From the NCBI GenBank assembly GCA_037447605.1, contig CM074814.1, forward strand, positions 1 to 64,000: a stretch of 64,000 nucleotides of DNA, given 5' to 3'. This DNA comes from Zygnema circumcarinatum SAG 698-1b (taxonomy: Eukaryota; Plantae; Zygnematophyceae). The translations under genes and the position numbers were made by a program. This document shows positions 1-64,000 of this stretch, one piece after another. How positions within the stretch are numbered: position 1 is the first letter of the stretch; each line of letters opens with the position of its first letter. The notes below the pieces were generated by a model that was given only the letters and a program-made list of their open reading frames with translations, made no database searches and had not been told where the DNA came from.

Positions 1-199
1 TGTCCATCCACCCAAGAGAAGAAAATGAGCACAAAAAACACACACATTGCAGTATTCGCATTTTCAGATGATCACATACAGTTGAAAAAATTTATATCAA
101 AAATTTTCGAGCGTGCAGTTTTGCTGAAAATAAAAAGACTACCAAAAGCAGTGGACGTTTCAAAAACCCCTTCAGGGTTCAGGGTAGAAAAAAGAGCAT

Positions 200-1010
200 A
201 ATTTCAGAAATTCAATGGTTGCCAACCATTGGATCACTGGTTCCAAACCAGTCGAATGGTTGTTCCAGTCCTGCGCCGCTGGTTCGCAACCAATCGACTG
301 GTTGCCAACCAGTGGCATCCACTGGTTGGAAACCAATCGACTGGTTGCAAACCAGTGGCATCCACTAGTTGGCAACCAGTCAAATGGTTGTTTCGCTCCG
401 CAACCACTGGTTGGCAACCAGTCGACTGGTTTGGAACCAGTGGATGCCACTGGTTGGCAATCAGTCGAATGGTTGTTTCGATCCAGCGGGACTGGTTGGC
501 AACCATTCGACTGGTTGCCAACCAGTGGCATCCACTGGTTCCAAATCAGTCAAATGGTTGTTTCGGTCCTCAACCACTGGTTGCCAACCAGTCGACTTGT
601 TTGTCTAATGGTCCGATCTGTGATACGTTTCACAGTTCGGACCAGTGGATCGGCAACCATTGGACAACCATTGGATGGCAATGGTTGGACGTCTACTGGT
701 TGGCAACCAGTCGAATGGTTGTTTCGGTCCGCAACCATTGGTTGGCAACCAGTCGAATGGTTGTTTCGGTCCGCAACCACTGGTTGGCAACCAGTCGAAT
801 GGTTGTTTCGGTCCGCAACCACTGGTTGGCAACCAGTCAACTGGTTTGGAACCAGTGGATGCCACTGGTTGGCAACCAGTCGACTGGTTTGGAACCAGTG
901 GATGCCACTGGTTGGCAACCAGTCGAATGGTTGTTTCGATCTGGCGGCACTGGTTGGCAACCAGTCGAATGGTTATATCCATTAAATCAAATGGTTGGCA
1001 ACCGTTAAAT
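200..1010. repeat. Complex palindromic minisatellite, ~42-bp unit (GGTTGGCAACCAGTCGAATGGTTGTTTCGGTCCGCAACCACT and variants), block 1
   Basis: Near-identical 42-bp units run in tandem at ~700-840. Palindromic cores GGTTG(G/C)CAACC and CCAGTCGACTGG recur throughout. The stop-poor unit explains the many overlapping ORFs with 14-aa repeats. Confidence 0.9.
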
Positions 1011-1234
1011 CACTAGTTGTAGCGAACTGAACGCTACAGCTACCAAAATGCCGTCGGCGTTTTGGAGAAAACTATTACGGTTCGGCCGTACAGAATCTCC
1101 GTACAATCATACGACTCGGCTGTACGAATCCGTACGCATCTGTACGCATCAGGCTTGTTAACGGTCTAGTTGACGGCTAGTTGTCAACGGTTGGCAACCC
1201 ACCAAAAAACACATACGACCCATTTTTGCAATTT

Positions 1235-1520
1235 TTTTTAATTTCAGAAATTCAATGGTTGCCAACCATTGGATCACTGGTTCCGAACCAGTCGAATGGT
1301 TGTTTCAGTCCTGCGCCACTGGTTCGCAACCAGTCGAATGGTTGTTTCGATCCGGCGGCACTGGTTGGCAACCAGTCGACTGGTTTGGAACCAGTGGACT
1401 GGTTTGGAACCAGTGGATGCCACTGGTTGGCAACCAGTCGAATGGTTGTTTCGGTCCGCAACCACTGGTTGCCAACCAGTCGACTGGTTTGTCTAATGGT
1501 CCGATCTGTGATACGTTTCA
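1235..1520. repeat. Second, shorter block of the same palindromic satellite family
   Basis: Begins with the same sequence as block 1 (AATTTCAGAAATTCAATGGTTGCCAACCATTGGATCACTGGTTCC, cf. ~200) and ends with TTGTCTAATGGTCCGATCTGTGATACGTTTCA, as at ~600-632. Confidence 0.9.
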
Positions 1521-1849
1521 GCGTCGTCCGTACAATCGCGCGCCTTCGGTACGGCCGCGCTCCTTCCATTCAAGCGCATTCCGCGCACCCCCTTTGGTGC
1601 GATCTAAGCCTAAGCCGTAATCCTACGACCCTAGACCTTCCATGGACCTGCCGTACATTGCCCTCACAATACGGGCACCCCCACCCCCACAAACTTGTTA
1701 GAAGAAAAGATGTCATGCCAGTCAACGACTAACAGTTCAACTCCGAGCGCTACATCGTCTTTTAGGGTTTTTACCCATTGACAGTGCCACCACCCGACAA
1801 ACAAGTTTCAACGAATCGGCATTTAGGCTTTTCTCATCTTTAATTCAGC

Positions 1850-3950
1850 ATTCTCTTTTCCAAATGATGAACAAAGCAGTAACCAAGAAGCTTATTGTAA
1901 GCATATCATTTATTGGTTTATTAATAAACCATAGGCCAAGGGAGTTTCCGAATGCTAAAGCTAAGGCGCGCACCAGTGGAGTCGGCCTCCACGTTGCCCA
2001 AGTCTCCCGCGTGGCAGACTGTGTCCGTGGGCCCTCCGTGAGTGAGTCCAAACGGGTCATGTCATCATCCATCATTTCTACTTCTTGCTGAACTTTGCGA
2101 ATGAAGGTTACCAAATCAACTCTCGCTATTGCTATGTGTTGTGGAAAATATCAATAATTAATATAGGTAGATGGTAACTGTCGTACAGCAGCAGCCAGTT
2201 CTACCGGAATCTTGAACCTTTACTCAGGAGTAAACATAGCCAGAAGGATTGATTAAACACTTGCATTGCCGTCCACTGGGGAGGGCAGAGGATAAGAAAC
2301 CCGAAGGAACCTCTAAGAATCCCCTAAAAACCCCTTGAAAACCGCTTAAAACCCCCTTGAAAACACCTAGAAAGCTTAAAATCCTAAGAACCCGAAAAAA
2401 CCCTAAAAAATCCTAAAAACCCTAAGCAGTCTCAAAAGCTGCAGGGAAGTCACGTGCCCCAGCAAAGCCCTGAGGCCTATGCTCCCGAGTGCTATCAGCA
2501 CCAACCGCAGAAAGAAAGGATTGGCAAACGTGATTGCACGCCGGCCCCCATGTAAAGTGGCAAAGTGCCGCAAAGCAGCATATTCATCCTTCACGTCCCT
2601 TCCCACAAGGACAAATAACAACTGCTGACAATCGAGCAGTCCTCTCTCCAATAGCTCACTGTCCAGGCTATTCCCTTTCTTACATATCCAATCCCGACCC
2701 TTGATTAAAACTGCCTACTCAAAAGTCGCATATGTTGTAACCACATTTTGACTATTCTGCTCCTAATTGGATGGCTGCCGTCCATCACTTGACATACTCT
2801 AAAAACATCCATCCTCAGCTTTGAAATACTCATTGTGAAGGCAAGTTATTAGGTACACAACAATCGAGTCAACTAGAAATAAAAACGGATGTCACGCAGG
2901 GCATCAATTCCTTGGAGAAACGTCTAAGAGCCCCCTGGATATCGTGCATAAGCGCAGACCACGCTTTCAAACAACCTCCTTTTCCTTTTTTTCAGCACTC
3001 TCCAACTCTTTCACCTCCCCCAGTTTATCCTCAATTTCCTTGCGGAGCTCCTCCCTCCAAAGCTCTTTCCGCGCTCCTTGTTCCTCTTCCTCAGCCTGCA
3101 CAAATCAACGCAAATCAACGCAGTGTGCACTTGTCCAGGAGATTAATTTCGATGAAATTTTGGAGATCTTAACACGGGTCAGACACGGAAACCAATCAGA
3201 GCAATACACGTGGACCTAAAGTATGCTTGCAGGCTGTCACAAAGCACTAATGTATTCTTAAAACTTCTAAACAACACACTGCCTACAACATGACCTGTAA
3301 CACACTAATCCTCCCTATTGTGGCAGTGCGCAATTTTCAATTCCCATCCATAGGGAATGTCCATGCCATGCCCACTCACACTAGTGTAGATCCAATGCTG
3401 TGTGCCATTTCCTCCAGCATTGCAATATTCAACACTCTCATAGTATCGATCCTGCAGCACACTATCTGAAACTGTAAGCATACACGCAGAGGAGCCAATG
3501 CAAAAGCCTAAAACTACGTTCAACAATCACCATACGGCCGATTAGGGTTTACAATCTCAGTCAATTTTTCACGACTTCTCAGAAACTTCGATTTCCACAA
3601 ATCAACATGCCTTTGACCCGAGTCAAAAACCGCACAATCAATTCGCACACAGCCTGCGTCCGGCTTGATTGGTACGTTAAGCTTTTGGCAAAGTGTGAAT
3701 GATGGAATCGGCGGCAAAACCGCCCGCCCGCTCTGTGGAATCGATGCCTGTGCTACTGACAGGGTTTGTAGGGCTAAACACCACGAGGCCTTGAAGCATA
3801 TGATTTGAAGCGAGGCTGCTACATTCACAGGCATCCGCAGCTATTTCTGGCAAACTTACCACACCAAAGTGCAAAAGAGAAGCCGATTCATGGATGCCGA
3901 CGTAGATTCATAGAAGCGAAGACGACGGCTCCCCATGAGGATACACAAAC
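1850..3950 (-). mobile_element. Probable decayed KDZ (Kyakuja-Dileera-Zisupton) transposase remnant
   Basis: Broken minus-strand reading frames. ACECSSLASNHMLQGLVVFSPTNPV (~3770-3830) resembles the CxC1-type motif C-x-C...L..GL...SP..P. AWTFPMDGN*KLR (~3325-3365) resembles the KDZ catalytic DGNFxLxR motif. There are multiple stops and no intact splice structure. Confidence 0.35.
2321..2426. repeat. Degenerate telomere-like (CCCTAAAA-like) low-complexity tract
   Basis: CCCCTAAAAACCCCTTGAAAACCGCTTAAAACCCCCTTGAAAA...CCCTAAAAAATCCTAAAAACCCTAAG. Confidence 0.4.
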
Positions 3951-4529
3951 AAATATCATATTTACAGCCCCCAGTACCTTTAACAAGTCAGGCTAAACCA
4001 TGGCGACAGGCCAAAACATAGTATCCTATTCTTGTATGAGAATGAAAGGACATTTGAAGCATTCCTAGTTGCTCTTGGTCCAGTTTCTCCATTACAGCTC
4101 CACATGGTTTCGTCAATCCTTTCGACATTGGTGCCTTCGAACAGAAACGCGCGGTTTAAATTTAAATAATTTTATGAAAAATTAATAACTTCACCACCAT
4201 CCCTCTAGTCGCAAAGAATTCGTGGACTATAGTACGGTATCCCCTTGTACGGTGGCCCGGGCGTTCCAGCCGTACGGTACGGACGGATGGCTTGCGCGGA
4301 TCGGGATTGCCCGCGCGGGCGTCCGCCAATGGCGGCCTCCCCGCGGGGAGCGCAACGCCGCGCGTCGCACGTGCGGGCCGCGCGGCTCCCTCCGCCCTCG
4401 CCCTTAGGCCTTAGAGCGTGCGGAGGTGCGCCCACCGCCGTTCCTCTCCTCTCCTCTCCGCTCCCCTCCTCTCCTCTCTCTGCACCCCCTCCGACGCTGC
4501 GCCACGCTTGCTCTCTGCCTCCCTCGGCC

Positions 4530-7500
4530 ATGGCGCAGACCCTGTCGGCAGCTTCCCAGCTGCAGGCCGCCCGACTTCCCGCGCGGCCCGCCATTCTCGG
4601 CTCCGATGCTGCCGCGCTGTGCCCTGCGCGGTCGGTGGCTCCCGGCAAACTCGCTGGAGCTCTGAGGGTTAGGGCCGAGCAGAAGAGTGAGAACGGATCG
4701 GCGCAGAAGGCTGGAGCTGTGGCAGCTGCCGGAGCAGTGGCCTCGTTCCTGGCTGTTCCTAGGTCAGCGTTGGCTGTTGATGTGGAGGCTGTGACTCAAG
4801 TCTTCAACCAGGTATATCGCGCTCTTTAAAATCCATTTATAACAGACATCGCCTATCGTTCTTGAAGTGCGCAATGATTGAGGTGGCTTTCCGTAGGTAC
4901 ACGATTGCATTCCTAAGCGGAATTTTGGCGTCAAGATGTTCGCTTTGTCGCTCATGTCCGGGCCGGAAACTGTCAAGGATGCCTGGGCCTGTCAAGTATA
5001 CGTTTATCAGGGTTGCAGAAATGGTCGGGGCTAAACAGTCTTTAAGTTCCCAGTTCGTTTTGAGCAAGAGTCATGTCTAGTGTGGGATATGTTTTGTAGA
5101 GCAAGAGCTGGCTAGAAGTTGGTTAGTCATGTCTCTGCAGTGCTCCCAATTGCAAATTTTCATTTTTAATTAGATTATGATTTTTGTGTTGGTTCAACGG
5201 ATGTTGGTCCTCTTGTCCGATTCCATGTATACGATGTGACATTTTCCAGTTCACAAGACAAGTCGTTAATGAAGTGAACCACGATCCATGTCTCCTTGTC
5301 GGCCAGTCTCACATTCGTCCCGGAAATGTTAATGTAGGTGGAGGAGTTTTCGAAGGAGGCGGGAGAGACGGCAACTGTCACATACGAGTATTTGAAAAAC
5401 ATTCTCGACCAGTTCATTGAGGCAGCGAAACCGGTGGTAGAGGCAGCTACGCCAGTGGTCCAGCAAGCTGCGCAGAAGGCGCTGGAGCTGGCCACTCCCG
5501 TGGCCGCCGATGTCGCCTCCAAAGCAAAGCAGGCGCTGGTGGACGCCGGCGTTGACACGACGCCAGTCTTTGAGGCTGCAAAGGTGCGGACGGTGAACCG
5601 TCCTGGGAGCGCCCGGGCCAATGACTGGCTTATCATCACGGAAAAGCTGAATGAGTGGCATTGATCTGCCATCTGTGATATATTAACAAACAGAAGAACA
5701 TTTGTGTTTTTGTGCTCCTAGTCTGGCAGCGACTGCCCCACTATCCCCTCTTATGGATTTTAGGGTTCTGGAGTAGTTCGGTTGCAGGTTGCCTGATGGG
5801 AACAGAGTTTAGCTTATGTTTCTCCTCTGATTAAGTCACTCTGGTTTTCCCCTAAAACCGATTGAACATCGTCGTACCCTTCATTTACTCCCCAAAATCT
5901 GCTGATAACTGCTGTTTATCCAAGTCTATCTTATCTTTCTGATTACATTTTAATCCGACATCTATATAACTGCTTCCAGCAGTCCTCTGTACATCATTTT
6001 TTTGGTGAAAGCTGCGAAGGGGCTCTGAGCGCAGCTGTTCCCCGGAGGGTGGGTTGGGCAGACGGCGGCGGAGGTGGCCGGCGGCGTGAGTGCGCAGACG
6101 GGGGCGGCCCTGACGGTGGCGTCGCCGTACGCGGAGTCCACCCTGGAGGCCCTCCTCGCGCAGGAGCCCGCCCTGCTGGCCGCGGGGGCGGGGGGACTCG
6201 CACTCCTCTACCTCCTCGCTCCCTCCATCCTCTCCTCCCTCGCCTACTCTGCAAGGGGCTTTGCAGGTGTGTATCGCCAACTCACCAGCCGGTCTGCTGC
6301 TGCTGCTGCTGCTCCCTGGCGTCATATTAGGCTCTCTTTTGACACGCGAAAGACATTCATGTGGATGTTTTCTGACAGCCTGGTACGCCTTGACGTTGGT
6401 CCTTAAAGGGCTGCCTTTATAAGCAAGACTTCCTTTATATTCGTCGGAAGCGCGTGTATACGTTGCAGGGCTGTAACTAATGCCGACGAACCTATCGCCG
6501 CCATCTGTCGACAGAAGACTGACATTCTTGTTACTGGTCGAGGAGCACTGCCGCTGCCTGCTGAACGGCTTGCGATCTTGATGCGTTTTTGTGTCCTGTC
6601 TAGGGGCGAGCGCGGAGGGGCGCTGACTGAGTAGTGGAGGCGGCGAGGGGGGGTGCAGGCGAGCTGACGGCGGCGCAGACCCTGGACCTGCTCTCCACGC
6701 AGGACTACCTCCTGGTCGACGTGCGGACGGAGAGGGAGCGCTCTAAGACGGGCATCCCCGCACTCCCTCGGAGCGCCCAGAAGAAGCGCTTCACAATCCC
6801 GTAAGCAGGCCTTCGACTCTCGCATGTGAGATATGATGCTGAAAGTTTAGAGTCCTTAACTGCTCGTGGTCACTGCAGTAATTTGCCCTTTTGGGCAGTG
6901 TATACGGATGCTTCTTTGCTGGGATGTCTCCCACAAAGCTGATTGCAAGGTATCCCTCAGAAGGATATGCATTGTGTAGGGCATGCCCTCGCTTGTCAAT
7001 TATCTCAACCTGCGTGCTTGAGCTGGTGGGAGTGATATGCCGGCCCTATTGTTCTTCTCCTCGACATTAAAATAGCAGGGTGCAGTCTTGTGGCTCCCTA
7101 GGAGACAGCACGTGTGGGCATCCACATGGTCTACAAGTCTTTTTGTTTTCACTTTTTGTAAAACTCCCTTTTTTATCCTTCTTCTTGCCCAAACGATAGC
7201 GCATATCCCCGCTGCTGCTATATGCAGAAGATATTCCTTGACTTCCTCCCCCCCCCAGTCCTTGCTTCTGCAACCTCTGGTTACTGTGTTAGGGTGCGCA
7301 TGATGGACCCGTTTCCGTTCTTCTTTACTGGCTCCGAGCTAGGCATCGCTCGCTTTAGGCCTTACTTTCTTTTCTTACCTGTAATCCTCTTGAATAAGGA
7401 CAACGGTCCTTCCTAAAGCCCCGTAAATGAAAGATGGAAGCTTCTTGCTGATCTCGTCTCTTGATGGGTTTTTAGAAGGTACATGGATGACGTGAGCTTC

Positions 7501-8579
7501 AAGATTACAGATGCATGGATTTCTTCCCTTCTCACTGAGTGCGGAGGATTGAGAAGCAAGTTCTGTTCTGTGCACAGTTAACCGCGGTTGAGGGTGCACA
7601 GGGTGGAGGACCTTCCCGGCAAGCTGCGGGGGCAGCTCCGCAACGCGCGCAAGGTGGAGGCGGAGCTGACGGCGATCAAGATCGCGGCCTTGAAGCGCAT
7701 CGGAAAGGGCTCGCGGATCGCCATCCTCGACTCGTAAGCGCCCCTCCTCCTCCTCCTCCTCACTGCTCTACTCGCCATCAACACTTCTCTCTCACTTCTG
7801 AAATAATTCACAACCCACCCATGCATTTCAAACAAAGGCGGGCCATCCGATGCAAACCTTCCGCCCATGATTTAAATCATGTTCGTCCTGAATTGAACTC
7901 CTTTCTGTCCACGAAAGGTTCGTGCTCAAAAACGAGCACGTGCAAATCCATTCCTGGGATTTTTATGTTGAGTGACTGATCATACCAATAACCACACCAA
8001 TAACCCGGATAACCTTGTCACGATTTCTTTTGTGTCCTAACTTGCTGTCAGCGATCGTGTCCCTGAAACAAGCTGAAATCTTCACTGCATCGCTGTAGAC
8101 CATCAGCTACAGTGGTTTATGCCATTTCCTCCTTGTGAACCGAAAGCTCCAAACCAGGAAAATGCAGAGTACGAGAAACGGTGTTTGTTGTAAGGCGATT
8201 ACATCAGCAGCGTGACAACGTGCTGGTTGTAGAGTGCCATTGACTGGAAGTTGATGCTGAATGTGCCCCTCTCTCTCTCTGTCTGTCTGTCCTTTGCAGC
8301 AACGGGAGCGTGGGCAAGTTGGTGGCGCGGTCCCTGAGCAGTCTCGGCTTCCGCAACATCTTCGTGGTGAAGGACGGTACGGACGGCGGCGCGGGGTGGG
8401 TGCAGAGCCAGCTGGCGATGGAGGGGTACAGCGGGGGCCTCTCCCCCGCGGAGGTCCTCTCGCCCTCGCGCGTCATCCCGGCGGCCTCGCGCTTCGGCAC
8501 GCGCCAGAGCGCGGGGGAGGTCGTGGACGTGCCCGCGGGCCGCAGGGGCTTCCTGCTGCCGGGCGGGGCCGAGGACTGA
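4530..8579 (+). CDS. CAS: Chloroplast calcium-sensing receptor CAS (thylakoid, rhodanese-like domain), 6 exons
   Basis: Exons 4530-4811, 5338-5583, 6062-6266, 6659-6800, 7602-7733 and 8300-8579 are all GT-AG and in phase. Product has a transit peptide, a TM segment (GAGGLALLYLLAPSILSSLA), GELTAAQTLDLLSTQDYLLVDVR, KVEAELTAIKIAALKRIGKGSRIAILDS and VLSPSRVIPAASRFGT, matching plant CAS. Confidence 0.96.
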
Positions 8580-9599
8580 GGGAGGAGAAGGCACTTTTAC
8601 TATCTTGGTTTGGGACAGTTGTGTGATTGGACTGAAATGGAACCCACGGGTCCTTGCAAAGGGGGGCCCGGTAGTGGTTGATGTAGCTTGTTCTTACTTT
8701 ATCTATGGTAGCAAAGGTTGTGTGTCAAGTCGTTGCGCTGCTAAAGGCATGCGTTTCTTGGCTTTTGGCAGCTAGGAGTGCTGAATTAGTCAGAGTAATG
8801 GACGAGATTGTTTTGAAGTCGATTCCACTGAAAAAAAATCACAAAAGCATATTTTTGTTCAAATGACAAGGAGAGGTGTTGGCATATTGCAAAGAAAGAG
8901 TCATGCAATGTCGGTTGAATTTTGCTGAAACGAGTATTCCTCGTATCGCAAAATGGGATATTCACGCTCCCCGACAAGATCCCGAATCATATCTTGCGCT
9001 GTTTGCGCGTTGATTGGCTGAAGAGACGAACTCGAGGGTTCATCGCAAGGCTTCGCTGTTCAACTTCTGCATCATCACCTTTCTGTGATTATTCTGTGGT
9101 TTGGGTCTCACGAACGGTTCAGCACTTCCCGCTCTCTCATGTCTGCTCGCTGCACTCGGCAGGAGCTTGTGTTCGCGCGTAGTTGCAGATCCACAAGCCA
9201 GCCCCATGGCACACATTTACTTCGAAATGATTCGTTGCTTCTTGCTGACATCACCCTTTCGAGAAAAAATGGCATGTAATATGTGCAATATTGCCTGGTA
9301 CCGATGGACTAGCTCCTGCAGGGTTCTTTGAAAGCACCACTGCACCAGTGACTCAACTCAACAGTCCCACCTGTGATGTGCGAATCTGAAATTCTCATGG
9401 CGTGCTTCCCTCTTCCCTCGCCTCGTCTGAAATGAACCCGCAAAAGACCCGACCCGACCAGGTGTCCTCCCTCGCGCGGAGGCAGCGGCTCTTTGTCGTC
9501 CCGTTCCGTTCCGTTCCGTCGCGGTTTGCGGCAGGCCCTCCCTCGGCCGTGTCGGCGCGCGCCCCTCGATGTCGGCGCCGGAGGCCTGGACGCATAGCG

Positions 9600-9640
9600 G
9601 CGCGCCACGTGTCGTGTTACGTGGCATTTTGTCACGTAGC
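9600..9640. promoter_or_regulatory. G-box/ABRE-like ACGT cluster upstream of the tyrosinase gene
   Basis: GCCACGTGTC (CACGTG at 9606-9611), TTACGTGGC and GTCACGTAG lie within ~40 bp, ~150-190 bp upstream of ATG 9790. A (GAGGC)n run at ~9749-9787 precedes the ATG. Confidence 0.4.
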
Positions 9641-9789
9641 GGAGTGAGGGCGCGCGACGCGATTGGACCGCGTCGGGCGTCGCGCAGACGAAGGGAGGCG
9701 AGCCGCGGAGACAAACGAAGTCCAGGGCAGGGCGGAAGGGCGGAAGGGCGAGGCGAGGCGAGGCGAGGCGAGGCGAGGCGAGGCGAGCA

Positions 9790-12700
9790 ATGGCAAGGAG
9801 CGTGGCCCCCGAGCCGTCCGCCCGCGTCCTCTTCGCCCTCTCCGCTGCCGCGATCGCCCTGCTCTTCAGCCTCTCCCTGCTCACCGCCCCTTCCGCCTCT
9901 ACGGCATGGGGGAAGGATCACACCCGCGCTACCACCTTCCGAGATGCTCTTGTTCCAGAAGGAGTTGGAGCGAGGAGGTCGCTGCTGTCCAAGGCAAGCA
10001 GGCTTTGGATTGGAAATCTGCGTAAAATGCAGTTGGAAGCTGGATCATTTTGAGAGTATGCTGAATAGAGTAGAGAATTATGGCAGGAACAAAGCAGGAC
10101 TCGTAGCAGAGCCAAATGGATGCAGATTCCTAGCTGCTTATTTCCCTCGCTTCAAGTGGCAGGCTTGCTGCCAGAATGACTGAACGCATGCCGGGGGGGG
10201 CCGGGGCGTGCAGACAGAGAGCACGGTGGCGACGCTGGCGGCGGCAGAGGCGCAGAGCTACAGCGGGTGCCGCCTCGCCGTGGTTACGCCCAACGCGCCG
10301 GCGCACGTGACGGTGCCACTGGCGGAGCCGCACCGCGCCACGCTCTTTGGTGGGGCCTCCTCGGATCTCCTAATGCTGCGCAGCTCTCCCGAACCTGCTT
10401 GCCGATTGCATTCCTTCCCTGTTGAGTCTCTCTTCTGATTCGTAGGGCCTCTCGTTTGACTCATATTCTTAAACTCCCACGCCCAACAGCATGCAAAAGT
10501 TCATTCTCGTCCCCAATGGTGGACTCATTCATGTCATTCAATGTGTGCCTGGATGCCTGATGATTGGTCCCTGGTCACTCTGTCGATGTCGAGCAGTGCA
10601 GGGGAAGCGCTTGAGCAGTCAAGGTAGTCCTCGCAGCTGCTTGAATTCTGCGTGCCTCTGACAAGGAGGCCATTGCGGGCGGCATTGCAGAGCTGTCGCT
10701 GAGCTGCTCCGCGGGAACGGAGCCGAGCGGCGTGGTGCTGCTAGCCGAGGGCCCGGACGGGGCGACGGCCGCGGGGCTGCGCGTGACGTTCACGTACACG
10801 CAGGCCGGCCCCGCGGAGCTGCGCGTCTACGCCTGCCTCGCGGCCGACCTCGGGGACGCGCCCTGCTCCCTCCAGCGCAGCCGTCAGGTGGCCCTCCCTC
10901 CGTCCTTCAAGCCAACTCTCACTCCCGTCCAGATGATTTCGGGATGCTTAGGGTTTCGGGGAATTGGGGGTTTCAGGGCGCTTTGGTCTATATAAATGTC
11001 TAGAGTGTTTGGGAATTTTGAGAAATTTGATGCTTTGGGGTGTTTAGCTGAGGTGAGGTGAGATGAGGTGAGGAGCTGCCACGCGCGCTGATGTTTTTAG
11101 GAGCGCTGCGCAGACCTTCACGGTGCGCGTGGCCGTGCTGTATGTGAGGCGCGAAGTGCGCAGCCTCTCCAAGGACGACGCGCAGCGCTACTTCACCGCC
11201 CTGAAGACGCTGCGAAACTACACCACGCCGGAGGGCCAGCTCATCTACGGGCCAATGTAGGTTGAAACGAGCTGTGTTTCTGCTGGCGGCTTCCGCTGCC
11301 TCGACATGCCCCCTGCCTACCTAGAGCGGATGTTCGTCTGAGCTGACGTTGCCTTGCACATCCCCCGTGGCTTTGGCAGGTTCCGCTCGTACTCGGAGTT
11401 GACAACGCGCCATATGGCAGTCGCCTGGGGCGAGTACGGGCAGTGTAACATGGGCCACAATGGACCCGCCTTCCTCCCTTTCCACCGCGCATTTGTTCGC
11501 GAGTTCGAGCTCGCCCTTCAGGTGGGCTCCTCCTCCCGACGGCCGCTCCACTCAGCGGGCGATCGGCCGGCGCCCGCGCTCGTTCTGACGGTGGGGGAGT
11601 CACTGGGCCGTCTCTGCAGGCCGTGGACCCGTCCGTGGCGTCCGTGTACTGGGACTACATCGCGGACGGCGACCTGGACTCGCCCTCGGAGTCCGCCATC
11701 TGGAGCGCCGACCTGTACGGCAGCATGGTCGGGGACCCCGAGGACCGCTATATCGGTGAGCGCCAGACGCGGGCCTCACTCAGCGCGGCTCGGCTCGGCT
11801 CGGCTCGGCTCGGCTCGGCTCGGCTCGGCTCGGCTCGGCTCGGCTCGGCTCGGCTCGGCTCGGCTCGGCTCGGCTCGGCTCGGCTCGGCTCGGCTCGGCT
11901 CGGCTCGGCTCGGCTCGGCTCGGCTCGGCTCGGCTCGGGTCGGGTCGGGGCCCTCTGCCGCCCGCCGCTGCCTCTGACGCGCGGGGCGGGGCGGGGCGCT
12001 GTGGGGGGCGGCAGTGAAGGACGGGCAGTTCGCGAACTGGACCATTCCGAGCGGCGACGAGGCGGTGATGATGGCGGCCTACACGTGGGGCGAGCTCGGG
12101 CCCACCAACGTCGTCAACCCCTACGGCTTCCTGCGCTCGTGAGGGCTGCGGCTGCCTGCCTCCCCGAACAGACCCAAGCCGGTTGTTCTGAAGCCGAGCA
12201 GCGGCAAGCAAGTCCCTCCGACATGCATGCATGCATGCATGTGCATGCCTGCCTGCTGATGCTGATGCGTTGCGTGCAGGCCGGAAGTGAACAATCCGTC
12301 GCCGTACCTCACGCGCATGGGCAACACGATGGGCGATTCTCTGCCCAGTCGAACCAACTGGGCAGCTTGCTACGCAGAGACGTACCTCGGCGAGGTCATC
12401 TCCTGCATCGAGAAATTCGGTGCAGTGACGCCCTCCTGCTGCCTGCCTGCCCTCGCTCGCGCATGGCCGCTTCACAGTCAGCCCAGGCTGGCCTGACGCG
12501 ACTCGCCATTTGGATTATAGGGAGGGAACCTCTGTAGCTCATCTGAAGTTAATGATCTGTCTGCAGTGCACGTTTCGGCCCACAACATCATCGGAGGAAA
12601 CACTGGGATGCCCTCCTTTTCCGAAATGGCGAACGAGATTGATTGTTCAACTTACGACTCGGCTGCGGAGTGCGCAGAGGCATTTGCAATGTTTTACTCA

Positions 12701-13646
12701 TATGGACTTGCAGTACGGTCGCTGGGAGTGCGTGACGGGTGCATAACCTGTGACAGGCAGTGTGCGAGCCTCTCGGACGACCCCTCCTTGTGCTCCTGCC
12801 AGTGCGTCTCTCAGGTACGGCCCCGCTCCGCCCTGTTCTGTGCGCGCGCTTGCAGCTGCTTGGCCGCGTCTTGGCGCTGAAGGGAAGGGGGAGGGGGCGG
12901 GCGCTGGGCAGGCTCCTGACCGCTGCTCGGCGTACTACACGATGCTGCGCTTCTTTGCGCGGACAGACATTCCGGATGGTTGGGAGTTTGCAGGCTACGG
13001 CCTGTGTACGCCTGACGCTTATGTGGGCGATTATGCAGGTTTCACACTGTTCCCCTCCACATTTTGCAGGAGTTAGCACGACTCACAGTCGGGAGAGGGA
13101 TGCATTTTCGTAACTTGTTTTTGACTTTTATTATGCATTATGCTGATTCTTTCTCATATCAGCTTCGTTGTCAATCAGCCTTCGTCCTGCTCGAGACCCC
13201 TCTAAGGCCCAACCCTGTCACCGCTACTGTGTGCAGATGTGGCTGCGTCGGTCAACGATCCGATCTTTTGGCCCCATCACACAAATGTCGATCGCGTTTT
13301 CGCATCGTGGCGGCTCCTGTATCCGCAGGGCAAGTGGGAGGACCTGAACTTCACGTACCCGAGTACGGACAACAGCGTGTTCCCGGACTACTTCAGCGCC
13401 ACCAACATCGTCAACGCCAGCGCGGCCTGGCCGGGCGTGCTCGCGCCCGGGGACGGCAACCCCAGTGGTGTGTGCGAGGGCCATGGGCTGTGGGACCAGA
13501 CGCTGCGCGGGACCTTCTCGGGGCTCTTCCGCAGCCTGGACGCCGCCACGCCGCACACCAATCTGGGCCTCCTGCAGAGCGTAGACGCACAGCTCTTCTC
13601 GCCCTTCGAAGCGGACTACGTGTACGACACGTACGAGGTCATGTAA
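9790..13646 (+). CDS. Secreted or signal-anchored tyrosinase (type-3 di-copper oxidase), 11 exons, not a plant PPO
   Basis: Exons 9790-9993 (GC donor), 10214-10349, 10691-10887, 11114-11256, 11380-11521, 11620-11755, 12015-12138, 12280-12419, 12567-12814, 12912-13038 and 13237-13646 are in phase. Motifs: YVRREVRSLS; CuA RH...GHNGPAFLPFHR; SVYWDY; LRSPEVNNPSPYLTR; CuB HVSAHNIIGG...SVNDPIFWPHHTNVDR. N-terminus is hydrophobic. Confidence 0.92.
11786..11935 (+). repeat. (CGGCT)30 perfect pentanucleotide microsatellite in a tyrosinase intron
   Basis: 150 bp of uninterrupted CGGCT inside intron 11756-12014. Confidence 0.97.
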
Positions 13647-14857
13647 AGTCTGAGAGGCAGAGTATGGGCTGGTCCCCTGTTCGGTTCACCCTTTACCCAT
13701 CGCACACAGCTACGGAGGCTGTCTTTGCCTTCTCGTCGCTTTTTTTAAATCATCGTTAATTGAGTTATGTGAACACACGGCTGGGTGCGAAAGCATGCCA
13801 TGCGAAAGTACGCTTCTAGGCGGGCAGCCGACTGTGTATTGCAAAGCCGGAAAGCATTGATTGTATCAAGATTGTACTCGTTTGTACGGTGTACATACAG
13901 CAGTAGTTGTGTATAGCTGTGTAGAGCAGGTTAGTGCTCCCCTCGTGTAGATTTGGGCACAATTTCTCTAGAAGGATAGGTAGGAAAACGGCACCATTGT
14001 CGGTCTTTTTAGGGCGATTTGTTGGCAGAGGCGGGGGAGGCTCTCCGTTGCTGCGTCATTATGAGGGCAGGCGGACGGCAGCAGGCGGAGGTGCATTCCA
14101 ATGGCGACGGAAATAGGGATAGAGAAGGTCGAAATCGACCCGGAGCAGGCGAGATTGAAGGGGCGAGCAGGCAGCAGGCCACTCAGAAAGCAGGGGAGGG
14201 CTTACAAAGAGTCAATATCTATTCCGTAGAGAGGCCTCTCGGATTCATGCATTGCAATTTGTTTAGAATCTTGTTGGAAGTCTAATGAACGCTTCCTTGT
14301 CAACAAACGGCGCTATCGTGCTTGCTGAACAAAATGAAAAGGAAAGTGTCCTGTAATGTTCTGCAGTCCTGTGTCCTGTCCTGAGTGTGCTGTAGCTGCC
14401 GTGTGCGTATATATGCCGATGGTCAAATTTATTCACCACTCATGACACATCAGAACACCATAGGAAACAATTGACGCTAAAGTGAACAAACACACACAGG
14501 GAACTGCAGGCCTGCACAGCCATCGCAGACTCGCACACGCTACGGCTGACCTAAGCAAGAAGAGAAAAGCGACTTCCAACCCCAGAGGGCTCAGGAGCTT
14601 CCGATGCAAAGGCTGCCATTTGAAGGAAACGTTTCAAGAAAGCAGAGCGCAGCAGCGACAACAAGGATCGGAAGCTCATCCCATTGTCTTGAAGCCCGCA
14701 CTGCGTGCCTCCTCACGGTCCATACAAAAACTAGGCGGTGGCCACTGGTGTGCCACGGCAAACATCTCTCCTCACAGGCATAGACTACGCTCCAAAACGA
14801 TCCAATCATCCGCGTAAGCTATTCCACTGCATCCTATTGGTGCGGCCTTCGTGCCCC

Positions 14858-17151
14858 TCAATACTCGTCAAAGTGAATAGCGCCTAGTTTCCAGACCACC
14901 CAGACTGTTGCAAACATGAGCATAGAGCTTGCAAAAAAGGACAAAATCAGAAGGATTTGCCCAGAATCCAGACTAAACCTCCACTTTTCTGCCTCAATCT
15001 CTTCTGCTGTCCTTCTCGGGTCATCAAAAATATTGGCCGGCGCTCTTGGCTGACCAGGCTTAACCTTATTCTCGAATTTATCTTCCTTAAACGCCTCTAA
15101 CAATTTCTTGCCCCCCGCAAACGAGGGGTTTGGTCGAATTGAACCCACTGCAGGCTTGGGAGAAGTGCCTTTCAACGCGGAAAGAGGATCTTCCCGTTTC
15201 GGCGCCTGAAAGGCCTTCCCGGGAGGAGATCCGAATGGGCTCTGTGGCGACTGGGGGGAGGGAAGGGTGGTGGGGGGTGCAAATGGGGACCTGCTTTTGG
15301 TCTCCGCAGAACTGGGCGGCGGTGACAACGACTCTCCAACAACAGACGCCGCTGAAGGGGCAGAAGGAGAGTTGGAAGGGGGGGAGAGACCCTTCAGTTC
15401 TTGCTCTCCTCCAGCTGCCCCTCCTTTAGCAGCTACCCGAGAGGAAAGCTTTCCAGGCGTGAACGGATTCAAAGGTAGGGCTGTGCCATTCGAAGATTGA
15501 GGTGCTTGTTGTGCTCCCATCCTCTGGCTGCCCGGCCCCCCTGGACTGCCGCCGGTGCTACTTCCCTCCGGGCCATCATCTCCACCAGCAGGACTGCTGC
15601 CGCCAGGCTCCGCCTGCTGCCCCTCTATGGCTGTGGCTCTCACCCTGGAACACCGTCTCCCGTTCGTCAAACTCGTTCCGGCCTTCAAAACAGCAGCTCT
15701 CAAAGGCGCCTGCTCTCCACAAACTCCGCATCCTAAACCCTCCACGCTGCGCCATGGCTGACGACTGCCCAAGCCCTGCATGCCACGACGCCCCTTCTCC
15801 CGATTCTTGAGCAAAACCATCAGCTTCCTCCAACGTCCTCCCACCCCCCCCTGCCCCCCGTCCGGATACTACCTTGCCTCTCCACGCAGTGTTTAGATTT
15901 AGCCCTTCCAACATTCTTCAACCACTTTACGTCAGAGATAAGAGCTGTCCTCTCAGGGAAAACAATAAACGTGCATCCCCTTCATTGGGATATAATACAT
16001 CGGTAACTGACCCATTTCATCGGCAATACATTCCACTAAATCATCCGGAACAAGCACATTGATCCACTGAAAGCATTCATCGTAGTAATAATATACGGCA
16101 GCAATAATATACATAACTGAAATTTTGAAACCTCTACCGAATAAAAAAAAAGCTGAACATCAGAAGCAGACCACTGGCTCACATACTTGCTAAAAAATAA
16201 CAGATTACAGATAACAGATTTTCCACCAGGCGACTACTTGCGAATCGCATCCTTACGAAACGATCAAGGCCAAAGCGCCTCTACCATTGCAGCTCGCGGA
16301 AACACCTGACACTGGCTTCCAGTTCTTCGCTTCAAAGAAAGGGTCCCCAGGTGACCAGAAACACGTCCCCTGCTTGTTGCTTCATAAACAAGCAACTGCC
16401 ACGTGCTTCCGCTCTGGAAGCGGCACCTCAAAACACTACGCCACAGACCATAGAAGAATTTCCCGTCTCGCGACACTACACCCCTGCAGCACTATGACGC
16501 ACCGAGGATATCCGCCCTCCCCTCCACACGCCGATTGCGCGAGACAAGAGGTCGGTCCCCGCAGTGCTGCCATTGGACTTGCAAGACCCTGACGCTCCCG
16601 CTGTGCACTGCTGCAAGCATTTGGCCCTGTGCGCCGACGAAGAGGGTCCGATTACGAAAACGACCTAGACTCTGCAAAATAAATAGAACGCCACGGCCAG
16701 CTAAAGGCAACGCGCGGGAGTAGAATTTCCCGGAGCCCACGGAGAGTGACGACGACGCGGGGAGAAATCTGTGAAAAAGCTCAGAGACTTGGGGAAGGGC
16801 GCGGGTCACTGGGTTTCACGCGTACTGGCGCGCTGAGAGAGCGAGCTTGTACAGCCACGATGGCGACGGCGCGCTTGGCGATGCGAACATTGAAGGGCTG
16901 CCACGAGCAGCAGCTCCAGGGCTCGGAGCATAAACCCTCGGTTTCTGCCTGAGCTCCAGCGAGCAGCCCACCGTGCCCGCATGCATCCGCGCGCTAAGCC
17001 CCTGGACGTCTCCCAGAGCTGAGCTCACCAGAAAGGTCGGCCGAGCGCGCGCTTCTCTCACGCCGCGTGCAGACGCCGAAAGCGAAGGCTCCCGCTGGAG
17101 CGCCACGCGGCGTGACGGCAGCAGCGAGGCGGTGTGGGCGGCCATGGCCAT
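14858..17151 (-). CDS. Probable plastid-targeted, Pro/Ser-rich protein with one C-terminal TM helix, unknown function, 2 exons
   Basis: Exon 1 17151-17029 (MAMAAHTASLLPSRR...PTFL|gtgagc) splices in phase to exon 2 15709-14858 (cag|APLRAAVLK...). The N-terminus is transit-peptide-like and the C-terminus is DSGQILLILSFFASSMLMFATVWVVWKLGAIHFDEY. Confidence 0.75.
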
Positions 17152-17495
17152 GGCGGGCGGGCGGGCGGGCGGGCGGGCGGGCGCGGGGCGACGACCGGCG
17201 CACGCATCGCAGCCCTGGTCGCGCCCGCCCGCCCTCCCTCCGCGATCCGTACGGTCTTTAGGGATCAGGATCACTGTTGCGAGCGTGCAACTGTACGGAC
17301 ATAATGACTCGTGACTAAGTGAGTCACGGACTCACGGAGTCACGGGTCACCCGACTCCCCTAGGCCCGAGGCCCTACGCCCTACGCGGCTACCTACCTAC
17401 CTACCGTACGGGTGCGGAGTGCGGTGGGAGAGGGCGCGCCTCCGCTGAGGGAGGGAGGGCAGGACCGCACGGGCGGACGGGCGTGCGGTACAGTA

Positions 17496-17903
17496 GGGAG
17501 CAAGCAGGGAGCAGGGAGCAGGGAGCAAGCAGGGAGCAGGGAGCAGGGAGCAAGCAGGGAGCAGGGAGCAGGGAGCAAGCAGGGAGCAGGGAGCAGGGAG
17601 CAAGCAGGGAGCAGGGAGCAGGGAGCAAGCAGGGAGGGAGCAAGCAGGAGCAGGAAGCAGCAGGGAGCAGGGAGCAAGCAGGGAGCAGGGAGCAGGGAGC
17701 AGGGAGCAGGGAGCAGGGAGCAGGGAGCAGGGAGCAGGGAGCAGGGAGCAGGGAGCAGGGAGCAAGCAGGGAGCAGGGAGCAGGGAGCAAGCAGGGAGCA
17801 GGGAGCAGGGAGCAGGGAGCAGGGAGCAGGGAGCAGGGAGCAAGCAGGGAGCAGGAAGCAAGCAGGGAGCAGGAAGCAAGCAGGGAGCAGGGAGCAGGGA
17901 GCA
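17496..17903 (+). repeat. Minisatellite of GGGAGCA (7-mer) and GGGAGCAAGCA (11-mer) units
   Basis: ~410 bp of mixed 7- and 11-bp units. The final A of the last GGGAGCA unit is the A of ATG 17903. Confidence 0.95.
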
Positions 17904-18202
17904 TGGCGGCCGCGGCAGCGACTGTTGTCCTTAGTAAAAGGGGGCACGAGAAGAAGGCCTCCAAGGAGGACGTTAACCCCTTCAACATTACGAAAAAGCC
18001 CTCTCCCAAAATGGAAAACCACGATCCCTTCAACATCCGACACGCGGAGGTGGCGGGCGGCGCATCCGTAGTCTCGAAGGAGGGTAGTAATGAAGCGCAA
18101 CCTTCCGGCGGAATGTTTCCCGGATCTCACTTCAGCCTGCATGCAAAGCGGGACCTTGGCGACAAGGACGACTCCTCTCCTCTTCTGAAGCCGTCCAAGT
18201 AG
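17903..18202 (+). CDS. Small (99 aa) hydrophilic, probably disordered orphan protein
   Basis: ATG in GCATGG context opens a single ORF MAAAAATVVLSKRGHEKKASKEDVNPFNITKKPSPKMENHDPFNIRH...DDSSPLLKPSK*. It is divergent from the gene starting at 17151. No family recognised. Confidence 0.5.
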   Translation: MAAAAATVVLSKRGHEKKASKEDVNPFNITKKPSPKMENHDPFNIRHAEVAGGASVVSKEGSNEAQPSGGMFPGSHFSLHAKRDLGDKDDSSPLLKPSK

Positions 18203-19792
18203 TGCAGAGGACGGATTATTTGCTTCTGTCTGGAGGGAGCTCGACGAGTGAGGGCGTGTCTCGATAAAGGGGCCTTTGTAATCACAAACCGGGAGGTAGG
18301 TTTTAGCAAGACAAAGTGAAGACCCTCTGCCATCCAAATGTGTTTCCCAAAGAAAATAAGATATGGCGCTCGTCTGTAATAATAGTTTTCTGCGAAAGAC
18401 CAGCGACAGAGGAGGTGCCGGGCGATGCCGCCATGCATTCGTGCCTGCGCATAAGCTCATAGGTTGGCTTTTGCGGCCGCTCTCAAGACGTTCAGGGCGG
18501 TGGTGTCGGCTGCCGGCAGAGCTGGGCCGCCGAGCAGCTCGCTGCGCAGAAAGCGAATATGGCGGGGCTACTGTCCCGCTCGTGCGTTCAGACTCTTCAC
18601 TACTCCAAACGTCTCTTGTGTTATCTTCTGTAATGTCTGCGCTGTCTGTCTGGTGTACAGGTTAGTTCGTGTCAGTAGGGAGAATAAATGACTGCAACGT
18701 TATAGTTTGCTAAATTGCCACTGGCTCATCCAGCTAGCTCTTACTGCTTTCCCCTTTTTATTTTTCGACGCTGTTTTGTCACACTTTTGCCCCTTGCATG
18801 CCGCCTCCAACATGAGGTTGGGAGGGCACGATTGTTAAACGGAACAAGGGAACTCTGCGGCTCAATAGCATCTCAAGCTTGTCTTTTCAAGCATTTATTT
18901 TTTGCTGAAGGAACATTTCCGCTGCCGCATGTTTTCTTGATTCTGATTGAGGTGGGACTCAGGTTGTGACTTCAAAGTGTTTTTTGGAAAACTGTTATCT
19001 AAGTTAGTCCGTCAGTGAACAAATGGTTGAACTGTCTGAACTGGCAGAACTCATGCGGCGATGGATGCGGTGCCGCGAGGTCCTGTTTTGCCAGAGCGCA
19101 CTGCAGTCGGTGACTTAAGTTGTGTGTCCAAGTCAGCCTGTCAACTCAGATTCTGCCATCATTGCCCAAAGCACTGCGTGTTGTCGGGCTCTGGCTAGGT
19201 TAGGTCTCGTGTGTGTGTGACTGAAGCGGCAGTGGATTCAGGGTTGTTCGGCGTGTGGGAATTCAAAACCTGTGAGGGTTTTGCCCGAGCAGTTTCATGA
19301 TTGAATTGAAACTTCCATGGGCTTCAACTGAACAAACCCAAGCAGTTGGAGCGTTCGACACGTCTGAGAACTTCGCATAGGAACAGAAAATCTGACCAGC
19401 ACCTGGCGCATGTTGACGGTTAATCAACGTAACAATGAAAAGATGAGACAACATTCGTATGCACTTCTAGCACGATAGCAGAGACCACATATGAAAATAT
19501 CCCATAATTATTACATTTCGGAACCATCCAAGGCGAAATTAAAGGTCCTTAGAAATTTGTTGCAGTTTGGTCGTTTGACAGTGCCGTCAGCAGCATCGGA
19601 AATAAACGCTTTGAGGTTCCGAACATGAGGTTTATTTGCGAGTGGCGAGGGTCCGGTCCGTGCTAATGCCCAGGCCTCTTGTCCACTGGCTTTGTCGTGA
19701 AGTTGCAGACCAGACCAGACCAGACCAGACCAGACCGAGTCAGGTAGTAGCGGTTGCGAGCCGTCCGTCGGTCCGCACTTGCGGGTCGAGAC

Positions 19793-20167
19793 TAGGGATG
19801 GCTTAATTACGACTATATAATCTATATTATATTATATAACTGTGACGACTAAATAACGGCTGTTATATAATACTTTACAACGCCTTTACAACACGTACGG
19901 TCGTACGGTCATACGACTGTACGGTATTATGCGGTGACGACAGAGTGAACCAGACGGACGCATTTCGCAACGCCAACGCCAAAACGACCTAATTTTGGTA
20001 TGGTACGACCGTACGACCGTACGAGTACGGTCGTACGGTCGTTAATTGTTCAAAACGAGTGGGTATAATATATGTAATAAAATGTTTTACTTTGTACTAT
20101 ATTACTACTTTTAAACCCGTTGTAAAGTATATAATATAGTCGGACTTTATAACGCGGGCCATCCCTA
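19793..20167. mobile_element. Non-autonomous hAT-superfamily MITE (375 bp) with 8-bp TSD
   Basis: Perfect 10-bp TIRs TAGGGATGGC (19793-19802) and GCCATCCCTA (20158-20167), similar to Ac/Ds-type ends. Identical 8-bp flanks GTCGAGAC at 19785-19792 and 20168-20175. AT-rich interior with subterminal inverted repeat TACTTTACAACG/CGTTGTAAAGTA and CGTACG(G/A) repeats. Confidence 0.92.
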
Positions 20168-20694
20168 GTCGAGACTAGAGAGCCGCTCGGACCAGCGCAG
20201 CGCTTGCTGCACGCCGACTGCCGACTGCCGACTGCCGACTGCCGACCGCGGTCGGTCCAAGGGACGGATATTGGGTCATGAGATATATCGTATCGCATAT
20301 TATCGTACAATGCCGATAAATACTGCGATTTGCGAGCGACACTCTCTTTCCTCGGTCTCGGTCTCGGTCTCGGTTCGGTTCGGATCGGATCGGTTCGTTT
20401 CGGTTCGGTTCGGTTCGGCTCGGTTCTCTCCGGCTCGGCTCGGTTGGTTGGTTGCTCCGCCGGCCGCCCGCGGGGGGCGCGCGGTTGGCTGCTTGCTGCT
20501 GCTGACTGCTGGAGGAGAAGCAGAAGCAGGAGCAGGAGCAGGAAGTAGCGCGCTAGGGTTTCGCCGGGTGGAGAGCTGCCCTTCCTTCCGCGGTGCTGCG
20601 GGCGGCTGGGCTCGGCTGGGCTGGGCGGGGCTGTGTACAGCGCTGCGCGTATCTCGCTGGTGCAGGGGCGCGAGGGTCTGTTCTCTGCTGCGCG

Positions 20695-21018
20695 ATGGCG
20701 AAGGGGTCGCAGAGCCAGGCGGCTGTCTCCGTGGCGCGCGGTGGCGCGTCAAGCGGCGCCAGCGGCTCGGCGCGCGCTCCTCCCCCGGGCGTGGTGGCGA
20801 GGGGTGCGGGCCCTGCAGGCCTTCGGAGAAGGCGCACTGCTGGAGGTGGGGGGGGAGGCTTTAGCGGGCAGGGGAACAACATGCTGCGGTTCTATACAGA
20901 CGATGCTCCTGGCCTCAAGATCACTCCTACTGTCGTCCTCGTCATGAGCCTCTGCTTTATTGCCTTTGTTACTGCTCTGCACGTCATCGGCAAACTCTAC
21001 GGCTCACGGTCGTCATAG
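20695..21018 (+). CDS. SEC61B: Protein transport protein Sec61 subunit beta
   Basis: Single coding exon MAKGSQSQ...LRRRR...[40 protein letters not shown], with the canonical [11 protein letters not shown] motif and a C-terminal TM helix. Confidence 0.98.
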
Positions 21019-23185
21019 AAAGCAGCTTGATTGGCATGTTATGAAGTAGCGGATATGCACTGAATTTCTGAATTCGAGGGAGATCTGGCAAGCGAATTTC
21101 ATGTGATCTAACACCTTTCGAGTCGTTAGCTGAGATGTAGGGTTAACGACTTGCACTCAGTTGCGCTTTGCATCAACATCCTCTGATTTTGCAAACGACG
21201 GAATAACTTACGGATTGCTACTGGCAGAGTTGTTGTAAAGCACACCTTATTGTTCGTTGAGGTCCTTGTGAGTTAAGCTTTCTTTCCTTCGGAACCACGT
21301 GTGCCTGCAATGTTAGGCACGAAGTTTTCCTTCGGAGCCACATATGCCAGCAATGGAAATTAAGAGTGTTCTCGCTCTTCAGCAAGCCCTGTCTCTATCA
21401 TCTCTTAGAGTATTTCTCACTCCTTTCTTGTCCCCGGGCACTGTGGATGTATTGCTATCGAAGGTCATAGATATTCCTGTTCTGCATGAACTGGATCTGG
21501 GAGATGGGGCGAGAGTGTCATGTGGTTGTGCAGTCGATTGCCCCCCCGGCCCCTCCAATTGTTTCCGGGCCACTTCAACTTTGCAGACTCTTGGACGATG
21601 GCGAGGCATTCTCCTCACAGCAGCTGCGGTTCCCATCGCTTCTAATCATACTCTTTTGCTTGTTTCCTGCTTCTCGTCATCTACTACTGTGCCACGCTCT
21701 ATGCTGCATCTTCACCCTCTTCTCCTCTCCCCGTTCCTTACCTCTCCCTCTTCTCCTTCCTCGTCTTTCCTTTCCTATCTCCCACTTCTCCGTCCTCTTC
21801 GCTCTTGTCCCCTCCGCCTCTTTACCTGCCTCTTGTCATTTTTTCCTTTCCCTCTATCTGCCTCATCCTCTTCTCTGCCCCCTACGCCCCCAAAGTGTGT
21901 CCTGTGCCTATGCAACACCATGCTGGCAATGTTTAGTTCAGGGATGCTAGCGCCTACACTGCACTGTGGATACAGCTTCTGAACCGCGCGATTGGGATTC
22001 TGTGTGCCTAAACTCAACCTTTGCGAACAAAAGTCCCATCGAGGCAGTTACATGGTGGACAGTTGAGCTTGGTGCCACTGGGGTGCTCTATAGGGCGTTG
22101 CAAGGAATGTTTTATGTTGTTTCACATGGTGGAATCTGAATGCAGCTACGAGAAGCTTGCAGTATCCCACAGCAAGTTCCTGTTCCACGTTCACATCGGG
22201 TTCATCTCCTCCGACATGCGTGCGTCCTACATGGTGTCAGGAATCCGTTTTCTGCCCCAAGTAGCTTGTAATCCGGCATTTGATGTCGAGCCATGTGATG
22301 CATGAGAGACTTCATTGAGTCGATGTGCAAAAGCTGATTCATGCACTTGTCTGCTGACTGCTCCGTCATTCAGAACTCTAAGAGTAATGTTCTTCAAGAA
22401 TGTTTCACTTCTACCGTAGTGCCATTTTTTAGTTTGAATAGAAGACTTTGTGAATAGAATTGAAGGTTTACGCACGTTTCTTCCTGTTATCGTTCTGCAT
22501 TGAGGGGCAGTGGAATACGTCAATATTCCCCTAATTTCTTCGCTCACCCTGATCCTCAAAGGCGTTGGAAAAGGTATCTGATCCACAACTGCAAGTTACA
22601 CTACAATTCATTCACAATTCAATTGACTAAAAGTCGGCTAAAATTACAAATTAATTACAGATCAGTTCCATTATATCCGCATTTTTTCCCCTTCAAATCT
22701 CATTTCTTCCCGGCAAAGAAGCCGGCGGGCAGAGTAGTTCCATCTGCTTTCATCGCCCACTTAAGAAACCCTCAAATTACCCCTTGTATGGTGCGGCCCT
22801 GTGTACGGACCCGTGCTACCAGCTCGGAGGTGGTTTGGGCTTTGGGATGCCGAACACTCGCAGCGACTTAAATGACTCAGCCATTGAACGCACAAGTCCA
22901 AGGTTTTGTTATTATACATTTAGACGAAAAAGAACACAGCCCCGGCACTTCGACAAGCCACATCGTCAGGCACCGCCGTCAACTAGCCCACGGTGCATGT
23001 CTGTTTCCAATTGAGACCGCATCAGGTCGTTCTTTACTTACAGACACCCTTGGGGCGTAACAAATGTACACGTCACATTCTAATGAAGCCAAAACCGAGT
23101 CATCGACATCCAGTGTCACAAGCTAAAGACCTTAAAATATATTTGGAAACTTCGTATGCCTACTCGTCAAGCCTACTGCCTGCGC

Positions 23186-24828
23186 CTAATGGATTTTAAG
23201 GTTGGTGAGGATGTTGGCGCCAGTGGGGTTGGCCAAGTGGTCAAGGAGGTTCTGGAAGGGCCCCTCGCCGGTGACAATGCCCTGGATGAAGAAGCCCAAC
23301 ACGGCGAGCATGGCCAGCCGTCCGTTCTTAATCTCCTTCGTCTTCAGCACCTTCAGCGACTTGTCGTCCTTTCCGAACCCGAGGATGTTGAAGAAAGCGC
23401 CGCCGGGGTAAGCCGGGTCGCCGGATCCGCCGAGGACCTTCTCAAGGCCGAGGAGGTAGGTCTTGGAGCCATAGCCGGGCTCTGCAATAACTCCCAAAAG
23501 CAAATCAGTTAAGGCATACACAGACACCATAACCAACGCGCGGCTGACAAATCGCAAGTCACACTTCAGAGGCAGGGCTCCAGATGCCGTTGACTAGCTG
23601 CAGAAAGTCATCCTCCCACAACATGGCAAGCAGCCGCAAATCCCAGAGGCATGAAGGCTCATGAAAACTCACTCCAGTAGTCCTGCCCCCTGCGGTGCTC
23701 TGCGAAGCCGAGAAGCACAATCTCAAGGATGAAGAGGGTGTAGGGATCGGCCCAGTAGTCGTAGGCGCCCAGAGGGGGGATGACGCCCGAGCGGAACCAC
23801 ACGACGGCGGTCTCCTGCGGGATGAGTCCGATCTTGCCGAGCACCTCCGGCGCGATGATGCCGGCGGCGCCGAGCATCGCCCAGCGCGCGTTGATGATCT
23901 CGGCGTACGCGAGCCACTTGGGGTCGATGAACTGCCCGGCGCCCTCGGGGTCGCTCAGGCCCAACGGGTCAAACCCGAAGTCGCCAGGGAGACTGCACAG
24001 CACATTCAGCGGCCACAGAGGGTGAGTGGCATTGCAGACAGCGCCCTACCCTCTGGCAAAATGTACCGGCGACCAGAGCAGCACGGCCTTAAGAAAGTGT
24101 CACAGAGGCTGCACATTGTACTGCACGGAATGTATTCGAGTGAAACGAGCGGAAAAAACAACAATGCACGATGTCAGAAGGTGAGTACACCTACGTGCCA
24201 TCCAAGTAGGAGAGCGACTGCGGGGAGGAGAACCACGTCTGACGGTTATCGGCCTGCAGCACCCGGGCGAGTACAGTCACCGTCAGTCCCCCGCAAGGGG
24301 CCCCTCCACAGAAGCTCAACATCACTTTGGTAGCGGCAAACAGCACGCTGAAGGAGTCTGATCCCATCGAACTACGCTAAACTAGCACCAGTGACGACAT
24401 TCTGTATTCTAACATCCAGCAACTTCGAGCTGTTCTCCAAGTCGAAAAACGGGCATAAAGTCTGCGCCAGAAGTGCCCTGTGCCCTAAACACGTCCGCTA
24501 GGCCCGTTTCCACGTCCTATCGCCTCGCTTCGTTTGAGCAGAAGGCTGCTTTCCGACACGGCCACAGGCGGTGATGGAGACAGCCTCCACGACTTGACAG
24601 AAGAAATTGTCTAAAAAGGAAGGGTGGGGGGGGAGGGGGAGGGAGATGCGGCGAAGAAGGGCCCACCTTGACGGGCTTGTCTGCGGAGGCGCGCACGACA
24701 AGGCGGTCGGCGCGGAGGGGCGCGGCGCCGGGCGCAGCGCTGCGGAGGGCCTTGCCCTGCGCGAAGGTCTGCCGGCACGCCTCGAGGGCGGCGGGGGCGG
24801 CGAGCGCGCGGGCGGAGACGGCGGCCAT
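23186..24828 (-). CDS. LHCA3: Photosystem I light-harvesting chlorophyll a/b protein Lhca3 (type III), 4 exons
   Basis: Exons 24828-24667, 24253-24195, 23992-23673 and 23481-23186 are in phase. Motifs [66 protein letters not shown] and [10 protein letters not shown] match Lhca3. Confidence 0.93.
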
Positions 24829-25660
24829 GGCTGCTGCGCTCTGCTCTCTGCTCTCTCTCTCTCCCTCACACCCTCTGCGTGGACTGTCGGACGGACGGAG
24901 AGGGCGCTGCGCGGGCCTTAGCCTCGAGAGGGCGCGCGGGCGCGGTCGGCGCGGGCCGCCGACAAAGCAGATAAAGCGGATCGCGTCCGCCAATCGCAGC
25001 GCCCGCGCGGCCCCGCCGGCCAATCGCGGCGACCGCGTGGAGGGGCGGAGGGATCCCGCCCACCGATGCGCGCGGGGCCGTCGGATCCCCCCCTTGCCGC
25101 GGGCGGGCGGGCGGGCGGCCTCCCTTCCATCCGCACGCGCGAGGCGGCGATAGCGCGATCCGGCGCCGCGCGCCAATTGGTGCCACCGGGAGTCCCCACC
25201 GCCTAGGGGGCTAAGGGCTAGGGTCTAGGAACCTACGCCTAGGCCTACACGCTGGAAGGAAGCCTGCCCTCGTGGCGCGCCGCAGTGGCCCGCGCGGGTC
25301 AGCGCTGTGCCCGCAGCGGGCGGCCGTTCGTACGGCTCCTCTAGGGCGGGGCCAGCGCGGCAGGTACGGCAAATGTACGGTTGATGCAGGGCGCGAGCCC
25401 GAGCGGCGCGCCGCGGCTCCATGGCCAATTCAATTGCAAATTGCGGTGGGCGGCGCGGGGCGGGGCGGGGCGGGGCGGGGCTGTGCGCGCTGGAGGGGAG
25501 GGGGAGGGGACCGAGGGCGCAGGCGAGGCCCTACTGACAATGACTAGGCAACTAGGCAGGCAGGCAGGGACCTCCCGCGGGAATACGTACACCAGCGTAT
25601 GACTTTACACGCGATGCGGAGTCGCTTGCATGCATGCATGCATACAGGCAAGGCACAGGC

Positions 25661-25809
25661 CGAACCATTAGACCAACCATTCGACTGGTTACCAACCATT
25701 GGCGCCGGACTGAAATAGCCATTCGATTGATTCCGAACCAGTGGATGCCAATGGTTGGCAACGACAACCATTAGACGTCCAACCATTGCCGTCCAACGGT
25801 TGCCGATCC
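25661..25809 (-). repeat. Dispersed, inverted copy of the palindromic satellite family seen at 200-1520
   Basis: Its reverse complement GGATCGGCAACCGTTGGACGGCAATGGTTGGACGTCTA...CCAGTCGAATGGTTGGTCTAATGG matches ~647-720 and ~590-612. Confidence 0.85.
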
Positions 25810-25908
25810 TTGCGCACATCTCTCGATCACCCCGCTTTTACACCGCACGCGAGAGCACCCGCCGAGTGAGCACTCGACCAGTCCGCAAGTTCGAATGCAA
25901 GAGTGGAA

Positions 25909-25956
<48 letters not shown>
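25909..25956 (+). repeat. (GAT)16 microsatellite
   Basis: Perfect trinucleotide run, intergenic or 3' of the cupin gene. Confidence 0.97.
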
Positions 25957-25957
<1 letters not shown>

Positions 25958-26191
25958 GTGCAGTCAGACTTCACACGCTATTCACTTCCGTGGCGGGCTC
26001 TGAGGCTTGTCATCCTCTGACGGACCGCCATGTGCATGCCATCCAAAATGCACAACATCGCATTGTCACCATACACTTTTGGCATAACGATAATCGGTTT
26101 GCGAATGCGCCCAGGGATAGCGGCACGGCGGCGTGCAGTCTCGGCTGGCTGGCTGGCTGGCTGAGGCCGGCTGGCGGCTCTCTCCCTCCTC

Positions 26192-28297
26192 CTACTCGTC
26201 CTCCTCCTCCTCGAAGAGGTAGTGCTTGTCGACGGCCTCCGCGACGGTCCACGTGCAGGCCATGCCCGCCGGGAACTGCACGAGGTCCCCCGCCCCGAAC
26301 TCGACCCCCTCCGAGGCGGCGGCCGGCGTGACGCGGACCCTCCCCGCCAGGAGGAAGCACGTCTCGCGCTCGCGGTACGTCCACGGGAACTCGCTCGGAG
26401 GGCACCCCCACCTGCGCGGACACCCAGAACAACACGCCTCAGCGGGGGCTTGGCAGTAGTGGATCGAGGAAAGGATAGGGTTCGTCACGAGAAGAGCAGC
26501 GATGATGCTCTGCTTGAGATGTCCCTACAAGAGAAAAACTGTTATGGATTTTGAACACATCGTGACGGCCAGGATCAGACACATGGAATAGGGAGGATTT
26601 GACCAAATCAGAACAAAATAGGGCCAAAGAAAAGCCCTTCAGCCGATGAAAATAGCTGGGACACTTTCCTCAGTGAATGGAAACAAACATGTATTTCACT
26701 CTCGAGAACGGCCAAGGGCCCAGTCATTTTGTCAGGTGAACATCAACATCTGTTTGATCACCGCAGTTGAATCGATCATTTCACCGAAGTCCGAACAGAG
26801 ACAGAAGGTGAGAGTGGCCGATGACACATGCGAGGTCAAGAAACAGCGTACTCAATTTAGTTGGGGAAGGTAAGGAGGTGCAAAAGGCTGACGTAAAAAG
26901 TTGCAGCTACGTTCCCATTGTTGCACCTGAAAAGCTTTACTGAAAGTTTTGGATCCCCTTACGGCAAAAGCCTACGGAGTGCTCGTGCATGGGCGACCTG
27001 CCCAGTGTCGGCCAGACTTAAGAAATGCCCTCAGCAGACGTACACTTCTTCGTCGACCAATCCTGACGACACTGCCTACTCCGGTGTATGCAGTGGCTAA
27101 GCCCCTGCCTCTCAAACGAGTGATCAGTGGCAGCAGGCAGAGGAGAACATATTCTAGCCTCCCAACCTACCATCTATTCCGAATCGGAAATTAGCGTTCA
27201 TTGCTCAGCTGGCTGATGCCATGAATTTGTGGAAATGGAGGGTTTGGATGACGACACAAGACGAGCAGAATAAGTATTAACTTCCAACCTTCCGCTGGGG
27301 ATTGACTGAAAAGTAGAGAGCAGCTTTGGATAAGCTCCTTCTGCAGTTTGTAGTGTTGGCTATCGGGCATCCACAATGTGTGCTCTACATCTCAATGGCC
27401 ACCATGCGCCACATGCCTGACGATAACATAAGTGGCGAGAAACGACAACTCGAGTTCAGACATCAGGATTCTTTCTCACATTTTCAAAGAGAAAACTGAA
27501 GGGCAAAGAGCAAATAACCCGGTTCTGTAACCTCTACGCACTCACGCCTCGCCGTGTAACGCTATGCAATGAGCATTATATTTTGAACAAACCTTTCTTT
27601 AGTCGACCTTTCAGATAGTGATTTGAAAATGACTTAAGATTCCCCCATTAAACCACGCGGACTGGACAAGAGGCGGTGTCAATGTTCGCCTACTGTTTTG
27701 CATTTACTGCCAGTGGACATCAGATGTGCATGCAGCTCTTCAGGGTACAGAGCAATGCTTCCCTTAGCCCATGAATTGAGAACTGAAACTCACGGCTACT
27801 ATCACACCCCTGGTCAGGTAATCAGATAGCGGCACATATGGCAAAGTTCACAGGTTCTGCTTGTGTTGCAGTTCTCGAAGACAGCACCCAGCGCTCGTCC
27901 TCTCCATGCATGCCAGTGCCCTTCAGCGCACTACACACAGCCCGCCCGCAAGCACCCACAGCCTGGCGGTGCGAGGAAAGGGACAGACGAGCCAATCTCC
28001 TGCCTCCACTCACTTAGGCCAGGAGCGCACGCCAAGCTCTTGCAGGCGCGCCTCGGAGGGGTTGCGCTCGATGCGGATGCCGAGCTTGGTCTCCACCGTG
28101 CGGTCCTGCGCCGCCTCCTTCGCTTCCGCCATGGCGCGGAGGCCTCCCCGCGCCCTCCCCCCGTCCAGCAGGCGCCCCGCCCCCGCGCGCAGCGGCGGCA
28201 GAACGCGGCGCGAGTGAGCGCGCGGGGCAGCGGACGGCCCGCGGAGGCCCGTGCAGGCGCAGGCCGAGGCCGCCATGGCCGTGCCCGCCATGGCCAT
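26192..28297 (-). CDS. RmlC-like cupin (cupin_3/DUF861, Arabidopsis At4g10300/TRR14-like), probably plastid-targeted, 2 exons
   Basis: Exon 1 28297-28014 (...LGIRIERNPSEARLQELGVRSWPK) splices in phase to exon 2 26411-26192 (WGCPPSEFPWTYRERETCFLLAGRVRV...GDLVQFPAGMACTWTVAEAVDKHY). Confidence 0.93.
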
Positions 28298-28493
28298 GCC
28301 TGCGCGGCTGCCCCCTCTGGCCTCCTGACAGGAGGAGGCGCCACGTGGACCGCCGCAGCCGCTTTCGAGTGTGCGCACAGCGTGTGTGACGTCACGGCAA
28401 AAAGACTCGTCGGCGCGGCACGCGGACGGGACGTGACGAGGGAGCGGACGGGCAGGCGGGCGGACAGGGCAGAGGGCAGAGCGGGAGGCGGCC
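28298..28493. promoter_or_regulatory. 196-bp bidirectional promoter between the cupin and GLX2 start codons
   Basis: Divergent ATGs at 28297(-) and 28494(+). Contains G-box CACGTG (28342-28347) and the palindrome GTGACGTCAC (28386-28395). Confidence 0.6.
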
Positions 28494-31212
28494 ATGGCCA
28501 TGTCCATGGCGGGGGCTGTCCTGCTGCGCGCGCTGCCTCGGCGGGCGGGCGCCGCGGCAGGCCCCGCCCTGCGCCCGCGAGAGCCGAGCTCGCTTTCCAC
28601 CCCGCCATGCGCCGCCCGGCTGAGCGCGCTGCCCGGCCATGGCCGCACTCGCGGAAGGGAAAGCGAAAGCGGAGCGGAGGCCGCTCCTCAGCTTTCCGTG
28701 GGGCTTGGCGGGCGACATGCGGTGGCTTCCAGACCCTGCGTGCACACGCGGCCTCACTCGCAATCTTCTCGCCCCGAAGGTCTTCGTCGCAGACAGTTTG
28801 TGGCAGCGGCGGGGGGGGTGAGAGGTGTGGCTGCGCCGCACGCTTCCAGCCTTCAGATCGAATTGGTGAGTTTTTTTTTTGTTTCCATCGCAGCGCCAAG
28901 TAGGGTGACCCTCCTAAATTTCATGATGCAATTGGGGTCATTCTCTACATAAGTAAATCGGCAAGTATGCGTATTCTTTCATAATTTATGCTTGCCTGGC
29001 TGAAAATGCGAATGTGTAAAACGCTGCTCGAAACGCCAGTGTTTTTTTTGCATTGGTGTCGCTTAATAGAATGCCGACGAGGAGCTGACGAATGGAAGTC
29101 TTGCACCGCTTGTGGCAAGTGCTTCATTGTCAGCTCTCACGATCCTGCTCCTCGTCGCCAAGTCTTTTGCTTTCGCGAGACTCTCACAGGCACTCCCTTT
29201 AGGTTCTTCTTGTAGATTCTGCCTTTTGCTTCACTTCTCAGCCTGCTCCCATTCGTGCATTTGGATAAGCCCATATTCTGGCTCATGCCCAGCGCTTTTC
29301 CAGTCTTTTCATAAGCTTGCATAAGCAGACATGTTTGCCACACAGCGCCGCCTGTGCAGCAGAGGACTCTGAGGGCATCTGACGACTGTCTCTGAGTGCG
29401 TGCAGGTGCCCTGTCTGCGCGACAACTACGCGTACCTCCTCCTCGACCCCTCCTCGCCCGCGGCCGCCCTCGTGGACCCCTCGGAGGCGGAGCCCCTCGA
29501 GGCGGCCCTGAGGGCGCGCGGCCTGCCCGCCTCGCACGTGCTGGCGACGCACCACCACGCGGACCACACGGGGGGGATTGCGCGCCTCAAGGCTCGCTAC
29601 GGCCTGCAGGCCGGCCCGCGCTGCCCTCTGCCGCCACGTGTCAATGCAACAGCGGACACACGTGGCCAAGCCCGCCATTGTCGTACAAAGTTGAAAGCAG
29701 TGGACTAAGAATACGATGAAACCCGCGGGTCTGTCTTTTGTTGTTGAATAGTGCCGGTACTCACTGCTTCAGGAAGGGCGATGCGACAGGTGGTTGGGCC
29801 GAAAGCGGATCAAAATCGCATACCCTGCATTGATGTGGCGCTTGGAGAAGGCGACATCTGGCAGTTTGGGGGTCACAGCATGCAAGTTTTTGATACTCCG
29901 GGACATACTCGTGGTACGATTTGGCCATCCCTCTATGCTGGGGCCTGCGAGGAAGGAAATGCTAGCCTTCCTTTTGTGCAGAAGGGGGTTGTCAGGAAAG
30001 CAGAGGGCGCATGCTGAACGCGGCTTCGGGGTGTCTATGGCGCAGGACACGTGTCGTTCTACTTTCCGTCGGCCTCTGCTGTGTTCACTGGTGACACGCT
30101 CTTTGCCCTTGGATGTGGACGACTTTTTGAGGGCACCCCGGAACAGGTGCACTGTTCGGCTTTTGAGGGGGCAGGAGAAATGGCGGTCCATCTTTTTTGG
30201 AAGAGGGCAGGCAACCCAAATTGGGCCAATGACCCCGTCCTCACTTATTCAGCTCGTCGTGCTTTCAGATGTGGGCCTCGCTATCCAAGCTCACAGCTTT
30301 GCCTCCAGCGACACTTGTCTATTGCGGCCACGAGTACACACAGGTAGGGGATGTGATGGATGTAGAGGGCACTCTCATCCAAAGATGCCAATAGGGACAT
30401 TGAGAGAGTGACACGGGAATAAGGTCTAACACAGACTTCCACCTACATTCAGTATTGGTGCGCTTGTCATGTAGAGGATGTCGAAGATCCCATTCCGATT
30501 AGTCTGTCTCAGAACTTGAATCTCCTCCGCAGAAATTACTCACGGGGGGCAATGCGGCATCCCCAACTGCTGCATTTTCGCCAATGGCGCAGAAGAGCAT
30601 GGGGTGGTGGCCGATTGGGGGGGGGTCGACTGGCAAGAGTGCTGCTGCTCCTGACCCACAGTGCGGGCGGGCGGGCGGGCAGGCCAATGCAGAGTTTGCG
30701 CTGAGCGTGGAGGGAAGCAGCGCGGCGCTGCGGCAGCGCGTGGAGCGCATCCGCCACCTTCGGGGCCGCGGCCTGCCAACGGTTGGTCATTGCTTTCGCA
30801 CACATCACTTGGCCTGCCCTCGCTGCTGTGCGTGCCATCCACTGCCAAATCTGTAGCCAGTAGCAGGGGTTGTCATAAGCGAGGCAGGAGTGGCGCAACC
30901 AAGACCAGGAGTGAGACGTTTAGTGAATTGGTGCAGTGAAGTTAGGAAGAATGGTGGATGGTTTATTGCTGTGTTAGTTTACGTGTGCTGTAGAGGAGGG
31001 CAACGTCAATTTTTCCATTCGTTCCTTTTTGTGTGCGCTCATTTGGAGTTTGGGCACTGGGACAGATTCCAAGCACTCTTGAAGAGGAGCTTGCAACCAA
31101 TCCATTCCTCCGCCCTCACAGTGCAGAGATCCGGCGAGCGTTGGGCATGGCCTCTGACGCCACTGATGTTCAGGTGTTTGCAGCGCTGCGACGGGCCAAG
31201 GACGAGTTCTGA
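28494..31212 (+). CDS. GLX2: Hydroxyacylglutathione hydrolase (glyoxalase II), organelle-targeted, 7 exons
   Basis: Exons 28494-28865, 29406-29609, 29790-29913, 30046-30146, 30269-30343, 30683-30781 and 31066-31212. Motifs [63 protein letters not shown] and TNPFLR. Confidence 0.97.
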
Positions 31213-32057
31213 GCTGGTGGGAGAGGTAGGCCATGGCATGCTTGTGAAGCACTGGACGGCATTCTGGGGATCCTTTTGTCATGCTGCTTTTTAGATACCG
31301 TGGGGGCTGTGACTCAAAAGATTTTCGCCAGGTGAATGGTTTTTCTATCATTCAGAAATCATATCAACTTTGTACCCTCCACGAGACGGATCTTGTTCTT
31401 GCCAAAGTACTTAATTCGACACCAAATCTATACATATTATGGTTCCGTAATAGAAAAGAAAACTTCAATTAAACACATATTTCCAAACACGCCAGTCAAA
31501 AGCCTGAAGCCGCCACATGGGAGGTCATCTCAGGTTCTCTGGTAGAAAGGTGAAATGAAGTAGTGAGCGATCCTGTGAGGGGCGAGTGCGAGCACTTTGT
31601 TGAAGAGGGAGGCCGGTGTGGCGACACCACACATCTCTTCCAGTTTTTTTTTTTTCCCCTTGAGGTGGTTGTAATGACCTGCGCCGCTCAAACCTGAGCT
31701 TGTTCCTGTGGGGGAGTAGCTCTCAAACGCTCTGGGGCATGGGCATGGATCTGGGCGTGGTTGTGGGCGCTCCAGCCAAAGGATGCTCACATGACATGGC
31801 CGCTCACTTCGGGTCAGCGAGGACGGTGAGGTGCGCACCGGCAGAGCTGGTGCAGGTGCAAGAGGTGGGAAGATGCTACTCCTCAAATGGTAGAATCACT
31901 TACAAAAGCCATGGCAAGGGCTCTCGACAAGTAACAAGAACACCCGCAAGAGAATGTCCCTGCATCGCATTATTGGCCGGCCACCTCTCGCATGAACCAA
32001 GTGCGGCAGCCAGCCAAGAACATCCCTCTGCGCCTGCCTGCCTGCCCGCCTGCCTGC

Positions 32058-35000
32058 CTAGTCCACCCGCGCGGCCTCCCCCACCTCCGCCGCCATGCGG
32101 TCGTACCAGGGCCCTATGGCCGTGTTCGCGGCCATGTCTTGGCCGGCCCGCAGCGGCCGGATGGCCCGCAGCACGCCGAACACCGCCAGGTCCGCCAGGT
32201 TCGGCTTCTCGCCCCCTGTACGGCCACCCGCCGGCAGCAGGCTCAGCTCAACAAGGATTTTAGGGCAGTCTCCTTTAAGATGGAGCCAGCATCATCAACA
32301 TACGTGACCAGGAGAAAACCGGTCAACCACCGGTGGCCAAATAAGCGAGCGCTTAGATTCACAGACTGAGGCAACAGTGAGATAAATGAGCGTTAAAGAC
32401 CCGCCCATCAGAAGCGGGATGGTGGGATTCCTTCTTTGATGCAAGACTGGAGGCTGAGCCCATAGTTTCATCGACTAAGAGTTCAGAAACCCCCTTAACT
32501 CAGGAAAGGGAATTGCATGTTGTTCTCAGGACAAACCGAAGTGACTCGAACGGAGCGAGTTCAAAACTGGGCTGCAACTTACCAAGGAAGTTCCGTCCCT
32601 GAAGAGCCTCAACCCACTCCTCCGCTGCTGCGTAGAGGGAGGCGCGGGGATCCTCAATATTGTGCCGCTTCTTCAAACGCTTTGAAATAAAGTACATGGC
32701 GGTGGCGCCGGCATACTTCGCCATAGCCCTCTCCATGCCTGAGAACTTGCCTGCACTCCAACCGCAAAAACATTGCAGCCCAGTTCTAAAAGCTAAGGCC
32801 ATCTTCACTGATCAGTCCTAGCAGGTCCAAAGCAGGAAATGGAGGGACATGTCAAATGATACACTCAATTGTATCGTAGAAAATGGAAGGCAATCCAGAA
32901 CGCAAGCACCACGAACAGACGTTGAAAATCACTCCACGGATTATCAGCGAAGGCAAGCTGAGAGTAGCAGCTGCCTCGCAGAGTGGTCTGGCAGCTATTC
33001 AACACTCCGACTACTTCCAAACACGAACCAGAACCTACCGTTGGTGGTAATGTAGTCGAATGCCTCAATGGCCTCTGAAGGTGTTCGATAAATGTTGGGG
33101 GACAGCATGTGGACAAGATGCTCGTCAACCCACCTGTAGCAAAACACAGGCACAGGCACAGGCCCCCGTCGAAACCTATTAGAACGTGGAGGATATCAAA
33201 AGCTACTTCGAACACGAGTTGAGTGGATTGTTTGGTGGACAGCAAGTATGCCCCTTTAATCTGCCCTTGATTGCTTTGCATTCTTCCTGCCTCCAAAGCA
33301 AAGCTGGTGGCTTTCATTTGGAGCCAGAATAAGTATAACACCTTTCGTAGAAACCAATACGTTGGAAACATGATTTTGAGGTGGATTTATTAGTGTCTCA
33401 AAATGCAAGGAAAAGACTTCAAAAAACAAAAAACATAAACATAAACGGCTCATACAGAACAGCTGTTGGTGTAATCTGCGCCCTCGCTAAGTGGTTGCTG
33501 TACTCGTGTACGCTACATATTGGATTACAGTTCAATTAGGTGTCATGTCCTTCACCCATAATGCATGTTCAGGAGACTTTCAACTAAAAACTATCTAAAA
33601 ACTATCCAATAGTCGCAAATTTGCCGCATGCAAAAAGGATGTCTGTTCTGATCTGAAACCGTAAGTCAGCCAATGATACAGTCCCTGGCTTCCACAGGCA
33701 GAGGAGGGCGGTGAAAAGGTAGGTTTACCGATTGCAGGTATGGCGAGGCAATACAGAGTACCATGCACGTTCTAGTAGACCAATGGTAAATCAGTCATGA
33801 GCCAACACTAGAATGAGCGATTACCGGAAGGCTTTGGCATACAATACCTGCGCCATCGGCTCTCTTCAGTTTCATCTTGTCCGACAACATCTTCCGCCTT
33901 TCGCTGGTTAAAGCGGCTCTCAAGTGTTGTGATTATGGCTGCAGATACCGGCACAGACTTAGAGCTGTTACTTCACATTTCATTCCTCATGATGATGGAG
34001 CGAACAGCAAAATAACTGCTGCTGCAATTGCCTAAAGCAGTAATGAGCATCTTACTCCCCGTCATACACAATGCCTCACGAGAGGGCCTTGCAAAAAATT
34101 ACACAAACACACAAGACAAACCTGTCGAGTCATTGAGCTGCTCTTTTCCCACAAGTAGCACGGGGACTTTCTTGTAGTCCGACCATTTGAGCTCCTTCTT
34201 ATTGAGAGGATTTACTTCCACGACTCGATACGGGATGTCGTGATAGTCCAAATAAGCTGCTTGCAACACGAGACCAATGGACGGATCAAACGCGGATGGA
34301 CACCGTCAGCCTCCCTAAGGAGACCGCCTCTTGCCAAAACACGGAAACCAATCCTATCTCAAATAATTATGATTATTATTATTTTTTAATTCTATTTTTT
34401 CCCAGCAGTTCAAGTTGAATGATGCCGTCAAGTATAATTATGAAACACTACTTCCAAAAACAACGAGGCCCGCATAAGCACGACATCAACGAATCCAAAC
34501 CACCTCCCAAGGCAAAAAGTTACGACAAAAAATGCGATGGTACAATAGCGAAGTCTTTATCCTCAAAAGCAAGTTACAGATATGCAGGTGAACCTGGGTG
34601 GTAGAAAGGCGATCTGGGATTAAAAGACGATTGCTTGGACTGTTTCAATGGGGATAGAAGGAAGTAGCATGCTCTAGATTCAAAATGTGATAGTGCTTGA
34701 GTTCAGAAACTGCTCGAGCATATGAGCGAAGGATGGGTTGACTGGATGACCGTGAAGACAGACAAACCAAATCGAATGACATTGTATCCTATAAAAAATA
34801 AAAAAATGTTTGGGGCTTCCATAATTAAATACGGACAGCGAAAAATTCAGACCATTTACAGCGCTTGTAAGTTGGGCTGTGCCGCAGAACGCCATTGTGG
34901 ACGACTAGCAACATTGGTACCACATTTGCAAGCCAGTGGAGAGGAGACGCCAACATCCCACGCCTCTGCAAATCCCGCAATCGCCTTTTGCCCATGTTCG

Positions 35001-35632
35001 TTACCTTTGACTTTGTTGCAAAAAGGACAGGCTTCGTATTGATACAACACAACGTCATCCGGCGTCACTGGCAGCTTTTCTTTAGCTTCAACTCCCGCAA
35101 GCGTTGAAAGCGCGCAAACGTGAACCGTGCCGGCCAAAAGCCAGCTCAAGCTTCTCCCTGACGCCCTGGCGCCATCGGAACTGCTTCCGACCAAATACGG
35201 GCCCCCTTTCTGATTTTCCGCCGACGCCTCTACAAACTTCTGAGCGCAAGCCGCAAGTGACGCAGGTGGACATGCCGTTTGCGACTGATATCGAAAAAAC
35301 ACTGATCTGGTGGGCGGAGGGAACGATGTTGCGTTCGTTGCGGAGATAGATAGTGAAGGGGTAGCAGGAGCCTGTTCAGAGACCACTAGTGAGGAGGTCG
35401 AAAGGAAGGGGAGAAGAATAGAGGAGGTAGGCAGTGGCAAAATGGGTGAGAATTTCGGGCAAGAAGCATTGAAGCTATATGCAGAGGACGGTGTGGATTG
35501 AGGGAGGGCGCGGCCGTTCTGTCCGATGGAAGCCACAGGAAAAGCCGGGGCAGGGCCTGCAGGAGGCGGGGGCGTGCGCGTGAGGAGGGCGCAGAGGCGG
35601 CGCAGCGCACGGCCCTGCGCGAGCGGAGCCAT
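32058..35632 (-). CDS. PTGES2: Prostaglandin E synthase 2-like glutathione transferase/glutaredoxin-fold protein, 6 exons
   Basis: Motifs LYQYEACPFCNKVK|AYLDYHDIPYRVVEVNP...YKKVP...LNDS, WVDEHLVHMLSPNIYRT, KYAGATAMYFISKRLKKRHNI and FLGGEKPNLADLAVFGVLRAI. Exon 1 is 35632-35005, exon 2 is 34256-34122, and the stop is at 32058-32060. Confidence 0.95.
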
Positions 35633-36046
35633 AGCCGCGGCCACGGCGGTCTTCCTCGCCCGCTCGCTCTCACGCGCTCGGCAGTCGGCAGCCTTCGGCT
35701 TTAGCGCCCACGGCCTGTTTGAAAACTGCATCGTATCGTATCGCCTGCGAATCGAGCAGCCCCGGGGAAGCGGAGAGCGCGCGCTGAGGGGAAGTGCGCC
35801 CTTCGCTGCGAGCTCTGCCCTCCGCCCTCAGCTCGCTCGCAGCAGCAGCAGCAGCAGGAGCAGCAGGAGCAGCAGGAGAGCAGGAGCAGCAGGAGCAGCA
35901 GGAGCAGCGCTGGACACCCCGCGCTGCCTACCGGCTGACGGCTCTCGTTCGCGAGGCTGCCTGCCCTTTGTCCGATCTGCCTCTGTCTCAGCGCGCCTCC
36001 CCGGCCCTGCCGCATCTGTCCCGCTGCCTCCCGGAACTCTATTACC

Positions 36047-38978
36047 ATGGTGACTCGCTTGGAGGACCTCGTCGCCCAGGGCTGCACGCAAATGTCTTGC
36101 TTATTCAGCACTCCGGCTGGTTTCCCCATAATTCTGAGTAGTTGTTTCACTTCGTTTCCAATCACAGGCGGATCCTGAACTTGAGGCCATCCGGCAACGT
36201 CGGATGCGGGAGCTGATGGGTGCGCAGGGCGCACCTGCAGGGGTAATTATACTCACGCTGAAGCCTGCCCGTGCAAACTGGTTTGCATTTCACTGACTAG
36301 AAATAACCAAGTAAAGCCGTGAGTTTGCGTGATTATAAAATACACAGAAAGCAACCAGACGTATCCATACGTATTTCATATTCGATGAAATTTATGGACA
36401 GACGAAGTGTTGAGCTGAGCATCTTGACCCTGAATACGCGAGCGAGACAAGGGGTTATGAGACCAGGGGTCTCAAGATTATGAGGCATACGTTTCTTTAG
36501 GTTTCAACTCACTGGAAAGATATGAACGGGCAAGGCGTTGCGCATGAATTAGTCTGGCATTGTATCTGACTCGTGAAGTCACCGTCCTGCTTCCTTTGCT
36601 CTCTGATAAAATTACAAATCGAAGTCTCCACGTACCTAATCATAGCTTGCTCATGCTTGCAAAGCTAACTGAACCTATTTAGAGCCACCCGTATTTTTAG
36701 CTGAATTCCCCAAGTGTTGATTGCGATAGGTCTATGTATTCGGCTGTGTGCCTTCGATTGAATATCCCTTTTTTCTTAAGCTATATGTTGTTAATCCTTG
36801 GTTAAAAGGGCGCATTGAGAAAGGCCTGTCTCCGTACACATTGCTTCGGATGAAGCCTTGCACATTAGCTATGTAAGGCATCTTGTCAGCCTTGGATGAG
36901 CTGAGGAACCATGAAGCTGCTTTTGTTGTTTACTTGTCACGACGCTGTCAGCATATGTGGGACGAAGAAAAAGTCGCAGAACAGATGTGCATCTCCCGCT
37001 AGAGCCGGAGCTCTTGCATTTAGGCATTCGGCGTTTTGACTTGTTCGTGGAGGTAGCAACGACTAACTCAATTTTGAACAACTTGGGCCTATCTTGAAAA
37101 TTGATTACTTCTCAGTTGCCTATGTTTCTCTCCTAGCTTTAATCCTGCAGCCACTTCTGCGTTTGATCAAGTCATGATGACACGCAGTGGTTTCAAGGAA
37201 CATCAAAATGTATCATCAACAGCATCGGCCTTAGCCTCATTCCCGGCATTGCCGAGGCTTGAGCTCACCCACAAGTGCCTGTGGTGCCTTGCAGGCTGGA
37301 GGTGCCCCTCAGTCTGCTGACCAACAACGGGCACAGGAGGACCAGAAACGGTAGGGACAAGATGGCACTGCTACCTCCTAGAGTCACCTTCTTTTGATGG
37401 CTGAAATACTTAAATAGCCTCTAGGTACCAATTGTCGATAACAAGCGGAAAAGTCTGAATTCTACGCATTCTTAGTCAGAGGACTACGCGCTTCGTTATG
37501 TGGGCTTTTTTTCAGTTCTGTTCTTGGTTGGTTTGACTGTTCAATGTAGCAATGGAACTCCATTCTGGTCCATGGGGAATTCTTACTTGTGCGAACTCTC
37601 TATTGAGAAGGCAAGGACTATCAGGCTGATGGGAAAGTCCCGTCGAAGAATGGTCTCCCCGTGTGCTGCAGAGAAGAGCATGACATGGGCGGGCGTCGCT
37701 CATGGATTTCGTGGTTCTGCGGAGGGGGCATCGCAGGGAGGCGGAGGAGAGAAGGGCCATGATGCTCGCAAGGTCGCTCACTCCGGAAGCTCGAGAACGC
37801 TGTAAGGAGCTGTTGCAAGGACCTGTACCTTGGATTATCCTCACTGTTGGCGATGGGAGGGGAGAGGGGAAAAGTGCATGAGTATGTGCGTGAACCAATC
37901 CACACCCAGGAGTTCGTCTTATCACTGGGGGTGGTGTTGGAAGGGAAGGAAACAGATTCGGAAGGCAGTGCTGATGGATTTGGGGCTTGATGTGAGGTTG
38001 AGATCGTGGCGTATGGTCTGGAGATTTGCCGGGTATGCTGACCTAGCTTGCGCAGTGGTGGCAGCAAAACTTCAAAATCGTGTATGTGGAAGATTTTGAG
38101 CTGCGGTAAAAGTTAGAGAGTATGTGGGCAAGTCTGGTCTACCATTGGCTGCAGTGCTTCTTGTCGACACATCTGCGATGGAGACAATGCGTGGTCCATG
38201 TAGACATGTTAGCGTGTGTGTCGAGGTTTCCTCCAAATTGCGCTGAGGTTACATGTATATTCATAGCCAGGCCTTGAACCTCAGTTGGGTTGATTTCTTC
38301 CAGTGGCAAGAATTGCTCTGGTGAAGCCAGAGAAGGCTCGAGGAGTAGAGGACATTATTTTGAGGGGCGTCCAGATCGGCCAGATTACAGAAAAGGTGCA
38401 CTGCACGTTCTTTGTGTCTCGTCAATCCTTTCTCTTCAGGACATTCTAGATTTAGCGAACGGTGCCAAGAATTACTAGATTTTATTTGTTTCGTTTTTTC
38501 CGTTTATTCTGATTGCTCATACATGTGAGGATGTAGATCGTTCGCATCCTGCTCTCATCTTCCCGTTTGCTGTTTTTGTCGTTCATTTCCCCCAGTTGAG
38601 TGAGGAGCGCCTCATAGGGATCTTGGAGCAGATCAACGAGCAGACGCAGAAGAGCACCAGAGTGACGGTGCGTCGCCATTCTCTTTTCTTCGCCCCTCTC
38701 CCGCTGTTGGTAAAGGTGAATCGCAAATGTAGGCTGTCTAGCTTGAGAGCATGTGGGTTTTTAGGGTTTTTAGAGCATGTGCATTCCCAGAGACCTTATA
38801 AGTGACGGTTCGGAACTATGTCCCGTCTTTTTGCATTGTCAGACATCTGCTGGTTACAGACAATCGCAGTACAGAGAGCGCCTGCTGCTGTGGGTTGGCC
38901 TTTCTTGACCTATTGGGGAACTGTGGTTGTGGACATCAGATTCAAAGACGAAGATCCACTTTCGATGACGAGGACTGA
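36047..38978 (+). CDS. PDCD5: Programmed cell death protein 5 (dsDNA-binding, PDCD5), 7 exons
   Basis: Exons 36047-36049 (ATG only), 36168-36242, 37295-37350, 37737-37801, 38304-38395, 38596-38667 and 38940-38978. Product MADPELEAIRQRRMRELM...EAEERRAMML...EARERLARIALVKPEKARGVED...LSEERLIGILEQIN...IQRRRSTFDDED. Confidence 0.96.
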
Positions 38979-39968
38979 AGTTAGTGCGCGCTGTGGAATG
39001 TAATTTGTCAGTTGACAGGCTGACAAAGAACTTTCCGAAGATGATAGGTGGCAGCATGGCAAGCGATGGTAGATATCGTGGGCAGTAATGCCAAGGATGG
39101 TTTGCATCTTCCGAATGTACAAAGAACGGCTCTGCCTGTCATGCGGCTGCTTGATTTTCATCGTGCTGACGCCATGCCGTGCCCATTCCTTAACTTCGTG
39201 AATGTGGCGAGTGGAAGAGTCATATCAACTGTCAAAACTTTGTACATCCCACAGTTCTACTGCTTTTTCGCATTACGGCTCGGCTCGGGGATGATACGTC
39301 CGGCGCTAGTAAGTGGGGAACGTGGGAACTTTCAGTCCGGTCGCAACTTCCCCACGGCCGCTGGAAGTGGAGGGGGGTGGCTCTAGAAGTGTGGCTGCTC
39401 GCCACTTGAGCGAGCGGGCCGCACTCATGCAGGGCTGAAGAGCCTCGCAACCGGCACCAAGCTGGCAAGCTGCAACTGTTTTTCATGCGCATGCCTTCGG
39501 CAACCAAACACATCAGTGGCACAAATCAGGCAGAATTTTAGAACTGAGAAAGGTCGTGAACATTCCCTTTTGCAAAAGCAAGTGGGAAGGAGAAGAAACC
39601 AACTCAGCGTTGGCATGCGTATATAGTTGAGCGCACAGGGATGTGCGTCGAACACGTGCTTGTAAATTGTGTTAAGGGGCTGTAACTGCCACTGCCTAAC
39701 TGCATACTTGTACTCATACTCGTAGTGTGTACTCGTGCCTTTCACCTATTTTATTACGCTGTACATCGGCCCAACAGCTAGCTTGTTTATTCACCGCAAA
39801 CAAAATCTATACACTTGTGAACCAGCTATTTACAGGCAGACAACTTGCTAGTCCCAGCTATGTACAAGACATATACCCCTTAGTGCCACACCAATCTCCA
39901 TCTATCTACACAGAAAGAATTATGTACGGTTGCGAGCACACGGATCCCTTCATTTCCTCAGCTTGCGG

Positions 39969-41631
39969 TCACTCCCTACTGCTGCTGCTGCAGCCATCGG
40001 CTTCGTCGTCTGCGAAGATGGGGCGGGGAATAATGGCGCCCGTGGCCGGCGACACTTTGCTCGGCCACGAGGCCCCCCCCTCCGCCTCTGCGGATTCCAG
40101 GTCGTGCATCACCGCCTCCAGCGCCTCCTTCGCAGATCCCATCCCCTTCTGCACGACTCACAGCCCACACCCGCATCACTCGTCACCGCTCTCTCAAAAG
40201 TGATGAAAGCTGAACAATTGGGGGCAGAACAGCAAATTCATCTCTCCCTCCTGCTCCCAAAAAGCAGTACATCAACATCATCTCCAGGCCAGCAGTTAGC
40301 AGCTGTGAATACTTTCAAATCATCCGCAACCTCTTCTCAAGACTCTGAGAAGCACTACCTGCGCAGCAGTAGCCAGCGGGCCCCAGCACTCCCTGCGGTT
40401 GAATTCTGCGATGTTCGAGTGGAAGTGCACCCAGACCGGTGCAAGCTCCAAATCTGCATCTCATCTCACACTCCAGCACCCACTTCTGTCACTTTTGCGC
40501 CATCACCTTTACAGCGACGACCAAATAGCCTCCTCACACAAGGCCAAGCAGCAGGCAGCACGAAGAGCGAAGCGGCAGGGCAGGCTGCACCGACCGGGGT
40601 GCTTGGAGAAGAGCGTGCGGTCGCCATGGCGGAAGGCCTCGAGCACGACGGGCAGCTCCTTGCGGAAGATCCAAAAGCGCAGCCGCGCGATGGCGTTGAG
40701 CAGGAGGTGGCCGCCGCTGATGTGGCAGTGCACGTGCAGCGCCATGGTCTCCGGCCCTCGCCCGCTCCGCCACACGGCCAGGACCTCGTCGCGCTGCAGC
40801 CGCGAGTACCACCCGCCGAACTGCGCCCCACCAGAATCGTCAATATTAGAGGCAAACAGCACTGCTCGCAAGCTCGCCAGAGGATTGGAGAGGCAGAGAT
40901 CATGAGGAGAGCGGGAAACATGAAGCACACCTGCGCTTTGTTGAATTCCCGAGCCACTGCCAGCGTAAGCTTAGAAGTGACATCGGAGTGTGTGAGAGTG
41001 TAGGTACGAGGGCCCTGCAAGTCATCGCGCGGATGCCGATCTTCCTCCACGTTGAGGAACAGCACGCGCAGCTTGTGCGCCTCGAAGATGGCGGGGCCGA
41101 ACAGGCGAGCCTGCACACAGGTCACGAGTAACCAGCTGCTCATATAACTTCGCGCGAGGAAATCCGCCACACACCTTGCAGATTATCAATCATGGAAGCT
41201 TGGCATTCCGACAATTTCATATTATCCATTTACTTTTTCTGGGTCTTGGACGAGGCGAGGCTAGCACAGAGGCGTCAGCATTCGATCCAGACCTGGATTC
41301 CAGCTTTGCCAGTCCTCGCCAAATTTCCTTCCCTTGTCCCTTTGCGCAGCCCACATCCAGATCGCCCTCCCGGCCCTTCCTCTTCCAGAGACGCTCCTCC
41401 TTCCCCACCTGAGCGGTAGATCCGCCACATGCTCCCGCAGCTCCACGCGAGAGGCTCCCCACCTCCCTCTTTCAGAGCCTCCGAGTGGCTCACGCATCCT
41501 CCCCTCCTCAGAGAGGCAGAGAGAGAAGGAACAGGGCAGCCTCCACTCTCGTCCACAGCCCTCTCCCGCACTGCTCCCACCCCTCTCGCCACCGCAGCAG
41601 CCCTCAGACTGTGGCATCCTGCTGCCGCCAT
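39969..41631 (-). CDS. SGR: STAY-GREEN magnesium dechelatase (SGR/NYE family), 5 exons
   Basis: Exons 41631-41293 (exon-1 donor is the least certain), 41110-40931, 40820-40595, 40453-40359 and 40148-39969. Motifs ARLFGPAIFEAHKLRVLF, PRTYTLTHSDVTSKLTLAV, RLQRDEVLA, LHVHCHISGG, IFRKELPVVLEAFRHGD and VWVHFHS...FNRRECWGPL. Confidence 0.96.
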
Positions 41632-42407
41632 GGCTACACCCCTTCAGCGGCACCCCGGGTTCCTCCCTCCCCGTCTCCCCCCCGAGCTAAACAGGCTCCT
41701 CCAGATGAATCGCCCTGCGCTGGCCGGCCAAGAGCAGCATCATCTACGGGAAGCGCGCCACTCCCTATCTCCCTCCCCTCCCTTTCCGCGGCCAATCAAA
41801 GCCTTTTTCTCTCCCTCTCTCCCTTTCTCCGGTGCGGCGCAGCAGAGGGGGGCCCTGCCCTGTTGCCCTGCCCGGCGCGGCGCATGGGGGCCGCCCAGCG
41901 GCCAGTTGCCGTGCGCCACGTGACAAATGCTCCGCCGTCCTGGGAGGTCATGCGCCACGTGTGCGCCGCCGCGTGGAAAGCGTAGGGAGCGAATCAGATC
42001 CGCCGGCGCACGTGCGGAGGGGAAGGGAGACAGGCAGCGCTCGACGTGGCGGGCTGCACACCGTCCGATGTTTTCACGGACGGCGATGACGCCGCCAGCG
42101 AGGTGAGACCCGCCGCCAGCCGCGTGGAGAGCCCCATGCCCGTCACGTGGGCGAGTGGCCTTTGCCCGCGTGGCGGCGGCCGCCTCGGGCGGGGGGCGCC
42201 GACGGAACGCTGACGTGGACGGACGGATTCGCATGGAGCGGGGAGGCCGCGGGGGGAGGCGGGGAGGCCGCAAGGCCGCCACGTGGCCGCCTCGATGCCG
42301 CCGAGGGGCGCTCGCCGGACGGACGTACGGACGGAGCTGGCGCGGGTTAGGGGAGGGAGGGAGGCTGAGGCGGAGGGAGGGAGCGATCTGCGCGATCCGC
42401 CATAGCC
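41632..42407. promoter_or_regulatory. Bidirectional SGR/PAO promoter with a G-box/ABRE cluster
   Basis: CACGTG occurs at 41917, 41956, 42009, 42144 and 42280 (the last as GCCACGTGGC). ACGTGGC is at 42044 and TGACGTGG at 42211. Confidence 0.7.
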
Positions 42408-45382
42408 ATGGCCGCCCCGGGGACTGTCTGCTCGCGCCACCTGACGCGCGACATCGCATGGTGGGGTTCCTCTGCCCAAGGGCCGGAGCCTGTAAGAGGC
42501 GCCTCGTCCAAGCCCGGAGCTCGGGGCGAGCAAGTGCACTGCTCTCCAGGACGCTTTCGCCGCAGTGCGAGGCGCAGACCGGCGCAGCAGTCTGCCTGGC
42601 TGGGAGGGGCAGGTCGCAGCGCTCTCCAGGGGCTTCATGAGCGATGCACGCCGCGCAGCAGGGCCGAGCGCAGTTGCGGAAGCTCCTTGCCAGCCGTATC
42701 TGCTACGGCAACACCATGGCAGAGGGAGTCGGCCGTTCCTTTGTCAGAGCCCGCGCAAAAAGATGAAGACGATGCTTCGCGGGAGGATGGAAGCGAGAAG
42801 TTTGTGTGGGAGGAGCACTGGTACCCGGTGGCGCTTTTGGAGGACCTTCCTGTGGACAAGCCGGTGCCCTTCCAGCTGCTGGGCATCGATCTCGTGCTCT
42901 GGCGAGATCCGGAGGGCCGCTGGAGGGCCTTCAAAGACTTGTGTCCGCATCGACTAGCTCCCCTTTCTGTACGTGGCACCGCATTTCTCTAACCTCCCAA
43001 AGAAGCCAAGATAGCATTCAACCTGCAGCCACTTGTTTTAGGGCTTCATCTGTTCACTCCTCGTGGGCTTGACTCCCGAGGAAGTCATGGGGGCACACAT
43101 TATTCTTATGACAGCGGCACACTTTGATCCTGCCGAAGACAGGTTTAGTTCAGTAGCGCCTGAATAACTCGGAATTGGGCGGGAGCACCACAGGAGGGGC
43201 GTTTGGACGCGCAGGGCCTCCTGCAGTGCTCTTACCACGGGTGGTCGTTCCGCGGCGACGGCGGGTGTGCGCGCATTCCGCAGGCGGCGGGGGAGGGCGC
43301 GGAGGCGCGCGCCGCGCAGTCTCCGCGCGCGTGCGCGGTCGCGTACCCCGCCCGCGCCGCGCAGGGGCTGCTCTTCGTCTGGCCGGACCCCTACGGCTGG
43401 GAGCAGGCCGCGGCCGCGGACCCGCCCCGGTCAGGCCTGCCTCCTCTTGCTGGCCGCGGGACAGGGGATAGGAGGGGTTTTAGCTTCAGGTTTAGGGGGG
43501 GGAAGGGAGGGAAAATTGCTTTTATTCGCAATTCATTTCGCGTCGCCTGCACCGCTGTACTATCCACTTTGCTTAGGGCTCCAACCGTTCCGCAGAGGTG
43601 TTTCATGGCAAGTGAGGACTTGAAGCCCTTTGGAATTGGGTCGAGTGCTGCCCCGGCCTGTCTGGGTGCGTGTGAAGAACAGTCAATTTGACGTGGATAG
43701 TATGTTGGGTTGCTTTTGGGACATCCCCCACAGGCTGCCTGATGTGTTCGACGACCCGTCCTATGCAACTGTGACTATTCAGCGAGACTTGTTCTACGGG
43801 TACGACACTCTCATGGAGAATGTGGCTGATCCGTCCCACATCGATTTTGCACATCATAAGGTAAGGCGACATTTTCTCTTCGTCTCTACTATTTTTTTTG
43901 CTTCCAATTCTAAATGCTAAGTCAATTCTGTCATTCCTGGTATGTCGTGTAAAGACGCACTTTGCAATAGTCATAGAAGCTGAGTCTGTGCTTTCACCTG
44001 TGCCAAGGATCAAACGTGGTTAGTTTGGTGTGAGAGACTGCTTCAATCAGAAGGTGCAGGTTGGAATGTCGAATTGAGTGGGGCGTGTGACGCCACGTGC
44101 CGGCTGCAGGTGACGGGGCGGCGGGACCGGGCCCGGCCCCTTCCCTTCCAGGTGGAGCAGAGCGGCCCCTCCGGCTTTGCGGGCGCGGCGGAGGGGAACC
44201 CGCGCATCGTGTCGACCTTCCAGGCGCCCACCTACATGGAGAACAAGTACGCCCGCCCCCCCCCCCCTTGCCTGCCTGTCTGTCTGCCCGCCCGCCGCGC
44301 CCGGGGGGGGGGGGGGGNNNNNNNNNNGGGGGGGGGGGGGGGCGCCGCTTGAAGCAGTTCTGCTGATCTCAGTGTCCCCGCTCGCGCTCTTGTGCAGACT
44401 GGAGCTGAAAGTGCCGCTGCCCCTGCTGGGAGAGCAGAACTGGGAGATATGGATCTGCTCCTTCAACGTGCCGATGGCTCCTGGAAAGACGCGGTCCATT
44501 GTCTGCAGGTGCGTGCTGCCGCATGCATCTGCGTGCCGGCTGCTGCGCTGGCCAGCGCGCCGTGCTCACTCTCACGAGCCGTGTCTCCCTCGTGTGTGGG
44601 TGTGTGCAGTGCCCGGAATTTTTCAAAGCTGACCGCTCCCGGACCTGCGTGGTGGCAACTGTATCCGAGGTGGCTGGAGCACCTGACCTCCAACAAGGTG
44701 TATGACGGCGATATGATCGTCCTGCAGGGCCAGGAGAAAGCCTTCTATCGAGGCGCGGGGGCGGACCATTCCGTTTCTGCCAACAACTACAGCAAGCTGA
44801 CCTACACGCCCACAGCGGCGGACCGCTTCGTGCTTGCGTTCCGCAACTGGCTGCGGCGCTACGGCGGCGGGGAGCCTTCCTGGGCCGCCGGGACCAAGCA
44901 GCAGGCGGGGCCGCTCCCCTCGACTGTCCTTTCTAAGCGGGAGGTCAGCGCTGCACTGCCCGTCCGCCCGTCCGCCCGTCCGTCCGTGCTTGCTTGCTTG
45001 CCGGCGCGGCGCGGCGAGAGTAAGCAGAGAGACGAGAGGGAGGGAGGGAGGGAGAGAGTGCGGGTCACCTCTGAGCAGTGGGCGGGCGGGGCGGGGTGTG
45101 GCGGCGCAGATGCTGGACCGGCTCTCGCAGCACACGGCGGTGTGCGCGGCGTGCCGCGGCGCGCTGGCGGGCGTGCGGAGGGCCGCGGCGGCGCTGGCGG
45201 GCGCGGCGGTGCTCCTGCTCGCGGCCGCGCCGCTCCTCGGGGGGGGGGCGCCGCTGCTGCTGCACAGGGCGCTGCTGGCGGGGGCGGCGCTGGCCATGGC
45301 GGGGGCGGCGGCGTGGCTCAAGTTCCGGCTCGAGCCGCAGTTCATCTTCGTCGACTACGTGCACTCCGACATCCCCGACTGA
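42408..45382 (+). CDS. PAO: Pheophorbide a oxygenase (PAO/ACD1/LLS1), Rieske non-heme iron oxygenase, 7 exons
   Basis: Exons 42408-42968, 43194-43429, 43734-43860, 44110-44246, 44398-44508, 44610-44943 and 45110-45382. Rieske motifs CPHRLAPLS...CSYHGW; mononuclear Fe motif ENVADPSHIDFAHH; PAO-specific VTGRRDRARPLPF, WICSFNVPMAPGKTRSIVCSARNF and YDGDMIVLQGQEK; C-terminal CAAC and DYVHSDI. Confidence 0.98.
44318..44327. other. 10-nt assembly gap (N) inside a poly-G run in PAO intron 4
   Basis: Ten N bases flanked by G homopolymers. Confidence 0.99.
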
Positions 45383-46408
45383 CTCACTCACTCACTCGCG
45401 AGGGGGGAGGGCACTGTACATACTGCTCCTGCTGCTGCTGCTGCCGCTGGCGTGTACATACACACATAGCTCACACGCACGCGCGCGAGAGAAGTAACGC
45501 CGGGCCGTGCGGGATGCAAGTCCGCGCACCTACGGGTCGGCCATTTGGGGCCGTGTTCGCTCGCGTGCAATAAGTAAGAGTGCCTATTAGTAGGTTTTGA
45601 GTGCGGGGCGCGGCTCGGAGGGGCCATATTGTGGCCGCCTCACAAGTAGGGTAGCGTAGGGTAGGGTGCAGACGAGGCGTAGGCCGAGGCTTTTGTGCGT
45701 GGCGGACCTAGACCATCATTGTGTAGGTGTAGCCGCTCTCGTGTATTTTTGATTTTTTTCAGCACTCTGTTGCAGCGGCATGCACATGCGGGGGGTGTGG
45801 TGTGGTGTGCTGCGGTCTGGTCGTGTTGGAAATAGACGAGTTCGACGGACCAGACGCATGACACGCGTGCTGTGCAACCACAGTCCGGAAGAATGCAGAG
45901 AACAGCCAGAGACATGCATGCAAATGCACACGAGTGTCGCAAACAAACCAAACGAAAACCACAACCCAACGCTGCGGCCACCTCCCGCCCCGCCTCGCCC
46001 TGCACGCGAGTCAAGCAAGCAGCGGTTCCATCCCCTTCGACCTCGGGCCGCCCGCCCCTCGCTCGCCGTCGTCCGTACGCTCGCACGCGCGGTCCGCGGG
46101 CTCTCGCCCTCCCTCCCTCCCTCCCGCGCGTGACGCGTGTCACGCTGCGCGCGCCGCTCGCCGCATTCCACCTGCGCCGTCCGATGCCGCCCCGCCCCGC
46201 CGCGGCCCGGGACGCGCCGAGATGCGCCGTCAGGCCCTGAACCCTCCCGCCCGGCCTCTCCCCCCCTCGCCCGCGCCGCCTCCGCAGGCAGGCAGGCAGG
46301 CAGCGAGCGTAGCTCTGCTACTAGTCGCTTGGACTCGCGCCTTTGCTCAGTCCTAGTCTTCCATCCTCTCCTCTCCTCTCCTCTCCTCTCTGCGACGCGC
46401 CCGCTCTG

Positions 46409-50567
<4,159 letters not shown>

Positions 50568-51220
50568 TAGTCAGACCATCTTCATGATGTAAAGTGCCAA
50601 ACATGGCTCAAACTTTTATAAAAATCTGTTATACTTACACCATAAAGCTTTACTTGCCCCCCGCAGCTTTGCTGAGTGCGGGATGAATGCACTGCGCAAG
50701 TGCTTGCCACAGTGGGGTCCATTGCCCCCTTTGCAGAGGCTGCTAGAGACCTCTGTCCTCATGTATTCATATACTGAATAAAGCTCTGCCGTCCGCAAGT
50801 GGGTTCAATTAAACTTGTCAGCTGCATTTGAGAAGATGACGCCACTTGATTAAGCCGTTTCAGACTTGAATCTGATGAACAAATAGATGAGGAATATTGC
50901 GAACGTAAATATATGCCATTGCGAACGTTTTTAGCATCCTTTACATGGCAAAAAAACAGGGCATTATGAATAATGCTCCTTCCTCATAGCAAACCGCTGA
51001 TCCTCAAGATTGTCGTCATTAACCAATCACTTGCTGACTAGCACGCAAAGTCACATATGTCTCCAAGCCTTCTTTTCCCGAGGTACAAGTCGGCAGGTCC
51101 ACATTCGATACAAAGCGAATATGTACAAAATAATAGCTGTACATGTACCACTGCCTCCTACCCTTCCAACCTCGAAAGTGCTTCGCATGAACATTGCGCA
51201 CAGCACGGCAATGTGCTCCG

Positions 51221-54031
51221 TCAGAAGCGCGGGTTCCAGTACGAGCGATGGCCGGGATGCCCTCCCCATCCTCGCAGTGACACAGGGGGGGGACGAGAGG
51301 CGGAGCTGCTGCACTGGACCTCGGCCTCGCCCGCCCTGTCAGATTCGGCCGGCTCCATACAGCTCTCATCCTCATCCTCATCCTCTGGACCGCGGGAGAT
51401 GGGGATTGGCACATGCGTTGGCAATATCGCATGCATGCTTTCAGTGTCAGGCTTGAACCCCAACTGCCCTCGTTCTCCTGATCCGTACGCCAAGACCTGC
51501 AGGATCACAAAAAGAATGAAATAATTAAACTGCGGACTACGACCTTGTGGGGCGAATAGAGAGAGGAGATGCGTCGCTGCGTGTACCTCCCCCAGATCAG
51601 TTAAGACCAGAGTGTGCCCTGTGCCCATGGCCGCCTGCACTATGCGATAGCTCGATAACTCGAGGGCTCGCTTCGCTGCCCAGCCGAATGTGTACATGTG
51701 CCCTGTGTCGCTGATTGCGAAGGTGCGCTTGCTGGCAGCTCCCACCTGCATAGCCACTCGGGTGAGTTTGGGAGAATGAACTGGAATTCTATAGAGCAAG
51801 GAGCACAGCCACCTTCAAACGTTTGCTTTCAGTGCGCAACAATGCATTTGTTCCGCGGATGGCTCCCTGAGTACATCATCTGCAAGGAGGCATGGATACC
51901 GTTCAGAAAACCGGTTCGAGTGGCAGTGCACCTGCACAATGCGCGCTTTGTCGAGACCCTTCACTCGCTGCGGAACCATGGCATCGCCGTAGCCGCCATG
52001 GCCGAGCCTCCCGGAGCAGCCCCACCCCCACGTGTAGACCTCCCCGCAAGCGGTGAGGGCCACTGAGATATCGACTCCGCCTGAAATGGCGATCACATGA
52101 CAGCGCAGCTCTCGCAGGCGCTCCACTCTCTGTGGGCGAGGCTGGTCGTCCCACGTGCCATGACCCAACTTCCCGTTTTTCCCTTCTCCCCAAGTATACA
52201 AGTAGCCGTCTTTTGTTGATGCCAGCATATGATTTATGCCAGCTGCAATTTGGATGACCTGAAAATCGACAAAGACAGACATCTTTAACTATGTTTATAC
52301 GAGTTTAAGCCAAAACTATCCTCTCTCTGCTCCACTCTCCCTGCCTCTCTCCCCCTCTCTCTCTCCCCGTCTTTCTCTCTCCCTGCATTCCTTTCCTATC
52401 CCTTTCCACTCTCTCGTGCTCCATCCCCAAACAATGCAAAACTTAGCCTTTGGCACTTGGTATGCGTGTCAACTGAGTAAATCACATTCACGGTAATCAA
52501 CCACGCCACCCAGCCCACCTGCTTGTCTTCCAAGGCCTGTGCCCGGCGAGGAATGCTTTCATCATGCACAATGCCCTGCCCAAGGCAGCCCTTCCTGTTG
52601 CTGCCAAAGGTGAGAACATCGCCTTCACTCGAAAGAACTGCCGTGAAATCAAACCCAGCAGCTACTTGGACAACCTTGAATTTCACCAATCTCTCAACCA
52701 GCCTTGGAGTATTCACGCTATCCCCAAAAAGTTGTCCAAAGACTTCATCGCCGTGACCACAACAACCTCGTTGATCCATTCCAAAAGTATATACATTTCC
52801 GCCATTTGTACAAAGCACAGTATGCCGGGGTCCAGCTGACACCTGGCGAACTTGCAAACCTCGGAAACTCCCGACTTGCACGGGCCGCCAGACGTTGTGG
52901 CTGTAACCTGTACCTAACCGATAGTCTGCTCCGCAGCCGAATGAGTGCAGGACACCGCTTGGACTAACTACAAGGCTGAAATCGCGGCAGGCGATGACTT
53001 GGCCCCATTTTCGATTTTCTGCTGCGTTCAGCATCTGTAAGACGCAAGCCAGACCAGTCGGCCACAATGAGTAGCATACGTCAACGAAACATGCCAGCAG
53101 TCCGCTTGAGCTGACGCTCAACTGATCTCCTCAAACTTCGGCCCACTCTCTACAATGCACTTGCACCTATGACTTGAGATAAACACTGAGTTTTGGATAT
53201 TGCAACGTGTTCAGCAGGAAGAGTTAACCAATTTTCTTGGTTACATCCGTTAAGGTGGTAAACCAGACACAGGCGAAAGCAGATTGTAAAGGAAGGAGAG
53301 GTAGATGAACATAAATTATACGATTCACCTCCAGATAATGAAGAGTGAGCTTCCACGAGCCTCCACATCGCTGACGTAGCCTCTGTCTGTTGTCTTCCTG
53401 CATGTACAAGATTGGCATTAGTCAACGTCCAGTATTTTTTATGGCTTCATACTTTTCCCCACCTTCTCACTCAAATGGCGGCGAACCATGCCAAGAAAAA
53501 AGCAGGAACAAAGATCAAACTCCAGAGACTGAACGCATTAATCTACCACAGGCATATGATATGCAAACAAGAGACAGAGGGAAACAGAAAGAGCGAGCAA
53601 TGATTTTCCGCGACGTCTTTCTCATTGCCCGTACATTTGTTCTCATATCCTCCATCCCGTCTTTCTAAAATTTATCCTCTAAATATCGTCATATGGTACC
53701 ACAAACATAACTAGCATGTACACATAGAAAGGGCTTGTGAGTTGACAGAAATTCCAAAAAGACTCTGGCACGGGAAAGGACAGTTGCTTACAGAGAGACG
53801 ATTGAACAGAGAGTCCCTGAGGCAGGCTTCCAAGGCTGCCAGCGTAGTGAGCGGCAGCGCCATGGGTAGTTCCCCCACCATCACATCCACTGCCTGCTTG
53901 AACAGCTGGCAGGTCGCCTCACAGACCGCCAGCTGTCTCGCCGAAAGCCCATAGTGCGATAGAAGACGCAGCAGAACCTCGGGAGGAACGTCCAGAAGAG
54001 TGAGCTCCTCTGGAGCATTCAACTTCTCCAT
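51221..54031 (-). CDS. F-box-like N-terminus plus RCC1-repeat beta-propeller protein (Arabidopsis At3g26100-like), 6 exons
   Basis: N-terminus LLDVPPEVLLRLLSHYGLSARQLAVCEATCQLF, then RQRCGGSWKLTLHYL and repeated RCC1 motifs (VSAGPRHT...VYTFG; VAAGFDFT...TFGSNRKGCLG; AAGINH...YTWGEGKNGKLGHG; YTWGWGCSGRLGHG). An in-frame stop lies just upstream of ATG 54031. Confidence 0.88.
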
Positions 54032-55738
54032 TCTTCACAATTCTTGCTCAAAATGTCGGCGATCAGTCTCCTTGTTCTTTACATCATCAACCGCCTCTGT
54101 GGCAATGGAGCGCTCCTCAGGTTCCTATACAGAATTGGGTTTCACAAGGTTCTCTCTCCCATGTCACAACTCGCGCAATAAGTGGAAGAAACTGAAGTCC
54201 GTGAGTTCACTTCTGATATAAGTACGTGCAAAGGCTTGCTGCCCCGAATGTCTCGAAGCGCAGCAGCGTAAGCAGCGGAAACCTCCCTGTTCTCCAGCTG
54301 TGGAAGGGGAAGGAAGGCCCCTTAGTGCAGCGCAGTGGGCCCTCCCTCCCTGCGACCCGCCCCTCGCCAGCGCTCAGCGCTCCCCCACCGCCGCGGTCGC
54401 CCTCCCTTGCTGATAGCGCACGCTCATCGCCTCGCTGCCATTTGTGCTCGTGCTCGTTCTCGTTTCCAAGCTTGGCCGCGTCTTCCCCTCTTTGCTCGGT
54501 CTCTTGTCTCTTGCCTCGTCTTCTGTACTTTATGTACTTTTTCTTTTTCTTTCTGTGGCCCTTTCGGATTTTGCATCGAGAGTATTCGAATGCAGTCAGG
54601 TCCTCGTCCTACCGATGCTGATCGAATGAAAACGCTCCCACTATACAACGCAACTCGAGTACAGTCTGAAGGCCAAGACTCACTCATTCCAGCACCGAGG
54701 GTCAACACAAGGCCAACATCGGTTGCACCTGCCGACGAGAAGATCACAGACTGACTCGCAAGATGTCTGGGGATTAGCTCGGCCTGCAGGGAATGTTTTC
54801 TCTTGGGTTTCGACGATGGTCCTCTGACTCGATCTATTTTTCGTCCCCGGGCGAATTTATAAGTCAAGTTGTTTGAATATCGAGATGTTATTATAGGCAG
54901 AAGACCATTGGGCAGGTCCTACTGTACTCCAGAGCTGTTCAAATGCCGTCCAAGAAATACATTGGTGACTTGTCATCTGGACCAATCCAATCTCCCTCGA
55001 GGGGCTCCGAAGTTTGTTCGTGCCCCTGTGATGCTCGCCGCTGCACAAAACCCTGCTACCTTTACATCCGCGATTCACACGGACCCGCGAGGCAAGAGGC
55101 ACATGCGCGCAACATCATGGCCCAAACAGCTCCGTACGAGCAGTTCTGAATTAGCACTCAAGCTCCCATTCACTCAACACACTCAAGGAGGCCAATCTGA
55201 GCAGAAGCGTGCCATGGCCTGCTTGCAATCTGTGCAGCACGCGTCCCGCAGTCATCCTCCGTACAGTCGATTTACTCCACCATGACAGTAAGGGTCGAAC
55301 AAATCTCTGAGAGAATTTATGGACTGACAAGTGAAAGAGCCAGGTAGCCAAAGTTCCCGCGGTAGCGAAACCGTGACCACAAGCGCAAATATAATACACA
55401 TTCTGAAGGCCGAACAATCTCCCGCGCGGCCCTTGCGTCCGCTGCCTGGCAAGGGGCAACAAGCGCCACGCGGGCATTCCGCTCTGTACGGGAGTCGACA
55501 CGTGCGTTTCGCTAGCATCGTGTTCAACCCCCCCAGTGCTCGATGTCCGACTCCGACCTGAAAACCCTAAAAATTCTAACCATGCTTACGACCTATTTTG
55601 GTAAACCTGTGTCTAACCAATGAGAGAAACGATCACAAAGCCGAAGTGAAGAAGGAAGCATTGTGGCTCGAAGACAAATCCAATGTACATGGGCCGCCCC
55701 TTCAGGTGCAAGCCAGAAGAAATGTTGCCCAGTGCGAC

Positions 55739-58134
55739 CTAGTTGAGGCGCCGCCGCTTGTTCCCAAGAATTGCAGCTTTTGTAATCTCCAGCAGCAGGT
55801 GAGGAGACTTCTCCAGCTCTTCTCCCAGACTTGGTTTAGTATCAAAATTGTCGAGGATAAACTGTTTGCAGACGTCCTTTAGAACAGGCGCACCATACAT
55901 GTCCGCGGTATTCAGAAGAAAACAAACATTTCTCTCACGTACCTGCAACACAGTGCATAGTTACAGTATGTAAAACGCTAGAAAAATAGCATAACTTCAC
56001 AGAGACCGCAGTTACTACAAATACGGGTCATAATGTCAATAGAGAAAACGCTTTACTTCTGAGCTCACACCTTCCCACAAAATTGTACAACAACAGAGTG
56101 CTGTCACAGCTTCCTGAATGGATTTTCTTCTCGATGGCTTCTTCCATGACTTCTTGAAATAGTTCTTCAACGACTTGCGCTCGCTGGAAAACCCAGTGAT
56201 GTAACGATATTGTGATTACTATTTTTAGTCTTTACCTTTCAGGATTTAGGTTTCCAACATATTGCCGTCGAAAAGATCAGGTATGTTCGAGACTGAATCA
56301 TAACACCCATTTCACGAATCAGACGACTGCCAAACTGATTATGCCGACCAGTGAACCACTTTCAATTTTCATAACCAAAACGACTTACTCTGCCCAGAAG
56401 AGCCACCTCACATTCCCGCTTTAGAGAAGGGAGCATATACTCCTCAGCAAGCATCAAGAGCGCAGCTGCCTCTTCTGCCTCTTCCGGCATTTCGACCTAT
56501 TAACACACAACGTCAACCACTCCGTCAAGCCAGCCAGCAACAGAAATAAATAAGAATCCAACGCAATTTTTGCTGCCAACCTAATGTGGGCCAATGAAGT
56601 GCGCACTGTTTGTGTCAACCCATTGGAGGCCTAGGCTGCGGAGCAGAAGCCAAACATCAACGAAAATAGTAACATCAAATTAGGCCCTGATCATCAATTT
56701 ATGCAGAAGCTACACTCCTGCAAACGACACCCTGACAAAAGGTACGCACTTAGGAGTGTTCAGCACAGACAAAGCCCTCCTGTTGGTTGTTTCGGATCAG
56801 AAAATCGCCAAGTCGAGATACTCAATGCACGCAAGAGCAGTTTCCAATTGAAACATAGCATGGAAGACATACTTCGTCCGTGTATAAGTAGCGCAGTAGA
56901 ATTCGCATCAGCTGTGGTTGATGATCAGGCAGCGAAACTTCCTGTTGACGGCCCTCGGCAAAATTCACCGAGAACATTCCGCGAAACTTTTCACTTCTGG
57001 CACACAAGATTGCCTGCACCCAACCATACCGTCTGCTTTACCATTTACTGAGACTTGTACGAGGGAGGGAGGGAGGGAGGGAGGGAGAGTGAAAGAAAAC
57101 GGCTTGTGCCTGACAACATTACGATGCATCGAATATTTGAGTATAAAAAAAAACTGACCAGTAATTCAATACAAAGGGTTGGACAGAACAAACCTTTACT
57201 GCAGGAATCCGCATTTTTTCCCTCCCAACCAGTAGGACAACATCTGCAAACTCAGTGCGATTCAAAAGGTTGGTGAAATCGGCCACCCTGCAGCCGACGT
57301 CCAAAAAACCATTCGGTGCGTTAAAGACATTCAGACCAAGCGTGAAGTTGCACAATTCCAAATACGGTTGACTTCCGCAAAAAGTAGAATATATCCTGCT
57401 TCAAACATGGTTCAGCAAAATGAGATGTCTCAATTCACCTTGAAGAGGGAAACTTTGAAACACGATTGAGAAACGAAGGCTCATGCTTGACAAGGATAAC
57501 GTCCTGATCAATCATGAATAAATCGCTTGCAGAATGCGCATCACCGACTGTCATACCACCGAATGTGAACACAAGTGCGTCTGGTAGCACTCCCACCTGA
57601 TCATCAAAGCCGGAAAGAGACTGTTAGCAGCAGACGTGATGACTGCAAAAACCGCACACTGGATACAGAGAACAGATGATACTCGTTTACCCTGCGAGTG
57701 AACATCATTCATTCCATGGTATTTGTTGAATGACAACAAAAAACGAACATCAAAAGCCAAAAGATACATGAGAAAAGGCCCTGACGAATTCTAGATAGCA
57801 GGCTTACAACCACAGGAATGCACCAAATTGCTGATAAGTTTAGAAAGTCAAAAAGAAAAGGAAGACCACGGTTCAACATTCGACAAAGTGGAGCAACGGA
57901 ATATTAGAAGGAGAATTTGAAAAACAAATGTGACGCCGAGCTTTCCCATGTTTGCGGACTTACCTTTCCTGAAAAGGCACGTTTCAACTTCTTTAGCTTT
58001 GTATTGATGTTGATACGGAACAGCACAGTGGTGTGCTGCTTTGCACGAAGGAGCTTGGCGTCAGCGTCGGCAAAAATATCTTCTTCCGCTTTGACTGTAA
58101 GGCCAATTGCGGCGTTGTTGGCCAAATCCGCCAT
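55739..58134 (-). CDS. SUMO-like (Rad60-SLD-type) domain fused to a BTB/POZ domain and C-terminal helical region, 7 exons
   Basis: Exons 58134-57964, 57596-57439, 57287-57194, 57013-56873 and 56496-56407 are in phase; the boundaries at ~56183-56075 and ~55942-55739 are less certain. SUMO-like: IGLTVKAEE...VLFRININTKLKKLKRAFSGKVGVLPDALVFTFGGMTVGDAHSASDLFMIDQDVILV. BTB: FADVVLLVG...AILCARSEKFRGMF...EVSLPD...LLRYLYTD...LLMLAEEYMLPSLKRECE. Confidence 0.85.
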
Positions 58135-59043
58135 AGCTCTCCCGCAAGCTCTCCAGGGTCTTCCTCCTCCTCCTGCTCCTCTAGACTGGAGCGTGCATGA
58201 AGACGACCCTCCGGAAGGAAGGCCGCGGCGAGCAGGAGCACCGCTGAAGTCGCGAGTCGCGAGTGGAGTCTGGAACTCTCAGCAGCCACAACGCGCCCCT
58301 CCCTCCCTCCCTGGAGCGAAGCAGCGAACAGCACGCGGCGCCGCGCCACGTGGCGACCGCACTGGCTGGGCCCGCGGGAGGGAGGGAGGGAGGGGCCGGC
58401 CACTCGTGGTTCCCCGTCGCGCTGCTTTTGTCCGTGTGCCATCCGTGAGTACGATGTCAATTCCGCTTGGGCTCCCTCACACGGGCCGGGGAAGGTGGGG
58501 GGGGGGGGGCAGACACGCAATTATCGAACCGAAACTTTGGTGGGAGTTGCAGAGTTGCTGTTGTTGTCCTTCGTCTCAATGTCCACTTCCTTCGCTTACT
58601 GTTACTTTTAGTGTCTCGTACCTGTTCTCGTACCCGTGTTAAACAACGGTTTCAGGTGTTCTGTCACTGTTAGTACGCTTTTCAAAAGCCGTTGCCAATG
58701 GAAACAGAGTGCGATAGCAGTCGCTGCTGGGTGCCCGCCTTCTACGACATGCGTGTTCGAGCATGCGCCCATATACATGCATGCGCTTGCACGCAGCCGA
58801 CCAGAAACCATCGTCACAACACGCGTGCGTACAGTCCCCATTAGGACCTCTCAGAGTGCGTGCCCGCCAAGTGGGGTGCGCCCCCACCCCGCAGCGGTAG
58901 CGGCCGGAACAAGGCCGAAGGCAGCGCCAAGAGGCGGCAGCACAGCCCGCAAATTTGCATGACGGAGCCGGCAGACACCACGCTTTCTCCATACACAGAC
59001 ACCACCCATGTCGTAACAAGCAGAGGCCTCTGCAAGCGCAGAG

Positions 59044-62000
59044 TCACCGGGGATTCTTTCTAATATGATAGACGACATGTCTTACAAACTTCTGAGGGTC
59101 GACTTCATAAAAAGCCTTGAACAGGGCAACTACTGCTGGATCCATTTGAATCACTCTATCTACAATCTCGTTTTCCTCCTCCTCGCTTAAGTTCAACGCA
59201 GCCCGCTGTACATCCATTGTTGGAGGAAGCTTCGGCACATCTTGAATCGCTGACTGTGAGGTGCCACCTCTGACTACCGAAGAGCCATCTATACACTGCG
59301 ACATAGTTTCTTTACAAGAGTCATCTGCAAAATCTGATAGCTTTGCGGTACTAACCCTAAAGTTACGGTCTGTGCGACCTCGATAAGTTCCCGAATCATC
59401 TCCCTTTCCTCTCTCGTCAAACATTCTCCTATCTTTGTTCACTTCCGGCTGATGCTGCTCGCCCAATTCGCCAATATCTACACACCGACACCTCGCGCGC
59501 GTCTCATCATCACAGGACTCTGAAGTGTGCCCACAACCACCTTCACTCTTGCCCCATCTTCCCCCCCCGCCAGCTTCCGCTGTGGTGTGCGCCCAACCAT
59601 CTCGGTTCCCCGCCCCTCCCTCCGCCCATTGCGCCGCCGACCCGTACCCACTTGATACACATAACATGTCACAGCTGCTTTGCGGCCCGCCCCATCTGAT
59701 ATCTTCCCCCACATGGAGTCCGCTCTCACCCACCACCTCTCCTTTCGGGACTCTCCTTTTCTCCCTATCGACATCCGTCCCTTCCCCTTGAGGGCCACAT
59801 GAGAGCTTCGCTTCCGACAAAACTCGGGCGACAGCAGAAACCATGAATGCCAACTCCTCGGCAGCAACAGCAGCAGAAGATGCGGTCGGCTGCTGCCCTG
59901 AAGAGGTCGTCGCCTTCTTCTTCCGGCTTCCCCGGGAGGGGAGGGCGAGCTCGTCCGGGTCGCAGGCCGTCCACACCACAAAGCCGAAGTCGGGCACCAG
60001 CGCGAGGTCGCGGGCCCGCCGCAGCGGCTCCTGCTCGCGGCACAAGGGGGAAGGTTTAGGGTTCAGGGCAGACACGCGGAGGCAACGTGCTCCTCAACCC
60101 TCAACAAACGAAAATGGAACGAAATCTTTAGAGGATACTCGGAATGAGAGCACACGAGGATTCACCGAGTTGCTTGAAGATGTCGCATCGAGTGTTTCTT
60201 GGTAAATCAGATAATTCGCAGAGGTGATTCAAGGATGACTTGATGCAAACCAACAAAGAATCGACAAAAGTGGCCCAAAAGAAAAGGGTGACATGTGAAG
60301 GCGCACTCACAAAGAAGTCGTGCGAGGTCGATATCCACATCGCCAGCTGCCGCACGGCGGCGGGCCCTCCCTCCACTCCGTTGGCGGCGGCGATCTTCGC
60401 CTTCACAGCACGCTGCAGCAGAACGACTGTCCCATTCCTTTACTGGCTGAGAAACCAAACAGAACCACTACTTCTCTTCGATACCCTTGTACGCATGCGC
60501 TGCCCCCAGGGATCAGATATTCTGCCCAGTTCACTTATTCGTGCTTATCAATTGTAAAGCTCACCAGATTCGAAATGCGAATTGTGACAGACCGCATAGG
60601 TCCGTCAGGATAATCCGCACCGTTCCGTAGATCCCATTCAATTGTGCGGAATGTTTTACCAAACACCAAAGTCCGCCAATAAAGAGCCACCTGCCAGCAT
60701 TCACAAATGAAACGAAACCTTCATTCCAAATGAAGGTTCAACGAATATGTCAAACAAGAACGACAACTTAGCAACATCCATACTTGTCTGAAGGACAAGC
60801 TGCAACTCACCACACTGGCTCCCCCAAACGAGCGCCAAATGGCCTCCATCTGCGGCACGATGAGAGCTGCGAGAGGTGTTGTTTTCGCGGCGATGCCCAA
60901 ACCCGCAAAGCCTGCAACTGCCCCCGCCGCTCCGGCAGGCGCCATACGCATCCACCTGCATCGCGAGTCAGACGACATTAGGAAAATGCAGCAACATTGC
61001 TGTGGTTGTGAGGCTTATCTTCATTTTTTTTAGCTGCACAATCCGTACTCACAATCCATTTGTGAACGTAAGTGCGACTTATTCCGATCACCAACTCATC
61101 CGCACATGGCCTTCTACCTCCACTACTCTCACTCGCACTCTCACCCCAGTCATCTCAACTCTCTCCAATGCCTGCTCTCGTCCTTCCTCCCCTTTTCTGC
61201 CTCTTATCCCTCGTTTTCCCCTCCTAGTCTCCCATACCCCGCTCCTAAAGTCTGCGCCTCTCCTTCTTCCTGACCCCCCCTCTTCCTAGCCCCCCCTGCT
61301 AGTTTGGGTGTCGACAAGCCTTTCAGCATATCATACCACGAAGGAGGCGCAGGGGAGGGAGCACTAGTTTGCCCAAAGCACTGCGTAACGACGATGTAGA
61401 TTGCGGCAACCAGCAGCAGCGGAGCCACCGTCATGAAGACCATCGTCCCAACCTCCATTGCGGTGCTCTCTTGCGTCGCAGCAATGGCTTCTCCCACCTT
61501 TGTCCGGAACCCTTTGGCCACAGTTCCAAACTTTTCGCCCGGGCAGCCTTCCGGCTCCGCCTGCCCCTCAAAGACACTTTTCTCACTCTCGAGCGCCTCC
61601 CCTCCCCCGCTAGGCGATGCAGAAGAATTCGCTCGTTCCTGCTCCCTAAAGTCTCTCAAAACAGATGTTCCGCGGACCACAAGCTGCTCTGCAAGGAGAG
61701 TGCCAACTGCGGGCAGACTGAAGAAAGCTGGCATGGTTCCCTCATGTTCTCTCGCAGAATCCCGCGAAATTCCCAGTCCCTCAACTTTGGCAGACTCTCC
61801 ATCAAAGGAAATGTCGTTCTGAATCGCAATGCCTAACTCTGTAAAATTCTTCTGGTCAGCGACAGTAATTTTCCCCTCTCTATCAGTCCCATTGTCTTGT
61901 CGATATGCTTCCAAAATATCAAGCCCGAATTCTTCCCAACTCCCGCTCTGCACTTCCGACTTTGTGTTTGCAACATCCCCTATGTTCCCTTGTTGAAGGT

Positions 62001-62514
62001 CTTCTGCTATGGCGCTCATTGCCTGCAGATTTCCATCAACAACCATCCTGCTTGAAGAAGGCTTTCTATCGCCGCCATTTTCTGCTGCATAATGACCTGC
62101 ATCCTCCCGGTCATCAGAAACTTCATGGTTCCTCTCCTCGCTGCCATGATGACCGTCATAAACATGCCCATCTCCGTGTCTGACACCGTTGTCACCAATG
62201 TCTCCATTTCCAACTTCCCATTCATCCGTTACACGAAAGATCCCACCTCCGCCACCGCCTCTAGCAACGCATAATTGGCGGCGAGATTGAATTGCAAACG
62301 ATGGGTGCTTTAAGTAGGCAGAGTAAAAGGAATATATTTGACCGCTAGTTCCTACGTGAGGACTGATACAGTGAAGGTCTTTCAACAGCGCATATGGCAT
62401 TGCGGTACATCTCTTAGTCGGCAATTTTGCAACAGTCAGCTCGACAAGACGTAAGAAACGCTTTTTCCAAGCGGAATTTTCAACCCCTAGGAACGGGGAG
62501 CGGGGCGACAACAT
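59044..62514 (-). CDS. ~800-aa orphan protein with probable transit peptide and two hydrophobic segments, 4 coding exons
   Basis: Exons 62514-61337, 60955-60811, 60412-60311 and 60030-59044 join via GT-AG introns in phases 2, 0, 0 with no stop. Hydrophobic segments TMVFMTVAPLLLVAAIYIVV and AGAAGAVAGFAGLGIAA. No family recognised. Confidence 0.65.
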
Positions 62515-63628
62515 AGGTGCCTGCAGAACACAAGACCATTGGCCGCTGACTACCATGGGAACCCTATCTCTCGGTCTACTGTCTTTTACTCTCTCGACTC
62601 CCTTCCTATTCTTCCATTTCCCTTCTCGTCCACTTTCCTGTTACTTTGAATGCGTCCTTAATTTCTCCCTCACCTTTCTTTCTCTTTCTTTCTCTCTCCT
62701 CTCACCTCCTTCAACCTCCTTCTCTTTTCCGTTCTCCCTCCTACAGGTTCCACCCCCCCTCCCTCGCTCTTTGCCAGTGCTCACCCATCCCCCACATTCC
62801 CCCCCGATGTCCCTCCTCCCCCCACCCCCCACCCCCCACCCTCCCCGCCCCCCCCGCGAGAGAGAGAGAGTGGGCCGAGCGGGAGCGGCAGCAGCAGCAG
62901 CGCGGCGGGCGGGACGGGGGCTGAGCGGGCGCTTCCCCGCCACGCGCTGCGCCACGCGGGAGAGGACCGGCCCGCGCCGCCGCCCGCCACGTGGCACTCA
63001 CTGCCCTTCACATGCCGCCCGTTGCCGGAGCGGCTCCATGTCATTTCTGTTACAGTTCAGCGCCAGTTCAGTCCAGTTCAGTGCCGTGATCATGTACGGC
63101 TTTGTACGGTACGGCGTGTTCGCACGTGTAGCGCTCTCGGCTTGAAGTCGGCGGAAGCGCCTCCCCGCCGCGCATGCTTGCTGCTGCAGTGGAGCTGGAG
63201 GAGAAGCTGGAGCTGGGTGGGTGCGCAGGGGCGGGGCTCAGAGGAGCAGAATTCTGCAACAACGATAGGCGGAAGGAAGGAAGGAAGGAAGGTGAAGCCT
63301 TGAGGGGAATTTCGGACTGCGCACGGGACAGTTGCACGAGCCTCACTTGAGGGGCGCCTGCCGGTGATCGTCCCTTGAATCATTTGAAAGCAACCTGACT
63401 CGCTTGGCGCTTGAATACACTGAGAGATGTCGTCTCACTAATTTTTTTGACACGTATCGGAAGAATTGGCGTCGGGGTGACCATTCCTCGCACCGGGAGG
63501 TGTACGGTTACTTTTTAGTTAGCTTTGCCGAGAATATTACAAGTTGTGCTCGACAGGCATACTTGGTCGGGATGTACTCTAAATTTAGCTGATCTTTGCA
63601 ATCCGTTATTTACTTTCTCTTTTCGAAG

Positions 63629-63810
63629 ATGGCGGAAAACGGGTCATCTAAAGAGAACGCTTCTTCCTCGGCAGCGGAAGTCAGCAAGCCTGCAACTCCC
63701 TCTCTTCGTGAGCAAGGCAACGCATTTTTTAAGGCTGGCAACTATCTCCGAGCCGCAGCCACTTATACACACGCCATTAAGGAAGATCCCACTAACCCAG
63801 CATTATACAG
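63629..63810 (+). CDS. TPR-repeat protein (Arabidopsis At1g04190/STI1-like), first coding exon only; gene continues beyond the window
   Basis: MAENGSSKE...SLREQGNAFFKAGNYLRAAATYTHAIKEDPTNPALY, followed by donor ag|gtaaat. Confidence 0.85.
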
Positions 63811-64000
63811 GTAAATATGCTGTATTGCTTCTTACGTTTCAGAAAACCCGTTTGAATGTGATATTGCGTTTGGAGCCGTCACGCGAAGCAATGGTTCAAG
63901 TGTCTGAACTTCATGAGAATACCATGCCATTATGAAAGATGAGGCTACAGTTTCGCATGTAGGTGATCAACTTGGTTCATTCCTTTCTTTGATCCGTTAG

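What the first reader, a model, noticed from the sequence alone, without database searches (positions are those of the whole stretch)
9790..13646. Secretory-pathway tyrosinase of a non-plant type in a streptophyte genome
Seen in sequence: all six Cu-ligand histidines are present, with an N-terminal hydrophobic signal/anchor and a beta-rich segment before YVRREVRSLS. There is no plastid/Tat presequence and no PPO-type DWL or KFDV domain. From memory, the motifs YVRRE.R.L, G...YGP, V.P.V...YWD and LRSP..N.NPSP..TR are typical of tyrosinase-like proteins in stramenopiles and haptophytes. Inference: horizontal acquisition, or an ancient lineage lost in land plants. If the host is a Zygnematophycean, this is a candidate enzyme for oxidative phenolic pigments (purpurogallin-type compounds are known from some glacier Zygnematophyceae) or for wall cross-linking.
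Basis: partly seen in the sequence, partly recalled or inferred. Interest (0 to 1): 0.72.

Follow-up and report, generated by a model that had tools for sequence, protein, structure and literature searches.

The report
Secreted non-plant tyrosinase, giant-virus kin
This is a real, transcribed 11-exon gene of a streptophyte alga for a secreted copper phenol oxidase; it is not the land-plant PPO type but belongs to an uncharacterised "long" tyrosinase family that conjugating green algae share with a brown alga and with giant viruses.

Summary
Window 9790-13646 (+) is an 11-exon gene for a 668-aa type-3 copper protein. Spliced transcript contigs from four studies carry it.

- **Protein:** all six Cu histidines are present. 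It has one N-terminal hydrophobic signal/anchor, a PKD-like beta-sandwich before YVRRE, a 134-residue Cys-rich insert between the 2nd and 3rd CuB histidines, and a 121-residue tail ending YVYD.
- **Not plant PPO:** there are no PPO1_DWL or PPO1_KFDV domains. Plant PPOs match only at the last CuB motif. Bacillus and Streptomyces tyrosinases are the nearest solved structures.
- **Not a recent transfer:** the gene has ten spliceosomal introns. It sits inside a well-supported clade (96/99) of many paralogues, at least eight of them from Mesotaenium endlicherianum.
- **Wider family:** this clade joins Ectocarpus "tyrosinase-like protein 2", intronless 670-705-aa genes on giant-virus contigs, and a few metagenome sequences in one family (99/96). 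All share the architecture. Their branching order is unresolved, so the origin (old algal gene or virus-mediated transfer) stays open.
- **Function:** phenol oxidation in the secretory pathway is inferred, not shown.

The scan's first readers noted similar tyrosinase genes on other pieces of this genome; I did not check those.

The stramenopile lead is supported for Ectocarpus only. Haptophytes were not tested.

The parts
9790..13646 (+). Whole coding region: 11 exons, 10 introns, 668 codons plus TGA
9747..9787 (+). (GGCGA)x8 perfect repeat in the 5' UTR, directly upstream of the ATG
   Evidence: the X5 transcript contig extends about 37 nt upstream of 9796
9790..9993 (+). Exon 1 (aa 1-68); followed by a GC-AG intron (9994-10213)
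   Evidence: RNA-type contigs of 4 studies; splice shift resolved
9826..9882 (+). Hydrophobic signal peptide or signal anchor, residues 13-31
   Evidence: the only segment with mean Kyte-Doolittle above 1.6; paralogues P0003, P0005, P0010 and P0012 have classical signal peptides
10214..10349 (+). Exon 2 (start of the N-terminal beta-sandwich; AEPxR/K motif)
10691..10887 (+). Exon 3 (rest of the PKD-like beta-sandwich)
11114..11256 (+). Exon 4 (YVRREVRSLS and first helices of the tyrosinase core)
11380..11521 (+). Exon 5: CuA site with H238 (11411-13), family-invariant Cys249, H253 (11456-58), H262 (11483-85)
   Evidence: Pfam PF00264 E 9.9e-6
11620..11755 (+). Exon 6 (YWDY region)
11786..11948 (.). 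(CGGCT)x32.6 microsatellite inside intron 6 (11756-12014)
   Evidence: it blocked read laying
12015..12138 (+). Exon 7
   Evidence: loose end of contigs at 11755 continues at 12015
12280..12419 (+). Exon 8 (LRSPEVNNPSPYLTR motif spans the exon 7/8 junction)
12567..12814 (+). Exon 9: CuB H409 (12569-71), H413 (12581-83) and first part of the Cys-rich insert
12912..13038 (+). Exon 10: second part of the insert; the alternative donor at 13071/13072 is rejected
   Evidence: P0002 reads GDYADVAAS across the junction with no gap
13237..13646 (+). Exon 11: CuB H547 (13278-80), 121-aa C-terminal tail ending YVYDTYEVM, stop codon
   Evidence: Pfam PF00264 E 8.5e-9

Best explanation
The locus is an intact, transcribed nuclear gene for a 668-aa secretory type-3 copper oxidase (tyrosinase/catechol-oxidase superfamily).

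Shown:
- The gene structure and the spliced transcripts.
- Six Cu-ligand histidines.
- One N-terminal hydrophobic signal/anchor.
- A PKD-like beta-sandwich, then a tyrosinase core closest to bacterial tyrosinases.
- A 134-residue disulfide-rich insert between CuB His2 and His3.
- A 121-residue tail with a terminal YxYD motif.
- Membership of a multigene clade known so far only from Zygnematophyceae-type sequences.
- This clade, Ectocarpus 'tyrosinase-like protein 2', giant-virus ORFs and a few metagenome sequences form one 'long tyrosinase' family, distinct from land-plant PPO.

Inferred:
- The protein enters the ER and is loaded with two Cu ions. It binds O2 side-on, as other type-3 centres do.
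- It oxidises o-diphenols, and perhaps monophenols or trihydroxyphenols such as gallate or pyrogallol, to quinones. It would do so in the secretory pathway, cell wall, mucilage or vacuole.
- The quinones then cross-link or polymerise non-enzymatically.
- The N-domain, the insert or the tail may shield the site (latency) or bind a matrix.

Origin: the gene has been resident in this algal lineage for a long time. How the family came to be shared with brown algae and giant viruses is unresolved.
For: - Spliced contigs from 4 studies.
- PF00264 hits on exons 5 and 11 and on 10 of 10 family members.
- Six His and the spacing table.
- A 66% gap-free alignment to transcript protein P0002.
- AF2 model of P0002: pTM 0.75. 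Foldseek gives Bacillus megaterium tyrosinase TM 0.73-0.76, then Streptomyces, TYRP1 and mollusc hemocyanin.
- Profile against PDB: bacterial tyrosinases E 1e-29 to 1e-21, plant PPO 3e-4 to 3e-3 and only at the last CuB motif.
- Family sources: Mesotaenium endlicherianum models and transcriptome contigs.
- Careful ML tree: family 99/96, zygnematophyte clade 96/99, window + P0002 100/100, Ectocarpus + NCLDV 100/100.
- Giant-virus genes and their viral neighbours.
- ESM Atlas by shape: the only whole-length match is an NCLDV cluster, TM 0.66 over 535 residues.
- N-domain fold.
Against: - No enzyme assay, localisation or condition-specific expression data exist.
- Cleavable signal peptide versus signal anchor is undecided. 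The hydrophobic core is 19 residues, and no SignalP was available.
- The residues usually used to predict monophenolase activity are not canonical: Val follows CuB His1, and there is no clear water-keeper Glu. Substrate class cannot be predicted.
- The structure was predicted for a 66%-identical homologue, not for the window protein.
- The host species was not identified independently.
- The family's range rests on limited searches: one exon-based HMMER search and word-index searches.
Confidence: 0.8

Rival explanations
1. It is a divergent member of the canonical streptophyte/land-plant PPO (catechol oxidase) lineage that has lost its DWL and KFDV domains.
For: The literature reports tyrosinase-domain-only PPOs in streptophytes that still group with plant catechol oxidases (PMC10541563). 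The last CuB motif does match plant PPOs weakly.
Against: Plant PPOs and aurone synthase match the family profile only over about 30 residues, at E 3e-4 to 3e-3. Bacterial tyrosinases match in two stretches at E 1e-29. No plant PPO is among the top 50 Foldseek hits. There are no DWL or KFDV domains. The architecture (N-domain, 134-aa CuB insert, YxYD tail) is shared with Ectocarpus and giant-virus proteins instead. No plant PPO sequence was available to put in the tree.
Confidence: 0.02
2. It is a recent horizontal acquisition, an endogenised giant-virus fragment, or an assembly contaminant in this genome.
For: The closest whole-architecture matches outside algae are giant-virus genes. The distribution across eukaryotes is patchy.
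Against: The gene has ten spliceosomal introns with the genome's uniform GCAG acceptors, and GC3 is 0.83. Spliced transcripts occur in 4 studies of the same organism label. The gene sits in a clade with at least eight Mesotaenium paralogues that diverged before the window/P0002 split. The viral genes are intronless and only about 30% identical. Of 247 ORFs taken from the viral loci, only the tyrosinase ones match the window.
Confidence: 0.03
3. The family reached Zygnematophyceae (or brown algae) by an ancient transfer mediated by giant viruses, or the viruses captured it from an algal host; it is not a vertically inherited green-lineage gene lost in land plants.
For: There are three well-supported subclades: zygnematophyte, Ectocarpus + NCLDV, and metagenomic. 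No chlorophyte, other streptophyte or land-plant member was found. Twelve viral contigs of up to 280 kb carry the gene next to core viral genes.
Against: The order of the subclades is unresolved and the tree is unrooted within the family. The zygnematophyte clade is not nested inside viral diversity. The viral sample is one narrow clade (72-100% identity). The searches could have missed distant green-lineage members: Ectocarpus itself was missed by the exon-11 search.
Confidence: 0.3
4. The protein is not a phenol oxidase but an O2-binding, Cu-storage or structural protein, or a catalytically dead paralogue.
For: Type-3 centres also occur in hemocyanins, and mollusc hemocyanins score highly. 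Some Mesotaenium models lack CuB histidines. The large insert and tail could block substrate access.
Against: All six histidines and the surrounding motifs are intact here and in most family members, including the viral ones. The nearest solved structures are active tyrosinases. The high hemocyanin scores come from summing 8 repeated units.
Confidence: 0.1

Closest known systems
Mesotaenium endlicherianum gene models (e.g. ME000264S04326 = P0003, ME000146S01009 = P0031) and transcript protein P0002 (run SRR8128907)
   Same: They have the same domain order, the same conserved cysteines, a CuB insert of 134-149 residues and the same C-terminal tail. The window protein is 66% identical to P0002 and about 40-55% identical to the Mesotaenium paralogues. 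They form one clade with 96/99 support.
   Different: They are unnamed, uncharacterised models. Several (P0009, P0010, P0034) lack CuB histidines, possibly through gene-model errors. P0002 has a longer, anchor-like N-terminus.
Ectocarpus siliculosus 'tyrosinase-like protein 2' (P0036, 666 aa)
   Same: It shares the AEPxKP beta-domain, YVRREIRSLS, Cys at HA2-4, LRSPWNNDPSPFMTR, a Cys-rich CuB insert (155 residues) and a YVYD tail. It aligns end to end.
   Different: Overall identity is only 25-27%. The CuA motifs differ (DHWHQGAG and HMA against MGHNGPAF and FHRAF). It groups with the giant-virus genes, not with the zygnematophyte clade. No function is published in the library searched.
Giant-virus (Nucleocytoviricota MAG) tyrosinase ORFs, 670-705 aa (L002-L015)
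   Same: Same length and architecture, with a CuB spacing of 121 residues. They are the only whole-length structural match in the ESM Atlas (TM 0.66). The CuA half is 33% identical to P0002.
   Different: They are intronless and sit among viral core genes (Erv1/Alr, RNAP Rpb3/11). They are closer to Ectocarpus (28% over 633 aa, E 4e-75).
Bacillus (Priestia) megaterium and Streptomyces tyrosinases (PDB 3NM8, 1WX2)
   Same: They are the best solved-structure matches to the catalytic core: TM 0.73-0.76 by target, profile E 1e-29 to 1e-21, six His.
   Different: They are about 280-300 aa with 22-23 residues between CuB His2 and His3. They have no signal peptide, beta-domain, insert or tail, and no Cys at HA2-4 (one search shows the same short spacing in the outgroups).
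Land-plant polyphenol oxidase / catechol oxidase (PF00264 + PF12142 + PF12143; e.g. PDB 6ELS, 2P3X, 4Z0Y)
   Same: It has the type-3 copper centre and the DPxFxxHH CuB motif.
   Different: Plant PPO has plastid/thylakoid targeting and DWL and KFDV domains, all absent here. Sequence similarity is limited to about 30 residues.

Membership tests
Type-3 copper protein, tyrosinase central domain (PF00264) | Three CuA histidines (HA1, HA2, HA3 with H-x8-H) | tested here: met
   H238, H253, H262; columns invariant in the family alignment
Type-3 copper protein, tyrosinase central domain (PF00264) | Three CuB histidines (H-x3-H ... H) | tested here: met
   H409, H413, H547
Type-3 copper protein, tyrosinase central domain (PF00264) | Pfam model hit above the gathering score | tested here: met
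   Exon 5 scores 26.5 bits and exon 11 scores 36.5 bits against a cut-off of 22.6. Homologue P0002 scores 88.7 bits.
Type-3 copper protein, tyrosinase central domain (PF00264) | Helical-bundle core superposable on solved tyrosinases | tested here: met
   Tested on the 66%-identical homologue P0002 only: TM 0.73-0.76 to B. megaterium tyrosinase
Type-3 copper protein, tyrosinase central domain (PF00264) | Cu-dependent oxidation of phenols by O2 | not testable with these tools
   Needs recombinant enzyme
Land-plant PPO / catechol oxidase | PPO1_DWL (PF12142) middle domain | tested here: not met
   No hit in any exon or in 10 family members
Land-plant PPO / catechol oxidase | PPO1_KFDV (PF12143) C-terminal shielding domain | tested here: not met
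   No hit
Land-plant PPO / catechol oxidase | Bipartite plastid transit peptide with thylakoid twin-arginine signal | tested here: not met
   By inspection only: the N-terminus is a short charged stretch followed by a 19-residue hydrophobic core at residues 13-31, with no RR motif
Land-plant PPO / catechol oxidase | Groups with plant PPOs by sequence or structure | tested here: not met
   Against the family profile, plant PPOs score E 3e-4 to 3e-3 over the CuB motif only, whereas bacterial tyrosinases score 1e-29. Plant PPOs are absent from the top 50 Foldseek hits. No plant PPO was in the tree.
'Long' algal/giant-virus tyrosinase family (Ectocarpus tyrosinase-like protein 2 type; unnamed) | N-terminal disulfide-bonded beta-sandwich ending in YVRRE | tested here: met
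   The fold is PKD-like: Z 8.2, rmsd 2.8 over 84 residues, tied with other Ig-like folds.
'Long' algal/giant-virus tyrosinase family (Ectocarpus tyrosinase-like protein 2 type; unnamed) | More than 110 residues, Cys-rich, between CuB His2 and His3 (22-33 in ordinary tyrosinases) | tested here: met
   134 residues here; 114-180 in the family; 22-33 in eight outgroups
'Long' algal/giant-virus tyrosinase family (Ectocarpus tyrosinase-like protein 2 type; unnamed) | Invariant Cys four residues before HA2 | tested here: met
   Cys249. It is present in all family rows that cover the site and absent from 7 of 8 outgroups.
'Long' algal/giant-virus tyrosinase family (Ectocarpus tyrosinase-like protein 2 type; unnamed) | Tail of 90-160 residues ending in YxYD | tested here: met
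   121 residues ending YVYDTYEVM
'Long' algal/giant-virus tyrosinase family (Ectocarpus tyrosinase-like protein 2 type; unnamed) | Falls on the family's side of a supported branch | tested here: met
   99/96 for the family and 96/99 for the zygnematophyte clade
Secreted protein with cleavable signal peptide | N-terminal signal peptide with a cleavage site | tested here: inconclusive
   A hydrophobic segment is present with small residues after it (APSASTA). At 19 residues the core could be an uncleaved anchor. No SignalP was available.

The most novel reading that the evidence does not exclude
The long tyrosinases are a lineage that giant viruses have carried between distant algae (brown algae, conjugating green algae). 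In Zygnematophyceae the expanded family would be the missing oxidase that turns gallate- or pyrogallol-type phenols into purpurogallin-like sunscreens, pigmented mucilage or resistant zygospore-wall polymers. [quoted passage not shown]
Probability: 0.12. Interest if true: 0.8.

Novelty: new variant of a known kind. Interest (0 to 1): 0.56.

Why it matters
Reviews in the library searched say either that algae lack PPO (PMC7010833) or that all streptophyte PPOs are catechol oxidases of the plant type (PMC10541563). This gene shows otherwise. [quoted passage not shown]

The biosynthesis of zygnematophyte phenolic sunscreens is stated to be unknown (PMC11156808), and these enzymes are concrete candidates that can be tested by expression and assay. 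The shared architecture with giant-virus and brown-alga genes also gives a clear case for studying gene flow between viruses and algae. Finally, a tyrosinase with a 130-residue insert inside the CuB site is of interest to enzymologists.

Tried and rejected
- **First read laying.** Only 9600-11785 could be laid, so the 3' half has no read support.
- **Long form of exon 10** (donor at 13071/13072, also in phase). Rejected because P0002 shows no 11-residue insertion there.
- **Automatic splice-site scoring script.** Too strict and not useful; the junctions were read by eye.
- **Word-index protein searches with P0002 and with alignment A1.** They returned only five family members, probably because low-complexity words filled the candidate list. 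Only the region-restricted search with P0003 reached Ectocarpus.
- **ESM Atlas with exon 9.** No usable hit.
- **Viral scan with A1.** The patterns were too family-specific and found nothing.
- **A3 on metagenomes, A3 on viral contigs and A1 on prokaryote genomes.** Mostly generic tyrosinases matched through the DPxFWxHH motif. No prokaryote shows the N-domain, the insert and the tail together.
- **Pfam on ten flanking ORFs.** Nothing.
- **No paralogue in the window**.
- **Paper searches** for giant-virus or zygnematophyte tyrosinases and for the run accessions. Nothing relevant.
- **Copper-chaperone role for the N-domain.** Suggested by a tied match to CrdA. Not adopted, because the candidate His residues are not conserved.
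- **Joined model.** The joined spliced protein was never handed to a search, fold or database tool.
Full report
**Gene model**

The region 9790-13646 (+) holds short stop-free blocks in all three forward frames. Contigs from runs of four different studies, all under one organism label, held about half of the sampled words of the stretch, as expected for spliced RNA. Laid on 9600-11785, they gave five exact joints and a loose end that continues at 12015.

After shifting within the ambiguous bases, intron 1 is GC-AG (9994-10213) and introns 2-6 are GT-AG. Exons 7-11 were placed by GT-AG rules and reading frame.

- The exons are 9790-9993, 10214-10349, 10691-10887, 11114-11256, 11380-11521, 11620-11755, 12015-12138, 12280-12419, 12567-12814, 12912-13038 and 13237-13646.
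- The coding sequence is 2007 nt, giving 668 aa.
- Every acceptor is GCAG. Exon GC is 0.65 and GC3 is 0.83.
- The model aligns without a gap from residue 82 to 666, at 66% identity, to P0002, a protein from a 2.5-kb transcript contig. There is no indel at any junction, and this settles the short form of exon 10.

The joined model was built only inside scripts, from window.fa, for local alignment and trees. It was never sent to a search tool.

**The protein**

- PF00264 hits exon 5 (CuA) and exon 11 (end of CuB). No other Pfam family hits any exon.
- The Cu ligands are H238, H253 and H262 (H-x8-H between the last two), and H409, H413 and H547.
- The only hydrophobic segment is residues 13-31, preceded by a single Arg and followed by APSASTA. 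This is a secretory signal or signal anchor, not a plastid/Tat presequence. Paralogues P0003, P0005, P0010 and P0012 have ordinary short signal peptides.
- The protein has 18 cysteines and four N-x-S/T sites.
- Between CuB His2 and His3 lie 134 residues. Eight ordinary tyrosinases used as outgroups have 22-33.

**Relatives**

A HMMER search of 1.84 billion representatives with exon 11 found only 27 proteins at E <= 1e-3. About 13 of them share the whole C-terminal tail. Their sources are Mesotaenium endlicherianum gene models (P0003, P0009, P0010, P0012, P0013), transcriptome contigs (runs SRR8128907, ERR2041114, ERR12684109/111) and a EukProt Trinity assembly. Word searches added further Mesotaenium models (P0031, P0032, P0034). 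All ten aligned members carry PF00264 only, with no PPO1_DWL or PPO1_KFDV.

Outside this group, a search restricted to the CuA half of P0003 found two more sequences:
- a 438-aa metagenome protein (P0035, E 4e-30);
- Ectocarpus siliculosus "tyrosinase-like protein 2" (P0036, 666 aa, E 3e-21).

The Ectocarpus protein aligns end to end. It shares the AEPxKP beta-domain motif, YVRREIRSLS, LRSPWNNDPSPFMTR, the Cys-rich CuB insert and the YVYD end. No haptophyte sequence was recovered, so that part is untested.

**Giant viruses**

The ESM Atlas feature search with P0003 pointed to Nucleocytoviricota clusters of 664-685 aa (a lead only). A scan of IMG/VR with alignment A2 then found intronless 670-aa ORFs on giant-virus MAG contigs. 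Their neighbours are Erv1/Alr, an RNA polymerase Rpb3/11 subunit, Lon protease and SNase. Twelve viral contigs of up to 280 kb carry copies that are 72-100% identical to one another.

- The viral protein is 28% identical to Ectocarpus P0036 over 633 residues (E 4e-75).
- It is 33% identical to P0002 over the CuA half (E 9e-34).
- By shape, the AF2 model of P0002 has one whole-length match in the Atlas, an NCLDV cluster (TM 0.66, 535 residues aligned). Animal tyrosinases match the core only (TM 0.37).
- Prokaryote genomes gave only ordinary short tyrosinases.

**Tree**

A careful ML tree (26 rows, LG+C20+F+G4; a quick 37-row version is) gave these supports (ultrafast bootstrap / SH-aLRT):

| Branch | Support |
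|---|---|
| Long family apart from ordinary tyrosinases | 99/96 |
| Zygnematophyte-type clade (13 rows) | 96/99 |
| Window protein + P0002 | 100/100 |
| Ectocarpus + giant viruses | 100/100 |

The order among the zygnematophyte clade, the Ectocarpus/virus clade, P0035, L017 and P0017 is unresolved. Rows left out of the careful tree were three partial proteins, four very long-branched outgroups and four near-identical viral rows. No plant PPO sequence was available to include.

The window gene lies among Mesotaenium paralogue groups. The family therefore diversified before these algae split.

**Relation to known tyrosinases**

- The family profile matches Bacillus megaterium and Streptomyces tyrosinases at E 1e-29 to 1e-21, in two stretches. 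Plant PPOs and aurone synthases reach only 3e-4 to 3e-3, over the last CuB motif.
- Foldseek ranks B. megaterium tyrosinase first (TM 0.73-0.76 by target), then Streptomyces, TYRP1 and mollusc hemocyanins. No plant PPO is in the top 50.
- The N-terminal domain folds confidently (pLDDT 85) as an Ig-like beta-sandwich. The best match is PKD-like domains (Z 8.2, rmsd 2.8, 84 residues), tied with many other sandwiches.

**Origin**

A recent transfer, a viral insertion or contamination is unlikely. The gene has ten introns with the host's splice signals. It belongs to a multigene clade. Transcripts occur in four studies. No other viral-locus ORF matches the window.

Whether the family is an old gene lost in land plants or was moved long ago by giant viruses cannot be decided from an unresolved, unrooted tree.

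**Function**

Function is inferred from the intact type-3 centre and the secretory signal: oxidation of o-diphenols or related phenols to quinones outside the cytosol. Substrate class and latency cannot be predicted.

**Literature**

Papers in the library state either that algae lack PPO (PMC7010833) or that streptophyte PPOs are all plant-type catechol oxidases (PMC10541563). A 2026 survey found algal PPO only in Chara, using the three-domain definition (PMC13242956). A 12-type classification has no such algal/viral type described (PMC11803259). One zygnematophyte transcriptome paper mentions "a tyrosinase" in passing (PMC11156808). No paper on giant-virus tyrosinases was found. The family is therefore present in databases but appears undescribed.

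**Earlier notes of this scan**

First readers noted at least four other tyrosinase loci on other pieces of this genome, one of them with a Cys-rich insert of about 145 aa in CuB. I did not check those loci. They fit the multigene picture.

**Verdict**

This is a new variant of a known enzyme kind, of moderate interest. Interest would rise if the virus link or a pigment or wall role were shown.

Noticed in passing
window 9747-9787: A perfect (GGCGA)x8 repeat lies in the 5' UTR, directly upstream of the start codon. Read laying skipped it as a repeat.
   Followed up: partly
window 11786-11948: A (CGGCT)x32.6 microsatellite (99% matches) lies inside intron 6. It creates long false ORFs with ARLGS/SARLG runs on both strands.
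   Followed up: yes
window 9994-10213: Intron 1 uses a GC-AG splice pair. The other nine introns are GT-AG, and all ten acceptors read GCAG.
   Followed up: yes
window 10095-10719: Run X2 has unspliced contigs across the intron 1/exon 2 border and all of intron 2. This is either intron retention or DNA carry-over in that library.
   Followed up: no
window 11196: Run X2 reads T where the window has C, which changes Thr to Ile in exon 4. It is probably a strain or allele difference.
   Followed up: partly
L002-L015 (IMG/VR giant-virus contigs), e.g. L003:3752-5764: A clade of giant-virus MAGs carries an intronless 670-705-aa tyrosinase with the same N-domain, CuB insert and tail. In L003 it lies next to Erv1/Alr, RNAP Rpb3/11, Lon protease, SNase and DUF3431 genes. 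No paper on it was found in the library.
   Followed up: partly
P0009, P0010, P0034 (Mesotaenium endlicherianum gene models): These paralogue models lack CuB His1/His2 or His3. They may be pseudo-enzymes or mis-predicted exons.
   Followed up: no
L017:441-2055 (marine metagenome contig Ga0115001_10038732): This looks like an intron-containing eukaryotic relative with a much shorter CuB spacing (41 residues) but a similar tail ending PYKYAEP. It may be an intermediate form of the family.
   Followed up: no
window 1-9700 and 13700-22000: Ten long ORFs flanking the gene gave no Pfam hit, so the neighbouring genes were not identified.
   Followed up: partly

What the first reader, a model, noticed from the sequence alone, without database searches (positions are those of the whole stretch)
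39969..45382. SGR and PAO, the core chlorophyll-breakdown enzymes, form a head-to-head gene pair
Seen in sequence: SGR (minus strand, ATG 41631) and PAO (plus strand, ATG 42408) are divergent, with only 776 bp and no other gene between them. Established knowledge: SGR removes Mg from chlorophyll a, and PAO opens the pheophorbide a ring in the PAO/phyllobilin pathway; PAO loss causes phototoxic pheophorbide build-up. As I recall, they are not neighbours in Arabidopsis (SGR1 chr4, PAO chr3). Inference: this is an operon-like chlorophyll-catabolism module whose shared promoter couples the step that makes the phototoxic intermediate to the step that detoxifies it. It may be an ancestral streptophyte arrangement. 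I know of no description of it.
Basis: partly seen in the sequence, partly recalled or inferred. Interest (0 to 1): 0.85.

Follow-up and report, generated by a model that had tools for sequence, protein, structure and literature searches.

The report
Head-to-head SGR and PAO genes
In this streptophyte alga, two key chlorophyll-breakdown genes (SGR and PAO) really do sit back to back around a short spacer packed with G-box/ABRE-type motifs, but no other green lineage I could check shares the arrangement, so it looks like a local, possibly co-regulated, gene pair and not an ancient module.

Summary
SGR lies on the minus strand (5 exons, 39969-41631, 339 aa). PAO lies on the plus strand (7 exons, 42408-45382, 592 aa). 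Both are intact with GT-AG introns throughout, diverge from start codons 776 bp apart, and have nothing recognisable between them. The N gap (44318-44327) lies inside PAO intron 4 and removes no coding sequence.

The spacer is 72% GC and holds 7 ACGTG (G-box/ABRE) cores, against 0.57 expected (0 of 2000 shuffles). On each side it has a leader that is G-rich on that gene's own sense strand. This fits a bidirectional promoter.

No partner gene lay within 10 kb in three Closterium strains, Marchantia, Sphagnum, Selaginella or two chlorophytes. In about ten further land plants, contig lengths put the two genes on different contigs. The flanks of the pair hold no other chlorophyll-catabolism gene.

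The "ancestral streptophyte arrangement" and "operon-like module" readings are therefore not supported. SGR and PAO are also not consecutive steps, because pheophytinase acts between them. The best reading is a lineage-restricted divergent pair, plausibly co-induced through the shared G-box array; co-expression is untested. An earlier scan note (s1-378422) had already flagged the array.

Interest is modest.

The parts
39969..41631 (-). SGR (STAY-GREEN / Mg-dechelatase) gene. CDS exons 41631-41293, 41110-40931, 40820-40595, 40453-40359, 40148-39969; 339 aa.
   Evidence: Spliced model with GT-AG introns. Pfam Staygreen in three exons. All 52 columns invariant in six reference SGRs are kept. Sits in the canonical SGR clade next to Closterium.
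42408..45382 (+). PAO (pheophorbide a oxygenase) gene. CDS exons 42408-42968, 43194-43429, 43734-43860, 44110-44246, 44398-44508, 44610-44943, 45110-45382; 592 aa.
   Evidence: Spliced model with GT-AG introns. Pfam Rieske and PaO. Rieske CxH..CxxH, iron-site motif, CxxC and hydrophobic C-terminus present. 55-60% identity over about 520-550 aligned residues to Marchantia, Taxus, Nymphaea and Closterium PAO.
41632..42407 (.). Divergent spacer between the two start codons: 776 bp, 72% GC. Candidate bidirectional promoter plus both 5' leaders.
   Evidence: No Pfam, tRNA or Rfam match inside it.
41917..42285 (.). Array of 7 ACGTG cores (G-box/ABRE type) at 41918, 41957, 42010, 42044, 42145, 42213 and 42281. 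Five are CACGTG palindromes and two are GACGTGG.
   Evidence: 7 observed against 0.57 +/- 0.73 in 2000 dinucleotide-preserving shuffles (maximum 4). It is the densest 776-bp stretch in the window.
41632..41823 (-). SGR-proximal leader. C-rich on the plus strand (GC skew -0.4 to -0.49), so G-rich on the SGR sense strand. Inferred 5' UTR.
   Evidence: Inverted repeats I1, I2 and I4-I6 pair it with the PAO-proximal leader.
42216..42407 (+). PAO-proximal leader. G-rich on the plus strand (GC skew +0.25 to +0.40). Inferred 5' UTR.
44247..44397 (+). PAO intron 4. It contains the assembly gap 44318-44327, which is flanked by long G runs with a C run upstream.
   Evidence: GT..AG borders, and homologues run colinear across the junction.

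Best explanation
Two intact nuclear genes for plastid chlorophyll-breakdown enzymes are transcribed divergently from a 776-bp GC-rich spacer. One is SGR, the Mg-dechelatase that commits chlorophyll a to breakdown. The other is PAO, the Rieske oxygenase that opens the pheophorbide a ring. The centre of the spacer (about 41824-42215 and on to 42285) carries seven G-box/ABRE-type ACGTG cores. It is flanked by two leaders of about 190 bp, each G-rich on its own gene's sense strand. The most likely mechanism is that bZIP (ABF/ABI5/HY5-like) or bHLH (PIF-like) factors bind this one array and switch on both genes together. PAO capacity would then rise whenever SGR starts feeding chlorophyll a into the pathway. 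Shown here: gene identity and intactness, orientation, spacing, motif enrichment, and absence of the arrangement in every other lineage checked. Inferred: transcription start sites, factor binding and co-expression. The juxtaposition is best read as a lineage-restricted rearrangement, possibly retained because it is convenient, and not as an inherited streptophyte module.
For: Gene models and domains. SGR clade placement 99/99 with Closterium, inside the canonical SGR clade (100/100). Top PAO hits are named pheophorbide a oxygenase wherever they carry a functional name. Spacer motif enrichment, 7 against 0.57, 0 of 2000 shuffles. Mirror-image skew and inverted repeats of the two leaders, and near-identical start-codon contexts. 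Distance under 1 kb meets the usual working definition of a bidirectional promoter (my knowledge). ABF2/3/4 and ABI5 bind ABREs in the Arabidopsis SGR1 promoter, and SGR interacts physically with PAO and other catabolic enzymes: PMC7511501. Promoters of 11 SGR or PAO orthologues each hold 2-6 ACGTG cores in the 1 kb upstream, about twice their locus averages in sum. No partner within 10 kb elsewhere.
Against: There are no expression data, no mapped start sites and no binding data. Other notes on this genome describe further G-box-rich bidirectional promoters, so the array may reflect a general promoter style and not a chlorophyll-specific one. One array could also serve only one of the two genes. 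No close relative's genome could be reached, so conservation within the alga's own order is unknown. SGR and PAO are separated in the pathway by PPH, which is not here.
Confidence: 0.6

Rival explanations
1. Chance neighbours. The two genes ended up side by side through ordinary rearrangement in a compact genome rich in head-to-head pairs. They are driven by independent core promoters, and the adjacency has no functional consequence.
For: No conservation in any of the genomes checked, and no shared flanking genes either. Many head-to-head pairs and G-box-rich promoters are noted elsewhere in this genome. With thousands of same-pathway gene pairs in a genome, several adjacent ones are expected by chance (inference).
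Against: One dense, central array of 7 ACGTG cores sits between symmetric leaders. This motif class controls SGR in Arabidopsis (PMC7511501). For two specific genes among roughly 15-20 thousand, the a priori chance of adjacency is about 1 in 10,000 (inference).
Confidence: 0.3
2. Ancestral streptophyte (or zygnematophyte) chlorophyll-catabolism module, inherited from the common ancestor and lost repeatedly.
For: None found. The only support is that close relatives of this alga could not be examined.
Against: Absent in Closterium (a zygnematophyte; SGR loci L003 and L084, PAO loci L001, L088, L089, L090), Marchantia, Sphagnum, Selaginella and two chlorophytes. Contig lengths place SGR and PAO on different contigs in Riccia, Calypogeia, Taxus, Adiantum, Cryptomeria, Canna and other land plants. 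Arabidopsis has SGR1 on chromosome 4 and PAO on chromosome 3 (my knowledge).
Confidence: 0.04
3. Assembly artefact: a mis-join brings two unlinked genes together.
For: An N gap flanked by homopolymer runs lies inside the finding.
Against: The gap is inside PAO intron 4, 1.9 kb downstream of the PAO start. The whole spacer, SGR and PAO exons 1-4 are continuous sequence. PAO exons on both sides of the gap are colinear and in phase.
Confidence: 0.02

Closest known systems
Arabidopsis SGR1/NYE1 promoter control by ABF2/3/4, ABI5 and PIF4/5 through ABRE and G-box elements
   Same: The same gene (SGR orthologue) and the same motif class (ACGTG cores) lie upstream. PAO is co-induced with SGR in senescence and ABA responses (PMC7511501; ABF activation of other catabolic genes is my recollection of Gao et al. 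2016).
   Different: In Arabidopsis the genes are on different chromosomes with separate promoters. Here one array lies between both genes. No binding or expression data exist for the alga.
Bidirectional (head-to-head, under 1 kb) gene pairs of functionally related genes in eukaryotes, such as yeast GAL1-GAL10 and histone H2A-H2B pairs
   Same: Divergent orientation, a short shared spacer, regulatory sites in the middle, and partners from one pathway.
   Different: The classical examples are conserved across species and shown to be co-regulated. This pair is so far seen in one genome only and co-regulation is untested.
Plant metabolic gene clusters
   Same: Non-homologous genes of one pathway are physically linked.
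   Different: The usual definition needs three or more pathway genes. Here there are two, the flanks hold none, and the pathway is primary catabolism and not specialised metabolism.
Head-to-head UGlyAH-UAH ureide-catabolism pair noted earlier in this same genome (s1-355314)
   Same: Same genome, same layout, and two enzymes of one nitrogen-salvage-type catabolic pathway.
   Different: That pair was reported as shared with two mosses. SGR-PAO is not found in the one moss checked here (Sphagnum). I did not re-test the earlier claim.

Membership tests
SGR / Mg-dechelatase (Pfam Staygreen PF12638) | Staygreen domain over its full length | tested here: met
   Three exons match profile positions 2-50, 53-117 and 122-145 of 147, each above the gathering score.
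SGR / Mg-dechelatase (Pfam Staygreen PF12638) | Conserved core residues (THSD, RDE, HVHCH, SGGH, ECWGP blocks) | tested here: met
   All 52 columns invariant in six algal and bryophyte SGRs are identical in the window protein. That these include the catalytic His/Asp residues is my recollection, not tested.
SGR / Mg-dechelatase (Pfam Staygreen PF12638) | Placement in the canonical streptophyte SGR/SGRL clade and not in a divergent Staygreen subfamily | tested here: met
   Groups with Closterium and three zygnematophyte-like transcripts (99/99), inside a 100/100 clade with land-plant SGR and SGRL. Mesotaenium ME000013S00790 falls outside that clade.
SGR / Mg-dechelatase (Pfam Staygreen PF12638) | C-terminal Cys-rich motif of land-plant SGR1/SGR2 (absent in SGRL) | tested here: not met
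   No such motif in the C-terminus. The nearest algal relatives P0241 and P0242 also lack it, while Marchantia and Nothoceros have it. The protein therefore cannot be assigned to the SGR or the SGRL subtype.
SGR / Mg-dechelatase (Pfam Staygreen PF12638) | Mg-dechelatase activity on chlorophyll a | not testable with these tools
   Needs a recombinant enzyme assay.
PAO (ACD1/LLS1) branch of Rieske non-haem iron oxygenases | Rieske [2Fe-2S] motif CxH-x(15-18)-CxxH | tested here: met
   Motif at residue 179, spanning the exon 1/2 junction.
PAO (ACD1/LLS1) branch of Rieske non-haem iron oxygenases | Mononuclear iron site motif | tested here: met
   N-x2-D-x2-H-x4-H at residue 295.
PAO (ACD1/LLS1) branch of Rieske non-haem iron oxygenases | PaO domain (PF08417), C-terminal CxxC and hydrophobic anchor | tested here: met
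   PaO 37.4 bits against a cut-off of 27. CAAC at residue 514 and hydrophobic windows from residue 521 to about 575.
PAO (ACD1/LLS1) branch of Rieske non-haem iron oxygenases | Orthology to PAO and not to the paralogues PTC52, TIC55 or CAO | tested here: inconclusive
   Of the 120 best hits, all that carry a functional name are called PAO. Full-length identity to plant PAOs is 55-60%. No tree with paralogue outgroups could be built because none were retrieved. Orthology is very likely but not formally shown.
Bidirectional-promoter gene pair | Divergent genes less than 1 kb apart with no gene between | tested here: met
   776 bp ATG to ATG. No Pfam, tRNA or Rfam match in between.
Bidirectional-promoter gene pair | Shared cis-elements placed between the two starts | tested here: met
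   7 ACGTG cores against 0.57 expected, lying between mirror-image leaders.
Bidirectional-promoter gene pair | Correlated expression that depends on the shared region | not testable with these tools
   No transcriptome or start-site data were reachable.
Conserved pathway module / metabolic gene cluster | Three or more pathway genes linked | tested here: not met
   The flanks from 30 to 56 kb show only an Orn/DAP/Arg-decarboxylase-like exon and an RCC1-repeat gene. No PPH, RCCR, NYC1 or HCAR was found. This used long ORFs only, so genes with small exons could have been missed.
Conserved pathway module / metabolic gene cluster | Arrangement conserved in other lineages | tested here: not met
   No partner within 10 kb at 13 loci from 10 genome assemblies (8 taxa).

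The most novel reading that the evidence does not exclude
The SGR-PAO pair is a selected co-regulation unit within this alga's own lineage (for example Zygnematales). Its single G-box/ABRE array would show that ABF/ABI5- or PIF-type control of chlorophyll catabolic genes, known from Arabidopsis, was already in place before land plants, here condensed into one bidirectional switch.
Probability: 0.2. Interest if true: 0.6.

Novelty: new member of a known kind. Interest (0 to 1): 0.3.

Why it matters
If the array drives both genes, this is a compact natural test bed of under 0.8 kb. It could show how a streptophyte alga couples entry into chlorophyll breakdown with removal of a phototoxic intermediate. 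It could also show whether the ABRE/G-box logic of senescence-type degreening predates land plants. I found no description of SGR-PAO linkage in the searchable literature. As it stands the pair is a single-genome juxtaposition, so it carries little evolutionary weight.

Tried and rejected
1. Spirogloea and Mesotaenium gene IDs, which encode scaffold order. Only the Spirogloea PAO (SM000020S05971) and a divergent Mesotaenium Staygreen paralogue (ME000013S00790) surfaced. The partner IDs did not, so neither genome could be tested.

2. Supplementary tables of the chlorophyll-degradation evolution paper PMC9306834 are not held. Its main text has no synteny statement.

3. The Logan contigs of the closest SGR and PAO relatives look like transcripts and not genomic DNA.

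4. The metagenome scan with an SGR profile gave short plant or algal transcripts and bacterial contigs. Only one bacterial contig (L050) has a Rieske oxygenase near a Staygreen gene.

5. Six-frame comparison of all fetched flanks with the window found no shared neighbours beyond SGR and PAO themselves.

6. The protein-atlas look-up of PAO exon 6 added nothing beyond Pfam.

7. The first literature query, with bare abbreviations, returned only medical papers.

8. An assembly mis-join was rejected because the gap lies in an intron far from the spacer.
Full report
**Observation.** Reading 39500-46000 and the ORF table shows exon-sized ORFs on the minus strand with SGR hallmarks. Exon-sized ORFs on the plus strand carry PAO hallmarks. 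Pfam confirms both. Staygreen is matched by three minus-strand pieces covering profile positions 2-145 of 147. On the plus strand, Rieske is split over two pieces and is followed by a PaO domain.

tblastn with SGR and PAO proteins from Selaginella, Riccia, Marchantia, Closterium, Taxus and others gives colinear exon hits. I built spliced models from these.

- SGR: exons 41631-41293, 41110-40931, 40820-40595, 40453-40359 and 40148-39969. The product is 339 aa.
- PAO: exons 42408-42968, 43194-43429, 43734-43860, 44110-44246, 44398-44508, 44610-44943 and 45110-45382. The product is 592 aa.
- Every intron is GT-AG and both reading frames are open from ATG to stop.

The two start codons are 776 bp apart (41632-42407). 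Each is the first ATG after an in-frame stop, so 776 bp is the minimum spacing for these models.

**The assembly gap.** The N run 44318-44327 lies within PAO intron 4 (44247-44397) and is flanked by long G runs. The codon split by this intron (K354) and its surroundings align to seven homologues with no indel. No coding sequence is missing and the frame is continuous. The gap is 1.9 kb from the PAO start. The spacer, the whole SGR gene and PAO exons 1-4 form one uninterrupted stretch, so the adjacency itself does not depend on the gap.

**Identity of the genes.** The window SGR keeps all 52 columns that are invariant in six algal and bryophyte SGRs, including the THSD, RDE and HVHCH blocks. 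In a maximum-likelihood tree it groups with two Closterium SGRs and three zygnematophyte-like transcripts (99/99). That group lies inside a 100/100 clade holding land-plant SGR and SGRL. It lacks the C-terminal Cys-rich motif of land-plant SGR1/2, as do its nearest algal relatives, so SGR versus SGRL cannot be assigned.

The PAO protein has the Rieske CxH..CxxH motif, the mononuclear-iron motif, the PaO domain, a C-terminal CxxC and a hydrophobic tail. Of its 120 best database matches, every one with a functional name is called pheophorbide a oxygenase. Full-length identity to Marchantia, Taxus, Nymphaea and Closterium PAO is 55-60%. I could not retrieve PTC52 or TIC55 outgroups. PAO orthology is therefore very likely but not formally shown. 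The tree places the organism among the Zygnematophyceae, and no hit was identical to the window's proteins.

**Is anything between or around them?** The long GC-driven ORFs in the spacer have no Pfam match. There is no tRNA and no Rfam family. In the flanks, the largest ORFs from 30 to 39.9 kb have no Pfam match. To the right there is an Orn/DAP/Arg-decarboxylase-like exon near 49.4 kb and an RCC1-repeat gene at 51.2-53.1 kb. No other chlorophyll-catabolism gene was seen, so this is a pair and not a cluster. Genes with small exons could have been missed by this ORF-based scan.

**The spacer.**
- It is 72% GC and holds seven ACGTG cores, at 41918, 41957, 42010, 42044, 42145, 42213 and 42281. 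Five are CACGTG G-boxes, one of them the perfect GCCACGTGGC. Two are GACGTGG, an ABRE-like form.
- Dinucleotide-preserving shuffles of the spacer give 0.57 +/- 0.73 cores, with a maximum of 4 in 2000 trials. No other 776-bp stretch of the window exceeds 4.
- GC skew on the plus strand is -0.4 to -0.49 from 41530 to 41823. It is near +0.1 across the array and +0.25 to +0.40 from 42216 to 42411.
- Each gene is therefore preceded by about 190 bp that is G-rich on its own sense strand. Inverted repeats pair these two leaders.
- The two start codons sit in a 13-nt inverted repeat matching at 12 of 13 positions (I10).
- I read this as two divergent 5' leaders around a central regulatory core of about 390 bp. 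That sense-strand G excess marks transcribed leaders in plants is my recollection, not a result here.
- The array had already been flagged separately by the scan (s1-378422). My counts agree with that note.

**Link to known regulation.** In Arabidopsis, ABF2/3/4 and ABI5 bind ABREs in the SGR1 promoter and drive ABA-induced degreening. SGR also interacts physically with PAO and the other catabolic enzymes (PMC7511501). As a weak independent check, I counted ACGTG cores in the 1 kb upstream of 11 SGR or PAO orthologues. They came from Closterium, Marchantia, Selaginella, Sphagnum, Astrephomene and Haematococcus. Each promoter has 2-6 cores. The total is 32, against about 15 expected from locus-wide averages. 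The Closterium copies are not independent of one another. This is consistent with an old G-box/ABRE input to these genes, but none of these promoters approaches the density seen here.

**Conservation.** This is the key test, and it is negative wherever I could look.
- Closterium sp. Naga37s-1: the SGR locus L003 and three PAO loci (L001, L088, L089).
- Closterium Yama58-4: the SGR locus L084.
- Closterium NIES-64: the PAO locus L090.
- Land plants: Marchantia PAO (L002), Selaginella SGR (L085) and Sphagnum SGR (L086).
- Chlorophytes: Astrephomene (L091) and Haematococcus (L092) SGR loci.

None has the partner gene within 10 kb, either in the annotation or by tblastn with my models. No other flanking gene is shared with the window either.

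Contig lengths reported with the database hits put SGR and PAO on different contigs in Riccia, Calypogeia, Taxus, Adiantum, Cryptomeria, Canna, Aristolochia, Silene, Dillenia and others. These lengths are the longest contig per protein cluster, so this is indicative only. Arabidopsis SGR1 (chromosome 4) and PAO (chromosome 3) are unlinked, from my own knowledge.

I could not reach the genomes of Zygnema, Mesotaenium, Spirogloea, Penium, Chara or Coleochaete. The nearest Logan contigs look like transcripts. The metagenome scan gave no algal genomic contig.

**Chance.** For two named genes among roughly 15-20 thousand, immediate adjacency has an a priori probability near 1 in 10,000. The pair was picked after the fact, however, from a genome-wide reading. 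Thousands of same-pathway gene pairs could have been noticed, so several adjacent ones are expected in any genome. Other notes on this genome show many head-to-head pairs and further G-box-rich bidirectional promoters. Adjacency alone therefore proves nothing. The argument for function rests on the spacer's content.

**Interpretation.** The pathway order is SGR (chlorophyll a to pheophytin a), then PPH (to pheophorbide a), then PAO (ring opening), then RCCR. SGR and PAO are not consecutive steps, and SGR does not itself make the most phototoxic intermediate.

The coupling idea still makes sense in a looser form. SGR is the committing step, and PAO is the step whose shortfall is lethal in light. 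My best explanation (about 0.6) is a lineage-restricted divergent pair co-induced from one G-box/ABRE array. The main rival (about 0.3) is a functionally neutral juxtaposition with independent promoters. An ancestral module (about 0.04) and an assembly artefact (about 0.02) are disfavoured.

**Novelty and score.** I found no paper describing SGR-PAO linkage or a shared promoter. The kind of thing, a head-to-head pair of related genes with regulatory sites in the middle, is well known. This is therefore a new member of a known kind. It is a tidy candidate for experiments on pre-land-plant control of degreening, but without conservation or expression data its interest is modest (0.3).

Noticed in passing
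L050:2347-7146 (metagenome contig Ga0180438_10015217): A bacterial contig carries, on one strand, CrtC (carotenoid hydratase), a PNPOx-like gene, a full Staygreen homologue, DUF3159, DUF1722, a Rieske/VanA_C oxygenase (27% identical to the window PAO) and an alpha/beta hydrolase. This trio loosely echoes SGR + PAO + PPH. It was the only one of 80 Staygreen loci from metagenomes with a PAO-like hit.
   Followed up: partly
window 41624-41636 and 42403-42415: The SGR and PAO start codons sit in a 13-nt inverted repeat (12 of 13 matching), so both genes share almost the same start context and both proteins begin Met-Ala-Ala. The G-rich leaders upstream are also mirror images of each other (repeats I1, I2, I4-I6).
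   Followed up: partly
window 44255-44345: The assembly gap in PAO intron 4 is bounded by homopolymer runs (a C run, then long G runs on both sides of the Ns). This is probably why the assembler broke there.
   Followed up: yes
tree: P0263, P0308 and reps P0322, P0334, P0361, P0369: Mesotaenium ME000013S00790 and a Diphasiastrum protein fall outside the canonical SGR/SGRL clade with other divergent representatives. This suggests a second, little-described Staygreen subfamily in streptophytes.
   Followed up: no
L002:10001-11764; L001, L088-L090; window 42408-45382: PAO intron load differs strongly. There are six introns here, the Marchantia gene reads as one uninterrupted ORF, and Closterium copies fall into two or three large ORF pieces. 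The Closterium PAO copies b and c of Naga37s-1 (L088, L089) and the NIES-64 copy (L090) share a downstream DnaJ/Translin gene, so they look like duplicated segments.
   Followed up: partly
L087:1-771: The transcript of a close SGR relative (Logan run ERR12684108) has a 5' leader of about 770 nt before the SGR ORF. Long SGR leaders may be normal in this group, which bears on where the window's SGR start site lies.
   Followed up: no
window 791-888 and 1386-1469: ARAGORN calls a tRNA-Ala(GGC) of 98 nt and a tRNA-Gly(GCC) of 84 nt on opposite strands. Both are longer than usual, so they may contain introns or be false calls.
   Followed up: no
window 49355-49729 and 51224-53121: The right-hand neighbours of PAO are an Orn/DAP/Arg-decarboxylase-like exon (plus strand) and an RCC1-repeat gene (minus strand). 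The 10 kb to the left of SGR (30-39.9 kb, about 50% GC) has no Pfam-recognisable long ORF.
   Followed up: partly

Follow-up and report, generated by a model that had tools for sequence, protein, structure and literature searches.

We found that a gene on the minus strand of the window (the whole 64,000-nucleotide stretch of Zygnema circumcarinatum DNA analyzed here) encodes a 291-residue protein that consists of an N-terminal, non-conjugatable SUMO-like β-grasp domain, a short linker, a BTB domain with a 3-box/BACK region assigned by sequence to the SPOP/BPM type, and a basic tail. The protein may act as a nuclear CUL3 adaptor that recruits SIM-bearing partners through its SUMO-like domain, a reading to which we give about even chances; from it we infer a role in SUMO–ubiquitin crosstalk.

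Gene Structure and Transcripts

The gene extends from 58134 to 55739 and contains six exons and five GT-AG introns (367, 151, 180, 376, and 446 nt), with a CDS of 876 nt that starts at the ATG at 58134 and ends with the stop codon at 55741-55739. The coordinates and peptides quoted in the first-pass annotation were exact and present as written. The features, all on the minus strand, are as follows:

5′ untranslated region, 58135..58250, minus strand: pieces of transcript contigs, which extend past 58250
Exon 1, 57964..58134, minus strand: 57 codons; start codon, first strand, hairpin extension, strand β2, and helix α1
Exon 2, 57439..57596, minus strand: 52 codons plus 2 nt; remaining half of the SUMO-like domain (FTFGG...DLFMIDQDVILV), no GG; its end encodes the linker HEPSFLNRVSKFPSS
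Exon 3, 57194..57287, minus strand: 1 nt plus 31 codons; N-terminal BTB elements (VADFTNLLNRTEFADVVLLVGREKMRIPAVK)
Exon 4, 56873..57013, minus strand: 47 codons; BTB core with the φ-x-E CUL3-contact motif (GMFSVNFAE)
Exon 5, 56389..56496, minus strand: 36 codons; C-terminal BTB helices, with weak BTB and BACK_BPM_SPOP matches and alignment to SPOP
Minor alternative cassette exon, 56236..56292, minus strand: 57 nt, with an in-frame stop after SRTYLIFSTAICWKPKS
Exon 6, 55739..55942, minus strand: 67 codons plus the stop; SPOP-type 3-box/BACK helices and the basic tail GNKRRRLN
3′ untranslated region, 55650..55738, minus strand: 55650-55942 is covered by contigs of each of the four runs, and these contigs extend further

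The gene is real and expressed as a single transcript. All five junctions were seen in the transcript contigs of runs X1, X2, X3, and X6 (four runs from four studies), in which the read depth of the exons was 10 to 100 times that of the introns, and these runs therefore behave as RNA. Exon 3 is defined by the joints 57287/57439 and 57013/57194, by collinear tblastn matches from relatives, and by its alignment with the beginning of the SPOP BTB domain; the joint between exons 5 and 6 (55942/56389) is likewise present in the contigs, and an in-frame stop at 58281-58279 lies upstream of the ATG. The first-pass annotation had placed the SUMO-like and BTB exons in one gene and had asked for a cDNA-type check of the junction between exons 2 and 3. 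The reads bear out both points, as the joint 57287/57439 occurs in the contigs of all four runs and a single 634-nt contig covers exons 4, 3, 2, and 1. Against this evidence, and against the presence of both domains within one ORF in eight relatives from other species, the probability that the fusion is a gene-model artefact joining two genes is negligible. Until the reads were examined, the 151-nt intron separating exons 2 and 3 had been a prediction only.

The joints of the cassette exon (55942/56236 and 56292/56389) were found in X3 and X6 at approximately 3-7% of the depth of the main junction, and its product would have neither BACK domain nor basic tail. Another exon-like open stretch, 56185-56070, was rejected; it would break the frame into exon 6, and no run spliced it in.

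The N-Terminal Domain Resembles SUMO

The SUMO-like domain is split by an intron, and the single-exon scores against Pfam Rad60-SLD (PF11976) are consequently low or absent: exon 1 alone covers profile positions 5-31 with 16.4 bits (E = 0.0082; gathering cut-off 23.8), and exon 2 alone has no Pfam match. In searches of the PDB, exon 2 alone best matched residues 56-99 of SUMO1 (E = 0.02) and exon 1 alone had no match at E up to 10; exon 1 alone also gave no usable match in a language-model atlas. Across the junction, the register of the two halves is maintained. We used the closest relative, P0005, which is 72-88% identical per exon (88% in exon 1), to stand in for the window protein in whole-protein scans and folding. 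Rad60-SLD scores of the full-length relatives are 34.1 bits for P0005, 26.6 bits for P0002, and 39 bits for P0004, and the profile is matched by all eight family members.

The SUMO-like region of P0005 alone aligns with SUMO1 without gaps (32-96 to 29-93, E = 7e-10). The family profile reaches 68-69 bits against SUMO1 (E = 2e-18) and ~55 bits against SUMO2/3, and a ubiquitin-type domain was rejected, as each ubiquitin copy reached 12.8 bits, compared with 68 bits for SUMO1. When the AlphaFold model of this region was compared by fold, the 19 best matches were SUMO1 (TM by target ~0.9, 33% identity), and the remaining ones were SUMO2/3, Smt3, and Smt3 fusions. Judged from the relative and the family, the N-terminal domain is a predicted SUMO-family β-grasp, not merely a ubiquitin-like one. 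The earlier description of exons 1 and 2 as SUMO-fold-like thus agrees with both the profile score and the model, in which the P0005 region folds as a SUMO-like β-grasp.

The fold is not followed by a GG: the window reads ...VILVKHEPSFLNR... and the frame runs on into the BTB domain, as had been described; exon 4 alone scores 38.3 bits against Pfam BTB (PF00651; E = 1.7e-9, gathering cut-off 20.5). No family member has a diglycine at that place, after the last strand (VKHEPSFLNRVSKFPSSR), and because of the missing C-terminal GG the domain can be neither processed nor conjugated. Near the first strand, exon 1 encodes a conserved acidic/basic hairpin extension of 12-15 residues (AEEDIF.D.D.K..R.K), in which A16, E18, D23, and R30 are invariant and which has no counterpart in SUMO. 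The extension, around which the pLDDT of the P0005 model is only 60-72, could itself be the actual binding surface or could lie over the groove described below.

The BTB-BACK Half Resembles SPOP

The best PDB match of the family profile is the BTB-BACK region of SPOP (126 bits, E = 1.3e-35; the next BTB family reaches ~74 bits), and the same region is the best fold match of the relative's model (4j8z_A, TM 0.84, rmsd 2.3 Å). The relatives score 65-90 bits against Pfam BTB. The alignment of the profile extends over the entire BACK domain of SPOP to residue 355, and BACK_BPM_SPOP is matched by four of the eight family members; exon 6 of the window matches both BACK_BPM_SPOP and BACK. SPOP Tyr353, at the BACK interface, aligns with a Thr in the family, and 4j8z_A has a glutamate at this position, presumably the Y353E mutant.

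A CUL3 adaptor had been proposed, and the protein does contain the φ-x-E motif and the 3-box. The F-A-E of GMFSVNFAE is located five residues after a conserved M, with the spacing of KLHL3 and SPOP, and aligns with M-E-E of SPOP; its glutamate is invariant in eight members. The corresponding CUL3-contact motif of KLHL3 is M78/M83-S84-E85 (PMC3616122). No MATH match was found in the window exons or in any family member, where the N-terminal domain matches Rad60-SLD. By sequence and fold comparison, the BTB-BACK half is specifically of the SPOP/BPM type, so that the protein reads as an SPOP with a SUMO-like domain in place of MATH. The basic KRRR of the C-terminal tail (GNKRRRLN) is similar to a nuclear localization signal.

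Proposed Mechanism

We propose that, like SPOP, the BTB-BACK half would dimerize and dock onto CUL3 via the φ-x-E motif and the 3-box. The SUMO-like domain is probably the recruiting module, because it is located where SPOP has its MATH substrate-binding domain, and it would present a SUMO-type β2/α1 groove to SIM-bearing proteins. These proteins would be brought to CUL3-RBX1 and ubiquitylated in the nucleus, which would reverse the logic of the STUbLs, with the SUMO mimic on the ligase and the SIM on the target.

The same scaffold could also self-associate through BTB and BACK, as in SPOP, into linear oligomers that display arrays of SUMO-like domains as a multivalent mimic of poly-SUMO. We consider this improbable. 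The family profile spans SPOP BACK as far as residue 355, including the dimerizing region, the model of the relative superposes on SPOP BTB-BACK, and SPOP forms BACK-mediated higher-order assemblies (PMC3616122), all of which favor such oligomers; the Thr in place of Tyr353 speaks against them. Such a mimic would attract multi-SIM proteins (STUbLs, PIAS/SIZ-type E3s) as a decoy, as a condensate scaffold, or for ubiquitylation, and is a refinement of the recruiting mechanism instead of a strict alternative to it.

It is also unlikely, in our judgement, that the SUMO-like domain is a cis-regulatory or docking module, as in Parkin, Rad23, and Elongin B, instead of a substrate receptor. Many E3 components have integral ubiquitin-like domains with regulatory roles, the Pfam scan recognized no other substrate-binding domain within the 291 residues, and the conserved hairpin extension is unexplained, which together lend this reading some weight. 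On the other side, the domain resembles SUMO and not ubiquitin (68 vs. 13 bits), whereas proteasome-docking domains are of the ubiquitin type, and it occupies the MATH position of the closest BTB family. In addition, the P0005 monomer model, whose domain arrangement is undefined (pTM 0.57, with a low-pLDDT linker at 106-109), does not confidently pack the domain against BTB. A module of this kind might regulate the adaptor, tether it to the proteasome or to some other complex, or stabilize BTB as Elongin B does for Elongin C; substrates would then bind elsewhere, or the protein would be a substrate-less CUL3 competitor.

The Putative SIM Groove and the Ubc9 Surface

The recruitment of SIM-bearing partners fits the conserved β2/α1 groove predicted in the SUMO-like domain. 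The register of the groove comes from the ungapped match between P0005 and SUMO1 and from the alignment to a real SUMO (the SUMO ORF), in which the exon 1 segment spanning β2/α1, VLFRININTKLKKLKRAF, aligns with VFFKVKRTTKLSKLKRAY and the groove positions are conserved. In both the window protein and P0005, the groove contains F39, R40, I41, L50, and F54, at the place of what we take to be the SIM-binding residues of SUMO1, F36, K37, V38, L47, and Y51. F39, I41, K46, L50, and K51 show no variation in the five-member set, which extends from Mastigamoeba to the streptophytes. A precedent for binding of this type is SLD1 of Rad60, which binds a SIM-bearing STUbL (PMC4939958). The groove residues are partly core residues, and their conservation may be structural.

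The surface that would bind Ubc9 differs from that of SUMO. At the position of SUMO1 E67, SUMO1 reads FLFEG and the SUMO ORF FIFDG, whereas the family has an invariant Gly (FTFGG); SUMO1 R63 and E89 are replaced by V and L. We take E67, D86, and E89 of SUMO1 to be Ubc9-contacting residues and E67 to be needed for Ubc9 backside binding; a literature search on SUMO1 E67R and Ubc9 found no paper. With an invariant Gly in place of the key acidic residue, backside binding of Ubc9 looks less likely than SIM recruitment. We hold it quite unlikely that the domain recruits the SUMO E2 (Ubc9/SCE1) in this manner, as Rad60 SLD2, Esc2, and NIP45 do, even though integral SUMO-like domains such as Rad60 SLD2 bind Ubc9 via the same surface as SUMO (PMC4939958) and non-covalent SUMO1-Ubc9 complexes (2uyz, 2pe6) are among the SUMO1 fold matches. 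In the case of Rad60 SLD2, a single charge reversal of an acidic residue, E380R, suffices to abolish Ubc9 binding (PMC4939958), which bears on the Gly at the E67 position by analogy. If Ubc9 were the partner, the sumoylation machinery would be coupled to CUL3, or Ubc9 itself would be ubiquitylated.

Comparison with Known Systems

Compared with SPOP and the plant BPM proteins, the window protein has the same BTB, 3-box, BACK, and φ-x-E elements, a recruiting domain N-terminal to BTB, a broadly similar size (291 vs. 374 residues), and a basic C-terminal tail, but a SUMO-like β-grasp replaces MATH and a Thr replaces Tyr353. With the SUMO1 family it shares, besides the fold and about one-third of the residues, the β2/α1 motif T-K-L-K-K-L-K-R-A-F/Y and the pattern GV...F.F.G...D.H...L.M...D.I.V; it differs in the absence of GG, the hairpin extension, the Gly at the E67 position, and the BTB domain that follows covalently. 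Rad60, Esc2, and NIP45 (NFATC2IP) also contain SUMO-like domains that are integral and non-conjugatable; Pfam Rad60-SLD matches these domains, as it does the full-length relatives of the window protein, and their SUMO surfaces bind SIM proteins (SLD1-STUbL) or Ubc9 (SLD2). However, these proteins have two tandem C-terminal SLDs, N-terminal SIMs, and no BTB, while the window protein has one N-terminal SLD, joined to a putative cullin adaptor. In Elongin B-Elongin C, two separate polypeptides, a BTB-fold cullin adaptor has a ubiquitin-like partner; Elongin B is ubiquitin-like, not SUMO-like, and Elongin C, a short BTB of the Skp1 type, serves CUL2/5. The likeness of this pair to the window protein, a single SUMO-like polypeptide, is an analogy and not a claim of homology.

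The STUbLs (RNF4, Slx5-Slx8) likewise tie SUMO recognition to ubiquitylation, but they are RING ligases whose SIMs read SUMO, whereas here a SUMO mimic would read SIMs via CUL3; the likeness concerns a possible working mode and not ancestry. To our knowledge, the known SUMO–ubiquitin crosstalk is one-way, with SIM-carrying ligases reading SUMO on their targets. A cullin adaptor with its own SUMO mimic would be a second route, in which targets are picked by their SIMs, and also a simple natural example of how a swap of the recruiting domain on an SPOP-type scaffold re-aims a CUL3 ligase. We regard it as possible, though unlikely, that the protein forms such a "SIM-targeted" cullin ligase, a mirror image of the STUbLs in which a self-associating SPOP-like CUL3 adaptor selects and ubiquitylates proteins by SIM content. 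If so, STUbLs, SIZ/PIAS-type SUMO E3s, and other SUMO readers would be candidate targets, and the cell could tune its SUMO-reading machinery through ubiquitylation. If the SUMO-like domain were a mere regulatory appendage, the protein would simply be one more BTB architecture.

Relatives and Distribution

The SUMO-like plus BTB-BACK architecture is rare but not unique. A search of 1.84 billion proteins with exon 2 found four relatives, and relatives with a collinear domain order are present in Klebsormidium nitens (GAQ78878.1), Coleochaete scutata, Gonatozygon kinahani, Mastigamoeba balamuthi, and a few protist transcripts; they are single ORFs on intronless transcript contigs. The K. nitens protein (KFL_000200300, "hypothetical protein") has collinear PF11976 and PF00651 domains, shares GNKRRRLN at the C-terminus, is 51-65% identical per exon, and differs in its longer, alanine-rich N-terminus; no functional annotation or publication was found for it. 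The first-pass suggestion of a possible new component holds in part: the architecture is already in databases (K. nitens, Coleochaete, Gonatozygon, and Mastigamoeba), but all of these proteins are uncharacterized. Our literature search found no paper on a SUMO-like, Rad60-SLD, or ubiquitin-like domain combined with BTB, and most of the BTB-containing matches concerned SLX4.

The first reading had not recognized this architecture from land plants, and we found no named land-plant member. The family is kept in each of the three algal classes nearest to land plants (Klebsormidiophyceae, Coleochaetophyceae, and Zygnematophyceae) and appears to be lost in land plants. On present data the family is probably old, the diagnostic hairpin extension being common to the sequences of Amoebozoa and streptophyte algae. 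It is small, conserved, expressed, and present in the algae closest to land plants, and hence tractable for binding assays; its place in these algae also helps in asking what the origin of land plants lost.

A word search with the Coleochaete SUMO-like region returned 30 candidates, among which the only other match was P0005, and none of the atlas clusters of at least 50 members contained both Pfam domains. The sole match of the five-member alignment in a metagenome scan, L005, was rejected as an ordinary SUMO gene. A cluster of a 317-residue diatom "BTB domain-containing protein" aligns across residues 8-288 and may represent a remote form of the family.

Gene structure and transcripts

The gene model, built from the three minus-strand reading frames, contains six exons.

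Exons of the gene
58134-57964, minus strand, E1, from frame reading
57596-57439, minus strand, E2, from frame reading
57287-57194, minus strand, E3, from frame reading
57013-56873, minus strand, E4, from frame reading
56496-56389, minus strand, E5, from frame reading
55942-55739, minus strand, E6, from frame reading
56292-56236, minus strand, minor 57-nt cassette exon between E5 and E6, with an in-frame stop

The coding sequence is 876 nt long (291 codons plus the stop), an in-frame stop is present upstream of the ATG, and the five introns, with lengths of 367, 151, 180, 376, and 446 nt, are all GT-AG. Contigs from four public sequencing runs, belonging to four studies, provided the transcript evidence; the depth over the exons was 10 to 100 times that over the introns in these runs, so that their contigs act like transcript assemblies. 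Joints for all five junctions were found in all four runs, with skipped lengths exactly as predicted, and a single 634-nt contig spans E4-E3-E2-E1. The SUMO-like and BTB exons therefore lie on one mRNA, as the first-pass annotation had claimed; they do not belong to separate genes, the E2-E3 junction being present in every run, and a gene-model artefact as the source of the fusion is excluded.

The cassette exon is included at ~3-7% of the junction depth in two runs, and its in-frame stop would either leave the isoform without BACK and basic tail or expose it to nonsense-mediated decay. The exon-like open stretch at 56185-56070 is unused as an exon. One contig of run X6 matches the gene from 58139 onwards and is preceded by 255 unrelated letters; a 30-letter consensus beside the break has no occurrence in the 64-kb window, and the break could reflect an antisense transcript (acceptor AG at 58135-58136), an exon far upstream, or chimerism of the contig. 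Contigs starting at the E1 boundary extend unspliced up to ~1.8 kb past 58250 (58250-60075, minus strand) towards a same-strand 343-aa ORF (60075-59044) with the end ...VDPQKFVRHVVYHIRKNPR, representing either a long 5' UTR or an overlap with the 3' end of the upstream neighbor. An in-frame stop at 58281-58279 separates the two ORFs. Intron 3 (57064-57090) and the 5' region (58296-58312 and 58378-58395) both contain short runs of (GGGA)n/(TCCC)n; the read placement left out 57054-57100 as a repeat.

Domain content and relatives

The exons of the window were searched one at a time, and full-length scans and folds were obtained from relatives. By itself, E4 is clearly recognized as a BTB (38.3 bits, E 1.7e-9), and the BACK_BPM_SPOP and BACK matches of E5 and E6 are weak. 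E1 alone matches positions 5-31 of the Pfam SUMO-like profile Rad60-SLD below threshold (16.4 bits), and the best PDB match of E2 alone is SUMO1 residues 56-99 (E 0.02), with GVLPDALVFTFGGMTVGDAHSASDLFMIDQDVILVKHE opposite a 38-letter stretch; the two halves of the domain thus indicate SUMO independently and in register.

E2, used as the query of a full HMMER scan against 1.84 billion representative proteins, returned four proteins, two of which are full-length: P0002 (292 aa; run ERR2041121, the zygnematophyte Gonatozygon kinahani according to a listing in a 2026 paper) and P0004 (295 aa; Mastigamoeba balamuthi), both with the E2 match at residues about 59-109. Word searches from these two added P0005 to P0010, including P0006 from Coleochaete scutata and P0007 from Klebsormidium nitens (GAQ78878.1, "hypothetical protein"). 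All eight relatives of this sparsely distributed family match both Rad60-SLD and BTB in Pfam, and several are single ORFs on intronless transcript contigs. The five closest (P0002, P0004-P0007) gave collinear exon matches against the window by tblastn; the closest, P0005 (Rad60-SLD 34.1 bits, BTB 89.2 bits), covers all six exons, with 72-88% identity per exon. Among the relatives with a named source, those of Coleochaete, Gonatozygon, and Klebsormidium are nearest.

The SUMO-like half

The profile of the N-terminal region matches SUMO1 in the PDB with 68-69 bits (E 2e-18), SUMO2/3 with about 55 bits, and ubiquitin with 12.8 bits per copy. The P0005 region alone aligns with SUMO1 ungapped (E 7e-10), and its AlphaFold model (pLDDT 73.6) is predicted to be a beta-grasp whose top 19 PDB matches are all SUMO1 (TM by target about 0.9, 33% identity), which supports the SUMO fold proposed in the first pass. 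No diglycine follows the SUMO-like domain, again as initially read, so that the domain cannot be conjugated.

Between the first strand and beta2, the family has a conserved hairpin extension of 12-15 residues (AEEDIF.D.D.K..R.K), which forms a small hairpin in the model, with a confidence there of 60-72. MAFFT places part of it on the first strand of SUMO, in which case the N-terminal strand would be the addition. Its presence in both the amoebozoan and the streptophyte members favors one origin of the fusion.

In beta2/alpha1, VLFRININTKLKKLKRAF closely resembles VFFKVKRTTKLSKLKRAY of SUMO. At the positions that form the groove of SUMO1 for SUMO-interaction motifs (SIMs), F36, V38, L47, and Y51, the family has F, I, L, and F, the first three being invariant from Mastigamoeba to streptophytes. 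Recruitment of Ubc9 by the domain is weakened as an explanation: E67, D86, and E89 of SUMO1 have a role in Ubc9 binding, E67 being needed for backside binding, but the E67 position here is an invariant Gly (FTFGG).

The BTB-BACK half and a possible adaptor role

In the full-length P0005 model (pLDDT 82, pTM 0.57), a linker of low confidence joins the beta-grasp to a helical BTB-BACK. SPOP BTB-BACK structures head the PDB matches of this model (TM 0.84, rmsd 2.3 Å); SPOP also leads all PDB BTB families by sequence (126 bits vs about 74), the alignment extending through SPOP residue 355. Since SPOP ranks first by both sequence and fold, the protein is best described as an SPOP/BPM-type adaptor, but the N-terminal MATH domain of SPOP/BPM is replaced by the SUMO-like domain. 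The phi-x-E motif and the 3-box are elements forming the CUL3 interface (PMC3616122); the BTB contains the former (GMFSVNFAE) with the spacing of KLHL3 and SPOP and a glutamate invariant in the family, and the first BACK hairpin (3-box) is present. The C-terminal end of the streptophyte members, GNK(K/R)RRL, looks like a nuclear localization signal.

We infer that the protein would dock on CUL3 and that its SUMO-like domain may be the module recruiting SIM-bearing partners in the nucleus, reversing the logic of the SUMO-targeted ubiquitin ligases (STUbLs). The reading of SIMs by a SUMO-like domain has a precedent in Rad60 SLD1, which binds a STUbL (PMC4939958). The SUMO-like domain would be an unusual recruiting domain on a CUL3 BTB adaptor, and SIM-dependent substrate selection, if shown, would raise the interest of the protein. 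A rival that refines this SIM-recruiting reading is a scaffold mimicking poly-SUMO via SPOP-like oligomerization; in another, the SUMO-like domain would serve, as a ubiquitin-like domain, only for regulation or docking.

Known sets and distribution

Public protein sets already contain the architecture and its two precomputed Pfam domains, but only under the labels "hypothetical protein" or "BTB domain-containing protein"; no describing paper was found in the literature. No named land-plant protein was found in word-indexed searches and one short-query HMMER scan, consistent with the earlier remark that the architecture is unrecognized from land plants. Among the nearest ESM Atlas clusters, none with at least 50 members carries both domains. 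The second-nearest by language-model features (0.89) comprises 73 diatom proteins, about 317 aa long and annotated as BTB only; its structural alignment covers model residues 8-288 and so takes in some of the N-terminal domain. This cluster may represent a diverged SUMO-like-BTB family that escapes Pfam.

A metagenome scan yielded no new fusion member and only one ordinary SUMO gene. This canonical eukaryote-type SUMO ORF (149-370, plus strand) lies on L005, a 2-kb metagenome contig (ERZ501005), where it is adjoined and overlapped on the opposite strand by a bacterial-looking DEAD-box helicase ORF (381-1412, minus strand); the contig may be an assembly chimera or derive from a SUMO-tag construct.
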